Source of the DNA: Alphaproteobacteria bacterium | GTDB taxonomy: Bacteria > Pseudomonadota > Alphaproteobacteria > CAAHEQ01 > UBA3637 | Direction: 5' to 3' | Length of the DNA stretch: 64,000 bases | Assembly: GCA_017539265.1 (NCBI GenBank) | Contig: JAFYHG010000018.1 | Span: 8,779-72,778, forward strand | In this document: piece after piece, positions 1 through 64,000 of the stretch | Numbering within the stretch: the first letter of the stretch is position 1 | How the letters are laid out: each line of letters starts with the position of its first letter | Translations under genes and position numbers: made by a program | The notes under the pieces: generated by a model | Databases searched by the model: none | What the model was told of the DNA's origin: nothing | Seen by the model: the letters and a program-made list of their open reading frames with translations, nothing else

Positions 1-2417
1 GTAATGGCATCACTATAAGCAACACAGGTGTAGCTATTACCGGTAATACAACCGTTGACGGAAATGAAGTATTAACCACCGCCAGCACTTTAGACGGCTC
101 AAAATTGGCAGACGCTTCTGTTGCTAAGAGTGCCTTGGAAACAAGTGTTCAAAACTCCTTGACCTTGGCTGATACCGCGGTGCAAAACATTACGACCGGT
201 ACCACAAATGGAACTATTTCGGTGGACGGATCAGATGTTGCCGTTTATGGATTAGGTTCTGCAGCTTTTGCTAACACAACCGATTTTGATGCGGCCGGCG
301 CCGCTGCTACGGCATTATCAGATGCCAAGGCTTACACGGATACCAAAGTAGCAGCCGAGACAGATCGTGCAAAAGGCGTTGAAGGTAACTTATCCGACTT
401 ATCAACAACGGATAAAACCACTCTGGTTGCTGCCATTAATGAAAATGTAACAGCAATTGCAACTGAAACAGCTCGTGCAACCGCTGTTGAAGAGGGCTTG
501 GATACACGTTTAACAACGGCTGAAGGAACAATCAGTTCTCATACTTCTTCCATTGCTGCAAATGCTTCTGCAATTGCGGCTGAGACAACTCGTGCAACCG
601 GTGTTGAAGCAGGTTTAAATACACGTTTGACAACGGCTGAAAGTAATATCAGTACAAATGCTTCTGCAATTGCTGCTGAAACAGCTCGTGCAACCGGTGT
701 TGAAGAAGGCCTAGATACACGTTTAACAACGGCTGAAGGAACGATCAGTTCTCATACAACTTCCATTGCCGCAAATGCTTCTGCAATTGCAGCTGAGGTA
801 GCTCGTGCAACCGGTGTTGAAAACGGCTTGAATACACGCTTAACATCGGCTGAAGGAACGATCAGTTCTCATACAACTTCCATTGCCGCAAATGCTTCTG
901 CAATTGCTGCTGAAACAGCTCGTGCAACCGGTGTTGAAGAAGGCTTGAATACACGCTTAACATCAGCTGAAGGAACAATCAGTTCTCATACGACTTCCAT
1001 TGCCGCAAATGCTTCTGCAATTGCTGCTGAAACAGCTCGTGCAACCGGTGTTGAAGAAGGCTTAGATACACGTTTAACAACGGCTGAAGGAACGATTAGT
1101 TCTCATACAACTTCCATTGCCGCAAATGCTTCTGCAATTGCTGCTGAAACAGAACGTGCAACTGGTGTTGAAGACGGCTTAAATACACGCTTAACATCGG
1201 CTGAAGGAACGATCAGTTCTCATACCACATCTATCGCTGCAAATGCTTCCGCAATTGCTGCTGAAACAGCCCGCGCAACCGGTGTTGAAGATGGCTTAAA
1301 TACACGCTTAACATCAGCTGAAGGAACAATCAGTTCTCAAGCAACTTCTATCGCTGCAAACGCTTCCGCAATTGCTGCTGAAACAGAACGCGCAACTGGT
1401 GTTGAAGACGGCTTGAATACACGCTTAACATCGGCTGAAGGAACAATTAGTTCCCACACATCTGCCATCGCTGCAAATGCTACGGCGATATCGGATGAGA
1501 CAGCCCGCGCAACTGGTGTTGAAGACGGCTTAAATACACGCTTGACAACGGCTGAAGGTAATATCAGTACAAATGCCACAGCAATTGCAACCGAGACAAC
1601 CCGTGCAACCGGCGTTGAAGAAGGCTTGAATACACGTTTGACGACGGCTGAAGGAACGATTAGTTCTCATACGACTTCTATCGCTGCAAATACTAGCGCA
1701 ATTGACGTCTTAAATGGAGAAGGTGAAGGCTCTGTAAAAAAGGCTTTGGCTGATGCAAAAGGTTATACAGACACCCGTGAAGAAGCGATTACCAACGCTT
1801 ACAGTGCTGCTATCGATACAGCAACTCTGATGGATGAAACCGGATATAACTTTGGTAACGGAGAAGGCGTTGTTTCGGCCGTAAAATCCATAGATAAGAA
1901 GGTTGGCGATATGGCCGCAATCGGTAATCGGGAAGGTTCTCACCTATCCCCAGCAAGCAATACCGCTGCTTTAACGGATGATTCAATTGCCGGCAATTTG
2001 GATTCTTTGGATGCCGCGGTTGTTGCAAACGATCAAGCCATTTTGGAAATACAAAATGCTTTGGGTGACCAAAGTCAGTTTGGCAAGAGCCGTTATCTGG
2101 ATAACACGATGACAAGTGCCGATGCGATGATGAGCTTGGATCGCAACTTGAACAAACTCGACAGACGCGTCCATCAAATGGAAAAAGAAATGAAGGGCGG
2201 ATTTGCTTCCGTGGCGGCATTGTCTGCCTTGGCTCCGAATGCCCGCGCTTCCGGCAACACTCAAATTGCCCTCGGTGCAGGTCTCTATCGCGATCATCAA
2301 GGTCTGGCCATCGGTGCCTATCATTACTTCAATGATAATATCCTGGCTAATATCGGTGGTGCTTACGGCGGTGATAAGAGTGCCATGCTCCGTGCGGGTG
2401 TTACATTCGGTTGGTAA
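1..2417 (+). CDS. Trimeric autotransporter adhesin (YadA-like), 5' end outside window
   Basis: The frame is open from base 3 with no stop upstream. The Thr/Ala/Asn-rich head and stalk is repetitive. The C-terminus (...GAYHYFNDNILANIGGAYGG...GVTFGW) resembles a YadA-type membrane anchor and the C-terminus of the second TAA at 49235-52726. Confidence 0.85.
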   Translation, partial: NGITISNTGVAITGNTTVDGNEVLTTASTLDGSKLADASVAKSALETSVQNSLTLADTAVQNITTGTTNGTISVDGSDVAVYGLGSAAFANTTDFDAAGAAATALSDAKAYTDTKVAAETDRAKGVEGNLSDLSTTDKTTLVAAINENVTAIATETARATAVEEGLDTRLTTAEGTISSHTSSIAANASAIAAETTRATGVEAGLNTRLTTAESNISTNASAIAAETARATGVEEGLDTRLTTAEGTISSHTTSIAANASAIAAEVARATGVENGLNTRLTSAEGTISSHTTSIAANASAIAAETARATGVEEGLNTRLTSAEGTISSHTTSIAANASAIAAETARATGVEEGLDTRLTTAEGTISSHTTSIAANASAIAAETERATGVEDGLNTRLTSAEGTISSHTTSIAANASAIAAETARATGVEDGLNTRLTSAEGTISSQATSIAANASAIAAETERATGVEDGLNTRLTSAEGTISSHTSAIAANATAISDETARATGVEDGLNTRLTTAEGNISTNATAIATETTRATGVEEGLNTRLTTAEGTISSHTTSIAANTSAIDVLNGEGEGSVKKALADAKGYTDTREEAITNAYSAAIDTATLMDETGYNFGNGEGVVSAVKSIDKKVGDMAAIGNREGSHLSPASNTAALTDDSIAGNLDSLDAAVVANDQAILEIQNALGDQSQFGKSRYLDNTMTSADAMMSLDRNLNKLDRRVHQMEKEMKGGFASVAALSALAPNARASGNTQIALGAGLYRDHQGLAIGAYHYFNDNILANIGGAYGGDKSAMLRAGVTFGW
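460..1700 (+). repeat. About 10 tandem 120-bp (40-aa) near-identical repeats inside the TAA stalk
   Basis: The unit TARATGVEEGL(D/N)TRLT(T/S)AEGTISSHTTSIAANASAIAAE recurs in the translation. The DNA periodicity is visible directly. Confidence 0.8.
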
Positions 2418-2435
2418 GCCGGTATTTCCCCTAAA

Positions 2436-2465
2436 AATCCCTGCCTTTTGGCGGGGATTTTTATA
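2436..2465 (+). terminator. Rho-independent terminator after TAA gene
   Basis: A 9-bp stem (AATCCCTGCC ... GGCGGGGATT) with a TTTT loop is followed by a T-run. Confidence 0.6.
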
Positions 2466-2490
2466 TTCCGCCAGGAAATTTCCGGCAGGG

Positions 2491-2519
2491 TTGATTTTAA
2501 AAATATCTTGTGATATAAC
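2491..2519 (+). promoter_or_regulatory. Sigma70-like promoter (TTGATT-17-TATAAC)
   Basis: The hexamers and 17-bp spacing are read directly from the sequence. They lie 17 bp upstream of the 2536 start. Confidence 0.4.
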
Positions 2520-2535
2520 AGGAACAAAGGTTATC

Positions 2536-3426
2536 ATGATGACATATATAATTGCTTTTTTATCACCGCTGTTTTATGCACTATCGGTTATTATCGAAAG
2601 CTTTTTATCACTGGCTGTTTTCAAAAAGCCGATTGTGATGTTGTTTTTCGTATCCCTGACAAACGCTTTATTTGTCCCTTTGGTTTTGTGCTTGGGGACC
2701 CCCACCCTCCCCGACGGATACAGTTGGCTGATTTATTGCCTTATTGCCTGCATTGATATTTGCTATTTGTACCCCTATTATAAGGCCCTCAAAAAGACAG
2801 ATACTTCCATCGTTTCTTCTCTTTTTGCCTTGGGGAAGATTTTTGTACCGATACTGGCGTTTATCCTGCTTCAAGATAAACTGGAAACCCGTCAATATAT
2901 CGGCTTTGTCATTATTATTTTGGCTTCTGCCTTTTTAAACAAAAAATCTCAAGATAAATTTCGTCTAAATCAAGCCTTTTATTTAATGTTTTTATCCAGT
3001 TTTTTGCTGGCCCTACGCATTTGTATCGTCAAATATGTATTATGGCGGGATAATAATTACATCAATGTCCTCATTTATCCAAATTTGATTTCAGGTTTAA
3101 TCCCGTTCACATTTTTGGTATTAAAACAAAATCGACGTGAAATCAGCCGACGTATAGCCTCTTATCGCCGCCGTTTTAAGTTTTTTGTCGTCATTGAATT
3201 TTTAACCTTCTTGGCGGTATCTTGCTCTACCATCGCCTTATCGAAATTATCACCGGTGATATCCACCGCCATCGAGGCAACCGAGCCTTTATTTGTCCTT
3301 TCTCTGGCCATGATTGTCAACGCCACCCGAATATATCATTTTCGGGAAAATACCGGCCTTTTCAAAAAAATCTGTTGTTTTATCTTGATCATTCTGGGGA
3401 TTGTATTAACCTGTTCTGAGTATTAA
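2536..3426 (+). CDS. DMT/EamA-family membrane transporter
   Basis: It has multiple TM helices and an EamA-like segment (SLFALGKIFVPILAFILLQDKLE). The start is moved to ATG 2536 because the 2203 start overlaps the TAA gene. Confidence 0.55.
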   Translation: MMTYIIAFLSPLFYALSVIIESFLSLAVFKKPIVMLFFVSLTNALFVPLVLCLGTPTLPDGYSWLIYCLIACIDICYLYPYYKALKKTDTSIVSSLFALGKIFVPILAFILLQDKLETRQYIGFVIIILASAFLNKKSQDKFRLNQAFYLMFLSSFLLALRICIVKYVLWRDNNYINVLIYPNLISGLIPFTFLVLKQNRREISRRIASYRRRFKFFVVIEFLTFLAVSCSTIALSKLSPVISTAIEATEPLFVLSLAMIVNATRIYHFRENTGLFKKICCFILIILGIVLTCSEY

Positions 3427-3441
3427 AATAAGGAGAAAAAT

Positions 3442-4209
3442 ATGTGTTACAAACCGACAAGCATTTTTATCACCGGCGCCTCCAGCGGCATCGGCAGAGC
3501 ATTAGCATTAAAGTATGCCGATGAAGGAATAACTTTATTTCTCTGTGGCCGCAATAAAGAACGCTTGGATAAAGTTGCGGATTTATGCCGCCAACAAAAA
3601 GCCGACGTCCATACCTTTTTGTTTGACGTTCGGGATGAAAGAGAAACCGCGAACGCCATCACTCAAGCCGATGAAATTAAGCCAATTGAACTTTTAATTG
3701 CCAACGCCGGCGTTTCCGCAGGTGTCTTAGGCATGGATGAAACACCGGTTTCCAGTCGCGCCATTTTTGAAACAAACATTTTTGGTGTTATCAATACGGT
3801 TTTGCCAACGGCTGAAAAAATGAAATCCCGCAAAAAAGGTCAAATCGCGATTATCAGTTCTCTTTCCGGCTATCGCGGTATGTCCAGTTGCCCCGCTTAT
3901 TCCGCGTCCAAGGCCTGTGTCAAAGCCTGGGGCGAAGCCCTATGGGGCACATTAAAACCTCACGGCATTTACGTTACAACAATTTGCCCCGGTTTTATTG
4001 AAACACCGCTGACGGATAAGAATCAATTCAAAATGCCTTTTTTAATGAAAGTTGATAAAGCCGCCAACATTATCGTAAAACGCCTTCAAAGACATCCACC
4101 CGTTATTGCTTTTCCCTGGATTATGGCTTTTGGTGCCTGGTTGGGCGGTATGTTGCCGGCCCGACTCATCTTACCTATTTTAGGGCGATTGCCGAAAAAA
4201 GAAAAATAA
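3442..4209 (+). CDS. Short-chain dehydrogenase/reductase (SDR)
   Basis: It has the N-terminal TGASSGIGRALA Rossmann motif and a YxxxK region (YSASK). Confidence 0.8.
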   Translation: MCYKPTSIFITGASSGIGRALALKYADEGITLFLCGRNKERLDKVADLCRQQKADVHTFLFDVRDERETANAITQADEIKPIELLIANAGVSAGVLGMDETPVSSRAIFETNIFGVINTVLPTAEKMKSRKKGQIAIISSLSGYRGMSSCPAYSASKACVKAWGEALWGTLKPHGIYVTTICPGFIETPLTDKNQFKMPFLMKVDKAANIIVKRLQRHPPVIAFPWIMAFGAWLGGMLPARLILPILGRLPKKEK

Positions 4210-4210
4210 C

Positions 4211-4239
4211 TTGCGAAAAAGTTGCTTTTCTGGTATAAC
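4211..4239 (+). promoter_or_regulatory. Sigma70-like promoter TTGCGA-17-TATAAC
   Basis: It is read directly upstream of the 4273 start. Confidence 0.4.
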
Positions 4240-4272
4240 AGGGAAAAATTGAATTAAGAAAGGACAGATTTT

Positions 4273-4977
4273 ATGGCAGAAAATAAAAAAACAACCTCTG
4301 ATAAGGCCGATGAATTGGCTCAAATCCAAGAACGTATTTTTGAACGCGAAGTTGATGAAGAATTGCGTCAGGAACGCTTGGCTAATTTTTGGAAGAAGTA
4401 TCGTTTTTTAATCATCGGCGGTGCCATCGGTATTATTTTGGCCACCATCGCGGGTGAATGGTACGGATCGTGGCAGGATAAAATCCGCGCTTCCGAATCG
4501 GATCGTTTGGAAAAGGCGCTTATTTCGGCCGCCAAAGGAGATGATAAACCCGCGTTATCCCAATTAAAACAACTGGCCAAAGACGGTAAAACAGGCTATC
4601 GCTACATCGCAAAATTAGAAGAAGCCGGCCTTTTGTTCCAAAAAAAGAAAGATGATAAAGCCCTTACCATTCTCTTTGAACTATCTCAAGATACCAAGGC
4701 TCCTCAACCGCTTCGCGATTTGGCTTTGGTTTCCTATATCGGCCATGTACTGGATACAAGCAATACAGAAGAATTAAAGCAAATGATATCCCCATTGGCT
4801 CAAAATGAAAAAAGCGCTTTCTACGGTCAAGCCGTTGAGCTAATGGCATGGTTGCATTTGATTTCCGGTGAAAAAGCTGAGGCTCAAAAATTAGTTGAGC
4901 AAGCCACCGCTTCCGGAAATCTGGCCCCGCAATTAAAGGAAAGATTGACATTGTTATTGGAGCAAAAAGCACAATGA
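4273..4977 (+). CDS. YfgM-like membrane-anchored TPR-like protein
   Basis: It has an N-terminal TM anchor followed by a helical domain. Its position directly upstream of bamB and der matches the conserved yfgM-bamB-der order. Confidence 0.5.
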   Translation: MAENKKTTSDKADELAQIQERIFEREVDEELRQERLANFWKKYRFLIIGGAIGIILATIAGEWYGSWQDKIRASESDRLEKALISAAKGDDKPALSQLKQLAKDGKTGYRYIAKLEEAGLLFQKKKDDKALTILFELSQDTKAPQPLRDLALVSYIGHVLDTSNTEELKQMISPLAQNEKSAFYGQAVELMAWLHLISGEKAEAQKLVEQATASGNLAPQLKERLTLLLEQKAQ

Positions 4978-6245
4978 AAAAAATTCTGATTTTATGCATG
5001 GCTGCTCTTTTGGTAACCGCCTGCGCGGATAATGGTCCGGTGGCTCCAAAAGAAGGTCGCCAAAGCGTGGGAACCGTTTTGGAAGAACCGGCTAAATCCA
5101 AAAATACCGTTAAACCGGAACAGGCCCAATCGGTTAAAACATGGGCGTTTTCCTATAAAACCGCCGCAAATAATCGACCGCATGCCAAGGTTTCGGGCGA
5201 AAAGAAATTAACTCATACCGTTTCTGTCGGTAAAGGGATCAATGACAACTATCAAACACTTGCGGGCCCTGTCGTTTCGGGCGATACCGTTTACACATTG
5301 GACAGCCACTTTAATCTTCAGGCCACCGATTTAAAAACCGCCAAAGCTTTGTGGCGCAAACCGCTTGCAACCATCACAGGCACAACGGCCAAAAGTATCG
5401 GACTTGCCGTTTATCATAAAAAACTTTATGCCGTGGCCGGAAACGGTTTAATCATTGCGATGGACTTATCGGGAAATTCCCTCTGGACACGGGAATTAAA
5501 GGCTCCGCTGCGCTCAACTCCGATTTTGGATAATAATCGGCTGTTTGTTTCGTCCATTCATAATGAACTGTTTGCCTTAAACGCCGATAACGGTAAAGAT
5601 TTATGGAAATATACCGGTGATAGAGCCGTTACCAATTTCTTCGGTATGGGCGCTCCTGCCGTTCAAGGAAACATTGTCATTATGCCGACAACAGGCGGGC
5701 GCGTTGTTGCTCTTGAAGCTTCATCTGGAATGTTGCTCTGGACAGAGGACATGTGGACACAAAAAACCTATAATCCGATTTTGGATATTCCGCACATGAC
5801 AGCTGCCCCCGTCATTGAAGGGAGCAATGTTTATCTGGTCGGTAACGCCGGCAAAACAGGTCTCTATCGTTTATCAAGCGGCATTCCCGTCTATACTATC
5901 GGGATCGGCGGGCGGGAAACACCGGCCCTTTCCGGCAACACGCTTTATGTCGTTACCAATCAAAAAGACCTGATGGCATTGGATAAAACCCAAGGTAAAC
6001 TCTTCTGGAAGACAGCTTTAACGGCGCTTAAAGATCGTGATAACGAGGCCGTTTGGTTTGGCCCCGTACTTGTAAACAATGCTATTATCGTTGTATCCAG
6101 CCTGGGTGACATTGTGTTTTATAACGCCAAAACCGGCCAAGAAATGCGCCACGAAAAGCAAGATGAATTGGTCGGCGCTCCGATCGTAGTCGGTGAAACA
6201 CTGTTATTCTTAACAACCGACGGGAATTTGCTGTTCTATCAATAA
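4974..6245 (+). CDS. bamB: Outer membrane protein assembly factor BamB (PQQ beta-propeller lipoprotein)
   Basis: It has a lipoprotein signal (LLVTAC) and PQQ-like repeats. It lies upstream of der. Confidence 0.75.
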   Translation: MKKILILCMAALLVTACADNGPVAPKEGRQSVGTVLEEPAKSKNTVKPEQAQSVKTWAFSYKTAANNRPHAKVSGEKKLTHTVSVGKGINDNYQTLAGPVVSGDTVYTLDSHFNLQATDLKTAKALWRKPLATITGTTAKSIGLAVYHKKLYAVAGNGLIIAMDLSGNSLWTRELKAPLRSTPILDNNRLFVSSIHNELFALNADNGKDLWKYTGDRAVTNFFGMGAPAVQGNIVIMPTTGGRVVALEASSGMLLWTEDMWTQKTYNPILDIPHMTAAPVIEGSNVYLVGNAGKTGLYRLSSGIPVYTIGIGGRETPALSGNTLYVVTNQKDLMALDKTQGKLFWKTALTALKDRDNEAVWFGPVLVNNAIIVVSSLGDIVFYNAKTGQEMRHEKQDELVGAPIVVGETLLFLTTDGNLLFYQ

Positions 6246-6255
6246 AGGAAAGACC

Positions 6256-7602
6256 ATGAAATCAGTTGCCATTGTCGGCCGTACCAATGTTGGAAAATCC
6301 ACGCTGTTTAATCGGCTGTGCGGGCGGCGTTTGGCTATTGTTCATGATCGGGCGGGGGTAACCCGCGACCGCAAAGAAGGGGACGCCACAATTAAAGACA
6401 TCTCTTTTCGGGTAATCGACACCGCGGGGTTAGAGGAAACAACTTCCCTTGCTGCCGCCATGTGGGATCAAACGGAAATCGCGATTCAAGAGGCTGATAT
6501 TATCCTTATGCTTGTGGATGCCAGATCCGAAGTAACACGACTCGACACGCGTTTGGCCGGTCTTCTTCGGCGACAAAAGAAGCCAGTCTTTTTAATTGCC
6601 AATAAATGTGAAGGGCGTTCCCAAGAACAACTGCTCGGTGAATTTTATCGTTTAGGTCTCGGTGATCCGCTTCCCTTCTCTGCCGAACACGCCTTGGGCA
6701 TGGATAAATTATATGCGCTTTTAAAACCGCTCTGCCCCAAGGAAGCTGAACCCCAAGAAGAAGCCGACAGACCTCTAAAATTGGCTATTGTCGGTCGCCC
6801 CAATGTCGGAAAATCCACGTTAATCAATAAACTCTTAAAAAAAGAACGCCTCTTAACCGGCCCCGAGGCCGGTGTCACGCGTGATGCGATTACCCTCCCC
6901 TGGCAATGGAAAGGGAATAATATTCTGCTTACCGACACGGCGGGCTTACGCAAACACGGTAAAGTTTCGGATGATTTGGAAAAAATATCTGCCGCCGATA
7001 CCCGTAATCAAATCGATTTCGCCGAGGTTGTCATTTTGGTTTTGGATGCCAATCAGCCGATGGAACGTCAAGATTTAATGATCGCCAGTCGTGTTCTGGA
7101 AGAAGGTCGGTGTTTGGTTATTGCCCTGAATAAGTGGGATACGATACAAAATCCGAAAGCTGTTTTAAACGAACTCAAATATAAAATGGAAGAATCCCTG
7201 CAACAAGTCAAAGGTCTTCCCATCGTTACCGTATCGGCTAAAACAGGTTTCGGCCTTAATCCGATGATGACGGCTGTTTTCCAGGTCTATAAACTTTGGA
7301 ATAAACGTGTCGCTACGCATAAGATGAATGACTTTTTAAAACAGATGACAGAGGCTCATCCCACTCCCGTTGCCCGCAACGGTCGGCGGATTCCCATGAA
7401 GTATATGACGCAAGTCAGCATTCGTCCCCCCACCTTTGTTATTTTTTCCAGTAATCCCGACCAACTGCCGAATTCATATTTGCGGTATTTGTCCAACGGC
7501 ATTCGGGAACGTTTCGGGCTCAAGGGTGTTCCCATTCGTATTCATATGCGTAAACGCGAAAACCCGTATGCGGATAAGAATAAATCCAAGAAGAAAAATT
7601 AA
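6256..7602 (+). CDS. der: GTPase Der (EngA), double GTP-binding domain
   Basis: It has two G1 motifs (GRTNVGKST and GRPNVGKST) and a KH-like C-terminus. Confidence 0.9.
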   Translation: MKSVAIVGRTNVGKSTLFNRLCGRRLAIVHDRAGVTRDRKEGDATIKDISFRVIDTAGLEETTSLAAAMWDQTEIAIQEADIILMLVDARSEVTRLDTRLAGLLRRQKKPVFLIANKCEGRSQEQLLGEFYRLGLGDPLPFSAEHALGMDKLYALLKPLCPKEAEPQEEADRPLKLAIVGRPNVGKSTLINKLLKKERLLTGPEAGVTRDAITLPWQWKGNNILLTDTAGLRKHGKVSDDLEKISAADTRNQIDFAEVVILVLDANQPMERQDLMIASRVLEEGRCLVIALNKWDTIQNPKAVLNELKYKMEESLQQVKGLPIVTVSAKTGFGLNPMMTAVFQVYKLWNKRVATHKMNDFLKQMTEAHPTPVARNGRRIPMKYMTQVSIRPPTFVIFSSNPDQLPNSYLRYLSNGIRERFGLKGVPIRIHMRKRENPYADKNKSKKKN

Positions 7603-8288
7603 TCCCCTAAATCCATCGCATAGCCGGCCGATCTGACCGTACGGATCAGGTCCGGTTCTCCCCCGGCATTTAAGGCATTTCTTAAACGTCTGATATGCAC
7701 GTCAACCGTTCTGGCTTCTACATAAATAGACCCGCCCCATACCGATTTTAAAAGGACTTCTCGGGATAAAACATCCCCCGGTTTTTCCATCAAAAACTGC
7801 AGCAATCTGAATTCGGTCGGTCCCAAATGAACTTCCCGACCGTCACGGGTTACACGATGTTTGGCATAATCGATTGTCATATCGCGGAAAGTGTGAATTT
7901 TATCCGGTACGGCCACCGGTTTTGCCCGCCGCAACAGTGCCGCCACCCGTGCCATTAATTCCGGAACAGAAAAAGGCTTCGTCACATAATCGTCCGCCCC
8001 GAAAGACAGGCCTTTCACTTTATCGGCTTCATCCCCACGCGCCGTCAACATAATAATTGGCGTTTGCCGCAAATCATAGGTTTTACGCATTTCCCGACAC
8101 AAATCTATTCCCGCCACATTCGGCAACATCCAATCCAATAAAATTAAGTCCGGTTTTTCCGTCAAAGCCACTTGCAATACTTCATGCCCGTCCATAACGG
8201 TAGCCGTTTCATATCCCTGCTTTTCCAGGTTGTATTTCAGCAAAGTAACCAAACCGGCTTCATCTTCCACAATTAAAACTTTTGTCAT
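7599..8288 (-). CDS. phoB: OmpR/PhoB-family response regulator
   Basis: It has a receiver domain plus a winged-helix domain. It aligns closely to E. coli PhoB (LILLDWMLP, TVDVHIRRLR). Confidence 0.7.
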   Translation of the reverse strand: MTKVLIVEDEAGLVTLLKYNLEKQGYETATVMDGHEVLQVALTEKPDLILLDWMLPNVAGIDLCREMRKTYDLRQTPIIMLTARGDEADKVKGLSFGADDYVTKPFSVPELMARVAALLRRAKPVAVPDKIHTFRDMTIDYAKHRVTRDGREVHLGPTEFRLLQFLMEKPGDVLSREVLLKSVWGGSIYVEARTVDVHIRRLRNALNAGGEPDLIRTVRSAGYAMDLGD

Positions 8289-8970
8289 TTTTTCAACCTT
8301 TCAATTGCTTTTTTATAATCCGAACTTTCACAGATATAACTGCCCGCGACCAAGACATCCGCTCCCGCCAATCGACACGCCGGCGCCGTGATATCATTCA
8401 CACCGCCATCCACCGAAATTTGAACGGGCTTATGCCCGATCAAATCCCGTAAATCGGCAATTTTTTTAAGGGCCTCTTTTTGAAAAGTTTGCCCACCGAA
8501 GCCGGGTTCCACTGACATCACAAGGACTAAATCAATCATCGGAATAAACGGCAAAATTTTATTGATATTCGTTTTTGGTTTTAATGAAAGCCCTACCTTA
8601 CATCCGTTCTTTCTGATGCGGGAAATCATATCGGGAATTTTATCTTTTGCCTCTATATGCACGGTAATCAGGTTTGATCCCGCCGCTGCAAATGCATCTA
8701 TGAATTTCAAGGGCGCTCTATCATCAAATGCGTATCAAAAGGCAGCTTCGTTACCGGCCGCAACTTTTGCACCACATCCGGTCCAAAGGATAAATTCGGC
8801 ACAAAATGTCCGTCCATAATATCCCAGTGTATCCAATCACTCCCCGCTTTTTCAAGGGTCTTGACTTCATCCCCCAAACGCGCCATATCGGCAGACAGCA
8901 AACTTGATGCAACTTTGACCATGCCCGACTCCTTTTGGGTTAGTATAGCCCAAAAATTCCCCGATTGCAA
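8285..8970 (-). pseudogene. rpe: Ribulose-phosphate 3-epimerase, frameshifted
   Basis: Two adjacent ORFs carry the N-terminal (..[19 protein letters not shown]) and C-terminal (KFIDAFAAAG..HIEA..) Rpe halves in different frames. They join at a C-run near 8707-8712. Confidence 0.7.
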
Positions 8971-8973
8971 AGA

Positions 8974-9486
8974 TTATTTTTTAAGCATTTCAAACGCGCG
9001 TTCCAATAAAAGGGTTGCCGCATGGGCATCCAACACTTTTTTGCGTTTATCGGGCCGCATAAACAGGTCGTCTTTTAAATAAGATTCGGCTTTTACGGAA
9101 GTATATCTTTCATCTACCCACAAAATCGGCAAATTGAACTTCTCCTTTAATCTGTTTGCAAACAATCGCGCCTGATGTGCGGTTTCGCCCTCCTGTCCGT
9201 CGGTCTGTAGCGGTAGCCCTATCACAAAACCCACCACATTTTTTGCCGGCACAATATCATCCAATTCTTTTATTTTCGAAATAATTTTAAAGGGTGTTGC
9301 ATGTTCCCACTTCGCGTCGGATAAGGCAAGTCCGATCCGCACGGAGCCGTAATCAATCCCCAACAGGTTCCCCCTCGTGGGCAACGCTTTTTTAAAATTG
9401 TCCGCGGAAAGTTCTTGTCTTTCGTTTTGAAATAGGTTATTATTTATCATCAGGTTTATTTTACAGGAAAGGAGCCCTAAATGCAA
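8974..9486 (-). CDS. ruvX: Holliday junction resolvase-like RuvX/YqgF
   Basis: It has the LLGIDYGSVRIGLALSD RNase H-like motif. Confidence 0.8.
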   Translation of the reverse strand: MHLGLLSCKINLMINNNLFQNERQELSADNFKKALPTRGNLLGIDYGSVRIGLALSDAKWEHATPFKIISKIKELDDIVPAKNVVGFVIGLPLQTDGQEGETAHQARLFANRLKEKFNLPILWVDERYTSVKAESYLKDDLFMRPDKRKKVLDAHAATLLLERAFEMLKK

Positions 9487-9942
9487 GGAAAAAGAATTTT
9501 AATTGCCTCTGACCATGCGGGATACCGGATGAAAGAGTATCTGGATTCCTGGCTGCGCGGTCAAGGTTATGTCGTTATAGACGTAGGGCCCTCTGATGAA
9601 ACACCGGTAGACTATCCCGATAAGGCCTATCTGGTTGCACAAGGGCTCTATGATCGTGAAGCGGATTTAGGGATTCTTATTTGCGGCACCGGTATCGGGA
9701 TGAGCATTGCCGTCAATAAATACAATCACATTCGCGGGGCACTGGTTTTCACACCCGAAATGGCTGCCCTGGCGCGCAGTCACAATAATGCAAATGTCCT
9801 CATTTTAGGTGGCCGCACCACATCACTTGAAACAGCCGTCAAATGCACGGAAACTTTCTTAAACACGCCTTTCGAAGGCGGCGGACGGCACGAACGCCGA
9901 GTTTTAAAAACAGGGAGAATGAATCATGACTTTGAAAAATAA
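9481..9942 (+). CDS. rpiB: Ribose-5-phosphate isomerase B
   Basis: It has the RpiB/LacAB-family signature ([16 protein letters not shown]). Confidence 0.85.
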
Positions 9943-11212
9943 CTTCTTTGACGCACCTCTAAAGGAAAGAGATCCCGCGGTAGCCGATATTTTGAATAAA
10001 GAGTTGCACCGCCAACAAGAACACATCGAACTGATTGCTTCGGAAAACATCGTCTCACGGGCCGTTATGGACGCCATGGGCTCTGTTTTAACCAATAAGT
10101 ATGCCGAAGGCTATCCCGCCCACCGCTATTACCATGGTTGTGAGTGTGTGGATGAAGTCGAAGTCCTTGCCCAAGAACGTGCCAAGAAAATCTTCGGTGC
10201 AGAATTCGTGAACGTTCAACCCCATTCTGGATCCCAAGCCAACGGTGCCGTCTATCTGGCTCTCTTACAACCCGGTGATACCCTCATGGGGATGAGTTTG
10301 GATGCCGGCGGCCACTTAACACACGGTTCACGCGTATCCTCGTCCGGTAAGTATTACCATAGTGTTTCTTACGGTATTGATTCAAACGGCCTGATTGATT
10401 ACGATGCCGTTGCCGCTTTGGCAAAAGAGCATCAACCCAAAATCATCATCGCCGGCGGATCGGCCTATCCCAACATTATTGATTTTCAAAAGTTCCGAGC
10501 CATTGCCGATTCGGTCGGCGCCTATTTAATGGTAGACATGGCCCACTTTGCGGGTCTTGTTGCGGGCGGTGTTTATCCCAACCCTTTACCGATTGCCGAT
10601 GTTGTTACAACCACAACGCATAAGACGTTGCGCGGCCCCCGTGGCGGGATGATTTTAACAAACAATCCCGAAATTGCAAAAAAGATTAACTCGGCCGTAT
10701 TCCCCGGATTACAGGGCGGCCCCTTAATGCACGTGATTGCGGGCAAAGCGGTCGCATTCGGCGAAGCCCTTCAACCTGATTTTAAAACCTATGCCGCTCA
10801 AATCGTTAAAAATGCGAAAGCCATGGCCACGGTTCTTAAAAACCGCGGTGTAGATTTGGTTTCCGGCGGTACAGAAAGCCACCTGATGCTGATTGACTTG
10901 CGTTCAAAAGGCCTAACAGGGGCATTTGTTTGTGATGCCCTGGCATCGGCACATATTGTCTGCAATAAGAACGCGGTTCCCAATGACCCGCAAAAGCCCT
11001 CCATTACCTCGGGGCTCAGGGTCGGCACACCCGCCGGCACAACACGGGGTTTCGGTGAAGCCGAATTTGCGGAAATTGCAGGCCTCATCGCCGATATTAT
11101 CGACGCTTGCGGTAAGGATGAAGCCACTTTAACCGCCACCATCCAAACGGTCCAAGGTAAGGTCAAATCCCTTTGCCAAAGATTTCCCATTTACGAAGGA
11201 TTAAGCGCATGA
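9926..11212 (+). CDS. glyA: Serine hydroxymethyltransferase
   Basis: It has the SHMT PLP-site motif ([14 protein letters not shown]) and is full length. Confidence 0.95.
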
Positions 11213-11664
11213 GATGTCCCTTTTGCAGTTGCCCCGATACCCAAGTCAAAGACTCCCGCGTCAGTGAAGATGGCTACACCATCCGCCGCCGGCGCAGTTG
11301 CCCTAAATGCGGCTCCCGCTTCACAACGCTTGAGCATATTCAAATGCGGGACTTGGTTGTGGTTAAGAAAAACGATGTTCGTGTCCCGTTTGATCGTGAA
11401 AAGCTTTATAAATCCGTTCTCTTGGCCCTCAGTAAGCGGCAAGTGGAACCCGATAAAGTGGATCAACTGGTAAACCGAATCACGCGTCAACTCGAAAGCC
11501 TTAACGAACAGGAAATTAAAACGTCCACCATCGGGGAACAAGTCATGACGGAACTATTGGCACTTGACAAAGTCGCCTACATCCGGTATGCGTCTGTTTA
11601 TAAAAACTTTACCAATCCTCAAGATTTTGAAGAATTTGCTGCCGTTCTGACTCAAAAGAAATGA
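11210..11664 (+). CDS. nrdR: Transcriptional repressor NrdR
   Basis: It has the MRCPFC..C Zn-ribbon N-terminus and an ATP-cone. The start is moved to ATG 11210. Confidence 0.9.
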
Positions 11665-11675
11665 AAGGACACAAC

Positions 11676-12662
11676 ATGAAATTTTATTCGATAGTGGCTC
11701 TGGCATTAGGTATCGCAAGTATCACAAACACTAAAGTGATGGCTGAATCCGACACTCCTGTGGCACTCCCAGGAATGGGTGTAGCCGGTATTTTAAGTTT
11801 TCTCGGGAAAACCGGACATGATATGGCCATGACGCGCTACTATGCGAATGAAGTTTTAAATACAGCCGCCATTTTATCCATCTCGGCGACAAGCGCCAAT
11901 GGAGGCGAAGGCAAAGACATAACTTTAACTGAGCTCAAAAAAGAATTTAATCCTTCATTCGACCTCTGTAATGTGGATATGGTGGGTTATAAAAACGGTT
12001 TCGTCAAAATTATGTTTGGTGATGACTGCCAAACCCCAAGAGGCGAAGACATTTCCCTACAGGCGGTCCAAGAACAAGTTCAAAAACTGAGTGGTGAACG
12101 GGCAAATTGTTCGAATCGTGAATGCTTAATTAACCTTAGTCCGTCTCGTCATCCTGCCCCACCTCCAAAGCCGACATCATTCCGTCCCACTACTCGGGAT
12201 GCCGAAACGCGTGAAATTTTGGAAGCGGCCTCCCGGGTAGCCATCGCCGCCCAGCAAGCCCGTTCTCAAGAATCAACAAGAGCCGGTGAGCGCATATTGG
12301 CTCACACCTATTCGGAAAAACTGTTAAGTGAAGGCGAAAGATTGGCTAATGTTTCAAAAAGCCGTCAACAGGATTTAAGTTATGCACAAGCAGGATTTAC
12401 AAAGCCCGCCAGTGTCGGTTTCGTCACATCCGATGATCCTGAATGGCTCCCCTGTCAGGCTGACCTCTATTCCACCAAAAAGGGCCTTGTTACCTTAACA
12501 CTCGGGGATACCTGCCCACCGGAACACGAAAAGGGAATCGACGTTCCCGCATCTGCCGTCATTCAAAATATCGAAAATTTGCGTGGCTATTGGATTCATA
12601 GCGGTTATTGGACCTACTGCGAAGGAAATATCTGTCAAATTGATTACAGCAAAAGGAAATAA
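11676..12662 (+). CDS. Hypothetical secreted protein
   Basis: It has a signal peptide (MKFYSIVALALGIASITNTKVMA) and a good RBS before ATG 11676. It sits where ribD and rib genes often lie between nrdR and nusB. Confidence 0.5.
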   Translation: MKFYSIVALALGIASITNTKVMAESDTPVALPGMGVAGILSFLGKTGHDMAMTRYYANEVLNTAAILSISATSANGGEGKDITLTELKKEFNPSFDLCNVDMVGYKNGFVKIMFGDDCQTPRGEDISLQAVQEQVQKLSGERANCSNRECLINLSPSRHPAPPPKPTSFRPTTRDAETREILEAASRVAIAAQQARSQESTRAGERILAHTYSEKLLSEGERLANVSKSRQQDLSYAQAGFTKPASVGFVTSDDPEWLPCQADLYSTKKGLVTLTLGDTCPPEHEKGIDVPASAVIQNIENLRGYWIHSGYWTYCEGNICQIDYSKRK

Positions 12663-12666
12663 AAAA

Positions 12667-13143
12667 ATGTCAGAAAACACTTCAAAACTTTCATTTACAA
12701 ACGCCCGCTTGCTTGCGGTTCAAACAATTTACGCCCACATGATGGGTGAAGCCGATTGGGATAAACTCATGAGTCGCGGCCTCCTCGGTGAACTCGGCGG
12801 CAAAGCCCTCATTGAAAAAGACGGGAACGAAGAATATGTCTCCCTCCCCTCGGCTGATGCGGGACTCTATACACGCATCGTGGAATCTTATCGTGAACAC
12901 GCGGACGATATTGATACCGCTATCAAGACTGGCCTTTCCGACAACATTTCGTTCGATAGGCTCGAGCCTACCTTCCTCTGCATTCTGCGCGCAGGTCTTG
13001 CCGAATTTTATGCAGATTCGGATACACCATCTGCCATTATCATCAATGAATATGTCGATTTAACAAGGTCGTTTTATGATGGCTCCGAAATCAAAATCGC
13101 CAACGCTTTACTGGACCGTTTCTCCAAGGTCATTCGGGGATAA
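12667..13143 (+). CDS. nusB: Transcription antitermination factor NusB
   Basis: It has NusB-like helices (ARLLAVQTIY, ILRAGLAEF). The start is moved to ATG 12667. Confidence 0.8.
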   Translation: MSENTSKLSFTNARLLAVQTIYAHMMGEADWDKLMSRGLLGELGGKALIEKDGNEEYVSLPSADAGLYTRIVESYREHADDIDTAIKTGLSDNISFDRLEPTFLCILRAGLAEFYADSDTPSAIIINEYVDLTRSFYDGSEIKIANALLDRFSKVIRG

Positions 13144-13246
13144 TTTCCGATTCCCCCCATAATAAACATCTCAAAAGAAGTTTTTTAGGAATCCTCTTTC
13201 AAGGTTCCTAGTAAAATCAAACTATTTTGAACCTAAATTTTGTAAC

Positions 13247-13741
13247 TTATGTGGAGTAGAATATTACAAAAGACAAGAAAAGTATTGCGCAAAAGGATAT
13301 AACAATAGAAATAATACCGAGGCCAATTAATGAATTTTCAATTATGCACCCCTTATCATTGTTAGCAAGAAAACTATTAATTTTATCCTTCATTTGATTA
13401 AATTCTCGTGTATAATCCATATAACTCCAACACCCATTATGAGGCGCGAAAAACACCGCAATATCTTTACCTGATTTTAATTTTAAATATAACACGTTAA
13501 AAGGGGAAAATATTTCTCCTTTTCTTGTGGCTTCTTTAACTTCGGATAATTTGCAAAGATTTTTAATTTTATAATCCTTCTGCCAAATATATTTCGTTTC
13601 CTTTGTACAACTATTTTTCTCTCTATCCATTCTAAAAATCGCAGGACTTTTTATTAGGACACACAAACCTCTTAACCCAATCACAGAAAATAGTAATAAA
13701 AAAATACACACGGTAGAAAAATCAAGCATTGCCAACTCCAC
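13247..13741 (-). CDS. Hypothetical small membrane protein in an AT-rich insert
   Basis: It has TM helices at both ends. The local GC is much lower than in the neighbouring genes. Confidence 0.4.
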   Translation of the reverse strand: MELAMLDFSTVCIFLLLFSVIGLRGLCVLIKSPAIFRMDREKNSCTKETKYIWQKDYKIKNLCKLSEVKEATRKGEIFSPFNVLYLKLKSGKDIAVFFAPHNGCWSYMDYTREFNQMKDKINSFLANNDKGCIIENSLIGLGIISIVISFCAILFLSFVIFYST

Positions 13742-13904
13742 TTTATTGTATCTAAAAGTTTAAATCCAATGATTATTATACACATTTCTATATCAATGTC
13801 AACATATCCTCTCTTTATTTTCTTTCCCTTTTCTCCTCGCTTACTTTTTTCTTGCATTTAGCCTAAAATCCGGCTAAACTAACCCATCATAAAGGAGATT
13901 TCAT

Positions 13905-14690
13905 ATGCAACTGGATTTAAGTTTTGTGGATAAATTAGGTCGCGTGGTTTTAAACTTTTTTCGCGCCACGGGAAAGTTAGGAATTTTTTGCGGACAAACC
14001 GTCTATCATTGCGTCACACCACCGTTTTATTTAAAGGCCGTATTGGCCCAAATGATAGAAATCGGCTTTTATTCCCTGCCGGTGGTGGCTCTTACCACCC
14101 TCTTTTCAGGGATGGTTATCGCCCTTCAAACGTATGAGGCCGTTTCGCAATTTTCTGCCGAAGGGGCCGTTGCCATGGTCGTGCGTGTTGCCGTTATTCG
14201 GGAACTGGCACCCGTCATGGCGGGCTTAATGGTAGCCGGCCGAATTGGGGCAGCCATGGCGGCCGAAATCGGAACTATGCGTGTGACGGAGCAAATTGAT
14301 GCCCTCTCCACTCTATCCACTAATCCGTTTAAGTACCTGATTGCCCCACGTGTTTTGGCCGGTGTAGTCATGCTCCCGATTCTGGTGTTAATCGGTGACG
14401 TTATCGGTATCTGCGGCGGTTATATGATTGGTGTTTATAAACTGGACTTTAATGCCACGACATACCTCACAAACACATGGACATACCTTAAACCCATGGA
14501 CATCATCTCCAGCATGACCAAAGCCGGCGTTTTCGGATTTATCATCACACTTTTGGGGTGTTATAACGGCTTTCAATCCCAAGGCGGCGCCCAAGGTGTC
14601 GGCCGCGCCACAACGAACGCGGTTGTGTCGTCCAGTATTTTAATTTTAATCTTTAACTACATCCTAACGGAAATGTTGTTCAACGCATAG
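13905..14690 (+). CDS. mlaE: Phospholipid ABC transporter permease MlaE
   Basis: The MlaE/YrbE permease family is recognised from the translation. Confidence 0.85.
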   Translation: MQLDLSFVDKLGRVVLNFFRATGKLGIFCGQTVYHCVTPPFYLKAVLAQMIEIGFYSLPVVALTTLFSGMVIALQTYEAVSQFSAEGAVAMVVRVAVIRELAPVMAGLMVAGRIGAAMAAEIGTMRVTEQIDALSTLSTNPFKYLIAPRVLAGVVMLPILVLIGDVIGICGGYMIGVYKLDFNATTYLTNTWTYLKPMDIISSMTKAGVFGFIITLLGCYNGFQSQGGAQGVGRATTNAVVSSSILILIFNYILTEMLFNA

Positions 14691-14701
14691 GGGGAACAGA
14701 T

Positions 14702-15496
14702 ATGAAAACCCAAAAAGAAACCGTAAGTCCCAAAATCCGCATGACGGATGTGTGTAAGGCCTTCGGGAATAAAAAGGTCCTCAACCACTTAAATTTAGAT
14801 GTCTACCCCGGTGAATCACTGGTTGTCATCGGTGGCTCCGGCACAGGCAAATCCGTAACGATTAAGTGTATCTTAGGGTTATTAGAGCCCGAAAGCGGTC
14901 GGGTTGAAATTGACGGTAAAAACGTCTTGGAACTGTCGGGAAAAGAGAGGGAAAAAGTCCTTTCTCAATTCGGCATGCTGTTCCAAAACGCCGCCCTGTT
15001 CGATAGTTTATCCGTCTGGGAAAACGTGGCCTTTTCGTTAATTCAAAACCAACATATGAATAAGGCGGAAGCCCGCAAAATCGCCATAAAAAAACTGGCT
15101 CAAGTCGGCCTTAAAAGTGATGTCGCCGATGTTTATCCCGCGGATTTATCCGGCGGCATGCGTAAACGCGTCGGCCTCGCCCGCGCCATAGCCACAAACC
15201 CTGCCGTTATTTTCTTTGATGAGCCTACAACGGGCCTCGACCCTATCATGTCCGATGTCATCAATGATTTGATTAAGGATACCGTGAAAAATCTGGGCGC
15301 AACGGCTTTAACAATTACACACGATATGAACTCGGCGCGTAAAATAGCCGACCGAATCGCCATGCTTTACGAGGGAAAAATCATCTGGGTCGGCACAGTG
15401 GACGAGTTAGATAAGACCACCAACCCCTACGTCCGCCAATTTGTCGCCGGCTCCGCCAAAGGCCCCATCCAAATGGAAGTGAAAGTGGAAAAATAG
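14702..15496 (+). CDS. mlaF: Phospholipid ABC transporter ATPase MlaF
   Basis: It has Walker A (GGSGTGKS), the ABC signature (LSGGMRKR) and Walker B (FFDEPTTGLDP). Confidence 0.85.
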   Translation: MKTQKETVSPKIRMTDVCKAFGNKKVLNHLNLDVYPGESLVVIGGSGTGKSVTIKCILGLLEPESGRVEIDGKNVLELSGKEREKVLSQFGMLFQNAALFDSLSVWENVAFSLIQNQHMNKAEARKIAIKKLAQVGLKSDVADVYPADLSGGMRKRVGLARAIATNPAVIFFDEPTTGLDPIMSDVINDLIKDTVKNLGATALTITHDMNSARKIADRIAMLYEGKIIWVGTVDELDKTTNPYVRQFVAGSAKGPIQMEVKVEK

Positions 15497-16417
15497 ATGG
15501 AAAAAAAAGTCGATACCCCCTATGGAAAAATGAGTAAAATAGAAGACCTTATTTGGGGTGTTGTAGTACTTGTCTTCGGAATCGGGTATGCACTAGCCAG
15601 ACTCTTTTTCCCAGAATCGAAAGCGACGATTAATTCTGTTTTCCTTTCAGGAGTGGGAGCTTCATTGGGTGTATTCTGTTGCATTCATAACCTCCTACAC
15701 GCCCTTAAACAAAAAACTGATTTGCAGGACGAGTTTGAAGAAGAAGAATTCGAAGATGTAGTCGAAGATTATTTCCACGACATAGATGCCGAAAGACAAA
15801 ATTATAAAGGCTCTTGGTCTGCGGTTGAAGAGTGGAAACAAAAAATGCGAGAAAGAGCCGATGAACTAAAACACCGCATTCAAACAGAAGGTGAAACAGA
15901 GGATGTTCTAGATATCTGGGCAACATGGGATGAGGAGATGCAAGATGGCCTAGAGGCCGTTCAAAATGGCAATAATCCCTTATTACCTAAAAAAGAAAAA
16001 AAAGAAGTTACAAAAGAAGAGGAACAACAGGAATCAAAAAAATCCCCTTGGGGGAAAAAGATAATATCTTTATTAGTCCTTATTCCTTTACTTTTTTTAT
16101 ATCTTGTTTTAAGCATACTGGAATGCAGTATTTTCCTTTTAACGATTGCTTTTTCTTGTTTTTTGTTTTCTTATGACATTGATCCAAATTCTTCGGATCC
16201 ATTTGCCTTATTTGACTTTACAAAATTAAAACGCATGCCATTTAAATTTAAATATTTAGTGGGTATTATATTTATATCTGTAATCGGTTATTTCCTAAAC
16301 CAATGGACTTATGCGCAATCAGGGGAGATTCAACTGGCGGTAACGATATGCCTACCGATACTCTATGGCCTGATTTACTACAAACTCCACCACAAAAAAT
16401 CCATCAGGGAGATATAA
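15497..16417 (+). CDS. Hypothetical membrane protein with acidic middle region
   Basis: It has TM segments and an Asp/Glu-rich stretch. It sits where mlaD usually follows mlaF and has no MCE-like features. Confidence 0.45.
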   Translation: MEKKVDTPYGKMSKIEDLIWGVVVLVFGIGYALARLFFPESKATINSVFLSGVGASLGVFCCIHNLLHALKQKTDLQDEFEEEEFEDVVEDYFHDIDAERQNYKGSWSAVEEWKQKMRERADELKHRIQTEGETEDVLDIWATWDEEMQDGLEAVQNGNNPLLPKKEKKEVTKEEEQQESKKSPWGKKIISLLVLIPLLFLYLVLSILECSIFLLTIAFSCFLFSYDIDPNSSDPFALFDFTKLKRMPFKFKYLVGIIFISVIGYFLNQWTYAQSGEIQLAVTICLPILYGLIYYKLHHKKSIREI

Positions 16418-17806
16418 ATGACCAAACGCACTACACAATATGTCTGCCAAAATTGCGGCGCCACCTTTGCCAAGTGGACCGGTAAATGTGAATCTTGCGG
16501 CAAATGGAATACACTGGTTGAGGAAGATTTACCCGAAAAAACCCATTCCCAAATCACGGCTGGAAAGGGCGGTAAAAAGTTTGATTTTGTAGACCTTCGC
16601 GGTGCCCCCGAAATTATCTTTCGCCTCAAATCCCAGATTGGGGAACTTGATCGTGTTTGCGGCGGTGGATTGGTCCCCGGTTCGGTCATTCTGGTTGGCG
16701 GCGACCCCGGTATCGGTAAATCTACCCTGTTATTACAGGCGGTTGCCCACCTTTCTGAAACAGTGAATAAAGCAGGCTCCCCCACTAAATGCGTTTATAT
16801 TTCCGGTGAAGAATCGGTTGATCAAGTCCGCCTGCGTGCCCTGCGTTTAGGCTTTTCTTCGGCCAATGTCGCTTTGGCCAGTGCCACCAACGTGCGCGAC
16901 ATTGTGGCCACTTTGGAAAGCGGCCCGGCCCCCGATGTTGTCATTATTGATTCCATTCAAACGATGTATTCCGATACCCTTGATTCCGCCCCCGGCACAG
17001 TGGGCCAAGTCCGTGCCTCGGGGAACGAACTTATTCGTTTGGCAAAGCGCCTGAATTTCACGCTGTTTTTGGTCGGCCACGTAACAAAAGAAGGCACTTT
17101 GGCCGGTCCCCGCGTATTAGAGCACATGGTGGACACCGTCCTTTATTTTGAAGGCGATCGCGGTCATCATTTCCGTATTTTACGCTCGGTTAAGAACCGA
17201 TTCGGCGCCACCGATGAAATCGGCGTTTTTGAAATGACCGAATCGGGCCTGCAAGAGGTTAAAAATCCCTCGGCTCTCTTTCTGGCGGACCGCCGCGGCA
17301 ATATCGCCGGCAGCTGCGTTTTCGCCGGTGTTGAAGGTTCCAGACCTCTCCTTGTCGAAATTCAAGCCCTTGTCGCACCGATGAGTGGTCAATCCCCCCG
17401 CCGTGCCGTTGTCGGATGGGATGCCGGCAGACTTGCCATGATTTTAGCGGTTTTAGAAGCGCGTTGCGGCATTATTTTCGGCGCAAAAGATATCTATTTA
17501 AACATTGCCGGCGGCCTAAAGTTGACTGAACCCGCCTGCGATATGGCCGTTGCGATGGCACTTGTTTCCGCCCTCACACAAAAGCCCGTCCCCGCAGACA
17601 TGGTTGTCTTTGGCGAAGTGGGGCTGTCAGGTGAGGTGCGCGCCGTTCCGCAATCCGACCTGCGCCTAAAGGAAGCAGAAAAATTAGGTTTTAAAAAGGC
17701 CTTGATTCCGCCGCAAAGAAGTGCTAAAAAAGAATGCAAAGAATCCGCCATCCATAAAACGGAGGTCGGCCATTTACGAACTTTAACAGATATTTTTCGG
17801 GGGTAG
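16418..17806 (+). CDS. radA: DNA repair protein RadA (Sms)
   Basis: It has an N-terminal Zn finger (CxxC...CxxC), a RecA-like Walker A (GDPGIGKST), a KNRFG motif and a Lon-like C-terminus. Confidence 0.9.
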   Translation: MTKRTTQYVCQNCGATFAKWTGKCESCGKWNTLVEEDLPEKTHSQITAGKGGKKFDFVDLRGAPEIIFRLKSQIGELDRVCGGGLVPGSVILVGGDPGIGKSTLLLQAVAHLSETVNKAGSPTKCVYISGEESVDQVRLRALRLGFSSANVALASATNVRDIVATLESGPAPDVVIIDSIQTMYSDTLDSAPGTVGQVRASGNELIRLAKRLNFTLFLVGHVTKEGTLAGPRVLEHMVDTVLYFEGDRGHHFRILRSVKNRFGATDEIGVFEMTESGLQEVKNPSALFLADRRGNIAGSCVFAGVEGSRPLLVEIQALVAPMSGQSPRRAVVGWDAGRLAMILAVLEARCGIIFGAKDIYLNIAGGLKLTEPACDMAVAMALVSALTQKPVPADMVVFGEVGLSGEVRAVPQSDLRLKEAEKLGFKKALIPPQRSAKKECKESAIHKTEVGHLRTLTDIFRG

Positions 17807-17809
17807 AAA

Positions 17810-18451
17810 ATGACTTTAGGTTTAATTGATGTAATTTTAATTGCCGTAATTATTATTTCGGTCCTCTTTGCCCTGTATCGGGGATTGGTACGGGAACTGT
17901 TGGGCATTGCCGCTTGGATTTTAGCGGGTTTTGCGGCTCTTTATTCCTATGCGCCGTTGCAACCCCTGATGAATAAGATTATTGAAAACAAAACCACCGC
18001 CGGTATTGTCGGCTCTGCGATAGTCGCCTTAACCGTTTTAGTGATTATGACCCTCATCAATTCATGGATTACAAAACGTCTGCGCCAAAGTGCCCTCAGT
18101 GGTCTGGATCGCATTTTAGGTCTTGCCTTCGGCGTGGCACGCGCCGGTCTTTTAGCTGCTATTTGCTACTTGGCTTGTTCTATGTTTATGTCAGAAAAAA
18201 AATTGAATGAAATGGAAGAACAAAACATTTCCATTCCCTATATTCGCACAATGGCGGGCTGGTTGGAGCACGTGGTTCCGGATAATGTAAAGACAGATCT
18301 AAAGGATTACGAACAAGGTAAACTAAAAGATAAACCCACGAAAAAAATCGGAATAGAACTCAAAAAAACCGTCAAAGAGGAACTGGCCGAGTATCGTGAA
18401 ACGGACAAAAAATCTTTAGATGACATGATTGATAAAATCGCAGGAGAATAA
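17810..18451 (+). CDS. cvpA: CvpA-family membrane protein
   Basis: The TM topology and the sequence after radA match the colicin V production protein family. Confidence 0.7.
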   Translation: MTLGLIDVILIAVIIISVLFALYRGLVRELLGIAAWILAGFAALYSYAPLQPLMNKIIENKTTAGIVGSAIVALTVLVIMTLINSWITKRLRQSALSGLDRILGLAFGVARAGLLAAICYLACSMFMSEKKLNEMEEQNISIPYIRTMAGWLEHVVPDNVKTDLKDYEQGKLKDKPTKKIGIELKKTVKEELAEYRETDKKSLDDMIDKIAGE

Positions 18452-18452
18452 C

Positions 18453-18848
18453 ATGACCCCAGACGAACTCATTCAGAAAGCAAAGGACCTTATCCACGAA
18501 CGCTATCAAAAAGAAAAACATCACTCGGTCGTGGCCGCAGCACTTTTAACGAAAGCCGGCAAGGTATATGTAACCCTTAATGCCGGCACGAATCAGCCCT
18601 CTATCGCAACCTGTGCTGAAATTATCGCCATCGGCATGGCAAACACCGAAGATCCGCATATGGAAATTGATTTAATCGGTGCGGTTCGGGATAAAGAAGC
18701 CTATGTCATTTCCCCTTGCGGTAAGTGTCGCGAATACATCACGGATTACGGTCCCGATGCCCGTGTCATTGTCCCCGCGGATAACAAAAAAGGCTACAAG
18801 GTTATACCGGCCGCTGAACTTCTCCCCAACAAATATAAGAAAAAATGA
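18453..18848 (+). CDS. Cytidine/deoxycytidylate deaminase-fold protein
   Basis: It has the zinc-binding motifs CAEIIAI and SPCGKCRE. Confidence 0.6.
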   Translation: MTPDELIQKAKDLIHERYQKEKHHSVVAAALLTKAGKVYVTLNAGTNQPSIATCAEIIAIGMANTEDPHMEIDLIGAVRDKEAYVISPCGKCREYITDYGPDARVIVPADNKKGYKVIPAAELLPNKYKKK

Positions 18849-19306
18849 AAATTATTATTGCCGCCATTGGAAAACTGAATAAGAAAAGCCCCGAACAGGT
18901 CTTAATTGATGACTATATTTCAAAATCCAAGTGGCCCGTTACAGTCGTTCAAGTCGAAGAAAAAAAAGCCCTGCGCGGTCCCGAATTACAGGCGGCCGAA
19001 GGTGAACTTTTGTTAAAGCAAATCCCCCCCGATTTTAAGATCGTGGCTCTTGATGAACGGGGTGAAGAGCCCTCTTCCCGCGCTTTTGCCGAAAAATTGG
19101 GACGCTGGCGGGATATGGGAACAACTGGTGTTGCCTTTTTAATTGGCGGAGCCGACGGCCACACCAATACCACCCGCCAACGGGCCGATTATCTGCTGTC
19201 TTTCGGTCGTATGACGCTCCCCCACTTTTTGGCTCGCGTGGTGCTGTCCGAACAAATTTATCGCGTTCAAACCATTTTAAGTGGGCATCCTTACCATCGG
19301 GATTAA
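18845..19306 (+). CDS. rlmH: 23S rRNA (pseudouridine1915-N3)-methyltransferase RlmH
   Basis: It is a SPOUT-family protein with a conserved C-terminal region (GHPYHR). Confidence 0.85.
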   Translation: MKIIIAAIGKLNKKSPEQVLIDDYISKSKWPVTVVQVEEKKALRGPELQAAEGELLLKQIPPDFKIVALDERGEEPSSRAFAEKLGRWRDMGTTGVAFLIGGADGHTNTTRQRADYLLSFGRMTLPHFLARVVLSEQIYRVQTILSGHPYHRD

Positions 19307-20049
19307 CGGGAATTTCCTAAAAATTCACGCACAGAAATTTTTAACCAATTGATTTTGTTTTTCAATTTTTGAAAGATTGTATACCTTGCCGATATTTTAT
19401 AGGCTAATTTCTGTTTTGATATTCCGTCTAACGCTTGTGCGAGTTCTTTTATAAACGGTAATGTCACTTTAATCACATTATCGGGATAGAGCTCAAAATC
19501 TCTATATTTTTTTACCCATTCCAGTTGCATCACATTTGCCGATGAAACTTTCCGCTGTAACTTGCCCGTCAATCCCGGCTGCCCTGTATAAGAGGGATGA
19601 TTTACAACATACTTTAACCGATATTTTTTGCATAATTTATCGACAATATTTAATTCTGTTTGATATTCTTCCCGCGTGCAATAACCGATACCAACCGCTA
19701 AATCAAACGGGCGATCCTTCATAGCATGAATATCCAAGAAATAATGATTATCCAAATTATTTTTTAAAATAAAAGAACTGATGGTACATTTTTTACGCCA
19801 ATACTTATTCCGAACAATATATGAAAAACGATTTTTCTCCCCCAGATATTTTGTAATCGCCCCCGTAAACCAATCACTTCCCTTAAACCGTTTATAACAT
19901 GTCGAATTAGTTGCATGCGGCGCCGTCAGGCAAACAAATGTATTGTACTCAAAAAAAGAAAAAACCTTCTTCTCCGCCAAATCCCCCGAATATTGATTTT
20001 GCGCAAAGCATGCCTCATATTTCTTCAGTAAATTAATCTCTCGTTTCAT
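19303..20049 (-). CDS. Hypothetical protein (possible Zn-hydrolase fold)
   Basis: It is a 248-aa ORF with no confident family assignment from the sequence alone. Confidence 0.35.
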   Translation of the reverse strand: MKREINLLKKYEACFAQNQYSGDLAEKKVFSFFEYNTFVCLTAPHATNSTCYKRFKGSDWFTGAITKYLGEKNRFSYIVRNKYWRKKCTISSFILKNNLDNHYFLDIHAMKDRPFDLAVGIGYCTREEYQTELNIVDKLCKKYRLKYVVNHPSYTGQPGLTGKLQRKVSSANVMQLEWVKKYRDFELYPDNVIKVTLPFIKELAQALDGISKQKLAYKISARYTIFQKLKNKINWLKISVREFLGNSR

Positions 20050-20077
20050 ACACCCTCTTTACTGGGACTAAACGGTA

Positions 20078-21118
20078 TTATAAAGACACTAGCTGCTCAC
20101 AGGAAAGCTGCGGTTCATACTCCCAATCAGACCAAACTTTTTTGTTTTCCTCCGCCATTTTTTTCAACCTATTTTCAAACGCTTTCTTACTTCTTGAAAA
20201 GGAAAACTCATTTCCGTTAGAATCGATACAAACATACTCATTTTGGCTTCCCTGAATCTCAACTGTTTTTTCTCCATTTTTATTAAAATATTGGCGGGAA
20301 GCGTGAAAATCACCCTGTCCCCTAACCACTTCTTCTCTAATCGCAATATTCCCATCTTCATAATAAACCTCTTCAACAAAAGAACTCCGTAAAGGAGACC
20401 TATCAACCCGTCTTCTCAGGGCTAACTTTCCTTGATTATACAGGTTCATATTGGGATAATAATACCTAGTTTGCTTAGAACGGGGACAATTATAAATATT
20501 AACATCAACTAAAAGACCCTTTACATAATTGCGACCTGTTAAACATCTATTCTGATGGAAACTGATGGTTCCTGTAAATAATTCCCCATTTTTTGCATAA
20601 ATCAGTTCTCCTTGTTTATACCAATTTTCATGTTCAATGGGCCATTCATGAAACATATCGGTTATACAAAATAAGTATGCTGCATAAAATACACCTGTCG
20701 ATACAGCAAATATCTTTAATATCAAGGACTCTTTTTCCTTTCGCTTTTTTATCATTAGAACTAAGATAGGAATACAAATCAAAAGACCAACACCATAAAG
20801 AATCATACCTACATCAATATCAATGCGTTCTCTTAACAGAATATGAGATATTGCCAAAAACATCACAAAACTAAATAAAGGTGCAGTTATCTTTGTTCGT
20901 CCTAAAGACCATAGAAAAATCACAACACTGCAAATATATAACAAAGAAAAGCCTATATAAAAAATAGGGAACAATATTGTCGGTTTTGAAATTGGTAAAA
21001 GGAACTTGAAAATTTGTTCTTGGCCGGGGGCAAATATCATCACCCCCACCTGATACAACAAAATAGATGATGTCGCAATAAAAAATAGCCGTGCCAATAT
21101 AACAAAAACTTTTTTCAT
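20078..21118 (-). CDS. Membrane protein with C-terminal MORN/YwqK-like repeats
   Basis: It has about 5 N-terminal TM helices and G/Y/N-rich repeat units in the C-terminal half. Confidence 0.45.
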   Translation of the reverse strand: MKKVFVILARLFFIATSSILLYQVGVMIFAPGQEQIFKFLLPISKPTILFPIFYIGFSLLYICSVVIFLWSLGRTKITAPLFSFVMFLAISHILLRERIDIDVGMILYGVGLLICIPILVLMIKKRKEKESLILKIFAVSTGVFYAAYLFCITDMFHEWPIEHENWYKQGELIYAKNGELFTGTISFHQNRCLTGRNYVKGLLVDVNIYNCPRSKQTRYYYPNMNLYNQGKLALRRRVDRSPLRSSFVEEVYYEDGNIAIREEVVRGQGDFHASRQYFNKNGEKTVEIQGSQNEYVCIDSNGNEFSFSRSKKAFENRLKKMAEENKKVWSDWEYEPQLSCEQLVSL

Positions 21119-21185
21119 ATTATGTTTCTTTCATCAGAATTACTTTCGTTTATAACATACCATTCGATAATTTACAATCCCCCAA

Positions 21186-21214
21186 TTTGACAAAATTTCA
21201 AAATTATGCTATAA
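21186..21214 (+). promoter_or_regulatory. Consensus sigma70 promoter TTGACA-17-TATAAT
   Basis: Both hexamers match the consensus exactly with a 17-bp spacer. A strong RBS (AAGGAGA) follows before ATG 21239. Confidence 0.6.
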
Positions 21215-21238
21215 TGCGCTTGTTAAGGAGAATTAAAC

Positions 21239-22135
21239 ATGCCACAAACGCCGAAAAAAAAGCCCGCTGTTACTCGTTCGACCTATCGCTACACGCGTCA
21301 GGATTGGGAACGTTTAAACCTTGAACTGGCGGCTTTACAGGCGGTTCAAAAGAAAGTAACTCCCGAAATAAATACGACAAAAATTGCTCCCCGTATTGCA
21401 CTCATTACTCATGAAATTCAAGAAAAAGCCAAAACGCGTAAACAAAAAGCCGATGTTGGTATCTACATACAATTGGGTCAAAAAACAGTTCAATTTTTCT
21501 TGGATAATCCGCAGTATATTCCCCTGATGAAGCACGAAATGGCCCGCCGATATCAAGCCCGTTTAAACGGAGAAGATATGCGTTTTGATACTTTAAATAA
21601 TTCGGTTTTAAATGCTCACGCCGAAGAAAATGCCGGCACGATTTACAAAGGTGGTATTTGCGAATGGAATGATAACTATCGTCGGGTACGCAATGATTAT
21701 ATCGAAACAATGGGGCGTGCCTGTCAAGCTGCCGAAATGGCCCTGCGGCGCAGCCAACCCGATCCTGTCCCGACACAAACCCAAGTACTGGTTCAACCGC
21801 GTCCCCAAGCCCAGCCACAACCTGCGCCAACGACACGACCTCCTCATCCGACATTTAACCCCGCCAATTTCCCCAATTATTGGAAGACGTTCCAACGCTC
21901 AAATGAAGAGGAAGTCAATCAACTTCTGGGTAACCGGTGTGATGATAATGTACCCGACATGCCTGAGGCAGAACTCCCAAAAGAAAATCCTCAACCTCCG
22001 AAACCAACCCCCGTGGTACAGGATTTACTCCCCGGTTTTGTTATGCCGCCGGCCGAAATTCCCGAAAAGGCAAAACGGGTCCGTAGATCCACACGAAAAT
22101 TTCGCTTACCCGACTCCGTCAAACAACGGTCATAA
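21239..22135 (+). CDS. Hypothetical Pro/Gln-rich protein
   Basis: It is a 298-aa ORF with a low-complexity PQ-rich C-terminal half and no signal peptide. Confidence 0.5.
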   Translation: MPQTPKKKPAVTRSTYRYTRQDWERLNLELAALQAVQKKVTPEINTTKIAPRIALITHEIQEKAKTRKQKADVGIYIQLGQKTVQFFLDNPQYIPLMKHEMARRYQARLNGEDMRFDTLNNSVLNAHAEENAGTIYKGGICEWNDNYRRVRNDYIETMGRACQAAEMALRRSQPDPVPTQTQVLVQPRPQAQPQPAPTTRPPHPTFNPANFPNYWKTFQRSNEEEVNQLLGNRCDDNVPDMPEAELPKENPQPPKPTPVVQDLLPGFVMPPAEIPEKAKRVRRSTRKFRLPDSVKQRS

Positions 22136-22142
22136 TTTTTTC

Positions 22143-22171
22143 TTGCAATTCGGATATTTTTTCCGTATAGT
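22143..22171 (+). promoter_or_regulatory. Sigma70-like promoter TTGCAA-17-TATAGT
   Basis: It is read directly upstream of the 22200 gene. Confidence 0.4.
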
Positions 22172-22199
22172 ACTCCTATATTTAAAGTAAGGAGTTTTC

Positions 22200-22724
22200 A
22201 TGTTTAAATTATTGTCTTTTTTATCTGCTGTTTTGATGTCGGCCAAAGCCCTTGCCAACCCTGCCTGTGCGGTATGTACGGTGGCTATCGGGGCATCTTT
22301 ATCCATTGCCCGTAAGATGGGCGTAAAAGACGAAGTTGTCGGCGTCTGGACGGGTGCCATGTTGGCGATTTTAGGCTATTGGATTATTCGCTGGTTTGAT
22401 AAAAAAGGATGGCGTTTTTCCCACCGCGACGGTTTATTGATGATTTTATCCCTGGCCTCGGTCGGATTTGTGTATCTGGGGGAACTCAATTATAACCCCA
22501 TCCTGTTCTTGGGCTTTTTATATATTGATTCTTTCCTGTTCGCAACACTTGTCGGGGCTATCGGTTTTATCGGCGGGATGAAATTTTACGAATGGATGAA
22601 GGCCCACAACGGTGGCCACGCACACTTTCCGTTTGAAAAAGTGGTCGTTCCTGTGTTAACCGTTTTTGTTCTAAGCCTACTCTTCCATTACTATCCGACA
22701 TTCGGTTGTATCGGTGGTGTTTAA
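22200..22724 (+). CDS. Hypothetical membrane protein
   Basis: It has a signal/TM N-terminus and about 4 TM helices. Confidence 0.45.
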   Translation: MFKLLSFLSAVLMSAKALANPACAVCTVAIGASLSIARKMGVKDEVVGVWTGAMLAILGYWIIRWFDKKGWRFSHRDGLLMILSLASVGFVYLGELNYNPILFLGFLYIDSFLFATLVGAIGFIGGMKFYEWMKAHNGGHAHFPFEKVVVPVLTVFVLSLLFHYYPTFGCIGGV

Positions 22725-23134
22725 AGATTACTTTGCCCTTTCTTTTCGGCTTTACGCTCTTCCATAATCACCTTAATGGATTTACCCGTTTCTTCGGATT
22801 CGATAATGATTTGACCGATTTCCGTCATTTGGGCATACTCGATGATTTGTTCAAAAGGCTTTCTAAAGGCCGGCACATGCTTCACCACCGTAATACATAC
22901 CTTTACGCAAATCGCAATAAACAAAATCACCCCGATTGTCAGGCCGACACCTTTACCCACGCCGCCCAACACATTCATATAAAATATCCGCCACGGCCGG
23001 TTAAAGTTATTCACATAATCCCCCAACTTCATCCGTTCAAACAAGTACGCCAATTTTTCAATTTGCGTTTGTCTTTCTTCCGGTGTCATTTCTGCAAAAG
23101 TTTTAATTTGTTTTTTATTTCTTCTAAATTTCAT
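22721..23134 (-). CDS. Hypothetical membrane protein
   Basis: It is a 137-aa ORF with a central hydrophobic hairpin. Confidence 0.4.
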   Translation of the reverse strand: MKFRRNKKQIKTFAEMTPEERQTQIEKLAYLFERMKLGDYVNNFNRPWRIFYMNVLGGVGKGVGLTIGVILFIAICVKVCITVVKHVPAFRKPFEQIIEYAQMTEIGQIIIESEETGKSIKVIMEERKAEKKGQSNL

Positions 23135-24267
23135 TTTAAAATCTCCCGATATAGTTGAATGGTTTTGTTACACATACTGTTTGTTGAAAAATTCTCCTGA
23201 ACGGACTTAATACTGTCTACCCCGATTTGGCGTTGTTTTTCTTCCGGCAAAGATAGGGCCTTCTCTAATACATCCGCCAAAGCCTTGGCATCCCCCACCG
23301 GAAATAAGAATCCTGTTTTCCCGTCTTGAATAGTTTCCTGCGCCCCGCCATGACCGCTCGCGACCACAATTTTACCCATGGCCTGTGCTTCCACCACAAC
23401 TCGCCCAAAGGCCTCAGGATCCAACGAAGCATTCACGACCACGGTACTTGCCGCATATAAAAGAGGCATTTCCCCACACGATTTAATAAATTTAACCTCT
23501 ATGTTATCGGGTAATTTTTCCGCCATTTCTTTTAATTTATTCGCATATTCTACACGCCCCTGATCCGACCCGACAATAAGACATTGTATTTCCCGCCCTG
23601 GCATTTGTTTTAGGGCTGCCAATAAAACACCCTGCCCTTTCCAAGACGTTAACCGCCCCACCATCGTAATAACGGGCTTATCTTTTGAAATACCATATTT
23701 ACCCTGAAAATCCTCTAGTTGTTTTTCCGTCACTTGATCAGGGTTAAATTCTTGAATATCTGCCCCACGGTGAATAACCACAATTTTTTCACTCGGCACA
23801 CCATAATTTTTCATGATATGTTCTTTAACAAAATTTGATACGGCAATCACATATTTTCCCGTCGTCATAACACGATTATAGGGCTTTTTTAACAGTTCCG
23901 GTTTTATTCCATAGACCCCATGAAAAGTCGCAATAAAAGGAACCCCCACCTTATGGGCTGCCCACTTTACGGACCACGCCGGCGCCCGCGATCGCACATG
24001 CACCAAATTAATCCCTTTTCCCCGAATAATTTGGACAAGTTTCCGACTGTTTTTCCAAATCACCAATGGATTTTTACTTTGCACCGGCAAGGTTATATGC
24101 TCAACACCCAATTCTTCCAGTTCACGAACCATGGGACCACCGGCCGATACTACATAATTTTTGATTCCCTGCTTTTGAAGTGCAGCCGCCATTTCAATTG
24201 TGCCGCGTTCCACCCCGCCCATTTCCAAAGTCGGTAAGACCTGCAGGACAATCGGATTTTTCACCAT
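23131..24267 (-). CDS. Glycosyltransferase family 4 (GT-B)
   Basis: It has the C-terminal GT4 motif region (..EAFGRVVVEAQAMGK..) and is the typical length. Confidence 0.75.
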   Translation of the reverse strand: MVKNPIVLQVLPTLEMGGVERGTIEMAAALQKQGIKNYVVSAGGPMVRELEELGVEHITLPVQSKNPLVIWKNSRKLVQIIRGKGINLVHVRSRAPAWSVKWAAHKVGVPFIATFHGVYGIKPELLKKPYNRVMTTGKYVIAVSNFVKEHIMKNYGVPSEKIVVIHRGADIQEFNPDQVTEKQLEDFQGKYGISKDKPVITMVGRLTSWKGQGVLLAALKQMPGREIQCLIVGSDQGRVEYANKLKEMAEKLPDNIEVKFIKSCGEMPLLYAASTVVVNASLDPEAFGRVVVEAQAMGKIVVASGHGGAQETIQDGKTGFLFPVGDAKALADVLEKALSLPEEKQRQIGVDSIKSVQENFSTNSMCNKTIQLYREILK

Positions 24268-24277
24268 ATTTTAATCC

Positions 24278-24688
24278 TTATTGATAGAAAAGTTGCCTAT
24301 TCTGGGTCGGCGGTTTACGTTGAACGTAATCGCGGGCCTCCATGCATTCTTCATATTCGTCATAAGACATGGACCAATCTCCCACGGCCGAGTTCACATA
24401 GAGCGGTTGAGCCCCCGGCATTGGCCTGAATTGCGCCCAAATACCGCTGTCAGCTTCGTTATCAAAGCGTAAATCCAAATCGGGTTCCCGTCCCCATTGC
24501 CAAGGCCAACCCGGCCACCGGAACGGCCAATAATCTGCTTGACTTAAGCAATAGTTATGATCCCTGACGAACCAAACACCACCGGTATTAGGGCGTTCCC
24601 AATAAAAGACTTTTTGTCCCCCGCTGTCGCAGGCCGATAAAAAGAGAAGTCCGACACAAAGTGCTATCATTCTAAAAGTGTTTTTCAT
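24278..24688 (-). CDS. Hypothetical lipoprotein
   Basis: It has a lipobox (LLFLSAC). The start is moved to the internal Met. Confidence 0.45.
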   Translation of the reverse strand: MKNTFRMIALCVGLLFLSACDSGGQKVFYWERPNTGGVWFVRDHNYCLSQADYWPFRWPGWPWQWGREPDLDLRFDNEADSGIWAQFRPMPGAQPLYVNSAVGDWSMSYDEYEECMEARDYVQRKPPTQNRQLFYQ

Positions 24689-24698
24689 GTTGCGCTCC

Positions 24699-25379
24699 TT
24701 AAAAATCCAAATTCGCATAATTATCTGTCGGCATTATACCAGCAAATTTATCCCGAAGTAAAGAACTAAATGAAGGTCTTGACTTAATTTTTGCATACCA
24801 CAGTTTTATTTCGGGGTATTTTTCCCAAGAAATCTCACCCAAATAGTCCAAAATTGATAGGTGCGCAGCCACCGCCAAATCTGCCATAGACAGCATTCTG
24901 CCCCCTAAATAGGGCCGTCTGACCGCCACCCATTCCAAATAGGTTAAATAATTTTTAAGATTATCCCGCGCCGCCCGGATTATCAACGAATTTGGCGCAT
25001 CACCCGTTTTCATGGCCTTCACGACCCGTTCCCCGACCAAAGGCTTTAACACATCCATATAAAAAGACGAATCGAACCATCCCACAAGTCTTCTGATTTC
25101 AGCGCGTCCCTTAGCCGTTTCTCCCATCAGGTTAGGCTCCGGCACCAATTCGTTTAAATATTCACAAATAGCGTTGTGTTGTTTTAAAACAGAACCGTCC
25201 GGCTCCACCAAAACAGGCAAATCCCCCACGGGGTTTAAGGCCAATAAACCTTCCCGCCGCACCCATGGGATTTCATGCACCAACCCGAACGGAATTCCTT
25301 TTTCATACAGGCACAATCTCACTTTCCGTGAAAACGGACAAAGCTGAAAATGATAAAGCGTTCTGCGTTCCAATGTCAT
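24699..25379 (-). CDS. Glutathione S-transferase family protein
   Basis: It has an N-terminal thioredoxin-like GST domain (LYHFQLCPFSRKVR) and a C-terminal helical domain. Confidence 0.75.
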   Translation of the reverse strand: MTLERRTLYHFQLCPFSRKVRLCLYEKGIPFGLVHEIPWVRREGLLALNPVGDLPVLVEPDGSVLKQHNAICEYLNELVPEPNLMGETAKGRAEIRRLVGWFDSSFYMDVLKPLVGERVVKAMKTGDAPNSLIIRAARDNLKNYLTYLEWVAVRRPYLGGRMLSMADLAVAAHLSILDYLGEISWEKYPEIKLWYAKIKSRPSFSSLLRDKFAGIMPTDNYANLDF

Positions 25380-26521
25380 TTTTTTCTTTTCTCCGTCATA
25401 TGCGTCAACTCTGTCGCCAACTTATCCGACGGCGATTGTTTCGCCCCCAGCCCCAGTTTTTTCAAACTTTCCTGTGTCATTTGTTTCGGATTTTTCAAAA
25501 GTTCCTTTAGTGTATCCACAATTTTATCCACATTACATTGATCTTGTAACAACTCCGGAACAATTTCCCGATTGGCCAGTATGTTCAACAGATTAACAAA
25601 TCTGATCTTTAAAAGCCTTTTGGCGATAATGGCCGTTAACCGACTGACCTTATAGGCAATTAAATGCGGCACACCCGCCATCGCCAATTCCAAACTCACC
25701 GTTCCCGAAGCCGCCAAGGCCACATTTGCCGCGGCAAAAGCATCATATCGTTCTTTTTCACCTTGAATAATCAAATGCGGCACATCCCAATTTTGTGTTT
25801 TTTGCCGAATGGCCTCAGATACCGTTTGCACGGTCGGAATAACAACAAACAAATTCGGAATTTCTTTTCTCATTTGCTCGGCTGATTCTTGAAACACCGG
25901 CCACAGATATTTGATCTCATTTTTACGACTCCCCGGCAAAACACATAAAATGGTTGCCTTAGGATCGATCCCGTATTTTTTGCGGAATTTCACACCGTTT
26001 CCCTTATCGGCACCGCCTTCAATTACCGGATGCCCGATAAAAGTCGTCTTCATGCCATAGGGTTCAAAATAAGGCGCTTCATTCGGCAGCAAGCAAAATA
26101 AGTGATCCACAAATCCGCCGATTTTTTTTGCCCGCCCTTTTTTCCAAGCCCACACCTGTGGTGCCACACAATGGACATGCGGTTTTTCATATCCGGCCGC
26201 CTGTAATTTTTTATGGATTCGCGCGGCAAAACTATAACTATCGATCGTCATTACGATATCCGGCTTTTTCCGGTCGATATCGGCAATTATTTCATTCATA
26301 TGCTTTAATATTTTCGGAATACTGGGCACAACTTCCATAAATCCCATCACGGCCAAATCCCGAATATCAAACAGGCTTTTAAGGCCCTCTTCCGTCATTG
26401 TTTCACCGCCGACACCGTAAAAAATGACTTGTCCCTTTGTTTGTTTCTTAAGGGCTCTCATCAAACGGGATCCCAATAAATCCCCCGAAGGTTCACCGGC
26501 AATTAAGTAGACCTTTAACAT
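25376..26521 (-). CDS. lpxB: Lipid-A-disaccharide synthase
   Basis: It begins with the LpxB-family N-terminus (IAGEPSGDLLG) and sits in the lipid A cluster. Confidence 0.85.
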   Translation of the reverse strand: MLKVYLIAGEPSGDLLGSRLMRALKKQTKGQVIFYGVGGETMTEEGLKSLFDIRDLAVMGFMEVVPSIPKILKHMNEIIADIDRKKPDIVMTIDSYSFAARIHKKLQAAGYEKPHVHCVAPQVWAWKKGRAKKIGGFVDHLFCLLPNEAPYFEPYGMKTTFIGHPVIEGGADKGNGVKFRKKYGIDPKATILCVLPGSRKNEIKYLWPVFQESAEQMRKEIPNLFVVIPTVQTVSEAIRQKTQNWDVPHLIIQGEKERYDAFAAANVALAASGTVSLELAMAGVPHLIAYKVSRLTAIIAKRLLKIRFVNLLNILANREIVPELLQDQCNVDKIVDTLKELLKNPKQMTQESLKKLGLGAKQSPSDKLATELTHMTEKRKK

Positions 26522-27339
26522 TGAACCCCCACCACAAAAATTCCCAGTTTATCTGCTATTTTGACCATTTCCTCTACATCAACCATCAAGGCGCTCCCTT
26601 GTTCTACGGCAATTCCTTTAAATCCCGCGTCTGCAACGGCCTGAACGGTTCTGGGGCCTACCGTCGGCAAATCTACCCGCCGATCCTGCTGGGGTTTAGA
26701 AACTTTTACCAAAACACCGCCACCGCCTTTGCGCTTTAGCGCGCCCGTCCGTTTAATCAGGGCCGCCGTCCCTTCAATACCTTCCACCGCCAAGACAAGT
26801 CCTTTTTGTACAATCACGGCCTGCCCGACATCAGCCTGCCCCAATAATTTAGCAACCTTCACACCTTGTTGAATATCCAATTCATCCTGCGAATTCGGCT
26901 TTATTTTACCATAAACACCCGTTTTTGCCAACAATTCCGGCATTATGGTATGCACACCCACAATATGGAAGCCTTGCTTTTCCGCTTCCCCCAAAATAAT
27001 TTTTAAAAGGCCGTCATCACCCATCAAGCGAAAACCCACCTTAATCAACATTGAAAGCGTTTTTAAATCCGGCCTGAGTTCTGCAACAGAGGGCCGCCGT
27101 ACATTTCCGATAAAGACAACATCTTTAACACCGGCATTTCTGCATAATTTTATGGCTTTTCCGATTTGCGCCAATCCGATCCAAGCGCCGTCCGCTTTCG
27201 ATAAAATATCGGGATTTGCCTGTCCCTTCAAAGCCAACACAAACACTGACCGTTTTTGTTGCCGTGCCACTTCTATTACAGCCTCCGGCAAGGTCCCTCC
27301 ACCTGCAACGATACCCAATGTGTTTTGTGTTTGTTTCAA
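26515..27339 (-). CDS. lpxI: UDP-2,3-diacylglucosamine hydrolase LpxI (DUF1009)
   Basis: It sits between lpxA and lpxB as in alphaproteobacteria and has a DUF1009-like sequence. Confidence 0.65.
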   Translation of the reverse strand: MKQTQNTLGIVAGGGTLPEAVIEVARQQKRSVFVLALKGQANPDILSKADGAWIGLAQIGKAIKLCRNAGVKDVVFIGNVRRPSVAELRPDLKTLSMLIKVGFRLMGDDGLLKIILGEAEKQGFHIVGVHTIMPELLAKTGVYGKIKPNSQDELDIQQGVKVAKLLGQADVGQAVIVQKGLVLAVEGIEGTAALIKRTGALKRKGGGGVLVKVSKPQQDRRVDLPTVGPRTVQAVADAGFKGIAVEQGSALMVDVEEMVKIADKLGIFVVGVQC

Positions 27340-27342
27340 TTT

Positions 27343-28143
27343 TTACTCCGGTTGCAATATATTGTTTTTAGACGGGTTGCTGACGAACTCAATAACCGAT
27401 TTAACAAAAGAGTTTTGGTTTAATTCTTCGTTTTCTTCCAAATCGGCCAAGCGTTCGGCAAACAAGCGATTATCTTCACGATTAAATAGGATCTTATAGG
27501 CCTTTTGTAAAGCCATAATTTCTTCTTTAGGCACCCCCGCCCGTTGTAATCCGACCAAATTCAACCCCGACAGGGCCGACCGTCCACCTCCCATTACCAA
27601 CCCATAGGGAATCACGTCTCGGGTAATACCGGCCATACCGCCGATCATAGCCCCTTCTCCGATTCGGGTAAACTGCAGCACCGCCGCTAATCCGCCGATA
27701 ATGGCTTTATTTCCGACACGCACATGACCGGCCAACGTGGCATTATTACTCATCACAATATCGTCGCCCAATACACAATCATGCGCAATATGACTCGCTA
27801 CCAAAAACAGGTTCCTGTTACCGATTATGGTAATTTTATGATCCACATCCGACCCCACATGCGCCGTCACATGCTCCCGAAAAGTATTATCGTCTCCGAT
27901 AACCAAAACCGCATCAGGGGCATTACTGCGTTTGTGTTGTGCGAGCAATCCCAAAGTTGCGAACGGATACACCAAATTTCTCTTCCCCAAGGTGGTATAG
28001 CCATCAACCACCACATGCGACATCAATCGGGTCTCATCTCCGATTTTAACATTCGGCCCCACAACACAATAAGGTCCGATAACAACATCATCGCCCAATT
28101 CGGCACTCGGATCAACAATGGCAGAGGGGTGTATATCAATCAT
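27343..28143 (-). CDS. lpxA: UDP-N-acetylglucosamine acyltransferase
   Basis: It has left-handed beta-helix hexapeptide repeats. It starts MIDIHPSAIVDPSAELG. Confidence 0.9.
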   Translation of the reverse strand: MIDIHPSAIVDPSAELGDDVVIGPYCVVGPNVKIGDETRLMSHVVVDGYTTLGKRNLVYPFATLGLLAQHKRSNAPDAVLVIGDDNTFREHVTAHVGSDVDHKITIIGNRNLFLVASHIAHDCVLGDDIVMSNNATLAGHVRVGNKAIIGGLAAVLQFTRIGEGAMIGGMAGITRDVIPYGLVMGGGRSALSGLNLVGLQRAGVPKEEIMALQKAYKILFNREDNRLFAERLADLEENEELNQNSFVKSVIEFVSNPSKNNILQPE

Positions 28144-28156
28144 TTTAAGTATCCTT

Positions 28157-28627
28157 TTATTTTCGTTTTAAAATCATCGCACTAAATATAGCCTGCGACA
28201 CTAATTTACCGTCCACAAAAGCCTCCCCTTTAAATTTAAAGACATTGCGAACGGCCTGTTCCTTCTTGACATGAAGTTCCAACACATCCCCAGGTACGAC
28301 AGGTTTGCGAAATTTTACATCATCTACCGTCATGAAATAGACACCAATACCTTTTTGTTCTTCCGGCGGAAATGAAGATACGACCACCACACCGGCTGTT
28401 TGAGCCATGGCTTCTACCTGTAATACCCCCGGCATAATGGGATTACCCGGAAAGTGCCCTTGAAAAAACGGCTCATCTGCCGTTATATTTTTAACTCCGA
28501 TTCCCGATACCCCCGGTACCACATCTTTCATTTTATCCACAAATAAAAAAGGGGACCGATGCGGTAACATCGTCATAATTTCCTGAACATTCATCACGGG
28601 TATTTTTGCTATTGTTTCTTTTTCCAT
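28157..28627 (-). CDS. fabZ: 3-hydroxyacyl-ACP dehydratase FabZ
   Basis: It has a hot-dog fold with the HFPGNPIMPGVL motif. Confidence 0.9.
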   Translation of the reverse strand: MEKETIAKIPVMNVQEIMTMLPHRSPFLFVDKMKDVVPGVSGIGVKNITADEPFFQGHFPGNPIMPGVLQVEAMAQTAGVVVVSSFPPEEQKGIGVYFMTVDDVKFRKPVVPGDVLELHVKKEQAVRNVFKFKGEAFVDGKLVSQAIFSAMILKRK

Positions 28628-29694
28628 TTATTCCAGACCTCTCTCATCCAAAGTTTCCATGAAAACTTAGGTTTCCCCTCTTTGGTTTGGGTTAATTTTT
28701 TAACAGCCAACACTTGCCGCAGATAATCTTTGTGCGGCACCGCCGGCGACCCCAACAAAACAACACCTGCCGGCACTTCATTCATCACACCGGACTGGGC
28801 CCCAATTTGTGCCCCCGTCCCGATTTTTAAGTGCCCCGCAAAACCGGCCTGTCCGCCGGCCACAACAAAATCTCCGAATTCGCAACTACCCGCAATACCG
28901 ACTTGCGACACCAACACACAGCACCGCCCTAACTTTACATTATGGGCCACCTGAACCAGATTGTCTATCCGTGTTCCACTACCGATAACGGTATCGCCCA
29001 TAGCACCCCGATCTACACAGGTAGAGGAACCTATCTCCACATCATCCCCGATGATAACACGCCCCAACTGTGGCACCTTTTGTGGCCCTTTTTCCGGTGA
29101 CATAGCAAAGCCGAATCCATCCTGTCCGACATGGCATCCCGGATAGAAATAAACTTTATGTCCCGCCTTGCAGTGTGATACGGTTGCATTCGCCCCCACC
29201 GTACACAAGGATCCCATTTGAACCCCTTCTTCAATAACGGCATTCGGGCCAACAAGACATCCGTCCCCCAACTCCGCATTAGGTCCGATATAGGCCCCCG
29301 CTTCCACACGGCATCCGGCCCCTAATTTAGCCGTTTGATCCACATAGGCTTTATCCGAGATCATCGGTTCAAAAGTTCTGGGATAAAAAGCACTGGCCAC
29401 CAATCCATAGGATCGATGAGCATCTTTAGCCACCAGGGCAATACACCCCGCCGGCACATATTCCAAAAACTTTTCCGGTACAATAACAGCCCCCGCTTTT
29501 GTATTTTTCAAATCTTCTCTGGCCTTGGGAATAAAGGCCCACGATACGTCATCTGCGCCTGCTTCCGCAAGACCGGCGACATTCGTGAATACCCTGTTTT
29601 TATCCGTCCCCTCCGGCAGGGCAACTTCACCGATACTTTCAATTTGTGCCAACGTCAAAGATTCGATTTTTTTAAAAAAGCGGGGATCTGCCAT
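28609..29694 (-). CDS. lpxD: UDP-3-O-acylglucosamine N-acyltransferase
   Basis: It has an N-terminal LpxD domain plus hexapeptide repeats. Confidence 0.9.
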   Translation of the reverse strand: MADPRFFKKIESLTLAQIESIGEVALPEGTDKNRVFTNVAGLAEAGADDVSWAFIPKAREDLKNTKAGAVIVPEKFLEYVPAGCIALVAKDAHRSYGLVASAFYPRTFEPMISDKAYVDQTAKLGAGCRVEAGAYIGPNAELGDGCLVGPNAVIEEGVQMGSLCTVGANATVSHCKAGHKVYFYPGCHVGQDGFGFAMSPEKGPQKVPQLGRVIIGDDVEIGSSTCVDRGAMGDTVIGSGTRIDNLVQVAHNVKLGRCCVLVSQVGIAGSCEFGDFVVAGGQAGFAGHLKIGTGAQIGAQSGVMNEVPAGVVLLGSPAVPHKDYLRQVLAVKKLTQTKEGKPKFSWKLWMREVWNKWKKKQ

Positions 29695-29695
29695 A

Positions 29696-30367
29696 TTATT
29701 TTCCTTTCGCCTGTTGCTCGGCTAGCGCTTTGATCTGTTGAGCAATAGTTTCCGGATTAGGATATTCCACCGGTTTAATCTTTTCGTTCAAAGCATTGAT
29801 AAACGCATCCGTCATATCGGTTTTCTTACCGGCAACTTTTTTACCCGGCCACACCGTAACCTCTTTGTTCAAGACAATCTCGGCACCGGCTTTACGGGAT
29901 ACGTCTTCCAATACATCTTCAACATCGGCCTGAACTTTGCTGGCTGCAACTTGTGAAGCCGCTAAGACTTGCTGAATTTGTCCCTGATATTTTTGCTGCA
30001 TAGCCATAGCTTTCTTCTGCAAGGCAACGGCTTTTTTCTTAAAGTCCGTTTCACTCAACTTTCCTTTTTCCGCAGCCAATTCTTTTTCTTCCTGTTCCAA
30101 ATTACCGGCTTCTAAACTGAGTTGAGCTTGAATTTTTTCTTCATAGCCCCGTTGACTGTCAATAATGGATTTGTAAACAAGGGCTTCTTTTTGCACCCGT
30201 TCAAAATCAATAACCATTGTCTTATTCCCGCAACAAGCCCATTTACAAGCCCCAAACGCCAGTAAGGCTGCCACAATGGCCGTCCCACCCATCATTAAAG
30301 CTTTTTTTCCGAAACTGCACCCGCAGCCACATTCTTTTTCGTTTTTCATGTTAAAATCCTTTCCCAA
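29696..30367 (-). CDS. skp: Periplasmic chaperone Skp/OmpH-like
   Basis: It has a coiled-coil-rich OmpH-like sequence and lies between lpxD and bamA. The true start is probably the internal Met (MMGGTAIV...). Confidence 0.65.
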   Translation of the reverse strand: MGKDFNMKNEKECGCGCSFGKKALMMGGTAIVAALLAFGACKWACCGNKTMVIDFERVQKEALVYKSIIDSQRGYEEKIQAQLSLEAGNLEQEEKELAAEKGKLSETDFKKKAVALQKKAMAMQQKYQGQIQQVLAASQVAASKVQADVEDVLEDVSRKAGAEIVLNKEVTVWPGKKVAGKKTDMTDAFINALNEKIKPVEYPNPETIAQQIKALAEQQAKGK

Positions 30368-32609
30368 AATTTAAACGAAACACTCTTTTTTTATCATAGT
30401 CAGTTTTCAAAATCGGATACGAGAAATCCAAGTTAATCATACCCATCGGCGATTGCCACAAAATACCCGTACCGACCGCCAATCTTGTTTTGTCCGAATA
30501 GACCATGGTATTCGGATTATAGTCATCAGGTTTACCGATCCAACCGGCATCCGAAAAGACCTTACCTTTGATGCCCAATTCTTTCGGGAGTCCCACCGGG
30601 AACACCAATTCCGCGGTTGTTGTCGCATACCACAGACCACCCAACGAGTCATCCGTTGCCCGATCCCGTGCGCCAACGCCACCGTACTCAAACCCGCGCA
30701 AAGACACATCACCTAAGAAATACCTGTCGTTAATCCGCACTTTCTTCCCCGAAAGGCCCCAAATCCGACCGGCATCACCGCGCAGAGATAAAACAACTTC
30801 CTCTGCAACTGAAAAATATTTGATTCCCGTCACGTTCACGCGGAAGAATTTTGAATCTCCGCCCAGACCTGCAATATCGGTTCCCAAAGATGTATAATAT
30901 CCGGTTGTCGGATTGATTCGGCTGTCCCGCCGATCATAGATTAGCTCTTGTCCCACCAAAGACACAACATTCTTTCCTTTTTGTTCTTTAATATAAAGGG
31001 ACGCATCACTATCCACATCGTTAATATCATCCTGGCGCAAAGTATATCTGGCCGTTTGACGGAAGTGGTCCGTATAATCCCAACCGAAACGAATGGTACC
31101 GCCCGTTGAATCATAGCTGTATGAACTGGAATCACTGTTATCCCGTGTGGTATGGAATAAGTCAATCCCCGCCGTCAGGTTCTTATCCAAAAAGTACGGA
31201 TTTGTTAAACCCACCGTATACTGTGTTTCTTTTTGCGACAACATCGCATTCACACCAAAAATATTCCCCGTTCCCAGAACATTTCGTTCCTGAATACCGG
31301 TTTCAAACATCATTCCGTCATAGGATGACCAACCGATTCCGACACTAAATGCACCGGTTGATTTTTCCGCCACATCCAAAACGGCATTCACTTTTGACGG
31401 ATCCCGCGTGGGTTCTGTTTTTAATTCCACACGACCGAAGTAATCCAAATCCTCTACACGTTGTTTCGACCGTCTGAGTTTTGCAGAGTTAAACGCATCA
31501 CCCTCTTTAATTCTAAATTCACGCCGAATCACCTTATCCAATGTTCGGGAATTTCCGTTAATTTGGATTTTATCGATAAAGACCTTTTGCCCTTCCGCAA
31601 TCTGGAATTTCACATCAACCGTTTTTGTTTTTTCGTCTTTTTTGAACTGCGGTTCCACTTCCGCAAAAGCATATCCTTGATTTTCTACCGCTTCGGTTAA
31701 TTCATCAACCGTCAAATCCACCTTTGATATATCAAAGATATCTTTTTCTTCAAATTCAATTAAATCAGACAATTTTTCTTTTTCTTCATATTCCGGCAAG
31801 GACACCTTCACTTCCGGCTTTCCGAAACGATATCTGTCACCTTCCGTTACATCGATTGTAATCACAAACCCTGATTTATCCGGCAATAATTCCGCAACGG
31901 CACTGTTGACTCTAAAGTCCACATAACCGTTTTGCATATAGAACCGCCGCAGCAATTCCTGATCATAATTCAACCTGTCCGGATCATATGTGTCCGTCGA
32001 TGTTAAGAACCGATACCAAGCTGCTTCTTTCGTCATCATTTTATCTTGAAGCACACTTTCCGAAAAAGCATTGTTTCCCGTGATATTGATTTTCCGAACC
32101 TCTGTCCGCGCACCTTCATCAATTTCAAAAACAACATCCACCCGATTTTGATCTTGCGGAATAATTTTCGGCGTTACCGTTGCCGCAAACCGACCGTTGC
32201 GCTTATAAACATCTACCAACCTTGCCGCATCACTTTGAAGTTTACGCTGTGTATAAACGGTTCTGGGTTTTAACACAATTTCCGTTTTCAGGGCATCATC
32301 ATCCATTTTACTATTGCCCTCAAAAAATACCCGATGAACAATCGGATTTTCCTCTACTTTAATCTTGGCGACACCCTTATCCAACCGAATGTCCACATCC
32401 GAAAAAAGACCTGTTGCAAACAATGTTTTCGTTGCGGCATCCACATCGGATTCCGATACATTTTGTCCTTTCTTCAGGCGCAGATAATTCATCACGGTTG
32501 CATCTTCGATCCGACGCGTCCCTTCAATGGAAATATCCTTTAAAACCTCGGCCATTGCCGGCGAAGTCATAGCTGAACAAAGCAGTAATAAAGCAATTTG
32601 TTTTCTCAT
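30351..32609 (-). CDS. bamA: Outer membrane protein assembly factor BamA
   Basis: It has a signal peptide, POTRA repeats and a C-terminal Omp85 beta-barrel (..RLNFGKGF). Confidence 0.9.
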   Translation of the reverse strand: MRKQIALLLLCSAMTSPAMAEVLKDISIEGTRRIEDATVMNYLRLKKGQNVSESDVDAATKTLFATGLFSDVDIRLDKGVAKIKVEENPIVHRVFFEGNSKMDDDALKTEIVLKPRTVYTQRKLQSDAARLVDVYKRNGRFAATVTPKIIPQDQNRVDVVFEIDEGARTEVRKINITGNNAFSESVLQDKMMTKEAAWYRFLTSTDTYDPDRLNYDQELLRRFYMQNGYVDFRVNSAVAELLPDKSGFVITIDVTEGDRYRFGKPEVKVSLPEYEEKEKLSDLIEFEEKDIFDISKVDLTVDELTEAVENQGYAFAEVEPQFKKDEKTKTVDVKFQIAEGQKVFIDKIQINGNSRTLDKVIRREFRIKEGDAFNSAKLRRSKQRVEDLDYFGRVELKTEPTRDPSKVNAVLDVAEKSTGAFSVGIGWSSYDGMMFETGIQERNVLGTGNIFGVNAMLSQKETQYTVGLTNPYFLDKNLTAGIDLFHTTRDNSDSSSYSYDSTGGTIRFGWDYTDHFRQTARYTLRQDDINDVDSDASLYIKEQKGKNVVSLVGQELIYDRRDSRINPTTGYYTSLGTDIAGLGGDSKFFRVNVTGIKYFSVAEEVVLSLRGDAGRIWGLSGKKVRINDRYFLGDVSLRGFEYGGVGARDRATDDSLGGLWYATTTAELVFPVGLPKELGIKGKVFSDAGWIGKPDDYNPNTMVYSDKTRLAVGTGILWQSPMGMINLDFSYPILKTDYDKKRVFRLNFGKGF

Positions 32610-33721
32610 TCCAACATCCTTTGTATAATACGGGGAATATCCAAAATAAAGGTATATCCCACCAGCCCCATCAAAATACTAAACCCGACCCACATAGCGG
32701 CATTTTGAACTTTCTCCGTTAAGGGTTTTCTCCGAATGGCCTCCAATAAATACAAGGCCAAATGCCCTCCGTCCAACAAAGGAATCGGCAAAAAGTTCAT
32801 AAACCCGACCGCAATGGATATCTGTGCGATAAAGAGCAATAAAGCCAAAGGTCCCCCTTGAAACGCATCACCGGAAGCCTCTGCAATCCCCAGCGGTCCC
32901 CGCATTTCTCGGGGTGCCCGGTGGTGAAACAGGACTTGTCCCAAATACATCAAAGTATCCCGTGTCATTATCCATGCTTCTTGGCTCGATTTGGCAAAAG
33001 CTTCAAAAAATCCGACATCCTTTTTCTTCATTTTATCTTTAATTTTGAAAAATTCCGTCCGAACACCTAACCGTGGAGCTTCCCCATCTTCCATGTATCG
33101 AGGTGTCCCTTTTACTATCACGGTTTCTCCGTCCCGATCAATCGTAATCGTCAATTCCTTCCCGAATTCGGTAACACGTATCTTTCTCGAAATATCGGAC
33201 CAATCTTCAACTTCCTCATCATTGATACGGGTAATCTGATCACCGGCCAAGATACCGATTTCTTCGGCAACGGATCCTTTTTCCACTTCCGTAATAATGG
33301 CCGGAATACTGGAACTGCCTGTAAAATAAATTATAAATCCTAATGTAATAATAGAGAACACATAATTTGTCGCCGGTCCTGCAAAAATAATTGCCGCCCG
33401 CTTCCATAATTTTTGCGCCATAAATGTATAAGGCCGCAATTTTTTAGGTACCTTATCCATCGACGATTTAGCACTGGCCGCATCCATATCGCCCAACATT
33501 TTAACATATCCGCCCAAGGGGATCAGACAAATTTTCCACCGTGTTCCTTTTTTATCCGTTCTGCCACACAATTCTTTTCCGAACCCGAGTGAGAATTCCT
33601 CCACCCGTACACCGCACCATCTGGCGACCATAAAGTGCCCGCCCTCATGCACCACCACTACCAATGACAACACAAGGATAAACGCAAAAATATAAAAACA
33701 CGCTAAAACAAAACTTTCCAT
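32606..33721 (-). CDS. rseP: RIP zinc metalloprotease RseP
   Basis: It has the HEGGH motif, a PDZ domain and several TM segments. Confidence 0.85.
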   Translation of the reverse strand: MESFVLACFYIFAFILVLSLVVVVHEGGHFMVARWCGVRVEEFSLGFGKELCGRTDKKGTRWKICLIPLGGYVKMLGDMDAASAKSSMDKVPKKLRPYTFMAQKLWKRAAIIFAGPATNYVFSIITLGFIIYFTGSSSIPAIITEVEKGSVAEEIGILAGDQITRINDEEVEDWSDISRKIRVTEFGKELTITIDRDGETVIVKGTPRYMEDGEAPRLGVRTEFFKIKDKMKKKDVGFFEAFAKSSQEAWIMTRDTLMYLGQVLFHHRAPREMRGPLGIAEASGDAFQGGPLALLLFIAQISIAVGFMNFLPIPLLDGGHLALYLLEAIRRKPLTEKVQNAAMWVGFSILMGLVGYTFILDIPRIIQRMLE

Positions 33722-33722
33722 T

Positions 33723-34553
33723 TTAATTCATCCATCCGTTAATAATAAAAGCCAACACAAAAGCCGTCGCACAAGAAGCAAACAAAAGCCCGTCCACCCG
33801 ATCAAAAAGACCGCCGTGTCCCGGTATTAAATCACTTGAATCTTTTAAATTCAGTTTCCGTTTAATTGCCGATTCAAAGAAGTCACCCACTTGTGCCACA
33901 ACCGCCAAAATACCGGCTGATACGACTAATTTCCACAAATAGTCATCTTCCGGTAATAATCGATACGCCTTTAAATACAAGGCAAATACATATGCCACCG
34001 CCATAGCAAACAAAATCGCTCCAAACAGTCCCGACCAAGTCTTTTTGGCACTAATTTTTGGGGCCAATTTCGGTCCGCCAACGGTTTTTCCCACTACAAA
34101 TCCGCCGATATCTGTTGCCCATACCACAAAAATCAACCACAAAACAATCTCCCGACTGACATTTTCATTGACATAGTAGATATAGCCCAATGACAACACC
34201 GGCAAACAAATATACGGCACACCCAAAGCAAATTTAAAATGTTTTGTAATGCCGAAAACAGAAGCCACACCCAATAAAATTAACCAAATACAAAACAGGG
34301 GATTGCCTTTGGCCATGAACGCGATTGAAATAGCGAAAAAAGTCATAACGACTTGTGCTGCGGCACCTTTCTTTTGAAACATTTTTCCCCATTCCCAAGA
34401 AAGCCCCTTTCCCAAAACAGCCAGTAAAAGAGGATACAAAGGAATATTATATTCCTCATAGACCATCTGCCCAAACCAAATCGGTGCCAGAACCATCGGC
34501 GCCAACGCAAGTGCCGACAAAACCCGCAAAGCCAAATTAGATTTCATAAGCAA
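33723..34553 (-). CDS. cdsA: Phosphatidate cytidylyltransferase
   Basis: It has the CdsA-family C-terminal signature (SAIKRKLNLKDSSDLIPGHGGLFDRVD). Confidence 0.8.
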   Translation of the reverse strand: MLMKSNLALRVLSALALAPMVLAPIWFGQMVYEEYNIPLYPLLLAVLGKGLSWEWGKMFQKKGAAAQVVMTFFAISIAFMAKGNPLFCIWLILLGVASVFGITKHFKFALGVPYICLPVLSLGYIYYVNENVSREIVLWLIFVVWATDIGGFVVGKTVGGPKLAPKISAKKTWSGLFGAILFAMAVAYVFALYLKAYRLLPEDDYLWKLVVSAGILAVVAQVGDFFESAIKRKLNLKDSSDLIPGHGGLFDRVDGLLFASCATAFVLAFIINGWMN

Positions 34554-34740
34554 TCATCCTTTCACATTACTTTCGTGATACTATTGCAGATTTTTCCCCC
34601 GCTGTCAAGTGTTATTCTATTTTATTCACTCGAAAAATTTTATATCCGAATATATCCACCAATACCCCACCCGCACATATGACTTTAGGGCAAACAAAAA
34701 AGGGAACCCATCGGGCTCCCTTTTTCTTTATCGGTTAGGA

Positions 34741-35661
34741 TTAACCGTTCATTTGTTTGGCAACTTCTGCGGCGAAATCTTCTTCTTTCTTTTCGATTCC
34801 TTCGCCCAAACCAAAGCGCACAAAAGCCGTCAATTTCACATCTGTTCCGACGGATTTTGCCAAATCGGCCACCACATCTTTAACCTTCTTGTCCGGATCC
34901 ATGATAAAGGCCTGTTCCAACAGGACCACTTCTTCATAGAATTTCCGCATCCGGCCTTCCACCATTTTTTCAATGATGGCCGCAGGTTTTCCGGAATTTT
35001 TAGCCTGTTCGCTATAGATTCCTTTTTCATGTTCAATCGTTGCCGCATCAACATCTGCCACCGCCAAAAAGCGCGGATTGGCCGCCGCAATATGCATGGC
35101 AATTTTCTTACCGGTTTCTTGTAACGCTGCTTGATCGCCCGTGCTTTCCAAAGCCACTAAAACACCAATCTTACCCATTCCCGATACCGTTGCCGTATGA
35201 ACATAGGGAACAACAACCCCTTGGTTCACCGACACATAACCGCTCCGACGCAGGTTCATGTTTTCACCGATTGTTGCAATCAAAGACGTTAAAGTATCCG
35301 AAACCGTTTTGCCGTTTAAATCGGCTGATTTAACGGCATCAACATCGCCTTTTTTCGCCAATGCAACCGTCATCACATCGCCCAAGAATTTTTGAAAGTC
35401 TGTATTTTTAGCCACAAAGTCTGTTTCGCTGTTGAGTTCCACCACAGCCCCTTCCAGACCTTTCACAATCACGCCGACAAGCCCTTGATTCGCTACCCGA
35501 CCGGCTTTCTTTTCGGCAACTGACATACCTTTTTTGCGCAAAAAGTCAATGGCGGCATCCAAATCACCATTTGTTTCCGACAGGGCTTTCTTGCACTCCA
35601 TCATACCGGCACCTGTTTTTTCGCGCAGTTCTTTAACTAAACCAGCTTTAATTTCTGACAT
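34741..35661 (-). CDS. tsf: Elongation factor Ts
   Basis: It has an N-terminal UBA-like region ([20 protein letters not shown]) and EF-Ts dimerisation domains. Confidence 0.9.
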
Positions 35662-36208
35662 GTTGTTTTTCTCCTTTTGTTTGTTGTTGATTAATTTTTG
35701 TTTTTTTTCTTGAAATCAGAAGGGCCTGAATTTGTGTCTTACGATCGGCCAACAGTATTTCTGCAACCCGATAAGCCTGATGAGCCTGTTGTAAACAAAT
35801 CGCCCGTTCCAATATCGGATGATAGTTATAGTATTTAAAGGCTATTTTTGTCATTTCCGTTCTGCCATAGTTCCGTTTAGGACTTAAGGCCTTTACACAA
35901 ACCTGCTGTTCGGCCGGTGATAATCCCGCCGCGAACTGGCAATTTGTCTGATAATTCAAATCCTCTATACTGTCAAACCGTTTCCATTGTACTTCCCGCA
36001 ACTGTGGAAGAGGTCCCCGCAGTGTCCGCAAAGTAAAATGTTCCATATCCGGCGGAATATGGGCGACAAAAGTCTGCCCCGAACTCAGGCCAAACACATA
36101 GAATGAGCCACTCAATCCCGTTGAAAACAATTTTCTTTCCGATGCAGACGCCGGTTGCACAAAAGAAAGTGATGTCTTTAAAATTTTTCGGATTTGTTGC
36201 CCTTCCAT
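35648..36208 (-). CDS. Hypothetical protein, translationally coupled to tsf
   Basis: Its stop overlaps the tsf start by 14 bp. No family was recognised. Confidence 0.4.
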
Positions 36209-36223
36209 TATGTCCCCCTACAA

Positions 36224-36763
36224 TCACTCATATTGTTTCAGGTCATATGTTTGCCGCCGCATTGCCATAAAATCTTGCAGATTTTGTTCTGCCTGCACTT
36301 TTGCCTGCGACATTTTCAAGAAATTAGCCCAATGATGCACCAATTCCATGGTTGTTTTCAAAAGCGGCACACAATGATAATCCGGGAAAGGCACCCACCG
36401 TTTTTCCTTAATGGGATATGGTGTCAAAACTTGCTGATAGGCTTCTCTCGCTTGCGCCGAGCAAGTCGCCTGAAAAGAAATTTCCGTCTTCAAAGCCGCC
36501 GGATATCCGCAAAATCCCCGTGCATTTCTGTTTTTCCAGTGTATTTTTGTAACATCCGGAACTTGATTGTATTCGGCAATCGGTATAAACAGGTATCCCG
36601 ATTTTGAAATAATCCCCCGGTAAGCCTGTTGCTTCTCCAAGTAAAAATCTACTGTCAGTTGAGTCGTATCCCATTGGCGATTTTCCATCGAAACCACCGG
36701 GCTTTCCAATATCTGTTTAATGTTCGAATCCAACAGATACTCATTTTTTGATTTTCTAGCCAT
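36224..36763 (-). CDS. Hypothetical protein, paralog of 36756-37295
   Basis: It shares motifs with its neighbour (VLTPYPIKEKRWVPFPDYHCVPLL / QTYDLKQYE). Confidence 0.45.
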   Translation of the reverse strand: MARKSKNEYLLDSNIKQILESPVVSMENRQWDTTQLTVDFYLEKQQAYRGIISKSGYLFIPIAEYNQVPDVTKIHWKNRNARGFCGYPAALKTEISFQATCSAQAREAYQQVLTPYPIKEKRWVPFPDYHCVPLLKTTMELVHHWANFLKMSQAKVQAEQNLQDFMAMRRQTYDLKQYE

Positions 36764-37295
36764 ATTGCCTCAGATCATAAGTTGCTTGTTTCAATGCTAA
36801 AATATCGGTCAAATTTTGATTCGCCTTCTTGGCAATCAGATCCATTTGAACTTTTTTCTCATAGGCATGTCGAACCTTAAATGCCGTCTGAAGCATCGGC
36901 ACATACCGATAAATCGGATACGGCCGCCAATCTTTTTCTTCAACTTCACGCGGTGTTAAGATTCTTTCATAAGCTTCTTTATCTACCTCTGATACCTTTT
37001 TGCTCAACACAACTTCGGTATCAAAACCGCTGCCGCGACCGCCGAAACCCATTCTATATGATTTCCACAGGATTTTCTGGAGTTCCGGCAATTGATTCTG
37101 CTCTGCATCAGCAGAAAACTGATATCCTTTTTCATTCCACAAAACACGGAATTTTTGTTTGCTTGACAGATAAAAATCCGCTTCCCACCATAAACCAATA
37201 TGGGGATCAACCGTTGACTGAAAATTTTCAATTTTGACAACTTCAGCGTTTAGTATTTTCTCGGCATTAGGCGTCATTTGAAGGTATCCTTTCAT
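36756..37295 (-). CDS. Hypothetical protein, paralog of 36224-36763
   Basis: It carries ILTPREVEEKDWRPYPIYRYVPML / ATYDLRQYG. Its stop overlaps the next gene's start by 8 bp. Confidence 0.45.
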   Translation of the reverse strand: MKGYLQMTPNAEKILNAEVVKIENFQSTVDPHIGLWWEADFYLSSKQKFRVLWNEKGYQFSADAEQNQLPELQKILWKSYRMGFGGRGSGFDTEVVLSKKVSEVDKEAYERILTPREVEEKDWRPYPIYRYVPMLQTAFKVRHAYEKKVQMDLIAKKANQNLTDILALKQATYDLRQYG

Positions 37296-37337
37296 TCAAA
37301 AGGGGAAGAAGGTGTGCCCCCTTCCCCTTTTTTTATT

Positions 37338-38105
37338 TTATTCTGCCTTTGCTTCCGCAGGGGCTTCTGCCGGCACTTCTGCTGCCGCACCGACATCAAC
37401 GCCGGCCGCTTTTAATTCGGCTTGAATACCGTCTAAAACAGCACCGGAAACCAAATCGCAATAGAGGTTAATTGCTCTCAAGGCATCATCATTCCCCGGT
37501 ACCGGATAGGCAATCCCGTCCGGATTCGCATTAGAATCGCAAATCGCAACCACGGGGATCCCTAATTTTTGGGCTTCCGCAATGGCCAATTGTTCCTTGG
37601 GCACATCGATTACAAAGATAATGTCCGGACGACCGTTCATATCTTGAATACCACCTAATGAGGCAAACAATTTTTCGCGTTCGCGTTCCATGTTCAATTT
37701 TTCTTTTTTGGTAAAACCGTTCAATTCGCCTTTGGCGATTTTAGAATCGATTTCTTTTAAGCGTTTAATACTGGAAGAAATGGTTTTCCAGTTCGTGAGC
37801 ATACCACCCAACCAACGGTGATTCACAAAGAATTGGCCGCAACGTTTTGCTGCTTGTTCAATCGGTTCTTGGGCTTGTTCTTTAGTTCCCACAAACAAAA
37901 CCTTGCCACCTTTGGCCGCGACATCGCGGATGGCTTCCAAGGCCCGATACAACATCGGAACTGATTGTGTTAAATCCATGATATGCACGCCTTCACGTGT
38001 TCCATAGATATATTGCCCCATTTTCGGGTTCCAGCGGCGCGCATTGTGCCCGAAATGGACACCCGCTTCAATAAGTTGACGCATAGATATAGTCGGAAGA
38101 GTCAT
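37338..38105 (-). CDS. rpsB: 30S ribosomal protein S2
   Basis: The full-length S2 starts [20 protein letters not shown]. Confidence 0.95.
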
Positions 38106-38714
38106 TTTAATATCCTTTCTTTTTCCGGTTAAACCTCAGTGGGGCAGAGCATCAATGAACCTTCATCGACACCGGAAGCGTTGTTTTCTCGGGAACTCCC
38201 CGAAATAAGCGCTTTCCCCACATGTGAATTTTGCCGTTTTTGTAAACGACGGTTGCTCTTATACACTATTTTTCCCCAAAAGTCAAGCATTATTTACACC
38301 TAACTCCAACCTTTTTCCATACGTAAAGTTTTCTGTTTTAGGCGCTAAAAAAGCCCCGTCAAAAGGGGCTTTATTACAAACTGGCGCGCCCGGCAGGAGC
38401 TTGGGGGGAAAGCAAAATAACCCACTGGATCAGTTGAAAAATTTTCAGGCAATATTTGAGGGTTTTCAGAAAGTGTCCAGGGGATGACAAGGGGTGATAG
38501 ATGAACAAATTTCTTGATGTATTTCAAGGGTAATTTCATATAAGGATAAAACTGTATTTTTGACACCTGTCTTATAAAAACAAGTTGGGCAAAAGGGCAT
38601 TTGTCAAAGATACATCAAAAGACGTCTTGTGGTAATGGCTTGCACCTCTTTATAAAACCTTTTCCAATACATCTTATTTTTTAAACGCTCTAAAAAACAT
38701 TATATTGTGATATG

Positions 38715-39563
38715 TTAGTCAGCATCATAGGTCCATTGACCATTTCTTAATTCAAATTTATCTAGATTAAATTTGACAGTACAATTTCCTTCAGGATCAC
38801 AACCGCCTGATATATTATTAAGATTCTTGATTTTTATATCTGTTATTATCGGAAAACGGTAGTAAAATACTTTTATTTTAAATGTAACCAGACCGGTCTC
38901 ATCTCCTAACATATTCTCAATGTAATCTAACGCCTTATCTTTTGGAAGATTTAGTTTGAAAATATCATATCTTTTTGCTTTATCCAATTTGATGTTAATG
39001 GCAACCGAGGAAGCATAATTTAGTATTGTATCTGCTAGATAATTCGCCCATAATCTATTATACTGATTTTCAAATAGCGTTTTAATCTCTTTTAAATCCT
39101 GATTCTCTTTTTTAAACTGGTACAAAGAAAGCAAAGTGTTCAGATTTTTTATCAATGGTTCTCCTTTACTAAAAATTTTAACTAATTCTTCCGTACTTTC
39201 AAAAGGATAATCTTTCTTTTCTAGAGAAAAACGGTGCAAGGCTGATTCAATGGCGGCATAATAGAGAACATGGTTCAATACCGTATTTACACAAGATTGA
39301 TACCTTTTCCCCTTTGTGAGGCATTGCTCTACTCTTGTTTTGATCTTTGCAGAGTCATAAGCTTTATCTATTGCCACAAGAGTTTCTTCTACCGTATCAG
39401 CATTCATTGTACCATCAATAATTTCTTGGGTGAGTTCCAATAATTTTGTTCTAAAATTAGAAATGGATTCTATTTGTTGACTTGTCATATCAAGGGCGTA
39501 ACTTTTACTTGTCATCAATACAAAAGTAATGACCAGAGCTAAGGATATTTTTATTTTAGACAT
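38715..39563 (-). CDS. Hypothetical secreted protein
   Basis: It has a signal peptide (MSKIKISLALVITFVLMTSKSYA). Confidence 0.5.
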   Translation of the reverse strand: MSKIKISLALVITFVLMTSKSYALDMTSQQIESISNFRTKLLELTQEIIDGTMNADTVEETLVAIDKAYDSAKIKTRVEQCLTKGKRYQSCVNTVLNHVLYYAAIESALHRFSLEKKDYPFESTEELVKIFSKGEPLIKNLNTLLSLYQFKKENQDLKEIKTLFENQYNRLWANYLADTILNYASSVAINIKLDKAKRYDIFKLNLPKDKALDYIENMLGDETGLVTFKIKVFYYRFPIITDIKIKNLNNISGGCDPEGNCTVKFNLDKFELRNGQWTYDAD

Positions 39564-39566
39564 ATT

Positions 39567-41249
39567 CTAATCCTTTCCGATACAATAAGATTCTGTACCA
39601 TATTCATGTCTTTCTCTTCTTATTTTACGATTTTGGCACATATTACATTGTTCTTCTGCTCCTGTTACATTAAGCCTTGCCAGTCCAATACCATAGTCTC
39701 CTTTGGAATCACAAGAATAACAGTGTGCAAAACCATAGCTTACTTCTAAAATGGGTTTTTCTTCCGGACACGGAATCATACAATATCTTCCGATTAATTT
39801 TCGATTTGGACAAAGCTTACAGTTATTCGTTACACCCTCAAGATCTACTAAATTACTTCCATCATTGCATGCAAAACATTCACCATTTTTATCTCTTAAA
39901 GGTTTATCAGGGGGGCATGACTTTAGGATGCTGTATTTTTCAACAATTTCTCTTTCCGTTTCACAAGCATTAGAGATATTTCCATTTACTTCAATTTTTA
40001 CAGGGGCTGAACAAGCATAGCAGTTACCATCGATATCTACTTGGGGTTTATCTGTTGGACATAATACACAACTGTTCCCCGTATCTAAAACAATTCTATT
40101 AGGACAGATCTGACACACCTCTGCAGCAGCAACACGAATACGAGCAATTTCATCACATGAATGACATTCTCCAACTTCATCCCTAAGGGGTTTATCCTTT
40201 GGACATGTTAAGATACAAATATCGCTATATTTTGTGTGGACAGAATACCTGTTGGGGCACACAGAACAATTTGGTGAGTCAATAGATCTGTTTGCTTCAT
40301 TTTCATCACAAGGATGGCAACGTCCTTCCTTATCGGCCAAAGGTTTGTCCTGTGGACACGGGAGAGAACAGAGATTTCCATACATAATACGGTTTGAACA
40401 TAATTGGCATGTTTGCTCATCGGTTTTTAATTTTTCATCGGTTTCACAATCATAGCATCCTGCGTTTACTCTCATTGGCTTATCAGATGGGCAAGTTTCC
40501 AAAATACATCCATTTTTGTAATCGTATATTCTCTCAGGATATAAAGCACATTGTTGTTTTTGAAAATCTATATTTTCTCTCGCTACATAGGCCCTCAAAG
40601 ATTCTTCTTCGTTTTTAGGTTCCATAAACGTAATAGGTAAAGGATCATCAGTGGCACGACAACCACCATTGCTATCGCGAATTGGGAAGTCTTTTGGACA
40701 TTCCCCCTTTAAAAAACAAATATTCCCGTTTAGTTCACGGTTTGCACATTGTAAACAATTACTTCGTTCATAACTTTGACGGAAGCCTAAATCCAATGCA
40801 GCAGGATCATCACATGAAAAACATTTAAATTCTCTTGTTCGTTCATCAACAATCACTTTAATTGGCTTTTCTTCAGGACAACCGAATGTGCAGGTACCTG
40901 TGGCTCCATCGTTATCTTCAAAAAATTGTGTTCCGGGAATTTGGGCACATTCCCAGTCCGTAAGACCATAAGCATCTTCTCTGGAACAAGCATTATAACC
41001 ACTACCTCTTAAAGGATTGTCTGGTGGACATTCTTTCAGAATACAGTGACCATACTCATCCAATTTTCTATTTGAGCATATGCTTGAGCACTCTTGATTG
41101 TAAACCCCGCGTAGTGTATCACAGGAAAAACATTCCCTATTGTACTCCGCTAATGGTTTATCTGGTGGACAAACAATAGGTTCTTTTTCAGCCATTGCAA
41201 AAGAAGGCATCATTATTGATATAAGTAAAAATAAGGTTGTTTTTTTCAT
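39567..41249 (-). CDS. Secreted cysteine-rich repeat protein (about 10 repeats with CP.DKPL.D..G.C..CD cores)
   Basis: It has a signal peptide. The translation shows about 10 repeats of 45-55 aa with conserved Cys spacing. Confidence 0.55.
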   Translation of the reverse strand: MKKTTLFLLISIMMPSFAMAEKEPIVCPPDKPLAEYNRECFSCDTLRGVYNQECSSICSNRKLDEYGHCILKECPPDNPLRGSGYNACSREDAYGLTDWECAQIPGTQFFEDNDGATGTCTFGCPEEKPIKVIVDERTREFKCFSCDDPAALDLGFRQSYERSNCLQCANRELNGNICFLKGECPKDFPIRDSNGGCRATDDPLPITFMEPKNEEESLRAYVARENIDFQKQQCALYPERIYDYKNGCILETCPSDKPMRVNAGCYDCETDEKLKTDEQTCQLCSNRIMYGNLCSLPCPQDKPLADKEGRCHPCDENEANRSIDSPNCSVCPNRYSVHTKYSDICILTCPKDKPLRDEVGECHSCDEIARIRVAAAEVCQICPNRIVLDTGNSCVLCPTDKPQVDIDGNCYACSAPVKIEVNGNISNACETEREIVEKYSILKSCPPDKPLRDKNGECFACNDGSNLVDLEGVTNNCKLCPNRKLIGRYCMIPCPEEKPILEVSYGFAHCYSCDSKGDYGIGLARLNVTGAEEQCNMCQNRKIRRERHEYGTESYCIGKD

Positions 41250-42022
41250 TGTATAAATCCCCTGATTAACTTATCATCCCATCCTTTGTCAGGACCTGTA
41301 AAAAATCCAAACCCAGAATTAAATTGAAAAAGCTTAACTTCATCCTCAGACATATCTCTTGATTTACCAGAAAGAGCATAAACTTTTCCAGAAACTTTTT
41401 CTCCATCTTGTATTATTTCAAAAGCCTTTCCACCAGTTCTATAAAAGAGTGTTGCTGTGGCTATTTTCTTTTCTTTGTCTACTGATCCAAGATATTTTAA
41501 ATTTCCATTTTTATAATATACCTTAAATTCTCCGGCCTCATCATTTTCTGGATATTCAGCGAATTTTTCACCGCTGGCATAACGCTGTTCTTCTACGTAC
41601 TCCTTTCCATTTTTATAAGTAATACTCCATCTTTGTTCACCATTAATATGGTAATGTATTTCTTTTCCTTCTTTTTCTCCGTTTAAGTATGTTCTTAACA
41701 TTCTTGGAGTCCCATCCGGACGATATTCTTCCAAGGTACCATTGTACTTTCCATCTTTCCAATGAACAATAAAGCGTTTCGTTCCATTGGGCCAATACCA
41801 AATTTCTGTTCCGTTTTTTAGACCATTTTCATAAGGTATTTCTTTTTGAATATTCCCATTTTTAAAGGGAACTTTTACCATCCCTGTAATACTTTGATTG
41901 TTCTGATCTACTACCATATTTAAAGCTGGATCTAAACGGATATCTTTTTCCTGATAAATCGTTTCGGCATTTACAGAAGCCGAAAAGATTAAACACAATG
42001 ATAAAATAAATTTATATTTCAT
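41246..42022 (-). CDS. Secreted MORN-variant (YwqK-like) repeat protein
   Basis: It has a signal peptide and repeated G..W..Y.NG.K..G motifs. Confidence 0.5.
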   Translation of the reverse strand: MKYKFILSLCLIFSASVNAETIYQEKDIRLDPALNMVVDQNNQSITGMVKVPFKNGNIQKEIPYENGLKNGTEIWYWPNGTKRFIVHWKDGKYNGTLEEYRPDGTPRMLRTYLNGEKEGKEIHYHINGEQRWSITYKNGKEYVEEQRYASGEKFAEYPENDEAGEFKVYYKNGNLKYLGSVDKEKKIATATLFYRTGGKAFEIIQDGEKVSGKVYALSGKSRDMSEDEVKLFQFNSGFGFFTGPDKGWDDKLIRGFIQ

Positions 42023-42023
42023 A

Positions 42024-42911
42024 TTATCGAGCCCCCAAACTGATACTAAGTGCTATATCCATCAAATAATCTGTTGCTTTTTGTTCGTCTAAAATGCTTT
42101 TTTCCCCGTTCTCAGAATAAAATTCTCCAGCAATGGCCTTATCTCCTTTGATAGTCAACCGCAACATGGGTTTATTATTTTCATAGTAGACCGTATAGAT
42201 ATAATTTGCTTGTTCTTTGAATTCTTCAGGTACTGGTTCTATATAAAGATATATTCTATTATTACTCGCATAGTAAGTTTTGGTATTTGTTGTCTGATCT
42301 TCTGAGAACGAAAGATTCCCTTTATAATCATACTGTTCCCTTATAGAATTATTTTCATAGCAAGATTCTACTTTTCGTGCTGGCAATTCAGTAATTGGTA
42401 ATCCGGTTACTTTTGAAATGCGTTTCTGTGTCGGGTCAATTTTCGACCTGTATCCGGAATAAGGCCTTCCATCTCTATAATACGTACTTTTAACGCATCT
42501 GTTCATTTTGTACTCTGTTTTTTGGGAAATTTCGCCGGGATGATATTTGTCATATTCAATTACCATACCATTTAGATATCCATCCTTAAAATCATACTCT
42601 TTTTCAAGAATATCTTCTCTATCATAACACTTCATCTTCCCGTCTTTTTTACCGTTTTTTACGGAAAGTTCCATCTTATGGCAAACTGACCACGAATTTG
42701 TCCCGGGTAAAGCAAACACCCTTGTCGAAACACTTTTTAACTGATCTGACTCATTATACAATATTGTTCCTGTGATCGGGTTATAGTTCTTATCATAGAT
42801 AATATCACTTTCCCGAACATCAAGAATATCTGTTAAAGAGTAAACTGCTTGCCCAAAAGATACGGAGGGGCATAAAGCAATGAATAATCCCAATATGGCT
42901 ATTTTTTTCAT
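42024..42911 (-). CDS. Secreted repeat protein (MORN-like)
   Basis: The signal peptide begins at the internal Met (MKKIAILGLFIALCPSVSFG). The sequence is KDG/Y/N-rich and repetitive. Confidence 0.45.
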   Translation of the reverse strand: MKKIAILGLFIALCPSVSFGQAVYSLTDILDVRESDIIYDKNYNPITGTILYNESDQLKSVSTRVFALPGTNSWSVCHKMELSVKNGKKDGKMKCYDREDILEKEYDFKDGYLNGMVIEYDKYHPGEISQKTEYKMNRCVKSTYYRDGRPYSGYRSKIDPTQKRISKVTGLPITELPARKVESCYENNSIREQYDYKGNLSFSEDQTTNTKTYYASNNRIYLYIEPVPEEFKEQANYIYTVYYENNKPMLRLTIKGDKAIAGEFYSENGEKSILDEQKATDYLMDIALSISLGAR

Positions 42912-43476
42912 AACATCCCCCATAATAAAACACTTTTTGTATTGTAAACAATTTTTTTCTAAATGCAAGTGTAAAAAAACGAACATTTTTATTGTCTGCT
43001 GAACTAAATATATTACGAACGTTTTTTAATATTGTTATATAAAATGATCAAAAAGATCTACAAACCGGATATCAAAAAATGCACTAAAAGTTCACCATAA
43101 AGTTCCATAAAAATTGTCCTAAAATCAATTTAAAAATGAGGATAAGAAAAGTGTTTGTTTGTGTCCAAGGATTGTGTCCACCCCTTGTTGCCAAGCAAAA
43201 TTCCCAATTTCAGGCATAAAAAAAGCCTTGATAAACAAGGCATTATTTTAAAAGTGGCGCGCCCGGCAGGAGCTTGGTGGAAAAGTGAAATAACCCACTG
43301 GATCAATTAAAAAATTTTTGGGCGATTTTTGAGGGTTTTCAGAAAGTGCCCAGGGGATGACAAGGGGTGATGAATGGACAAACTTCTTGATGTATTTCAG
43401 GGGTAATTTTACATAAGGATAAAAGTATATTTTGGATATCTGTCATAGGAGCACAGGTTGGGCAAAAAGGCATTTA

Positions 43477-43938
43477 TCAAAGATATTTCAAAAGACGCCT
43501 TGTAATTATGGATTGCCCCTCTTCATAAAGTCTGTCAAGGTACAAGCGTTTCGTAACTCCGTCATTTAAGTCCGAAATATTCCTTATTAGATTATGGACA
43601 CAGTCTATGGAGGGTTTTCTGTGTTCACAAAGGAGCATTCCAAAATAGTACTTGTTCTTGTTCAGGAACTGTTCACTGAACTGGTACTGGCTGTCTATAT
43701 ATCCTAATTTGCGGAGGTACTTATAGCATTTAGTTATAAATTGAGCATCTTCTGTTTGGTCAGAGTAAGGGGGATTGGAGAGTTCATCTGCAACCTCTTC
43801 ATCGACATTTTTGGTGTTTTTAGGTGCGGGTGGCACAAGTTCCTCCGGTGTATTCAGATGCTTTCTGATTTTCCTCATATTTTCGGCAATATCTTCAAAA
43901 CTTACAATCATGAATAATTTCCTTTTAGTAATAGACAT
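43477..43938 (-). CDS. Hypothetical protein
   Basis: It is a 153-aa ORF at the left end of island 2. Confidence 0.35.
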   Translation of the reverse strand: MSITKRKLFMIVSFEDIAENMRKIRKHLNTPEELVPPAPKNTKNVDEEVADELSNPPYSDQTEDAQFITKCYKYLRKLGYIDSQYQFSEQFLNKNKYYFGMLLCEHRKPSIDCVHNLIRNISDLNDGVTKRLYLDRLYEEGQSIITRRLLKYL

Positions 43939-43988
43939 CTGTATTTATAAAGAAAATGATTAAAAAATGGAATTTTTTAAAAAAGATC

Positions 43989-44017
43989 TTGGCTTTTAAA
44001 ATGATCGGCTATATAGT
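43989..44017 (+). promoter_or_regulatory. Promoter cassette TTGGCT-17-TATAGT followed by CCCGGGCC
   Basis: A 40-bp motif (CTTGGCTTTT.AAA..ATCGGCT.TAT..TCCCGGGCC) is also present at 47185-47223. Confidence 0.45.
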
Positions 44018-44060
44018 CCCGGGCCCCGGGCAAGACTGGGGTAACTGAAAGGATAAAAAT

Positions 44061-44432
44061 ATGCTGGAACAACAAATGATACAAAGCGATAACCTGAATA
44101 CCATTATGGCAAATTGCTATGGCACAGAGAATTATTACACAAACAACTATTTGAAATACAATTACACAGACGGAATTAAAACTTTCTGTGAACAGGCATC
44201 CGCTTATTGGTTATTGAGCCTTATCCAAGGGGTTTATACAAAATATCCTCAAATGCGGAAAGATTTAATTGCTATAACACTAATGGTAAATGATGACAAT
44301 ACTGCCATTATTACCTTTACCGATGAAAAAGGTCAATTTTATAAGCAGCGTATTCCTTATACGGATTGTCCGGTAGGAGAATGGAAATTTTATTTTGAAA
44401 ACAATGTATTTTTCTGGAATGGAGAATATTAA
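44061..44432 (+). CDS. Hypothetical protein
   Basis: It is a 123-aa ORF, first of three overlapping genes downstream of the cassette promoter. Confidence 0.4.
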   Translation: MLEQQMIQSDNLNTIMANCYGTENYYTNNYLKYNYTDGIKTFCEQASAYWLLSLIQGVYTKYPQMRKDLIAITLMVNDDNTAIITFTDEKGQFYKQRIPYTDCPVGEWKFYFENNVFFWNGEY

Positions 44433-44865
44433 TATGAATAAAGAACAAATTAAAGAAGCAATATTAGGGAAAAAAGATTGTCATGGGGAAGAAACACCTC
44501 TCTGTCAATTTTCAACATTCCATCCGGATATGGAAATGGTGGAGATATTATTAAAAGGTGCGGATATTAATAAATCTTTTAATCACCAACCGATGGCATG
44601 GGTATTTCAATTCTGTGAACCGAATTGGGATGAAATGCTCACGCTTTTGTTCAAATACAAATACCATGCCTTACATCTGGACAGGAAAAGCGATTTTGAA
44701 AGTTTACTGCAACTTTTATCCAGAGTTAAACCGGAAACCGTGATGTATGTCTTAAAAATAATGAAGAAACATAGGTTTCGACCGACATTTGAACAGATTG
44801 ATTACATAAATAAATCAAAAGAGGATTTTAAAAAGGAGTTTAAATGGAAAGACTGGGTGAAATGA
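44395..44865 (+). CDS. Hypothetical protein
   Basis: It is a 156-aa ORF that overlaps both neighbours (translational coupling). Confidence 0.4.
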   Translation: MKTMYFSGMENINMNKEQIKEAILGKKDCHGEETPLCQFSTFHPDMEMVEILLKGADINKSFNHQPMAWVFQFCEPNWDEMLTLLFKYKYHALHLDRKSDFESLLQLLSRVKPETVMYVLKIMKKHRFRPTFEQIDYINKSKEDFKKEFKWKDWVK

Positions 44866-45317
44866 CAAAAGGTTTGTTAAAAGCAATCAATGAAAGGAAT
44901 TGGCGAGAAATTAAAAGGCTGGTTCACTTGGGCGGAAACTTAAATGCCGCTTACGATCCGTTTGGAAATACACCCTTTTTATATGCCATGCATATTTTTA
45001 AGAAAGCGGAAGAAATTGAACGCTTGATTAAATTAGGTGGAGATGTGACCTATAAAAACAGGGTGGGAAAAACAGCCTTGATGATAGCAGTTGAAAATGG
45101 GTGTGAACCGATAACGCCTTGGGTTATGGTGGATTATGGAGCGGACATTAATGCACAGGATGCATTGGGAAACACCGCCTTAATGATTTGTTTAGAATCC
45201 AGATTATATACCAAGAAACTGCTTTATGCCCTGATAGATTACGGGGCAGATTTAACCAACCTGAAGAATAAGGAAGGGAAAACAGCGTTTGATATACTAT
45301 ATGATGAATTAGAGTAA
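44844..45317 (+). CDS. Ankyrin-repeat protein
   Basis: It has at least 3 ANK repeats (GNTPFLYAMHI.., GKTALMIAVENG.., GNTALMICLE.., GKTAFDIL). Confidence 0.7.
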   Translation: MERLGEMTKGLLKAINERNWREIKRLVHLGGNLNAAYDPFGNTPFLYAMHIFKKAEEIERLIKLGGDVTYKNRVGKTALMIAVENGCEPITPWVMVDYGADINAQDALGNTALMICLESRLYTKKLLYALIDYGADLTNLKNKEGKTAFDILYDELE

Positions 45318-45336
45318 TCACTTTTGCGGAGAAGTG

Positions 45337-47076
45337 TTAACTAATCCGCAAATCTTTAATAGTTAATTCTTTGGTATTATTATCTTGGGGAAAATCTTTC
45401 CTGTCTTTTTCCCCAAAACCATATTCTTTTCGGCAATTTTCTAATTTGTTCCAGTCTTGCACACGATATGCATAAAGAGCAGATCGGGGATACATAATAC
45501 GCTTTCTTTGTCCAACAAAGGGGATTGATGTCTTGGTTCGTTTCTTTTTATCCGCCATCCTCTTTTTTGCTAACCAACTGATACTTTTTTCCAGATAACT
45601 TGCAGCAACTTTAGGTGACATCCATCCTGCATGAAGTGCATAACGGAGATGTGGTGATCCACTTGGTTTCCCTTTTCCTTCCAATCCCAAAGATGATATA
45701 ACGGATTGATAATTATGACTTAAAAGCATTTCCTTAAATACTTCTTTTTCTCGTTCTCTTTGGGGAGTGTTTTCATTAGTATACGCAATATTAGCGATTG
45801 TTGATTTATCACTTAAAGTGCATTCCTCAAAATCAAATCTCTTTAAGAAAGAAATATTCTCCAGAACAAGGTTACATCCCTCAAAAGAAGTCTGACTAAA
45901 GGAAACATCTCCCCCGAAAAGAGTGTTCCTTATAATAAAGTGCCGACTTCTTGGCGTTGCGTTAAACTTCAATTCTGAATTATTTAATAAAAAGGCACTA
46001 GATCTATTAAAAATACAGTTATGGATATAAAAACTTGTGTGAAATAAACTATTTCTAAAATCAAACTTACCATTTACAGTGCACTGCTCAAATGTTATAG
46101 CGTGCTTAATTTCCCTTGCGGGTGCAAAATCTTTCTCAAAGAAGCAATGATTAAAAGTGACTCTTGCTCTTATCGCATCATGGGGACAGACATAGTTAGC
46201 GGAAAATAGACAATCTTTGAAGAAAACACCTTCCATTGGATTAAATGCCCCATGAAAGCATATCAAATTCCAAAAGAATTCCTGCTCTTTTCTACCAAAT
46301 TCTACATTTTCTATTATAATAATAGAGCGACAATATTCGGAAGGAACTATTTTATATTGATGAGGTTTCTTGATTGTCTTGGTTGCCTGCGGGTGTTGTA
46401 GAAATACAATCTTATCTATTTCCTTTTTAATTTCAGGAGATTTGGTTTGTTCCGCCAGCATATAAAAAGGAGTACGGATTTCTTTCAAAAAGTCTGGATA
46501 CAAAACGGTTGGCAAGTGTTTTGTCAGTTGAACGGGTGAATTTCCAAACTTTTTGAACAGGTAAAGCAGTTCTCTTAAAAAATATCTGCCATTATTACCG
46601 ACTTTAGTTCTTATTCGTGCTAATGCTCCGACCATTCCTTTGGCATCTGCTAGGTCTTCAATATCTTGTGTTGTAATTTTGCCTCTTTTGTAATCATCTG
46701 TATCAATTTCAAAACAGGCAGAAAAGATATCTTGGAAGGTACGGATACATAACCTTAATGTTTGGTCAACACCTATTGGGTAATAATCGGGATGCGTAAA
46801 TGCATCAGGATATCCCTTCTCTGGTTGTTTTGTTTTAATGTATGTTTGTAAAATGTTTGGATAGACATCCGTCCAAAAATCTAAATTCAAAGATTTGAAC
46901 CGACCTTCTGGTCCATAGACCAGTTCTTCTTGGTAATCTTCATCTAAAAAAAAGTTTGGGCGTTCCAGTTTCATAAAAAACTCATATAAGTTGAAAAAGT
47001 TGGGGGGATTATACCACAAAATCTCCCAAAAGTCCAGAAGAACAAGAAATGTTAAAAAATCCATCTTTTTTAACAT
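45337..47076 (-). CDS. Pentapeptide-repeat-containing protein (candidate effector)
   Basis: The C-terminal half is rich in (F/L/C)-x-x-x-F/N pentapeptide-like units (FNHCFFEKDFAPA..FEGCNLVLENISF). The N-terminus and start are uncertain. Confidence 0.5.
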   Translation of the reverse strand: MLKKMDFLTFLVLLDFWEILWYNPPNFFNLYEFFMKLERPNFFLDEDYQEELVYGPEGRFKSLNLDFWTDVYPNILQTYIKTKQPEKGYPDAFTHPDYYPIGVDQTLRLCIRTFQDIFSACFEIDTDDYKRGKITTQDIEDLADAKGMVGALARIRTKVGNNGRYFLRELLYLFKKFGNSPVQLTKHLPTVLYPDFLKEIRTPFYMLAEQTKSPEIKKEIDKIVFLQHPQATKTIKKPHQYKIVPSEYCRSIIIIENVEFGRKEQEFFWNLICFHGAFNPMEGVFFKDCLFSANYVCPHDAIRARVTFNHCFFEKDFAPAREIKHAITFEQCTVNGKFDFRNSLFHTSFYIHNCIFNRSSAFLLNNSELKFNATPRSRHFIIRNTLFGGDVSFSQTSFEGCNLVLENISFLKRFDFEECTLSDKSTIANIAYTNENTPQREREKEVFKEMLLSHNYQSVISSLGLEGKGKPSGSPHLRYALHAGWMSPKVAASYLEKSISWLAKKRMADKKKRTKTSIPFVGQRKRIMYPRSALYAYRVQDWNKLENCRKEYGFGEKDRKDFPQDNNTKELTIKDLRIS

Positions 47077-47185
47077 TGCTTTTAAAGGATTTGAAAAATA
47101 AGGCTATTTTATTTTAACCTATATGCCCCAAATTATGAAATGTTTAATTTTAAAGAAAAAACTTATATTTTTTAACATTTAGGGC

Positions 47186-47214
47186 TTGGCTTTTCAAAAA
47201 ATCGGCTGTATGCT
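47186..47214 (+). promoter_or_regulatory. Second copy of the promoter cassette (TTGGCT-17-TATGCT)
   Basis: It lies inside the 5' extension of track ORF 47186-47839, which argues for the later start. Confidence 0.45.
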
Positions 47215-47257
47215 CCCGGGCCGCAATAAAAGTTCAATTTTAACGAAAGGATACAAA

Positions 47258-47839
47258 ATGGTTAATCAAGTTTTTATTGACGACAAGAAAATTAAAGACA
47301 TCTTAACTTACATTCAGGGGATGAGACATGCTGAAATGATACGGATGATGTTTTTATGTTCACTGAATGGCATGAGGTCTATAAATTTCGCCTATCTCCA
47401 AGTAGGTGATGTTTATACTCCCGACTTTAAGGTTAAGGATGTCATTTGTTTGGATGCGGATAAAAATAAAGGAAAGTTCGGGTGTTCGTATTATCTTAAC
47501 AGCCAAATGAAGAAAGAGTTTAAGGAGTATTTAGGGTATTTGAAGGCTAAAAATGAAGAGATTACGCCAGAAATGTATTTGTTTACCTCACAAAAGATGG
47601 GAAAACCTTTCAACCGTGTGTCAATTTCACGGATGTTCGCAACCGTTTACAAAAAGTTCAACATTGAAGGAGCATCACACTTGGGGCGACATTTGTTCGT
47701 GAGTCGGCTTATCAATGCTGGAACTAATATCTGTTTGGTTCAGAAACTCGCCAACCATCGCAACATTGGCACAACCCAACGTTATTTTAATTATAACGAG
47801 AAAATGCTCTCAAATGCTGTGGAAAATGTAGTTTTATAG
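47258..47839 (+). CDS. FimB/FimE-like small tyrosine site-specific recombinase
   Basis: The 193-aa catalytic-domain-only architecture matches FimB/FimE. It aligns block-by-block with E. coli FimB/FimE (..LGRHLFVSRL.., ..LANHRNIGTTQRY). The start is set at ATG 47258 after the RBS GAAAGGATACAAA. Confidence 0.7.
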   Translation: MVNQVFIDDKKIKDILTYIQGMRHAEMIRMMFLCSLNGMRSINFAYLQVGDVYTPDFKVKDVICLDADKNKGKFGCSYYLNSQMKKEFKEYLGYLKAKNEEITPEMYLFTSQKMGKPFNRVSISRMFATVYKKFNIEGASHLGRHLFVSRLINAGTNICLVQKLANHRNIGTTQRYFNYNEKMLSNAVENVVL

Positions 47840-47850
47840 CTGTGTGGTAG

Positions 47851-48113
47851 CCTAAAAGTGTATATAATTTTAAGTTATATCTCTTTTTCTTCTTCTTGAA
47901 TTAGAACATGTTCTAATCCACAGAGTATTTTATAGATTCCGAGGAATCTTGTTTGAACTAGTAATTTTTTTAGTTCTTTAAATTTAGCATGTATTTGTAT
48001 CAAAATTATTTTTTCTTTAAAAATTTGATTGGAATTTTTCATAGTAATATCCTTTCTTAAAAAAATAAGGGAACATTAAAGTCCCCATCTATTTCAACTC
48101 ATACACTTTTAGG
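47851..48113. repeat. Perfect 13-bp inverted repeat pair flanking a 237-bp segment (candidate invertible switch or MITE)
   Basis: CCTAAAAGTGTAT lies at 47851-47863 and its reverse complement ATACACTTTTAGG at 48101-48113. The interior is AT-rich and holds the palindrome TTAGAACATGTTCTAA (47900-47915) and a 55-codon ORF on the minus strand (47874-48042). Confidence 0.6.
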
Positions 48114-48161
48114 TATTACATGTTATTTAATGATTGCGCCAAGTGTTTGATGCATTTGTTT

Positions 48162-49130
48162 TTATGGTGTTTTTTGTAATTTCTTAAATTGGTAAAATAC
48201 AGATGCCGGCGAAACACCGAAATAGTCGCCAATTTGTCTAAAACTCATTCCAGCTGTTTTCATTCGTACCAATTGTTTGCTATCCACTTTAAAGTCTTCC
48301 CAGCCTTTATTTTTAACTAAATCAAATTTTTTTATAACCCTGTAGATACTCGCTGGATGGGCATTTACCTTTTTTGCAATTTCTTTTCCCGAAACACCAG
48401 AAAAATACAATTTTTTTATAAGTTCTTCCTGCTTTCCCAACCGACTATTCAATTTAATTTGATCAGGTGTCCGGGTTAATCCCATTTTTTTAATTTCTTG
48501 TTCAAGAAGTTTATGAGAGCATCCTAATTTTTCTGCTATAAAGGAAATGGATCTTCCTTCAGCAAACATCTCTTTTATCTTATCCTTTTTAAGGTCTAAT
48601 TTCTTCAGTTTAGGTGCTTCTAAATTATGTAAAAGAATGAAATTATACAATGTTGAATAGCAAACATTATATTTTTGTGCAATGGCTTTTCTAGAGACAC
48701 CTTTTAATAATAGGTCTTGTATATCATCTTTATAGTGGTCTATTCTGGTCCAGTTATGGCGAGGTTCTGGTTTTAACCCCAATAATCTTTGTTCTTCTAA
48801 TGTTTTTTTGCCTTTTTTATAGACCTGTATACGATCAAGTGATGCGACATAAATACCGCTTTCTTTTTCAAATTTTATGAGTGTTCTGCGGCATATTTTC
48901 AATTTTTTACAGATATCTTCACGCGTTAGCCCTAATTTATAAAAATGTTTTATTTTTTCGGGATTAAGTTTTATTTCCCGAGTATGTGGTTCTCTTTTCC
49001 ACCCTAAATCTTTTAGATAATTACGAAGGGTAGAAAGACTTATATTCATACGATCCGCTATCCCGCCCAAGGAAAGGTCAGATTTGTAGAGTTCTTTTAA
49101 TTTGTCTATATCTAGTTCAATTTTGTTCAT
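48162..49130 (-). CDS. Protein made of six tandem Hin/resolvase-type HTH (HTH_7-like) domains
   Basis: The translation shows six units of about 50 aa, each with a G(V/M/R)S...IA...(V/C)S..T(L/V)Y..(L/I)KK(L/F) pattern. Confidence 0.55.
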   Translation of the reverse strand: MNKIELDIDKLKELYKSDLSLGGIADRMNISLSTLRNYLKDLGWKREPHTREIKLNPEKIKHFYKLGLTREDICKKLKICRRTLIKFEKESGIYVASLDRIQVYKKGKKTLEEQRLLGLKPEPRHNWTRIDHYKDDIQDLLLKGVSRKAIAQKYNVCYSTLYNFILLHNLEAPKLKKLDLKKDKIKEMFAEGRSISFIAEKLGCSHKLLEQEIKKMGLTRTPDQIKLNSRLGKQEELIKKLYFSGVSGKEIAKKVNAHPASIYRVIKKFDLVKNKGWEDFKVDSKQLVRMKTAGMSFRQIGDYFGVSPASVFYQFKKLQKTP

Positions 49131-49146
49131 TTATGGGCGGATTTTC

Positions 49147-49174
49147 AAAAAAAGCGGAGTATTTCTACTCCGCT
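49147..49174 (-). terminator. Rho-independent terminator downstream of TAA gene (minus strand)
   Basis: It has the hairpin AGCGGAGTA-loop-TACTCCGCT. A T-run follows on the minus strand. Confidence 0.6.
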
Positions 49175-49234
49175 CACTTAAATTAACTAATAGGAAGGGA
49201 GACCGAGAAATCAGTCTCCCCGGAGTTCTTCGCA

Positions 49235-52200
49235 TTAGAATCCAAAAGTCACACCGACTTTGTAGGACACGCTGTCGTTGCCACCATAGGCAGCACCGGC
49301 GTTCAACAATGTCCGGTCGTTGAGATAATGGAATGCACCAACAGCCAAGGCTTGGTTGTTCTTGTATCCGCCCAAAGCCGCACTGACTTGCGTTTTGTGG
49401 ACATGATCCAGAGGAACAAGACCTGCCAAAGCGTTGTTAGCAGCTAACCCGTTTTCCATCTTGGTTTCTAACTTGTTGATACGGCGATCAACGCGGGCGA
49501 ATTCAGCACCCAAGTTATCATTCAAGTTGGTCAAGAGGTCAGAAATGCTTGACGGATCACCAACGGCTTGTGCACCAACAGCACCACCATTAGCTTGTTC
49601 TTTTCCTTTAAAGAACTTTAAGTTCTCTAAAGAAGACAAATCGCCAACAGTTTCATCAACGGCTTCAAAAGCAGATTCTGTAGCTGATTCTAACAATGCA
49701 ATTTGGTTATCTGTGTAAGTATTAGCATTGGCCTCAGCTGTATCAGCAGCACCATATGCATCATATGTATTAGCTGCAATAGCACCACTGATAGATGTAA
49801 TCTTACCATCTGTTTCAACGATGTTCAAAGACAAACCATCAGCACCTGCTGCTTGTGATACATTAGCATCTAAAGCATTAACTTTACCATCTGCGTAAGT
49901 CTTTGCATCAGCCAAAGCATTAGCAGCAGCACCATATGCATCATATGTATTAGCTGCAATAGCACCGCTGATAGCTGTAATCTTACCATCTGTTTGTGTA
50001 ATACTTAATGATAAGCCATCAGCACCGGCTGCTTGTGATACATTAGCATCCAAAGCATTAACTTTACCATCTGCGTAATTTTTGGCATTGGTTTCTGCTG
50101 TATTAGCATAACCTTTTGCTTGAGTATTCACATAAGTAACTGCTTCTGCAAGAGAACCAACCTGTTCGGTTGATACTTCTAAAGCGGTACGCATTGTATC
50201 CAGATTACCGACACGGCTATCAAGACCTTTGATTTGTCCATCTAAAACAATGTCAGCACCTGTCAATGTTGTTGCAGCTGTCAGGTAGTTTGTATCGGCG
50301 TATTCGTTGTTAACTGCATTCGAATTGGCCGAAGTAATACCCAATGTGTTATCAACCCATTGTTGTTTCTCGTTGAAGATAGCTTCTGCTTCTGTCCGTG
50401 TATAGACATCTGCGAGATTTGCTTTGTTAGCATCCAAAGCATCCAAAGCACCACGAACTGTTGTCGTTGAGCCTTCGCCTTGCTTTAACACAGAACCGTC
50501 TACAGCTTCTTCATCCGCATAGTTAACATCACCGATGGTGTCATTTGTGCCTTTGATTTGCGCATCCAAAACAATGTCAGCACCTGTCAAGGTTGTTGCA
50601 TCCGTCAGGTAGTTTGTGTCGGCGTATTCGTTGTTAACTGCATTCGCATTAGCCGAAGTAATACCCAATGTGTCATCAACCCATTGTTGTTTTTGTGCAA
50701 AGATAGCTTCTGCTTCGCTTCTGACACCGGCAACAGCCGTTGTAACAGCGGTATTAATCTTGCCATCAACAACTTTGCCCAATGAATCATCATAGGCCGC
50801 TACACTAGCCTCATGAGTAGCTGTATCAGTTGTGAAGTTAGTATTAGCTGTTTGCAATGATCCTTCCCAATTATTCAGGTTAGTTACTGTTGCTTGGTCA
50901 GTCGCCATGGTAGTAGCAATCTTATCCTTATTTGCAACGCTGTCATCATAGTAACCTTTTAATTCGGATTGTCTATTGGCCAGAGCCGTTACATCAGATT
51001 CGTAAGCATTAACTAGGTCTGCTTTGATACCTGCTGTAGTTGCATCATCTGCTGATACTGCTGTTCCATTTTTCTTTAAGACATAGCCATCTTCTGACGC
51101 TTCGATGGTATAATGGTCACCTGCAGTATTCGTCAATTCATAATTGGCAATATCAACACTTCCAGTTCCTGCGCTAGATGCAGTGATATCAAGTTTACCA
51201 CCTAAATCACTCGTCTGAACTGTATCTGTTAATTCTGCAACCGCTGTGCTACCTGCGACAGAAGTAGAATTACCATCTTTATCATATGTGACATATGTAT
51301 AATCATCGGCAGTCAGAGTACCACTATCATAGGACAGGTCGGCCACAGCAGAAATACCATCTACAGTAGCAGCTGCAGAAGTTGCAGTGTAATCTGCCGA
51401 TGTATAGGAAGCACCAGCGACTAAATCTGTGGGATTACCTTCTGGATCTGTAAAGCCATAATCCGCGGCATCCGGTGCATCACCAGGAGCGTTTGCAGAA
51501 ATGCTTGACACTTTATCAGACAATGTCTTCAAAGCAGTGTCCAAAGCGGTATCAGCACCCGTCAAGGTTGTTGCAGCTGTCAGGTAATTTGTTCCGGTGT
51601 ATTCGTCGTTAACTGCATTCGCATTAGCCGAAGTAATACCCAATGTGTTATCAACCCAGGTTTGCTTTTCGTTGAAGATAGCTTCTGCATTATCCCATAA
51701 TGTTCCCAAAGCGGTATCTGTATAGTTTTTCGCATAAGTCTTTGCATTTGCTTCAGCTGTATTCGCTTTCGTTGTTGCATCAGTAGCAGCGGCTGTAATC
51801 GCTTCGGATTTAGCAGTAGCAGCAGCACCATAAGCATCATATGTATTTGCAGCAATGCTACCAGAAATACCAGTAATCACACCATTTTCTTGAGTGATGC
51901 TCAAAGCCAATTGACCATTACCTGCGGCTGCAGCTTGAGTTTCTGTTGCATTCAAAGCATCAATTGCATCACCAACTGTTTTGCTCACAGAACCATCGCC
52001 TGTACCATTCAAGGTAGCAATAGCGCTCTCGTTTGTTGTGATTTTACCTACAAGAGTAGAAGTAATACCAGAGTTGACGGCAGCTAATTGTTCTGTTCCC
52101 AATTTTGCTTGGTATGTATTCGCCAAATCTAAAGCATCAATTGCATCACCAACTGTTTTGCTCACAGAACCATCGCCTGTACCATTCAAGGTAGCAATAG

Positions 52201-52726
52201 CATCTGCATTGGCTTTAACCTGTGTATCCAATAACTTATCTGCGCCAGCCATTGTTGTTGCGCCTGTCAGATAATTTGTACCGGTATACGCATTTGTTAC
52301 CCCAGTTGTTCCGGTGGATAAATCAACGCCCAATGTTTTCTGGGAAATGACACCACCTGTTAATTCTACAAAATCACCAACAGCAGTATTGACAACGGCA
52401 TAATCACCAGCATCTGAACTACCCGCTAGCAATTGTGCTAAAGCATCACGAGTGTATTTGGGGTGAGCCGCTGCAAAATCTGCATCAATGGTGTAATCTG
52501 TTCCACCAAGATTTGTAGTGTAGGTGTCTGTCCCCGTTGTGATGGCTGTATGAAAATTAGTTAAGTTTGTTGCAACTGAAGCAGTAGGGTCATAAGCCTC
52601 ATCTGCTGCCTTTGCACCTGTGGCAACGATTAAGCCCACTGCAAAGGCATTAAGCAGAAAACATTTCTTCAAAACACTACGGTATCTCGCAGAAAGTTCT
52701 CTGATTGTTGTTTTTGTATATTTCAT
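49235..52726 (-). CDS. Trimeric autotransporter adhesin (YadA-like), 1163 aa, island-encoded
   Basis: It has a signal peptide, a Thr/Ala/Gly-rich passenger domain with long internal repeats, and a C-terminal anchor (ALGGYKNNQALAVGAFHYLNDRTLLNAGAAYGG...VGVTFGF) homologous to the C-terminus of the 1-2417 gene. Confidence 0.8.
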   Translation of the reverse strand: MKYTKTTIRELSARYRSVLKKCFLLNAFAVGLIVATGAKAADEAYDPTASVATNLTNFHTAITTGTDTYTTNLGGTDYTIDADFAAAHPKYTRDALAQLLAGSSDAGDYAVVNTAVGDFVELTGGVISQKTLGVDLSTGTTGVTNAYTGTNYLTGATTMAGADKLLDTQVKANADAIATLNGTGDGSVSKTVGDAIDALDLANTYQAKLGTEQLAAVNSGITSTLVGKITTNESAIATLNGTGDGSVSKTVGDAIDALNATETQAAAAGNGQLALSITQENGVITGISGSIAANTYDAYGAAATAKSEAITAAATDATTKANTAEANAKTYAKNYTDTALGTLWDNAEAIFNEKQTWVDNTLGITSANANAVNDEYTGTNYLTAATTLTGADTALDTALKTLSDKVSSISANAPGDAPDAADYGFTDPEGNPTDLVAGASYTSADYTATSAAATVDGISAVADLSYDSGTLTADDYTYVTYDKDGNSTSVAGSTAVAELTDTVQTSDLGGKLDITASSAGTGSVDIANYELTNTAGDHYTIEASEDGYVLKKNGTAVSADDATTAGIKADLVNAYESDVTALANRQSELKGYYDDSVANKDKIATTMATDQATVTNLNNWEGSLQTANTNFTTDTATHEASVAAYDDSLGKVVDGKINTAVTTAVAGVRSEAEAIFAQKQQWVDDTLGITSANANAVNNEYADTNYLTDATTLTGADIVLDAQIKGTNDTIGDVNYADEEAVDGSVLKQGEGSTTTVRGALDALDANKANLADVYTRTEAEAIFNEKQQWVDNTLGITSANSNAVNNEYADTNYLTAATTLTGADIVLDGQIKGLDSRVGNLDTMRTALEVSTEQVGSLAEAVTYVNTQAKGYANTAETNAKNYADGKVNALDANVSQAAGADGLSLSITQTDGKITAISGAIAANTYDAYGAAANALADAKTYADGKVNALDANVSQAAGADGLSLNIVETDGKITSISGAIAANTYDAYGAADTAEANANTYTDNQIALLESATESAFEAVDETVGDLSSLENLKFFKGKEQANGGAVGAQAVGDPSSISDLLTNLNDNLGAEFARVDRRINKLETKMENGLAANNALAGLVPLDHVHKTQVSAALGGYKNNQALAVGAFHYLNDRTLLNAGAAYGGNDSVSYKVGVTFGF

Positions 52727-53005
52727 TAACTATACCTTTCTTTTTAATATTAAAATTAAAGTTACGAGGAGTTCTCTTTTTCAAAACCCTCGTCCGTCAT
52801 CTTACACAAATGTTCCTTTATGAAATGATTTGAAGAAAAGTGATAAAAATAGCATACTTTTGTCTTATATATTATTGTATTTTCAATATGTTATATTCAA
52901 TTTTAATTTTTTTAAAAAAAATGTTAAAAAATGTTTGCAATTTAAGGAACTATTTTTTGCATATGAAATTATCGGCAATAAATAACTTTAACAAAAGGAT
53001 ACAAA

Positions 53006-53617
53006 ATGGCAACTATCGCATATATCAGGGTTAGCAGCGATAAACAAACCTGTTCTAACCAACACTTTACGATTAAAGAATACACAAAATCTCACAATAT
53101 CCACATTGATAAATGGGTTGAAGAGACTATTTCCAGCAAGAAACCTTTGGAAAAGCGGGAATTAGGCGTATTATTAAATAAAATGGATAAAGGCAGTTTA
53201 TTAATTGTAACGGAAATCAGCCGTCTTGCCCGTAATCTATACGAATTGGCGGGCATATTGCAAAATGCTATTAAGAACGACATTACTGTTATTAGTATCA
53301 AGGAAAACTATCAGTTCAAAAATGATATCCAGTCCAAAATTATGGCATATACTTTTGGGCTTGCCGCAGAAATTGAGCGTGATTTGATCTCAACCCGCAC
53401 TAAAATGTCATTGGATAAATTAAAAAAGCAAAATGTTAAATTAGGCAGACCATTCGGGGCGGAGACAAAATGTTTAAAACTATCCAAAAACCGCAAGAAA
53501 ATAAGGGAATTATTAGGAAAAGGTGTCAGTCAGGCCAAAATATCCAAAATCCTTGGCGTCCACCCGACAACCATGTGCCGGTTCTTGAAACGAGTGGATG
53601 TGTCAACCTGTTCCTGA
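53006..53617 (+). CDS. Serine recombinase (resolvase/invertase family, Hin/Gin-like)
   Basis: It has an N-terminal catalytic motif (IAYIRVSSDKQ), a small resolvase-type catalytic domain and a C-terminal HTH (GVSQAKISKILGVHPTTMCRFLKR). Confidence 0.8.
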   Translation: MATIAYIRVSSDKQTCSNQHFTIKEYTKSHNIHIDKWVEETISSKKPLEKRELGVLLNKMDKGSLLIVTEISRLARNLYELAGILQNAIKNDITVISIKENYQFKNDIQSKIMAYTFGLAAEIERDLISTRTKMSLDKLKKQNVKLGRPFGAETKCLKLSKNRKKIRELLGKGVSQAKISKILGVHPTTMCRFLKRVDVSTCS

Positions 53618-53852
53618 TGGGAATGTTCCTCGCCAAAAGGCGGCTAACCACTTTGTTTTTGATCTTGTATGACGGCATCAGGCAGTTTAATCCCACTTAT
53701 TATACAAAAGCCCTCTATTTTAATCCCAAATAAAAGGAATCTATTATCAAATTCACCTCTATAATAGTTCTATTTTATTTCTATTATAATTCTATTATAG
53801 GAACAAAAAACACCCAGATAGGCCTTGTGTTTATTGGCGTTTCTCAAATTGT

Positions 53853-54060
53853 ACCGAACATAACAGTCTCCGCTACCGAACATATGGGCACCGGGAGCGA
53901 ACATATGAGCATCGCTAGCGAACATAACAGTCTCCAAAATTGCCCAAACCGAACATATAAGCATCGCCCCCCTAAAAAACGAACATATCAACCTCTAGCG
54001 AATAATTTTTTTGTAAATCGGTGAAATCCATCATCGAGCGAATAAATACCCCTGTAAATC
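53853..54060. repeat. Iteron-like direct repeat array (six (C/G)CGAACATA units at 21-31 bp spacing plus two degenerate GCGAATAA units)
   Basis: The repeats begin at 53853, 53875, 53897, 53918, 53949, 53979 and at 53998 and 54046. They are preceded by an AT-rich block of TCTATTATA/CTATAATAG 9-mers at 53750-53800. Confidence 0.6.
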
Positions 54061-54076
54061 AATTTTAGGAGGTTTT

Positions 54077-54589
54077 ATGAGTAAAAGTAAATCAGATTTG
54101 TCCCTCACAAAGCGTGTGTTGTTGGACTTTGTAAAATTTAAGACCCAAAACGGGCATCAATTCTTTGCGAGCAACGAGTATATTGCCAAAGGTTTAGATC
54201 TAACCGAGAATACTGCCAAGACATTTGTTAATGACCTTATAAGAGAAGGATACCTTTATAAAGAGATAGATAAGAGAGGCATGAGAATTTTATCCCTAAC
54301 CGGTAAGGAATACAAACCATTGTTTGAAGATTTGAGGAACTTTGATAAGAAAGTACTTAAAGAGGACAGAGATAACTTTCAAAGGGATAACAAATATTTG
54401 AACCAACAGTTAGAACAGGAAACAGCATATAAGGAACAACTATTAAACGAAAATACAGATTTAGTCCTTTCCAATGCTGAACTAACCCATCGTGTTCAGG
54501 AACTGGAAAAGAGAGTTACTGCTTTGGAGAACATCTTTTATAAAAATGGAATGACAAAGGAACAACTGGAGGATTTATTGAATAAATAA
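54077..54589 (+). CDS. Winged-helix DNA-binding protein with C-terminal coiled coil (candidate iteron-binding Rep/regulator)
   Basis: The N-terminal 85 aa are wHTH-like. The C-terminus has a heptad leucine pattern. A strong SD (AGGAGG) precedes it, directly downstream of the iteron array. Confidence 0.45.
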   Translation: MSKSKSDLSLTKRVLLDFVKFKTQNGHQFFASNEYIAKGLDLTENTAKTFVNDLIREGYLYKEIDKRGMRILSLTGKEYKPLFEDLRNFDKKVLKEDRDNFQRDNKYLNQQLEQETAYKEQLLNENTDLVLSNAELTHRVQELEKRVTALENIFYKNGMTKEQLEDLLNK

Positions 54590-54632
54590 AAATGTGGGCA
54601 TGCTTTCAACCACACTTCATAAAAATACACCC

Positions 54633-55022
54633 TCAACTCTCGTTGAGGGTTTTTGCTTGTTTCTGTTGATCCAATGCCCAATCCAGAATCTGTTTCCTTC
54701 GTTCAAAGGCATTCTCTTTCGGGAACTTTTCTTCATAGCGGTCAAGCATAGCGTAAAGCAAAAGTGAAGCAAACGGATTCTTGTTAAATGCGGCATAATC
54801 CCTGGCAGTCCAACCTCTATAATCCATATAATTCGGATTTGCTCCATGTTCCAGCAGATATTCAACAACCGTCAAGTCACCCGATAGCATACAACAAACT
54901 TGAAGTATTGATGACAATTGAGTGTTTATCGGTTGATTGATATCATCCAGTAGCGACACAACATACTTAACATCCTCAATTGTATCTACAAATACTTCAT
55001 CTTTATCTTCCTGATTTTCCAT
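54633..55022 (-). CDS. Ankyrin-repeat protein (short)
   Basis: It has an ANK-like unit (VVEYLLEHGANPNYMDYRGWTARDYAA). Confidence 0.5.
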   Translation of the reverse strand: MENQEDKDEVFVDTIEDVKYVVSLLDDINQPINTQLSSILQVCCMLSGDLTVVEYLLEHGANPNYMDYRGWTARDYAAFNKNPFASLLLYAMLDRYEEKFPKENAFERRKQILDWALDQQKQAKTLNES

Positions 55023-55606
55023 TTTTTGCCTCCGTTCTTTTGAAATCTAGTAAAAATTTAGCAACTGCCTTTTGATATTCAACCTTTTCCGGTTCTAGTA
55101 ACTCTTCGTATATATCTAGCAATTTCTCCAAAGTATCCTTTAATTTATCTTCGGGCGTATGCCTTAAAGTGAACTGAACCGCTTTTAATAAAGACATTCC
55201 CAACATTATTGCTCCTTTTCATCTCTGATGATCTGCTCCATGCATATTTTCATGGCATTTAATATTCTTTCTGCTATCATTTTGACTCCTTTATTTTAAT
55301 TCAAGGATATTTATCGGGGCGATTTCAAAATGGAATCATTTTCAAAAAACGAATCCTTTTTGAGCCGATTTGGGGGATTTTAGATTATTTTTGAAGAAAT
55401 TCCCCGAAAAAACATTCAAAAAAATACCCCCCTTTTTCATTTTTTTTACATCAATATCCATCAATATCGCCATTTTTACATCAATATAGATTCCCTTCAA
55501 AAAAAAGTTATTGCGGCAATTTTATTTCTGGATATTCTTTTGCTTACCAATGCGGGGTGGTCTCGCAAAGGTGCCAACAATCTAACGAAAAGAAAGGAAA
55601 TTAAAA

Positions 55607-56113
55607 ATGTTAGAAAATACAGAAAATCAAACCATGGAATCCTTTATGAGTTCCTTTGGGATTGTTCCCATGACAACCATTAAGGATGAAGGATTGCTTT
55701 CATTCGACAATTGCAAAGACAGAATTCTGAAAATGATTGAATTAAATATTCAGAACTTTAAGAACAATCTTTGGAACGAGAGAAATTACATGATGAAGAT
55801 GCTGGTTGACCTTGATCCAAAGCGTAATAAATCCATTTGCACAGTCCGTTTAGGCGGCAAAAGGGTTTATAAATGCAATTGTGAAACCTTAAACACACCG
55901 AGAAAAGTTGAATTTTTAACCAAGTTCTATGAAGGCGTTTCCAGAGGGTTCTTGGATAAAAAGATTACGGAATTCTGTGAACGACAGGTTGCTTTGGCAG
56001 AAGACCGTAAGAAAATCCAACGGGAAAAGCGTAAAGCACAAAGAAAAGCAGATCGTGAAGCCTTAAAAAAGCAAGAGGCTGAAGTGCAATCACATCAGCC
56101 CCACATTGCTTGA
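55607..56113 (+). CDS. Hypothetical protein with basic C-terminus
   Basis: It is a 168-aa ORF whose C-terminus is Lys/Arg-rich (KKIQREKRKAQRKADREALKKQEAE). Confidence 0.4.
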   Translation: MLENTENQTMESFMSSFGIVPMTTIKDEGLLSFDNCKDRILKMIELNIQNFKNNLWNERNYMMKMLVDLDPKRNKSICTVRLGGKRVYKCNCETLNTPRKVEFLTKFYEGVSRGFLDKKITEFCERQVALAEDRKKIQREKRKAQRKADREALKKQEAEVQSHQPHIA

Positions 56114-56356
56114 TTATTTAACAGAGAGTGGAAAACTGGAACTTTTTCACTCTCATAACCTAACAAAAGGAATTATACTATGACTGAAATTAAAAGTCAA
56201 ATAAAAATGCGTGATGTATTGCGGCAACTCCATCAACCGGAAGAGGTCTACAGGGAATATCTTTATAGTTCTGAAGATGAGCAAAGATTTTTAGAACATG
56301 TTGTGGACACAATTTTAACCAAGGGCTATATGCCGGCATAAGAAAGGAGGTAAAAG

Positions 56357-56926
56357 ATGAAAAATATTGAAGAGATGACCTTAAAAGAGGCAATAGACGA
56401 ATTATCAGAAATGCTTTTGGATTACTTGCCGGACAATGATGATAACGACAGATTTGAGGAACTATATGAAAAAATTAGAGAAGAAGTAGATGATATAGAT
56501 GTTGATACAAAAGATTTTATAGCACATGTGGAGTTTTATCCACTTGATGGAGATGAGATATATGAAACAGACACCAATATTATCTCTGGAGATTTTTTTG
56601 ATTGGCGGCATTCAAGTGACTTTGGTCCGCCAGCAGAAGCATGGCTCGCGGTTTTTAATGCCAGTCAGTGTTCACTTCAAAAAAAGTGTGCAACTTATCC
56701 TTTGGAAAAGATTCAAAAAGAATTGACAGATGATGTGTTGCAAAAGGTCTTCAAGGGACATGGTTTAGTAGATTTTAGATACCTATTGGCAAATCCTCGT
56801 AAGGATGTCGTGGGATGGGCATTGAAGCACAAGTATGAACTTAATTTCAGAGGTATACCACCAGAGTTCATAGAGGAGCGTCAGGCAATTCCTGAACTAA
56901 AGGAACTTATCTTAAAGACCTTATAA
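56357..56926 (+). CDS. Hypothetical acidic protein
   Basis: It is a 189-aa ORF with an Asp/Glu-rich N-terminal half and a good RBS (AAGGAGG). Confidence 0.4.
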   Translation: MKNIEEMTLKEAIDELSEMLLDYLPDNDDNDRFEELYEKIREEVDDIDVDTKDFIAHVEFYPLDGDEIYETDTNIISGDFFDWRHSSDFGPPAEAWLAVFNASQCSLQKKCATYPLEKIQKELTDDVLQKVFKGHGLVDFRYLLANPRKDVVGWALKHKYELNFRGIPPEFIEERQAIPELKELILKTL

Positions 56927-57006
56927 AAAAACAGAGCAAATTCCATAAAGGGCTTGACATTTGCGACCTGATCTGATCAGATCGCGATCCTTAAAAGGGA
57001 GAATGA

Positions 57007-58779
57007 ATGTCATACCACTATCCTGGACTGATTATATTATACGGGCAATTTTATATTAGGGTTAGAATACCCGCCTGTTTAAGAATGATCGCCAGATGCA
57101 AAGAGATAAGATATTCATTACAAACAAAAATCTATCAGGAAGCAATTGAAAAGTACCACGTGGAATTTGCTCATTTACAAGCATTTTTAACAATTTTTAA
57201 GGATATAATTATGAAAGTAAATGAGAATAAACAATTAACTTTAACTGAAACTGATGTGGACAAATTATTGCTCCACAGGTTAGAACAAATCCAAACCTTT
57301 TTGGAAAATAATGTAGATGAAATCAAGTCCCGACATAAGTCCGAGGCAGATATTATTTTGCTCTCAAGGGATAAAAAAGAAGCGGATATCCGCAAATTAA
57401 TGCAGGATATGATTTTGGGTTATTTGAAAGGACTGGTGGATAAAAATAAGGCAAATATCACTTTGCGGATGATTTACACTCAACTCAAAAATAAAGAGAT
57501 TGAGTTGGGGTTAGTGCAACAGGGGGAAAAATATGATTGGTTAAAAGCATTTTCCACCCACATTAACCATTTAGACCATTATGCCCAAAAATCTGTTAAG
57601 GCAATCCAAGAGGAAAAGCATTATGCCCCAACCAACCCAAAGGTTATAACCCTTTTGCGCACTTATGATTCCATGAAAACGGATGAGCGAATTCACTGTT
57701 CTATGGCAGCAACCCATTGGAAAAAGTTTTTCAAACGCTATCTGACGATGAAAAAGAATATTAAAGGGACATCTAATAAAAGGTTGTGTAAATTGGAGAA
57801 ATGTATTTGGTTAGCATTTGCACTTATGAAACGGGAGTATGTAGAAGATGTAACCAAACAGGATTGTCGCCAACTTTGCGAACTGATACATCGAGTTCCG
57901 AAACGGTGGCAAGAAAAAATTAGGGGAGATGATATTTTCCAAATTTTGACAGATAACCCTGAAAAGGCACTATCTAAAACAACCATTCAAGGATACTTAA
58001 CAGTATTTAAGGAGTACATGCGTTATGCTGAAAGAGAGGAGATTATTTCCAATAATTTGAATAGCGCAGTAGATGTACCTATCAATGTAAAACCATTTCA
58101 GCGAGAACCCTTTACAGCGAAAGATTTACACAAGATGTTTAATTCAGAAACATATATAGATCCCCGTATCAGAAAGGATTTACCCAAATTCTGGATACCA
58201 ATTATAGCCCTTTACCATGGTTGTCGTTTGAATGAAATCTGTCAATTGGATGTCAATGATATTGTGCAAGAAAAGGGAATACCTTGTATCAGCATTAATG
58301 CAAATGCCCCAGATAAATCCGTTAAAAATAAAGGATCTGAACGAATAATACCACTACATCCAAAACTAATTGAAATGGGATTTTTATATTATGTTGAATA
58401 TCAAAAACGAGGGCACAAACGAAAATTGTTTGACCTAAAACAGATTAAAAACGGGATGTATGGTAGTCCGGTCCAACATTGGTTTGCACGATATTTAGAT
58501 AGTATTGGGATAACGGAAACAACCAAAGTTTTTCATTCGTTCCGGCATACTTTTGAGACAATGGCAACAGAAAAGAGAATTCCCCCACAATATCAAAATG
58601 CAATTTGTGGGTGGACAGAACAAGGCATTGGACAAAGACTTTATGCCCACAAGAAGGACATGAACATTATGTTAGAAGAAATCAGCAAAATTAACTATCC
58701 AATCAATCGTGAACTGTCAGAACTAAAGAAGTCTTTCATGGATTCATTTGTTGTCAGGTCTTTAAGGGCAAATGGATAA
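57007..58779 (+). CDS. Tyrosine-type phage/island integrase
   Basis: The C-terminal catalytic motifs are present (..HSFRHTFETMA.. box II, GWT, RLYAHK). It lies adjacent to the tRNA gene. The true start may be an internal Met. Confidence 0.8.
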   Translation: MSYHYPGLIILYGQFYIRVRIPACLRMIARCKEIRYSLQTKIYQEAIEKYHVEFAHLQAFLTIFKDIIMKVNENKQLTLTETDVDKLLLHRLEQIQTFLENNVDEIKSRHKSEADIILLSRDKKEADIRKLMQDMILGYLKGLVDKNKANITLRMIYTQLKNKEIELGLVQQGEKYDWLKAFSTHINHLDHYAQKSVKAIQEEKHYAPTNPKVITLLRTYDSMKTDERIHCSMAATHWKKFFKRYLTMKKNIKGTSNKRLCKLEKCIWLAFALMKREYVEDVTKQDCRQLCELIHRVPKRWQEKIRGDDIFQILTDNPEKALSKTTIQGYLTVFKEYMRYAEREEIISNNLNSAVDVPINVKPFQREPFTAKDLHKMFNSETYIDPRIRKDLPKFWIPIIALYHGCRLNEICQLDVNDIVQEKGIPCISINANAPDKSVKNKGSERIIPLHPKLIEMGFLYYVEYQKRGHKRKLFDLKQIKNGMYGSPVQHWFARYLDSIGITETTKVFHSFRHTFETMATEKRIPPQYQNAICGWTEQGIGQRLYAHKKDMNIMLEEISKINYPINRELSELKKSFMDSFVVRSLRANG

Positions 58780-59089
58780 AAGGGCAAAGGTGTTCAAAAT
58801 ACATTTTAGGCAACCGTCATGGGAATCATATTAGGGTGTTCAAGCGGTAAAAAATCCAAAAGGTGAAATGGTATCAATGTCATCAAAAAGTTCGTGGCAA
58901 AAAGTTTAGGATGAAAGGGGTTGATGAAAGTGTTTTTGAATAGCCAGATAATGCTGAAAACTAGCTGTAAAAAGCACATGTCACAGAAGTCTTTGTGTCC
59001 AAGGATTGTGGCCAACCCCTGTGGCCAAGCAAAATCACCCTGTTTCAGGCACAAAAAAAGCCTTGATAAACAAGGCATTATTCTAAAAG

Positions 59090-59166
59090 TGGCGCGCCCG
59101 GCAGGATTCGAACTTACAACCTTCTGATCCGTAGTCAGATGCTCTATCCAATTGAGCTACGGGCGC
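59090..59166 (-). tRNA. tRNA-Arg (anticodon ACG)
   Basis: A 77-nt cloverleaf was folded by hand: acceptor GCGCCCG/CGGGCGC, D-arm GCTC..GAGC, anticodon stem TCTGA/TCAGA with loop CTACGGA, T-loop TTCGAAT, and a CCA encoded. The T-stem has one A-C mismatch. Confidence 0.8.
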
Positions 59167-59302
59167 ATCGTGGAAGTTATAATACTCTATTTCCTTTCAA
59201 AAATCAAGTCTTTTTTTCCAAAATCTTAAAAAATTATAAAAAGCGATCTTTTTGCTTTTTTATTAAAGGTAAAATACACACCCTAAAACCGCGTTATTAA
59301 GG

Positions 59303-60199
59303 TTAACTGACAACATAAAAATCGCCGGCGTTAATACGTCCCGTTGTTCCGGTATTTGCCAAATCGTCCGCTATGATTTTAAGGCCTTTCATCGCCGTTT
59401 GATCACTGGGTCTAATGACTCGGATTCCCAAAGCGTCGGCCAGTTTTCCCAAGGAATCAAAGAACACATCTTGCCCAAACGGCAGGCGTAAAATTTCAAC
59501 CAACTGTCCCCCTATATAAAACACGGAAACTTTACGTGTCTTAACAATGTGCAGGCAAAGCCTTGCCAAACATTTAGCAATAATTTCGTATGTTTTAATT
59601 GCGTAGGGATCCCGCACATTGTGCGCCAAATAAGATACTTCGCGCGATTGCATTACGGGTTTATAATTGCCTTTCAGGCTTCTGTAAATCTTCAAGAAAG
59701 CGGGCCCGCTGATTACATCTTCCCAAATTTTGGCATCAATCGCCTTTTCTTCTTTTCGGGGACTTAAGAGAGCTTCATTTCCCATTTCTGTCGGGAATAC
59801 GACTCCATCTTGAATGAATGATACCCCCATGCCTGTCCCCACAAAGATTACACATGCTTTTTGCGTATCCGGCAAATCCGACACCCCTACCCCGTGAAAA
59901 GCCATATCATTCGCGATAAGCCCTCGTTTAAATCCAAAAGTTGCACACAATTTCGGTAAATCCAAAACAAATCGGCGATTGGTCAAACTGATTTTCCCAT
60001 TGGGTTGCAAGGGACCTGCAGCGCCCACCACAAAAGCTTCCGGTTTAACTTTTACCGCACGTAAGTATTGCCGGATAGCCTTTTCCGCCGTGAACGATTT
60101 TTCATGCGGATACATCAGTAATTTTTCAATAACACCGTTTTTTAACAAAGCAAAACGAATATTTGTTCCACCGATATCGGCTAATAATGTTGATCTCAT
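59303..60199 (-). CDS. glk: Glucokinase (Glk family)
   Basis: It has the N-terminal ADIGGTNIRFAL motif and aligns with E. coli Glk blocks (ANDMAF, VGTGMGV, ISGPAF). Confidence 0.7.
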   Translation of the reverse strand: MRSTLLADIGGTNIRFALLKNGVIEKLLMYPHEKSFTAEKAIRQYLRAVKVKPEAFVVGAAGPLQPNGKISLTNRRFVLDLPKLCATFGFKRGLIANDMAFHGVGVSDLPDTQKACVIFVGTGMGVSFIQDGVVFPTEMGNEALLSPRKEEKAIDAKIWEDVISGPAFLKIYRSLKGNYKPVMQSREVSYLAHNVRDPYAIKTYEIIAKCLARLCLHIVKTRKVSVFYIGGQLVEILRLPFGQDVFFDSLGKLADALGIRVIRPSDQTAMKGLKIIADDLANTGTTGRINAGDFYVVS

Positions 60200-60933
60200 T
60201 TTTTCCCCCGTTCCGTTCGCCGCATAAAGATTTCTTGGGCAGTTTCCAATTCTTCCGGCGTATTAACACCATGCAATTCTTCCGCATTTCCGATAACAAC
60301 GCTGCATTTAAGGCCTTTTTGCCGTGCAACTTCTACAATATCCGTCAAGTAATATTCATCCGCTGCATTTTCATTTTTAATTTGTTTCAAGAGGGCTAAA
60401 ACCTTTTCGCCGTTCAGGCACATTACCCCCGAATTACATAGCCTGATTGCCCGTTGTTCATCGGTTGCATCTTTATATTCCACAATTTTATCCAAGCCGT
60501 CCCGCCCCATAACCAATCGCCCGTATCGTCTGGCATCCGTCGGCATAAACCCAAGGACAACAACATCCGAACCGGCCTCATAATCGGCAACCATTTTATG
60601 AATTGTTTCGGGTAAAATTAAAGGTGTATCTCCAAACAAGACCAGGATACACCCCTTAAACGGCTTCAATGCTTCTTTTGCCATTAGCACAGCATGAGCC
60701 GTTCCCAATCGTTCTTTTTGAACGACGGTTACCGCGGGTTTAACAGCTTCTTTCACATTATCCATATTCGGGCCGACCACAACGGTTATATCCCGAACGC
60801 CGGCCGACCGCACAGTGTCCATTAAAATTTGTATCATGGGCCGACCGCAAATCGGATGCAGGACTTTCGGTAAATCCGATCCCATTCGTTTTCCCTGACC
60901 TGCCCCCAAAATAATTGCTTTTACCTTCATCAT
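60196..60933 (-). CDS. Sugar-1-phosphate nucleotidyltransferase (GlmU N-terminal-like, no LbH domain)
   Basis: The KAIILGAGQGKRMGSDLPKVLHPICGRPMIQ motif matches the GlmU/MurU uridylyltransferase N-terminus. At 245 aa it is too short to be bifunctional GlmU. Confidence 0.65.
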   Translation of the reverse strand: MMKVKAIILGAGQGKRMGSDLPKVLHPICGRPMIQILMDTVRSAGVRDITVVVGPNMDNVKEAVKPAVTVVQKERLGTAHAVLMAKEALKPFKGCILVLFGDTPLILPETIHKMVADYEAGSDVVVLGFMPTDARRYGRLVMGRDGLDKIVEYKDATDEQRAIRLCNSGVMCLNGEKVLALLKQIKNENAADEYYLTDIVEVARQKGLKCSVVIGNAEELHGVNTPEELETAQEIFMRRTERGKK

Positions 60934-60941
60934 TTTTTCCT

Positions 60942-63251
60942 TTACCCGATAAAGACTCCATGATCCACAGCGAACAGCCGTAAATATTCTCTTAAATTTT
61001 CCGAAACCGTACTTAGTTGCCGTTTCAGATATGCTTCCAATTCCGCCCGATGCATACTTCGCACAGCGGCCTTAACCGCCCCCAAAGAAGCCGGATTCAT
61101 GGAAAGCGACCGAAATCCCAATCCTACCAACGTCATAGCTTCCAACGGCCTGCCGGCCATTTCCCCGCAAACAGAACAAGGCACACCCGCTTTCAAGCAT
61201 TTATCATTCACGGTTTTTAAAACTTTCAAAAAGGCCGGCATCAAGGGGTCATATCTGTTCCAAATGGTAGGATTACCGCGATCGGCGGCAAACATAAACT
61301 GCATTAAATCGTTCGTTCCGATAGAAACAAAATCCACTTCTTTTAACAGTTCATCTAACTGAAAAACCAATGACGGCACTTCCAACATCGTTCCGATTTT
61401 AACGGATTTAGGCAATTTTCCGCCCCGTTCCGCTTCTTGTTCCATTTCCATCAACAGGGTATTTTTGGCTTCCTGAAACTCCCGCACACAAGAAATCATC
61501 GGAAACATAACATATAAATCCCGACCCGCCGCCGCTTTTAAAAAGGCCGATAGTTGATTCCTAAGGAGCGCCCGCCGATCCAAAGTCATCCGAATAGAAC
61601 GCCACCCCATGGCCGGATTTTCTTCGGTTTGCCGCTCAAAATAGGGTAGCACTTTATCCGATCCGATATCCAATGTTCTGAAAATAACGGGTTTATCCTT
61701 TGCTTGCATCAATGCTCGCTTATAAATAGCCGTTTGCGTTTTCACGTTCGGCAGGTTCTCTGTCAACATAAACGGCAATTCCGTTCTGTATAAACCTATC
61801 CCGTCATAGGAAAAGCCGCTGTCTGCCATCAAATCATGCGACAACCCCGCATTCATATTCAGGGATATTTTAATCCCATCTTCCGTCACGGCCGGCAGGT
61901 CCCGCATAGCGGTATATTTAGCCCTTAACCGACGCGCCCGATTTGTCTGGTCACTTAAAGCATCCAAAGTATCGTCCGACGGATTTAAGTAAACATTTCC
62001 CCCGGTCGCGTCCAAAGCTACCAAGTCTCCGTCCGAGAAAATTTGAGCCACATTTTTAATCCCGCAAATCAATGGGATATTCATCGACCGCGTTACGATA
62101 ACCATATGCATGGTCTGTGACCCTTCTTCCAAAATGATTCCCTTAATCTTCTTCAGGTCATAGTCCAATAATTCAGCCGGTCCCATGCTTTTTGCCACCA
62201 AAATTGTCTGTCGTGGCATTTTCTTTTTAGCTCTGGCCTCTTTGGCACCTCGGCGCAGATGCCTCATCACGCGTCCCACCAAATCCTGCACATCATGGAT
62301 CCGTTCTTTGATATAGGGATCCGTCATCAATTCCATACGCGCCGTTACTTCATCACCGATTTTTTGAACGGCCGCATCTGCCGAAAGACCTGTTTCAATC
62401 GCTTTTGTCATTTTGGCAATCCAGCCCTTATCTTTGATAAACATCAGGTAAGTTTCAAAGATATCTGATTGACTACCGCTCATGTGCGATGTTGCTAAAA
62501 TTCGATTAACTTCCTGTTCGACGCGATCCAAGGCTTTTAACAGTTTTTGGATTTCCTTTTGGGAATCCTTCGCCAGCAGTTGCGCCGGCTGTTCCAAACG
62601 CTTATGGATAATCACACGCCCGATAGCAAAGCCAGAAATCAATCCCGTTCCTTCAATTTTTTGCCGACCCGAAGGTGGTGCTGCCACCGTTTCTTTTTTC
62701 TTAAACAGCCCCCATGAAAGCATTTCCCCCAGCACCAAGCTGATGGTTTCCAAAACTTCAATTAAATCTTGCGAAAAGGATTGGATTTTTTTTGTTTGAA
62801 CCGCCAAAACACCCAGTAATTTATTTGACCGAATAATCGGCACACCCGCCAACGATTTAAAGGATTTCTCCTTTGTTTCCGGCTTATAGACAAAACTGCT
62901 GTGTGCCCAAGCATCTTCCACAATCAAAGGCTTCCTTTGCAGGGCAATTTCCCCGATCAACCCTTCACCCAAGCGTAAAAAAGTCTCATGAACGGCCTTT
63001 TTGTCCAGCCCCCAAGTCGCGCACAATTCCAGTATATCCCCCGGCCGTGCTATGTAGCACGAACACGCATCAACCTTTAATTTTTCCGCCACCAACGCCA
63101 CGATTTTATCCAGCCGTTCCTCAGGGCTGAAATCGCGCACGCTCAACGCCCGCAAATCTTTCATGATTTGGCGGACGGAAATTCTGTCGGTTTTGTGTTC
63201 CTCATTTTCCATAATCGGCCCCATCATAGACCGAAACTTTTCTTTCGTCAA
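60942..63251 (-). CDS. ptsP: Phosphoenolpyruvate-protein phosphotransferase PtsP (EI-Ntr, GAF + EI domains)
   Basis: It has an N-terminal GAF domain, PEP-utilising enzyme motifs and is the full length of about 770 aa. Confidence 0.85.
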   Translation of the reverse strand: MTKEKFRSMMGPIMENEEHKTDRISVRQIMKDLRALSVRDFSPEERLDKIVALVAEKLKVDACSCYIARPGDILELCATWGLDKKAVHETFLRLGEGLIGEIALQRKPLIVEDAWAHSSFVYKPETKEKSFKSLAGVPIIRSNKLLGVLAVQTKKIQSFSQDLIEVLETISLVLGEMLSWGLFKKKETVAAPPSGRQKIEGTGLISGFAIGRVIIHKRLEQPAQLLAKDSQKEIQKLLKALDRVEQEVNRILATSHMSGSQSDIFETYLMFIKDKGWIAKMTKAIETGLSADAAVQKIGDEVTARMELMTDPYIKERIHDVQDLVGRVMRHLRRGAKEARAKKKMPRQTILVAKSMGPAELLDYDLKKIKGIILEEGSQTMHMVIVTRSMNIPLICGIKNVAQIFSDGDLVALDATGGNVYLNPSDDTLDALSDQTNRARRLRAKYTAMRDLPAVTEDGIKISLNMNAGLSHDLMADSGFSYDGIGLYRTELPFMLTENLPNVKTQTAIYKRALMQAKDKPVIFRTLDIGSDKVLPYFERQTEENPAMGWRSIRMTLDRRALLRNQLSAFLKAAAGRDLYVMFPMISCVREFQEAKNTLLMEMEQEAERGGKLPKSVKIGTMLEVPSLVFQLDELLKEVDFVSIGTNDLMQFMFAADRGNPTIWNRYDPLMPAFLKVLKTVNDKCLKAGVPCSVCGEMAGRPLEAMTLVGLGFRSLSMNPASLGAVKAAVRSMHRAELEAYLKRQLSTVSENLREYLRLFAVDHGVFIG

Positions 63252-63284
63252 GTCTTATTCCCAAATGAAGATAAAAAAAATATA

Positions 63285-63644
63285 ATCGGTCAGGCAGTCT
63301 ATAAGCCGGGTTTTGTCGTGGACAATCATTCGTCTGGGACGCGCATTACTGTTCGCCTCTAGCGACTTACCTCTTGATACTCAGCCAGAAACGCCTGTTT
63401 AGCGGGAATAAATCCCGAGTATCTTTTCTTAGTCTTGCTTCCGATAGGGTTTGTCCTGCCACTCCTGTTACCAAAAGTGCGGTGGGCTTTTACCCCGCCG
63501 TTTCACCCGTTCCGCGGTATACCGCGGTAGTTTGTTTTCTGTGACACTTTCCGTCGAGTCACCCCGCCCGGACGTTATCCGGTATCGTGTTTCTGTGAAG
63601 CCCGGACTTTCCTCAAAAACCGGTTGGTTTTCGCGATCATCCGA
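63285..63644 (-). ncRNA. rnpB: RNase P RNA (bacterial type A)
   Basis: The minus-strand sequence contains GGAAAGTCCGGGCTTCACAGAAA and a 3' end TGTCCACGACAAAACCCGGCTTATAGACTGCCTGACCGATT matching E. coli M1 RNA. The 5' and 3' ends pair to form P1. Confidence 0.85.
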
Positions 63645-63650
63645 CTACCT

Positions 63651-63679
63651 GACCGCCGGATATATTACCAAAAAATCCC
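63651..63679 (-). promoter_or_regulatory. rnpB promoter TTGACA-17-TAATAT
   Basis: On the minus strand a consensus -35 and a near-consensus -10 sit immediately upstream of the rnpB 5' end. Confidence 0.6.
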
Positions 63680-63751
63680 CCGTTTGTCAAGAAAAAGCTC
63701 TCTTTTTAAATACTTTAAAAGATAAATTTCCTTTTATAGGAAAATAATCCT

Positions 63752-63782
63752 TGACTTTTTGAAAAGAGTGTGCTATAAATTA
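63752..63782 (+). promoter_or_regulatory. Promoter TTGACT-17-TATAAA(T) divergent from rnpB
   Basis: It is read directly from the sequence. Confidence 0.5.
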
Positions 63783-63865
63783 TCCTGTTTAACGGGCGGT
63801 CGTGTATCTGCCGTTTTTTTTTATCGGTAAAACCGATCCCGTTAATCGCAATGTGCCGACCCACT

Positions 63866-63892
63866 TGGGTCGGTTTTTTTTATCTTTTAACA
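63866..63892 (+). terminator. Rho-independent terminator or attenuator hairpin CCGACCC-ACTT-GGGTCGG + T8
   Basis: A 7-bp GC-rich stem is followed by TTTTTTTT. It lies between the 63752 promoter and the ORF starting at 63904. Confidence 0.55.
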
Positions 63893-63903
63893 AAGGACTA
63901 CTT

Positions 63904-64000
63904 ATGACAAATCACGTCAAAATTCAAGGGGTCACTCCCCGTATTCAATACACGGCGGACGGAACCACAACGGATTACGAATTTCCGTTTGCCATTTTTT
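63904..64000 (+). CDS. Partial ORF (5' end only) running off the window
   Basis: ATG 63904 opens MTNHVKIQGVTPRIQYTADGTTTDYEFPFAIF. It is absent from the ORF track because it is truncated by the window end. Confidence 0.3.
   Translation, partial: MTNHVKIQGVTPRIQYTADGTTTDYEFPFAIF

Follow-up and report, generated by a model that had tools for sequence, protein, structure and literature searches.

The gene at positions 48162..49130 (minus strand) of the window—that is, of the whole 64-kb stretch of DNA analyzed—encodes a 322-residue protein, here called 6xHTH, that is composed solely of six tri-helical HTH domains. Relatives of this protein in uncultured gut and rumen Alphaproteobacteria are under purifying selection and are encoded beside a serine invertase and genes for surface structures. 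Given this constant neighborhood, 6xHTH probably acts as a regulator, hitherto undescribed, that is linked to surface variation. From context and analogy, which are the whole basis on which we infer a function, the reading we tentatively prefer is that of a sequence-specific DNA-binding regulator that would recognize a long site and be co-expressed with the invertase-associated surface operon.

Architecture of the six-HTH protein

The composition of the protein was observed with both Pfam and AlphaFold2 (AF2). Six distinct stretches matched HTH_7 (E 7.8e-22; 77.6 bits, cutoff 23.8), which was the best-scoring family, with HTH_38, HTH_23, and HTH_28 scoring about equally. In the AF2 model (mean pLDDT 77, pTM 0.29), a three-helix unit recurs six times, at residues 8-42, 57-91, 126-167, 179-216, 230-268, and 285-320, together with one spacer helix and no further fold. 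Among the best 25 of the 60 Pfam families matched at E≤10, the Resolvase catalytic domain (PF00239), any DDE/rve domain or catalytic remnant, and the Pipsqueak domain HTH_psq (PF05225) were all absent; the Resolvase domain is carried by the neighbor at 53006-53617. The original prediction, made from the sequence, of a protein built only of six Hin/resolvase-like HTHs that fold as such, with no serine-recombinase catalytic domain, is thus borne out, and the three peptides it gave as examples correspond to units 3, 6, and 4. The plus strand of the same interval is full of stops. The features of the gene and protein are as follows.

48162..49130, minus strand: 6xHTH gene (open reading frame with an ATG start, 322 aa, stop codon included; Pfam, AF2, orthologues)
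48996..49118, minus strand: HTH unit 1, aa 5-45 (AF2 helices 8-16/21-27/32-42; best HTH_7 stretch 6-41)
48849..48971, minus strand: HTH unit 2, aa 54-94 (AF2 helices 57-65/70-77/81-91)
48783..48839, minus strand: long spacer helix between units 2 and 3, aa 98-116 (AF2; kept in the family alignment)
48621..48764, minus strand: HTH unit 3, aa 123-170 (AF2; recognition helix S/A-T-x-Y/F-N-F-I)
48474..48605, minus strand: HTH unit 4, aa 176-219 (AF2; variable recognition helix)
48318..48452, minus strand: HTH unit 5, aa 227-271 (AF2; variable recognition helix)
48165..48290, minus strand: HTH unit 6, aa 281-322 (AF2; conserved recognition helix N-T-V-F-Y-R-x-K-K-L)

Offsets in a self-comparison gave an HTH period of ~48-53 aa, so the predicted repeat every 50 aa holds along most of the array but fails between units 2 and 3, which are ~77 aa apart; the spacer helix lies here and divides the array into two plus four units. 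The protein is strongly basic (70 K+R, 39 D+E, net charge ~+31), with no signal peptide and no recognizable secretion motif, and its gene has a GC content of 32% versus 42% for the window. Searches with PADLOC, PHROGs, and plasmid tblastn returned generic HTH matches only.

Like the C-terminal DNA-binding domain of Hin/Mpi-type invertases, 6xHTH has HTH_7 as its best Pfam match, and the HTH of the neighboring invertase, along with the preceding K-L-x-K-x3-I-x2-L arm, aligns with the 6xHTH units (15-33% identity). Unit 3, which has the most conserved recognition helix of the family, is Hin-like and is the unit matched by the Hin DNA-binding domain (1HCR; E 0.008). However, such invertases have one HTH and a Resolvase domain, unlike the six tandem copies without a catalytic domain in 6xHTH. 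The closest characterized relatives are Cbp1 and Cbp2 (NF040595; PDB 2LVS), archaeal proteins with two to three HTHs that bind CRISPR repeats and that, like 6xHTH, are composed of tandem tri-helical HTHs with basic linkers and no other domain. Cbp2 (2LVS) matched units 4-5 and their linker with an E of 1.3e-12, the NCBIfam Cbp1 model NF040595 scored 73.4 bits (below its cutoff of 140), and 2LVS was the best Foldseek match of the model, with Tc3 and the paired domain also among the fold matches. Owing to the flexible links between its domains, the chain as a whole had no Foldseek match with E<0.05. By sequence comparison, 6xHTH is a distant bacterial relative of these proteins; they differ from it in being crenarchaeal, with two (Cbp2) or three (Cbp1) repeats, and in being tied to CRISPR arrays, whereas the six repeats of alphaproteobacterial 6xHTH are found with surface operons and a serine invertase. 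The 64-kb window was found to contain neither a CRISPR array nor a CRISPR repeat family.

The statement that no family with this arrangement has been described holds for bacteria but not for the tandem unit itself, which is homologous to that of archaeal Cbp1/Cbp2. Cbp1 homologues have been described as confined to the Sulfolobales (PMC3597662), and the kinship suggests a greater age and a wider distribution for the tandem-HTH architecture than that description implies. A literature search on bacterial tandem-HTH arrays yielded nothing relevant. Among eukaryotic proteins, Pipsqueak (Psq) has a four-repeat domain of tandem homeodomain-like HTHs that reads an extended site. Psq, Myb, and paired/Tc3 all resemble 6xHTH in reading such a site with two to four tandem homeodomain-like HTHs, but each is a eukaryotic protein or a transposase, has fewer repeats, and carries extra domains. 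Nor is the six-HTH architecture unique: tandem-HTH arrays are frequent in proteins that lack annotation, with 7,293 representatives reaching E≤1e-3 and ~850 reaching E≤1e-10, and extend up to 4,460 aa, such that thousands of poly-HTH proteins are unnamed. At 322 aa, 6xHTH is a small representative of this large class, which could be of interest for protein engineering because of the way its modules would recognize long DNA sites.

Conservation of the family and its genomic cassette

A search for six-fold HTH homologues and their context found full-length relatives in ~15 sequence clusters, with intact open reading frames of 314-349 aa that align collinearly at 27-70% identity, and found the invertase adjacent in every lineage with usable context (8/8). 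The named members are all from Alphaproteobacteria metagenome-assembled genomes (MAGs), and a genome scan for further loci identified two MAGs only; the matches listed by a metagenome scan comprised a single fragment, which was irrelevant. In the four pairs for which dN/dS was estimable, values of 0.19-0.28 were obtained, demonstrating purifying selection. Signatures of the individual units are retained across 15 sequences, with units 3 and 6 conserved and units 4 and 5 variable; since each unit has a retained signature of its own, the units are old specialized modules rather than the products of a recent expansion. These observations leave next to no likelihood that 6xHTH is a non-functional remnant—that is, a transposase or recombinase fragment, or duplicated HTH debris. 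Single units do weakly match the HTHs of IS630, IS1, IS21, and IS3 transposases, far below cutoffs, but the conservation and the purifying selection effectively rule out a degraded N-terminal fragment or a pseudogene, outcomes that the original prediction had named among those that would overturn it, and no DDE or catalytic leftover was present among the same 25 best-matching Pfam families.

In the window, the gene lies in a cassette on a genomic island, with the following neighbors.

53006..53617, plus strand: serine DNA invertase of the Mpi family, 203 aa, oriented divergently to the adhesin gene (NCBIfam NF009949)
49235..52726, minus strand: trimeric autotransporter adhesin (1163 aa, YadA anchor), the variable cargo
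47258..47839, plus strand: short tyrosine recombinase (193 aa), convergent with the 6xHTH gene
43158..59166, no strand assigned: ~16-kb genomic island with the cassette (~115-nt direct repeats, tRNA-Arg, integrase)
57007-58779: island integrase

The invertase adjoining the 6xHTH gene is intact in seven of the eight lineages and degenerate in one. The window invertase matched NF009949 over its full length with 240.8 bits (cutoff 272); the four invertases scanned, all matching over the full length, ranged from 225 to 274 bits against the same cutoff, and that of lineage L028 is named as Mpi family by NCBI. A link to the neighboring recombinases had also been proposed, and it stands for the serine invertase but not for the tyrosine recombinase, which is not consistently adjacent elsewhere, being seen in one other lineage (L005) at a distance of 4.6 kb.

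In all eight lineages, 6xHTH and the surface-structure cargo were observed to share a transcription unit and an orientation. The cargo itself varies: the window has a trimeric autotransporter, two lineages have autotransporters of the Pmp type, and five have large polysaccharide operons (10-20 kb). In these last five, 6xHTH is the first or second gene; its coding sequence overlaps neighboring genes by 8 nt of stop/start codons in four, as seen from the gene coordinates, and directly abuts the downstream gene in the fifth. Two cassettes were found in MAG GCA_015062395.1, and both include a separate invertase and a separate 6xHTH paralogue; cross-regulation between loci requires several loci per genome, and this is the one MAG in which such a genome was seen.

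The island, which is low in GC, lies between direct repeats of ~115 nt, at 43158-43271 and 58992-59106, which overlap the tRNA-Arg gene (59090-59166) at its 3′ end. Host-interaction or eukaryote-like genes are plentiful, with ankyrin repeats and MORN on the island itself and a serpin and a tyrosine phosphatase in related islands; a secretion system was not found in the 6xHTH neighborhood. In lineage L034, a 326-aa open reading frame with HTH_38 was considered as a divergent second paralogue and rejected, being an IS30-family transposase (HTH_38 plus rve) that fails the family profile.

Transcription signals and candidate switch regions

The following signals were located around the 6xHTH and adhesin genes.

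49152..49221, minus strand: pair of GC-rich hairpins in tandem, after the adhesin stop and before the 6xHTH ATG (terminator scan; fold z = -5.2)
48069..48086, minus strand: terminator-like hairpin downstream of the 6xHTH gene (terminator scan)
52727..53005, no strand assigned: invertase-adhesin intergenic region, the candidate switch region
52936..52961, no strand assigned: imperfect 12-2-12 palindrome TGCAAAAAATAG-TT-CCTTAAATTGCA (alignment with the P0003 lineage)
52764..52793, minus strand: 5′-UTR stem-loop upstream of the adhesin gene (same position, different sequence in L005 and L010)

The second of the tandem hairpins (49175-49152) is a terminator with a T-run, ~15-20 nt from the 6xHTH ATG, and equivalent hairpins are present at L005 and L010. 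As the pair leaves no room for a separate promoter, 6xHTH would be transcribed by read-through from the adhesin gene, of which so strong a double hairpin could let very little pass.

Promoter-like sites directed toward the adhesin gene occur in the intergenic region (TTAACA-16-TAAAAT, 52927-52900). Its inverted repeats (IRs) are not above chance, 80 of 200 shuffles reaching the observed score, so that the window cassette is no more than a candidate for phase variation; by the same shuffle comparison, the IRs of L005 and L010 are also at the chance level. The palindrome sits in the only block of the region that is conserved with the P0003 lineage, and an IR pair of L005 is homologous to it (29 nt, 79% complementary), making it a candidate invertase-binding or operator site.

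Other lineages have clearer repeats. The invertase-proximal IR of L031, with 13/15-nt arms and 124 nt between them, was equaled in 1 of 200 shuffles, and two sites of L018, AAACC-TT-GGTTT and AACC-AA-GGTTT, in 12 of 200; the second L018 site overlaps a TTGACT-17-TACAAT promoter. We call the L018 sites hix-like on what we take to be the hixL sequence, for which a length of 26 bp and the function of its 2-bp core were confirmed. In L028, the repeats flank the invertase gene, as in the Hin system, where the invertase gene is inside the IR-flanked segment. The invertible segments predicted from these repeats are 52819-52943 and 52764-52898 in the window, 7239-7362 in L031, 123-937 in L028, and the stretch from the first to the second site in L018. 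Assemblies were observed to break at IRs in two polysaccharide-type lineages, independently and exactly at the right IR arm, contigs of other samples beginning there (L032 at 7363; L029, L030, and L044 all at 951). No flipped contig was found among the contigs of the window lineage, ~8 contigs of the P0003 lineage, L013 compared with L018, and the L028 invertase contigs. Two recurrent breaks, L005:6263 and L013:7642, lack a partner IR and were thus not used as evidence of switching, and the break at L034:2196 was discarded because the flanking repeats are the termini of the IS30 transposase element. A shared-motif search over eight switch regions was marginal, with a score of 68 versus shuffle maxima of 65-67.

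A proposed long-site regulator and competing explanations

In the regulatory reading, the six individually specialized, Hin/homeodomain-like HTH modules and their basic linkers would form a DNA reader, and invertase and 6xHTH together a conserved module attached to interchangeable surface operons for adhesins or polysaccharides. 6xHTH would be made only when the operon promoter fires, in the window by way of terminator read-through. Cbp2, with two HTHs and a basic linker, binds ~25 bp, or ~12 bp per HTH (PMC3597662); by analogy, at ~12 bp per module, 6xHTH may read a composite site of ~70 bp. By binding this site, 6xHTH would link the expression state of its locus with other DNA transactions; the likeliest of these is control of transcription at alternative surface loci, by auto- or cross-regulation, as with UpxZ, FljA, and MrpJ. 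FljA and MrpJ/PapX are regulators that are co-transcribed with phase-variable surface genes and silence the alternative program; those of the Salmonella Hin system (FljA) and of Proteus and E. coli fimbrial operons (MrpJ/PapX) are unrelated to 6xHTH and have a single DNA- or RNA-binding domain.

With respect to the capsule loci of Bacteroides, these have locus-specific regulators with one paralogue per locus (PMC11685472, PMC10403206), and upxY/upxZ stand first in capsule operons behind Mpi-controlled invertible promoters (PMC11685472)—the position of 6xHTH in the polysaccharide loci. The likeness is one of functional and positional analogy only: UpxY is a NusG paralogue from another phylum with no sequence or fold kinship to 6xHTH, for which neither NusG/KOW nor UpxZ homology was found among the best 25 of 60 Pfam families or in NCBIfam. 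Trans-inhibition of the UpxY/UpxZ kind is hypothetical for 6xHTH. If the regulatory reading is true, 6xHTH would represent a new class of regulators for phase-variable surface systems beyond the Bacteroides, Salmonella, and E. coli models, and gut Alphaproteobacteria would package an invertase and a poly-HTH regulator as a portable module, attachable to adhesins or capsules and found here on a tRNA-integrated island.

A more specific and rather speculative version, which we regard as rather unlikely, is that the six modules, at ~12 bp each, make 6xHTH the factor that gives each invertase-controlled surface cassette its locus identity. A common element would be bound by units 3 and 6 as an anchor, units 4 and 5 would provide locus specificity, and the expressed cassette would lock its own switch and/or silence the others. 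Such a factor would be an independently evolved alphaproteobacterial equivalent of the UpxY/UpxZ exclusivity circuit of Bacteroides; it would also give tractable entry to the thousands of uncharacterized poly-HTH proteins, which might form a programmable DNA-recognition scaffold.

A direct role in recombination, as the accessory or directionality factor that the original prediction had put forward as a candidate, is less likely than that of a co-expressed long-site regulator, and we give it perhaps one chance among several. Here, the six HTHs would bind invertase half-sites or wrap the short segment between the IRs (~105-140 bp), helping or blocking Mpi-type synapsis, and production in the ON state only would lock or bias the switch, much as FimE is controlled by orientation or as Hin requires Fis and its enhancer. 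Fis is largely gammaproteobacterial, and 6xHTH hosts could accordingly need a different architectural factor. The constant adjacency of the invertase, the alignment of the repeats with the invertase HTH and its N-terminal arm, and the Hin-like recognition helix of unit 3 all fit such a role, as do the findings that invertases are the only other open reading frames of the neighborhood to match the 6xHTH profile and that three related sites occur in both L018 and L031, one at each arm (left and right) and a further copy a short way downstream, amounting in L018 to six half-sites. However, no co-variation was seen between the identities of the invertases and those of the 6xHTH proteins (Mantel r 0.13, p 0.16), as exemplified by L018 and L037, whose invertases are 73% identical but whose 6xHTH proteins are 35% identical; and the recognition helices of units 3 and 6 stay constant while IR sequences differ among lineages. 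In L034, moreover, 6xHTH is intact beside an "invertase" that lacks the YxRVS catalytic motif and any Pfam Resolvase match, with an IS30 element between the genes. The Mantel result and the L034 case both speak against a partnership that is strictly cognate. Mpi-family invertases are also vastly more numerous (>7,500 clusters versus ~15), arguing against any general need for 6xHTH.

The kinship with Cbp1/Cbp2 is what recommends another, improbable explanation, in which 6xHTH is a chromatin or processivity factor that coats sites along the AT-rich, horizontally acquired operon and, like Cbp1 or UpxY, ensures full-length transcripts by suppressing cryptic promoters and terminators or countering silencing. 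Cbp1 is known to promote long transcripts from AT-rich CRISPR arrays (PMC10883916, PMC3315313), and 6xHTH heads long polysaccharide operons and, in the window, lies on a low-GC island. Against this, seven operons contain no dispersed repeated motif above shuffle expectation, the window has no CRISPR array, and in adhesin-type loci the gene is placed downstream of its cargo, behind terminators, an odd position for a factor serving cargo transcription. It is more doubtful still, to the point of being far-fetched, that 6xHTH is a secreted nucleomodulin, a TALE-like reader of eukaryotic host DNA in a rumen protist or animal cell. The eukaryote-like genes of this and related islands and the highly basic, modular nature of the protein would suit that role, but neither the protein nor its neighborhood offers a means of secretion of the kinds sought (signal peptide, recognizable motif, neighboring system). 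The invariant link to a bacterial invertase and the reading frames that overlap those of polysaccharide operons indicate, rather, a bacterial DNA target.

Domain architecture and relatives of the six-HTH protein

The gene under study, termed 6xHTH after the six helix-turn-helix (HTH) units of its product, lies in the window as follows:

48162-49130, minus strand: 6xHTH open reading frame (ORF), ATG start, 322 aa

The opposite (plus) strand of this interval contains stops throughout. Pfam comparison matched the protein in six separate stretches to HTH_7, the resolvase HTH (E 7.8e-22), as the best repeat type, with HTH_38, HTH_23, and HTH_28 scoring nearly equally, and neither the Resolvase catalytic domain nor a DDE domain was among the best 25 of 60 Pfam families. 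An AlphaFold2 model built on a six-sequence alignment placed three-helix bundles at residues 8-42, 57-91, 126-167, 179-216, 230-268, and 285-320 (units 1-6), with a long helix (98-116) between units 1-2 and units 3-6; the mean pLDDT was 77, and the low pTM (0.29) is in keeping with domains that fold independently and are joined by flexible linkers. The protein is strongly basic (70 K+R vs 39 D+E), and the GC content of its gene is 32%, compared with 42% for the window. The original prediction of an ORF encoding six HTH domains and no catalytic domain was thus confirmed, as was the HTH fold of the repeats; its one correction concerns the tandem repeat, said to recur every 50 aa, the spacing of which proved in a self-comparison not to be strictly 50 aa.

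Word-indexed searching across 5.8 billion proteins returned only six clusters with relatives. An exhaustive profile search, covering 1.84 billion representatives, yielded about 12 full-length ones (320-350 aa) matching the whole profile, and a second indexed search added further relatives. All named members are from uncultured "Alphaproteobacteria bacterium" metagenome-assembled genomes from herbivore gut or rumen samples. Fifteen sequences align collinearly from end to end (27-70% identity), with each of the six units retaining its own signature; the recognition helices are most conserved in unit 3 (S/A-T-x-Y/F-N-F-I) and unit 6 (N-T-V-F-Y-R-x-K-K-L), and most variable in units 4 and 5. Together with pairwise dN/dS values of 0.19-0.28 (the four pairs allowing estimation), this collinear conservation and these signatures effectively rule out a pseudogene or transposase fragment, either of which would have overturned the original prediction.

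The top NCBIfam model for 6xHTH was HTH_Cbp1, at 73 bits (under the 140-bit cutoff). Cbp1 is a three-HTH CRISPR-repeat-binding protein of the Sulfolobales, the group to which its homologues had been considered restricted (PMC3597662). In a profile search of PDB sequences, the two-HTH protein Cbp2 (2LVS) ranked first (E 1.3e-12), with the alignment spanning two consecutive units and the intervening linker, and 2LVS was also the top Foldseek match, with further bipartite HTH proteins (AraC-type regulators, Tc3, and the paired domain) ranking next. Two HTHs and a basic linker bind ~25 bp in Cbp2 (PMC3597662), and by scaling from this value, six units would span roughly 70-75 bp. Whereas Cbp1 and Cbp2 contain two or three HTHs, 6xHTH contains six and is bacterial; it is a new six-unit bacterial form of these tandem-HTH proteins. 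The architecture is not unique, as there is a large population of unnamed tandem-HTH proteins: at E<=1e-3 the profile search matched 7,293 representatives, of which 846 reached E<=1e-10. These include proteins of 500-4,460 aa in which as many as ten stretches matched, such as the unnamed many-unit proteins P0015 (1557 aa), P0020 (818 aa), P0036 (1043 aa), and P0119 (4460 aa). Literature searches found no paper describing bacterial tandem-HTH arrays; the original statement that no such family had been described therefore stands for bacteria, but not with respect to the related Cbp1 and Cbp2 or to uniqueness. In P0020, many near-identical HTH repeats of ~55 aa recall TALE-like arrays.

Association with Mpi-type invertases and surface-structure genes

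In every lineage with enough flanking DNA, a serine recombinase of ~200 aa adjoins 6xHTH, which is co-oriented with a surface-structure gene or operon (the cargo), so that the recombinase and surface-gene context noted in the window recurs among the six-fold homologues. In the window, the invertase (53006-53617) and a trimeric autotransporter (49235-52726) diverge from a 279-bp intergenic region (IGR), with 6xHTH following the autotransporter. The lineages named for proteins P0003 and P0005 share this layout, with Pmp-type autotransporters as cargo. In those of P0006, P0175, P0178, P0016, and P0158, the cargo is a polysaccharide operon of 10-20 kb in which 6xHTH occupies the first or second position; the operon genes encode glycosyltransferases, epimerases, DegT, UDP-glucose dehydrogenase, PEP mutase, and proteins for MBOAT/AlgX-like acetylation. 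By gene coordinates, 6xHTH shows 8-nt stop/start overlaps with its neighbors in P0006, P0175, P0178, and P0016, and in P0158 the downstream gene begins directly after its stop codon. The four recombinases scanned gave full-length matches to the "master DNA invertase Mpi family" model of NCBIfam (NF009949), with scores of 225-274 bits (cutoff 272), and the recombinase of locus L028 is also assigned to this family by NCBI's own naming.

Assembly GCA_015062395.1 contains two complete cassettes on separate contigs, one adhesin-type and one polysaccharide-type, each with a separate invertase and 6xHTH paralogue. As the same pair accompanies differing cargo, the invertase and 6xHTH form the constant part of the cassette and the cargo is interchangeable. 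This association of 6xHTH with Mpi-type invertase cassettes is conserved and previously undescribed. Mpi-family invertases, at >7,500 clusters (E<=1e-60), far outnumber the 6xHTH family, which makes 6xHTH a rare addition rather than an obligate cofactor.

Several loci show further variation. Directly upstream of 6xHTH, some contain either a small gene of the XRE type or a resolvase-like ORF of 199 aa. The latter, in L031 (7409-8008), lies between the putative switch and 6xHTH, overlaps the 6xHTH start, and weakly matches the Resolvase catalytic domain (E 2.8e-4, below cutoff) but has no HTH. Its product may be a second, degenerate recombinase with a regulatory function. In L034 (400-2224; P0016 lineage), the invertase-like gene lacks the YxRVS active-site motif and any Resolvase domain match, and the insertion of an IS30-family element, which has terminal inverted repeats of 27 nt, separates it from the operon. 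The polysaccharide genes and 6xHTH are still intact, so the cassette may be "locked". Two samples (L038, 1-209; L037, 4027-6708) differ beside the invertase by an insertion or deletion of ~2.7 kb carrying hipA/HTH_3 (HipBA-like toxin-antitoxin) and NUDIX genes.

Candidate switches and the proposed role of 6xHTH

The 209-bp IGR of L018/L013 contains two palindromic sites, GTTTAAACC-TT-GGTTTTTAGAC and CTTTTAACC-AA-GGTTTTGATAC, with complementary 2-bp cores, the second lying between the -35 and -10 elements of a near-consensus promoter (TTGACT-17-TACAAT), and a third related site 39 bp downstream. We take these sites to resemble the hix sites of Hin. The hix site is 26 bp long, and its 2-bp core sets orientation (PMC4817059). 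In L031, the inverted-repeat arms CGCAAACCAACGT and ACGTTGGTTTACG are 124 nt apart, with a third copy just downstream. The observed repeat was matched in 1 of 200 dinucleotide shuffles for L031 and 12 of 200 for L018, and by the same measure the inverted repeats in the IGRs of the window, L005, and L010 were not above chance. Arms of 15/17 nt surround the invertase gene itself in L028, a layout resembling that of Hin. Furthermore, independent assemblies break exactly at the arms. L032 begins at L031:7363, where the right arm has its inner edge, and L029, L030, and L044, each from a different sample, share a start at L028:951, within the right arm. No contig in flipped orientation was recovered in any lineage compared. 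Inversion is thus indirectly supported in two polysaccharide-type lineages, and that of the window cassette is unproven. A break of L036 at L034:2196, considered as a third case, was dropped as it coincides with the end of the IS30 element.

The best-supported reading, which we hold tentatively at somewhat below even probability, is that 6xHTH would be a sequence-specific, long-site DNA-binding regulator, expressed together with the invertase-associated surface operon and coupling the state of its own locus to other DNA transactions. As to its role, transcriptional auto- or cross-regulation would be favored on four grounds: 6xHTH holds a position like that of upxY/upxZ (PMC11685472), one genome contains several cassettes, L034 retains an intact 6xHTH next to its degenerate invertase, and the invertases and 6xHTH proteins do not co-diverge (Mantel r 0.13, p 0.16). 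The original prediction is partly supported, in its six HTHs and recombinase neighbor; the role it proposed as an accessory factor for the neighboring recombinases is rather unlikely. In favor of that role, the units resemble the invertase's own DNA-binding domain, the switch regions contain three related sites, and synapsis of segments as short as 105-140 bp would plausibly depend on an architectural protein. Cbp1-like binding along the operon is highly improbable, as seven operons contain no dispersed repeats above shuffle expectation.

Expression and the integrative island

The interval from the adhesin stop codon (49235) to the 6xHTH ATG (49130) contains two strong hairpins, the second being:

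49175-49152: canonical terminator with T-run (terminator scan; fold z = -5.2)

An equivalent GC-rich hairpin is found in L005 and L010. The T-run lies just 15-20 nt from the ATG, and orthologues show a conserved N-terminus, leaving no room for a separate promoter; 6xHTH would therefore be transcribed from the adhesin unit by read-through of the terminator, presumably at a reduced level. Such an arrangement commonly separates structural from downstream genes in fimbrial operons. A stem-loop ~40 nt upstream of the adhesin/autotransporter start occurs at the same position with different sequence in three lineages (window 52764-52793; L005 about 6764-6783; L010 about 2137-2158), indicating conserved structure, not sequence; it could be an mRNA-stabilizing 5′ hairpin or an attenuator. 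The start regions of the tyrosine recombinase (47236-47261) and serine invertase (52984-53009) share 24 of 26 nt (AAxTTTAACxAAAGGATACAAAATGG), covering the ribosome-binding site and start codon of both genes. This match, significant within the window (BLAST E about 1e-4) and absent in the L005 lineage, could reflect a shared translational/transcriptional control element or a small gene conversion.

The cassette sits on a ~16 kb island integrated at tRNA-Arg:

43158-43271 and 58992-59106: direct repeats, ~115 nt, 91-94% identical, bounding the island and overlapping the 3′ end of tRNA-Arg
59090-59166: tRNA-Arg
57007-58779: DUF6538-type tyrosine integrase, at one end of the island

As the repeats bracket ~16 kb with an integrase, the whole invertase-adhesin-6xHTH cassette belongs to an integrative island, which also bears ankyrin and other host-interaction genes. 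A 579-aa ORF (45337-47076, minus strand), with no Pfam match at E<=1e-3, neighbors ankyrin-repeat and DUF6876 genes. Beside the left att copy, a 296-nt direct repeat (38361-38656 and 43234-43529; 83% identical) suggests that the same site had earlier taken up, in tandem, a second low-GC island (about 38.3-43.2 kb). Two sets of DUF6626 and integrase genes are also present in the related locus L005. The adhesin gene contains several internal DNA repeat families (49709-52201; 167-180 nt, 80-90% identity), one of them a perfect 71-nt duplication (51954-52024 and 52131-52201). They are likely substrates for variation in stalk repeat number. Ordinary core-genome features lie on either side of the low-GC region:

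63286-63652, minus strand: RNase P RNA, class A (283 bits)
38108-38226, minus strand: rpsB leader sRNA motif (47 bits)

Follow-up and report, generated by a model that had tools for sequence, protein, structure and literature searches.

A conserved iteron array and a small HTH_36 winged-helix protein as a candidate replication module of a tRNA-Arg island in gut Alphaproteobacteria

The stretch of DNA analysed here, referred to as the window throughout, is 64 kb long and contains a 15.8-kb integrative island inserted in a tRNA-Arg gene. The island encodes its own integrase and is bounded by short att cores, of which the right-hand one lies within the tRNA gene:

57007 to 58779, plus strand: island tyrosine integrase with DUF6538 and Phage_integrase domains (Pfam)
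59090 to 59106, no strand assigned: 17-bp att core TGGCGCGCCCGGCAGGA at the 3' end of tRNA-Arg(ACG), the tRNA occupying 59090-59166 on the minus strand

The core is repeated at 43255-43271, the left end of this island (island 2), and at about 38382-38398, the left end of a tandem island (island 1). A conserved backbone extends from 53629 to the integrase and the tRNA-Arg attR, and the module that is the subject of this work forms its inner edge. The term integrated plasmid, used in a preliminary description of this DNA, is therefore misleading for an element that sits in tRNA-Arg as an island, with 17-bp att cores and a tyrosine integrase of its own, and the phage repressor and operator offered there as an alternative is without support, since no phage genes were found. 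No relaxase or T4SS is encoded in the scanned parts of the island, and neither mob, tra nor packaging genes were detected in it. Among the backbone genes there is no homology to SGI1 S004 rep, PIME repA, alpA or mob/tra, and PADLOC returned nothing relevant for the backbone proteins. The islands carry restriction-modification, GmrSD and OLD-like defence genes, as well as a 1,163-aa trimeric autotransporter adhesin.

Comparisons were made with about 30 related islands, all of them from MAGs of gut or rumen Alphaproteobacteria. Wherever the context suffices to tell, the locus is chromosomal and has an integrase close by; two further loci (P0029 and P0117) likewise proved to be chromosomal islands, and in most loci whose downstream sequence is long enough the integrase is linked to the module on that side. 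A search for a circular form found no terminal overlap in four whole contigs, and tblastn against PLSDB gave no plasmid-borne copy of the module. The module and its immediate surroundings comprise the following features, the iterons having been located by repeat search and PWM:

53006 to 53617, plus strand: small serine recombinase (resolvase/invertase), Pfam Resolvase E = 1.6e-29
53629 to 53645, plus strand: hairpin or palindrome at the boundary, CTCGCC-AAAA-GGCGGC(T), where the conserved island backbone has its left edge
53669 to 53687, plus strand: conserved box ATGRYGGC-N4-GGCAGTT, which aligns in most loci whatever the iteron class
53714 to 53801, plus strand: AT-rich block with five direct TCTATTWT repeats (53714, 53740, 53769, 53780, 53791), candidate DNA-unwinding element
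53854 to 53871, plus strand: iteron 1, CCGAACATAACAGTCTCC
53876 to 53893, plus strand: iteron 2, CCGAACATATGGGCACCG
53897 to 53914, plus strand: iteron 3, GCGAACATATGAGCATCG
53918 to 53935, plus strand: iteron 4, GCGAACATAACAGTCTCC
53949 to 53966, plus strand: iteron 5, CCGAACATATAAGCATCG, 31 bp past iteron 4
53979 to 53996, plus strand: iteron 6, ACGAACATATCAACCTCT, 30 bp past iteron 5
53998 to 54048, plus strand: class-independent promoter-proximal boxes, a T-run with TTG (54006-54015) and ATAAATA (54042-54048)
54067 to 54072, plus strand: ribosome-binding site AGGAGG, with the ATG at 54077
54077 to 54589, plus strand: gene of a 170-aa winged-helix (HTH_36) and coiled-coil protein, putative iteron-binding initiator
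54629 to 54650, no strand assigned: bidirectional intrinsic terminator, common to the convergent ankyrin gene

The serine recombinase had been noted as a resolvase-like neighbour of the repeats. Its presence upstream is confirmed, as a frequent and not an obligatory companion: among loci with sufficient sequence on that side, about two thirds have it at a distance of 1.0-6.0 kb, several loci lack it there, and it falls outside the invariant backbone that starts at 53629. The protein is closest to the NCBIfam Mpi DNA-invertase family (240.8 bits against a cut-off of 272), and no clear flanking inverted repeats that would mark an invertible promoter were seen. What stands of the suggested rep-iteron-res organisation is the association of repeats, AT-rich block and gene as one conserved unit; the recombinase is not part of it, and the protein is not a RepA or Rep_3.

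Exact matches to CGAACATA number six in the 64-kb window, all on the plus strand (53855, 53877, 53898, 53919, 53950 and 53980). They mark six direct repeats of 18-19 bp spanning 53854-53996, with start-to-start spacings of 22-21-21-31-30 bp, and the 17-mer CGAACATAACAGTCTCC is identical at 53855 and 53919, in agreement with the six conserved repeats at 21-31 bp and the two identical 17-bp units reported earlier. These spacings correspond to about 2, 2, 2, 3 and 3 helical turns, which places all six iterons on one face of the helix. The bare count of six is weak evidence, because it was also reached in 2 of 100 shuffles; what counts is the clustering, for which an analytic estimate puts the probability of six sites in 133 bp at about 7e-15. 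With a PWM built from the six 19-mers and scanned over both strands of the window, the iterons score 21.5-27.4 bits and the next best site 13.2. There is no further iteron-like site in the 64 kb by this measure, and the 170-aa protein is therefore without another regulon in the island. Tandem Repeats Finder independently called a 21-nt period, repeated 3.4 times, at 53855-53926. Spacings of 22 and 31 bp are not divisible by three, which marks the repeats as non-coding; no RNA structure signal was detected in the region (z = 0.19), and an Rfam scan gave a tRNA as its sole match. The array is located 80-225 bp upstream of the start of its own gene, no inverted half-iteron operator is present, and the 30/31-bp spacing of iterons 5 and 6 is retained in loci with clear arrays. 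Two further sites (GCGAATAA, at about 53998 and 54038), earlier counted as degenerate repeat copies, are not iterons. They are the promoter-proximal boxes (GAWAAT with the T-run, and ATAAATA), which are unchanged in relatives with a wholly different iteron sequence.

To the left of the array, the AT-rich short-repeat block recognised in the preliminary description resolves into the five TCTATTWT copies, with an AT content of 79% that falls in the top 0.5% of 91-nt windows. The stretch 53714-53798 holds five of the nine plus-strand TCTATTWT copies in the whole window, an inverted copy, CTATAATAG, lies at 53759, and Tandem Repeats Finder reports an 11-nt unit, TCTATTATAAT, repeated 3.8 times at 53758-53799. 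The duplex is of low stability: the 60-bp segment from 53739 has a value of -59.7 kcal/mol against a window mean of -80.0 (sd 6.3), ranking as the second least stable in 64 kb. Both sequence and position of the block are kept across all iteron classes, and in relatives it contains 10-bp palindromes, TATTATAATA or CTTATATAAG. With its conserved sequence and TATAAT-like palindromes, the block could be a promoter or a protein-binding site instead of a DNA-unwinding element. An exact-pattern scan of viral contigs for it gave no match. The best DnaA-box matches reach only 7 of 9 positions (TTATACAAA in the window, TTATCAAC in relatives) and are not consistently conserved, and no convincing conserved DnaA box was found across the aligned loci.

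The boundary hairpin coincides with the point where blastn similarity to relatives begins, 53628/53629 in L002, L008-L010, L012 and L032. Exact copies occur once in the window and once per locus in 18 related loci, a single occurrence that excludes a cassette recombination site; a compensatory variant, CACC-AGAA-GGTG, is found in L013 and L029, and in about half of the loci the position is occupied by a different sequence. The T-run begins about 9 nt past the stem, so that this is not a canonical terminator. One hairpin match in the viral-contig scan (L037) was due to chance, falling in an unrelated GC-rich ParA-like coding sequence. The ATGRYGGC-N4-GGCAGTT box is possibly a host-factor site. 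Between array and gene, ATAAATA is present in 29 of 29 aligned upstream regions of any iteron class, at 25-27 nt from the TTG box, and a consensus sigma-70 scan of the plus strand from the iterons to the gene gave no convincing promoter.

The AGGAGG sequence and the gene behind it, with its winged-helix N-terminus and coiled-coil C-terminus, are as first described. The gene is monocistronic by virtue of the terminator at 54629-54650. Its 170-aa product matches Pfam HTH_36 with 29.7 bits (gathering cut-off 25), and its AlphaFold model has helices at 10-24, 33-39 and 44-56, a beta wing at 60-74 and a C-terminal part of long helices (87-125, 133-156 and 161-169). The fold matches are generic: MarR/MepR and LexA repressors are the best structural matches, and MarR and LexA score equal to the DnaD-NTD. 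Of eight weak PHROG matches, seven are to replication initiators or DnaD-like organisers, mostly through the N-terminal winged helix, and among 71 remote relatives scanned HTH_36 was found in 55 and DnaD_N in 18. The Rep_3, RepA, TrfA or pi families (tandem WH1+WH2) gave no match in Pfam and NCBIfam, and any homology to Rep_3, RepA, TrfA, pi or lambda O is confined to the HTH. HMM and structure comparisons thus identify a predicted DNA-binding winged helix of the HTH_36 type, as had been anticipated, and do not bear out membership of the RepA, Rep_3 or lambda-O families. Searches by tblastn at E <= 1e-3 of 72,556 plasmids (PLSDB) and 50,697 phages (INPHARED) had no match, a plasmid search with just the winged helix, relaxed to E = 10, yielded noise (best E = 0.3), IMG/VR contained no relative, and a PDB sequence search with the family profile returned just coiled-coil noise and weak winged-helix/DNA-binding matches. 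The length of the predicted coiled coil differs by heptads among relatives, which would be as fitting in a structural bridging protein as in an initiator.

The proteins of the roughly 30 loci share 40-92% identity. In most of these loci the AT block is followed by the 4+1+1 iterons, the promoter boxes and the gene, in that order, and several arrays are degenerate. Changes in iteron sequence are matched by changes at residues 45, 46, 49 and 50 of the recognition helix, and at least four specificity classes can be told apart: xTAKTF helices pair with GAACATA iterons, NTAKSF with GAATATATG iterons, S/G-SAKVF with GGAAACAAC..TWTCC iterons, and NSAKTL with an ill-defined degenerate GGCAATA/GGGTATATA type. 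The association between repeats and gene supposed at the outset is upheld, the repeats being present in relatives and, where variable, varying with the gene. Array and island also decay jointly: L017 combines a gene cut down to 47 aa with degenerate iterons and lacks the 168-aa gene. In L014 and L033 the gene is intact, the arrays are degenerate and no integrase was detected. Five MAGs contain two or three copies, and in these, as judged from binned contigs, the co-resident islands differ in iteron class or one of the arrays has decayed.

The segment 53629-54650 can be read as a self-contained cis/trans maintenance module of the tRNA-Arg island. We put the chances at about even that it represents an iteron-type oriV together with its cognate minimal HTH_36 initiator, serving replication after excision. 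According to this model, oligomers of the 170-aa protein linked through the coiled coil would bind the six same-face iterons via the recognition helix at 44-56, and the resulting nucleoprotein complex would bend the DNA and melt the TCTATTWT block about 50 bp to the left, where host DnaA, DnaB and primase would then assemble. The island would replicate as a circle following integrase-mediated excision, as SGI1 and PIME elements do. Binding beside its own promoter would make the HTH_36 gene autoregulated, and the iteron and recognition-helix classes would act as incompatibility groups, allowing several islands, tandem ones included, to coexist in one genome. The data themselves establish the layout and its conservation, the covariation of iteron and protein, a target site unique in the window, the low duplex stability of the AT block and HTH_36 membership; DNA binding, melting, the recruitment of host replication proteins and the episomal state are inferred.

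Such an arrangement has well-known counterparts. In pPS10, pSC101, F oriS, P1 oriR, RK2 and R6K, AT-rich repeats are followed by phased iterons of about 17-19 bp with a spacing of about 22 bp, then by a promoter and the gene. The present module has the same order as these iteron theta replicons (Rep_3/RepA/TrfA/pi), and iteron-protein specificity classes are common to both; their initiators possess WH1+WH2, whereas a single winged helix with a coiled coil is found here, in a chromosomally integrated element that is absent from the plasmid database and in which no clear DnaA box was seen. A second likeness is to small plasmids, as HTH_36 proteins are recognised small-plasmid initiators and iteron oriVs occur upstream of rep in small alphaproteobacterial plasmids (PMC3832669, PMC6209633). 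A small HTH_36 protein is shared with E. coli pKL1 (RepA), the Col(MG828) replicon and Paracoccus pAES1, pAES7, pMARC3, pMOS2, pYEE7 and pYEE8, and in HTH_36 plasmids, as here, repeats or Rep-binding sites lie upstream of rep (PMC3832669; PMC6209633). The one annotated CDS of pKL1 (1,549 bp) is a 158-aa HTH_36 protein. Its similarity to the 170-aa protein amounts to an hhalign probability of 6% over 35 columns, in the HTH alone, and it has a central HTH with an N-terminal extension in contrast to the C-terminal coiled coil seen here; in place of a phased array of six sites, the HTH_36 plasmids carry 2-3 repeats or inverted repeats. Integrated mobilisable islands with an iteron oriV and repA have been established experimentally (PMC7433901; bioRxiv 10.64898/2026.01.12.698999). 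SGI1 rep/oriV, PIME repA-oriV and the SaPI/PICI/PLE satellites are integrated, have an integrase and immune or defence cargo, and use an oriV of iterons and AT-rich DNA after excision (PMC7433901; bioRxiv 10.64898/2026.01.12.698999). The SGI1/PIME layout is found here in the integrase (57007-58779), the 17-bp cores (43255 and 59090) and the module (53629-54650), the last being the presumed rep-ori. Those elements and satellites rely on initiators from established families (RepA or helicase) and have mobilisation or packaging genes that can be recognised as such, whereas a new small family of initiator candidates is present here. Weak matches, mostly to the N-terminal winged helix, also connect the protein to lambda O and DnaD-like organisers (PHROG 186, 428, 678 and 391); their helicase-loader-binding C-terminal domain (Phage_rep_O, DnaB_2) is absent from it, the candidate origin does not lie inside the gene, and the present gene is monocistronic, with no phage or viral homologues found. 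The broader proposal, held with slightly less than even confidence, is that of an undescribed family of minimal initiators of about 170-190 aa, in which a single HTH_36 winged helix is joined to a coiled coil that varies by heptads. Its members would act at a stereotyped 4+1+1 iteron origin in the post-excision replication of defence/adhesin tRNA islands in uncultured gut and rumen Alphaproteobacteria, with four recognition-helix residues and the iteron core co-diversifying into incompatibility groups.

Other functions may be considered for the same anatomy. The protein might be purely regulatory, an autoregulated repressor or activator of an immunity-like or MarR-like kind for which the six repeats are operators, with no role in replication or transfer. 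This is in keeping with the MarR/MepR and LexA repressors as top structural matches, with an array that lies 80-225 bp upstream of its own start and adjoins conserved promoter-proximal boxes, with TATAAT hexamers in the AT block that could be a promoter, and with a class diversification that recalls phage immunity groups. MarR or LexA operators are palindromes overlapping the -35 and -10 elements, and six same-orientation phased sites over about 143 bp are atypical for them. Moreover, the island's only predicted binding sites precede the protein's own monocistronic gene, and it is hard to see what a regulator acting on itself alone would do; a separate and different repeat array, likewise class-variable, belongs to the int operon; and array and island backbone decay jointly. 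A purely regulatory role is accordingly regarded as unlikely. Much the same low probability is assigned to single-protein segregation or tethering, in which the array would be centromere-like and the winged-helix/coiled-coil protein would bridge, anchor or pair excised circles in the manner of pSK1 par. Par also combines an HTH with a coiled coil and has direct repeats upstream of its own gene, a likeness that is confined to architecture: Par is encoded on a plasmid, divergently from a RepA_N rep gene, its sequence is unrelated to that of the 170-aa protein (hhalign probability 1.6%), and its DUF536 and membrane-binding tail (PMC11500499) contrast with a protein in which DUF536 is absent. A partner NTPase is missing, segregation would be pointless without a replicating episome, for which no other origin was found, and a centromere leaves the conserved, easily melted AT block adjoining the array unexplained. 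The sequence-family signal, too, favours initiators.

Alternatively, the module might comprise an origin of transfer and an accessory protein of the relaxosome, the hairpin and AT block holding the nic site for a helper relaxase and the iteron-bound protein resembling F TraM. TraM binds multiple sites (sbm) upstream of its own gene, and its C-terminal oligomerisation domain contacts the coupling protein. The absence of a relaxase or T4SS from the scanned parts of the island is what would be expected of a mobilisable island, the conserved inverted repeat, with its compensatory changes and the conserved ACTTTGTT about 9 nt further on, is laid out like an inverted repeat plus nic, and an AT block constant across iteron classes would fit a common helper relaxase. 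Against these points, no nic consensus of a known kind could be made out, most known oriT accessory proteins are of the ribbon-helix-helix type and not HTH_36, the hairpin is replaced by other sequence in about half of the loci, and neither a helper element nor its relaxase was identified. Iteron phasing of 21-22 bp beside an AT-rich block is, in addition, the classical layout of an oriV, and an origin of transfer is judged quite improbable.

Even under segregation or transfer, the module would constitute a clean case of co-evolution between a cis site and the protein that binds it, and the matched variants of iteron and recognition helix provide a natural data set for the winged-helix DNA-recognition code. 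Should it be an origin, a new and very small initiator family would be added to the repertoire of iteron replicons, and the 1-kb module could provide a replicon for genetic work on a lineage so far devoid of such tools. It would further mean that islands of gut Alphaproteobacteria carrying defence and adhesin genes have a replicative episomal phase, which, if true, would bear both on how these islands spread and on the binning of metagenomes.

The module lies in an island integrated at a tRNA-Arg gene in an 'Alphaproteobacteria bacterium' MAG of gut or rumen origin. Copies of the 3'-terminal 17 bp of the tRNA gene (TGGCGCGCCCGGCAGGA) are present at 43255-43271 and about 38382-38398, both repeats carrying approximately 100 bp of similar flank, and the island (island 2) therefore extends over about 43272-59089, or 15.8 kb. 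Comparison with related loci (designated L001-L043) has placed the start of a conserved backbone precisely at 53628/53629, where the palindrome CTCGCCAAAAGGCGGCT lies. The backbone contains the iteron module, a minus-strand ankyrin gene, small ORFs, a 168-aa gene and the integrase, and the ankyrin gene, convergent with the gene of the HTH_36 protein, is a conserved part of it in 26 of the 33 loci examined. To the left of 53629 lies variable cargo, in the window a 1,163-aa trimeric autotransporter and in relatives restriction-modification genes, GmrSD, an OLD-like nuclease and Fic. The backbone's inner edge is thus the module itself.

Features of island 2 and its attachment gene
53006-53617, plus strand: Mpi-invertase-like serine recombinase, upstream of the module
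53629-53645: boundary palindrome CTCGCC-AAAA-GGCGGC, one copy per locus
54077-54589: HTH_36 protein gene (170 aa), preceded by an AGGAGG RBS
54629-54650: bidirectional terminator at the end of the HTH_36 gene
57007-58779: DUF6538-type tyrosine integrase, adjoining tRNA-Arg
59090-59166, minus strand: tRNA-Arg(ACG) gene

Island 1 (38382-43271, 4.9 kb) is tandem to island 2 and uses the same 17-bp att core. Its left- and right-end sequences are homologous to those of island 2, its four genes, one with MORN repeats, are on the minus strand, and neither an integrase nor the iteron/HTH_36 module is present in it; it resembles a deletion derivative that is non-autonomous and could be moved in trans by the island 2 integrase. 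Island 2 encodes two ankyrin-repeat proteins (54633-55022 and 44844-45317), and its autotransporter is a YadA-like adhesin (49235-52726, minus strand) whose internal repeats measure about 180 and 167 nt; no duplex in the window is less stable than the AT-rich one upstream of the adhesin gene, around 52866. A small 217-aa cargo tyrosine recombinase, with 77% nucleotide identity in L001, and a 322-aa cargo protein built from several tandem resolvase-type HTH_7 domains are encoded at 47186-47839 and 48162-49130, respectively.

A preliminary description had proposed an origin-like rep-iteron-res module at 53750-54589, and the sequence is as described there, with six clustered direct repeats, an AT block, AGGAGG and a gene; its two identical 17-bp units are units 1 and 4, which share the 17-mer CGAACATAACAGTCTCC. 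The exact octamer CGAACATA occurs six times in the 64-kb window, at 53855, 53877, 53898, 53919, 53950 and 53980, all on the plus strand. This count is unremarkable by itself, being also attained in 2 of 100 shuffles; the clustering of the six sites within 133 bp is striking (analytic probability about 7e-15). With a weight matrix derived from the six 19-mers, the iterons score 21.5-27.4 bits and the next site anywhere in the window, on either strand, 13.2. Tandem Repeats Finder independently detected a 21-nt period at 53855-53926 and, in the AT block, 3.8 copies of the 11-nt unit TCTATTATAAT at 53758-53799. The AT block (53714-53801, 79% AT) holds five of the nine plus-strand copies of TCTATTWT in the window and includes a 60-bp duplex that ranks second from the bottom there in stability, at -59.7 kcal/mol (mean -80.0, sd 6.3). 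Since spacings of 22 and 31 bp are not multiples of three, the iterons are non-coding; they are phased on the same helix face, about 2, 2, 2, 3 and 3 helical turns apart, and their region carries no RNA structure signal (z = 0.19). Neither a robust DnaA box nor an assignable promoter was found in the module region.

The 170-aa product matches Pfam HTH_36 at 29.7 bits (gathering score 25). An AlphaFold2 model (mean pLDDT 76) predicts a canonical winged helix, with helices at 10-24, 33-39 and 44-56 and a wing at 60-74, followed by long helices at 87-125, 133-156 and 161-169. In the alignment of homologues, which share a C-terminal LENIFYKNGxSxEQLE motif, the coiled coil shows heptad-sized indels in blocks of 7, 21 or more residues, and the window's copy is the shortest. 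The eight PHROG matches are weak (E = 6e-5 to 7e-3), and seven are replication initiators, O-like proteins or DnaD-like organisers. When the winged-helix profile was searched against 1.84 billion representative proteins, only 110 relatives were recovered; among the 71 subjected to a domain scan, HTH_36 was detected in 55 and DnaD_N in 18, and none contained a helicase, primase or DnaD C-terminal domain. The family is small, with members in these Alphaproteobacteria MAGs and unannotated metagenome contigs, whose sole annotations are 'helix-turn-helix domain-containing' or 'hypothetical'.

Approximately 30 loci were compared, every one in an Alphaproteobacteria MAG from the gut of humans or ruminants, and most share a common plan over the 450 bp or so upstream of the HTH_36 gene.

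Upstream plan, in order
1-2: boundary element, then conserved ATGGC-N4-GGCAGTT box
3-4: AT block with TATTATAAT-type palindromes, then AAAAACACC box
5-7: four iterons at 21-22 bp, the fifth at 30-31 bp, the sixth at 31 bp
8-10: T-run/TTG box, near-invariant ATAAATA box, RBS

Degenerate or only partly recognisable arrays occur in L014, L017, L033 and L029-L032. The iteron sequence itself varies between loci in step with recognition-helix residues 45, 46, 49 and 50, which defines iteron classes, and the six units of one locus are more alike than positional counterparts across classes.

Iteron classes (recognition-helix residues, iteron core, loci)
(N/S)TAKTF: GAACATA; the window and about 11 loci
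NTAKSF: GAATATATG; L013
SSAKVF / GSAKVF: GGAAACAAC..TATCC / ..TTTCC; 10 loci
NSAKTL: GGCAATA / GGGTATATA type, poorly defined, degenerate arrays; L029-L032

The association between repeats and gene on which the preliminary description had made its proposal depend was thereby found, and the covariation constitutes strong in-silico evidence that the protein would bind the iterons through helix 3. Two further 'degenerate copies' that it had counted are located within the T-run and ATAAATA boxes, which are not iterons because they are unchanged across classes. Array decay follows island decay: L017 combines an HTH_36 gene truncated to 47 aa with degenerate iterons and loss of the 168-aa gene, while L014 and L033 have intact genes, degenerate arrays and no integrase detected in the DNA available. 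In five MAGs with two or three copies, the co-resident islands differ in iteron class or one array is decayed, as expected from incompatibility, although binned contigs call for caution here. A conserved insertion of about 115 nt with a hairpin (AAACAACCA...TGGTTGTTT) separates the ATAAATA box from the HTH_36-gene RBS in L009 (about 5870-5985), L025 and L026, three loci of differing iteron class, and could be a small mobile insertion or leader element.

The 168-aa/integrase operon is preceded, in its divergent intergenic region (window 55430-55500), by a second, independent class-variable array. The window's copy is (A)CATCAATAT repeated three times (55449-55489); relatives have 3-4 tandem units of about 11 bp at the same position with other sequences, such as ATATATCGNA, ATATACCGTA, AATAAATCNA and AATGTCGTCA (L001, L002, L008, L010-L012, L020, L023, L024, L028 and L043). 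This array probably serves as operator of the island's excision/integration switch, where a different specificity protein encoded by the island would bind. The 5' leader of the 168-aa gene carries a stem-loop conserved in relatives, GYRGGR-UGG-UCYYRC, at about 55552-55568 just upstream of the RBS; it has compensatory changes across loci (GCGGGG/TCTCGC, GCGGGA/TCCCGC, GCAGGA/TCCTGT, GTGGGA/TCTCAC) and may be a regulatory RNA hairpin.

At the other edge, about two thirds of loci have a plus-strand serine recombinase gene, 1.0-6.0 kb ahead of the module (L001, L006, L013, L014, L017, L022, L023, L026-L029, L031, L033 and L043). In the annotated examples L001 and L006, where it lies about 2.7-2.9 kb off, it is separated from the boundary by a single cargo gene on the minus strand (OLD-like nuclease, 542-aa protein); further loci have it at about 2.2-2.9 kb. 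L002 has GmrSD at the boundary and lacks the recombinase. These arrangements suggest that 53629 is a hot spot for cargo insertion; a search for flanking recombination sites found none. The boundary palindrome, of which L013 and L029 carry a compensatory variant (CACC-AGAA-GGTG), was ruled out as a canonical terminator, its T-run beginning about 9 nt past the stem, and might serve as an insulator, as a binding site for a protein or as an inverted repeat of oriT type.

The matrix scan gives the HTH_36 protein a single predicted target in the island, the array preceding its own gene, which the bidirectional terminator renders monocistronic. The integrase operon has its own separate array, and the HTH_36 protein is therefore not the excision regulator of the island. 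Array and protein look like a maintenance module of cis-site and trans-factor, and a purely autoregulated repressor is improbable: fold matches to MarR and LexA and TATAAT hexamers within the AT block favour it, but a regulator targeting only itself is hard to rationalise. Equally improbable is a single-protein segregation system of the pSK1 Par design, whose HTH and coiled coil are accompanied by five or more direct repeats, located 20-120 bp ahead of the protein's own gene (PMC11500499). The gross design is that of the module, yet the 170-aa protein has no homology to Par (hhalign 1.6%) and lacks its DUF536, and segregation presupposes a replicon. An oriT with an accessory protein appears quite unlikely. 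Compensatory variants of the boundary inverted repeat (CGCC/GGCG vs CACC/GGTG), a conserved ACTTTGTT about 9 nt downstream, reminiscent of IR-plus-nic layouts, and the lack of a relaxase in the parts of the islands scanned point towards it; against it, no nic consensus was recognised, no helper element was identified and the boundary sequence differs in half of the loci.

The best explanation, to which we give an even chance, is an oriV with a minimal initiator for post-excision replication. The arrangement resembles the classical iteron-origin layout, with a phased same-face array, an adjacent conserved AT block that has 11-bp repeats and is predicted to melt easily, a gene transcribed away, and an HTH family that plasmid and phage initiators use. 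The likeness to iteron replicons does not extend to the initiator, as HMM comparison with Rep_3/RepA-type proteins gave no family match and the protein has a single winged helix; nor is it a lambda-O/DnaD organiser, having neither the C-terminal domain nor a phage context. HTH_36 Rep proteins with iteron oriVs have been described on small alphaproteobacterial plasmids (PMC3832669, PMC6209633). The 170-aa protein agrees with HTH_36 Reps at the domain level only (hhalign to pKL1 RepA, 6%). The only annotated CDS of the 1,549-bp plasmid pKL1 is a 158-aa HTH_36 protein, and a protein of such size is thus plausible as sole plasmid-encoded initiator. Post-excision replication from an iteron oriV has been experimentally established for the integrated mobilisable islands SGI1 (PMC7433901) and PIMEs (bioRxiv 10.64898/2026.01.12.698999), which share no detectable genes with the island backbone. 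No circular or plasmid-borne copy of the module was found when looked for. Under the oriV explanation, the excised island would replicate from its iterons, driven by the minimal HTH_36 initiator. The module offers a small putative initiator and a natural series of iteron/recognition-helix covariation, and it would imply an episomal phase for these defence- and adhesin-carrying islands.
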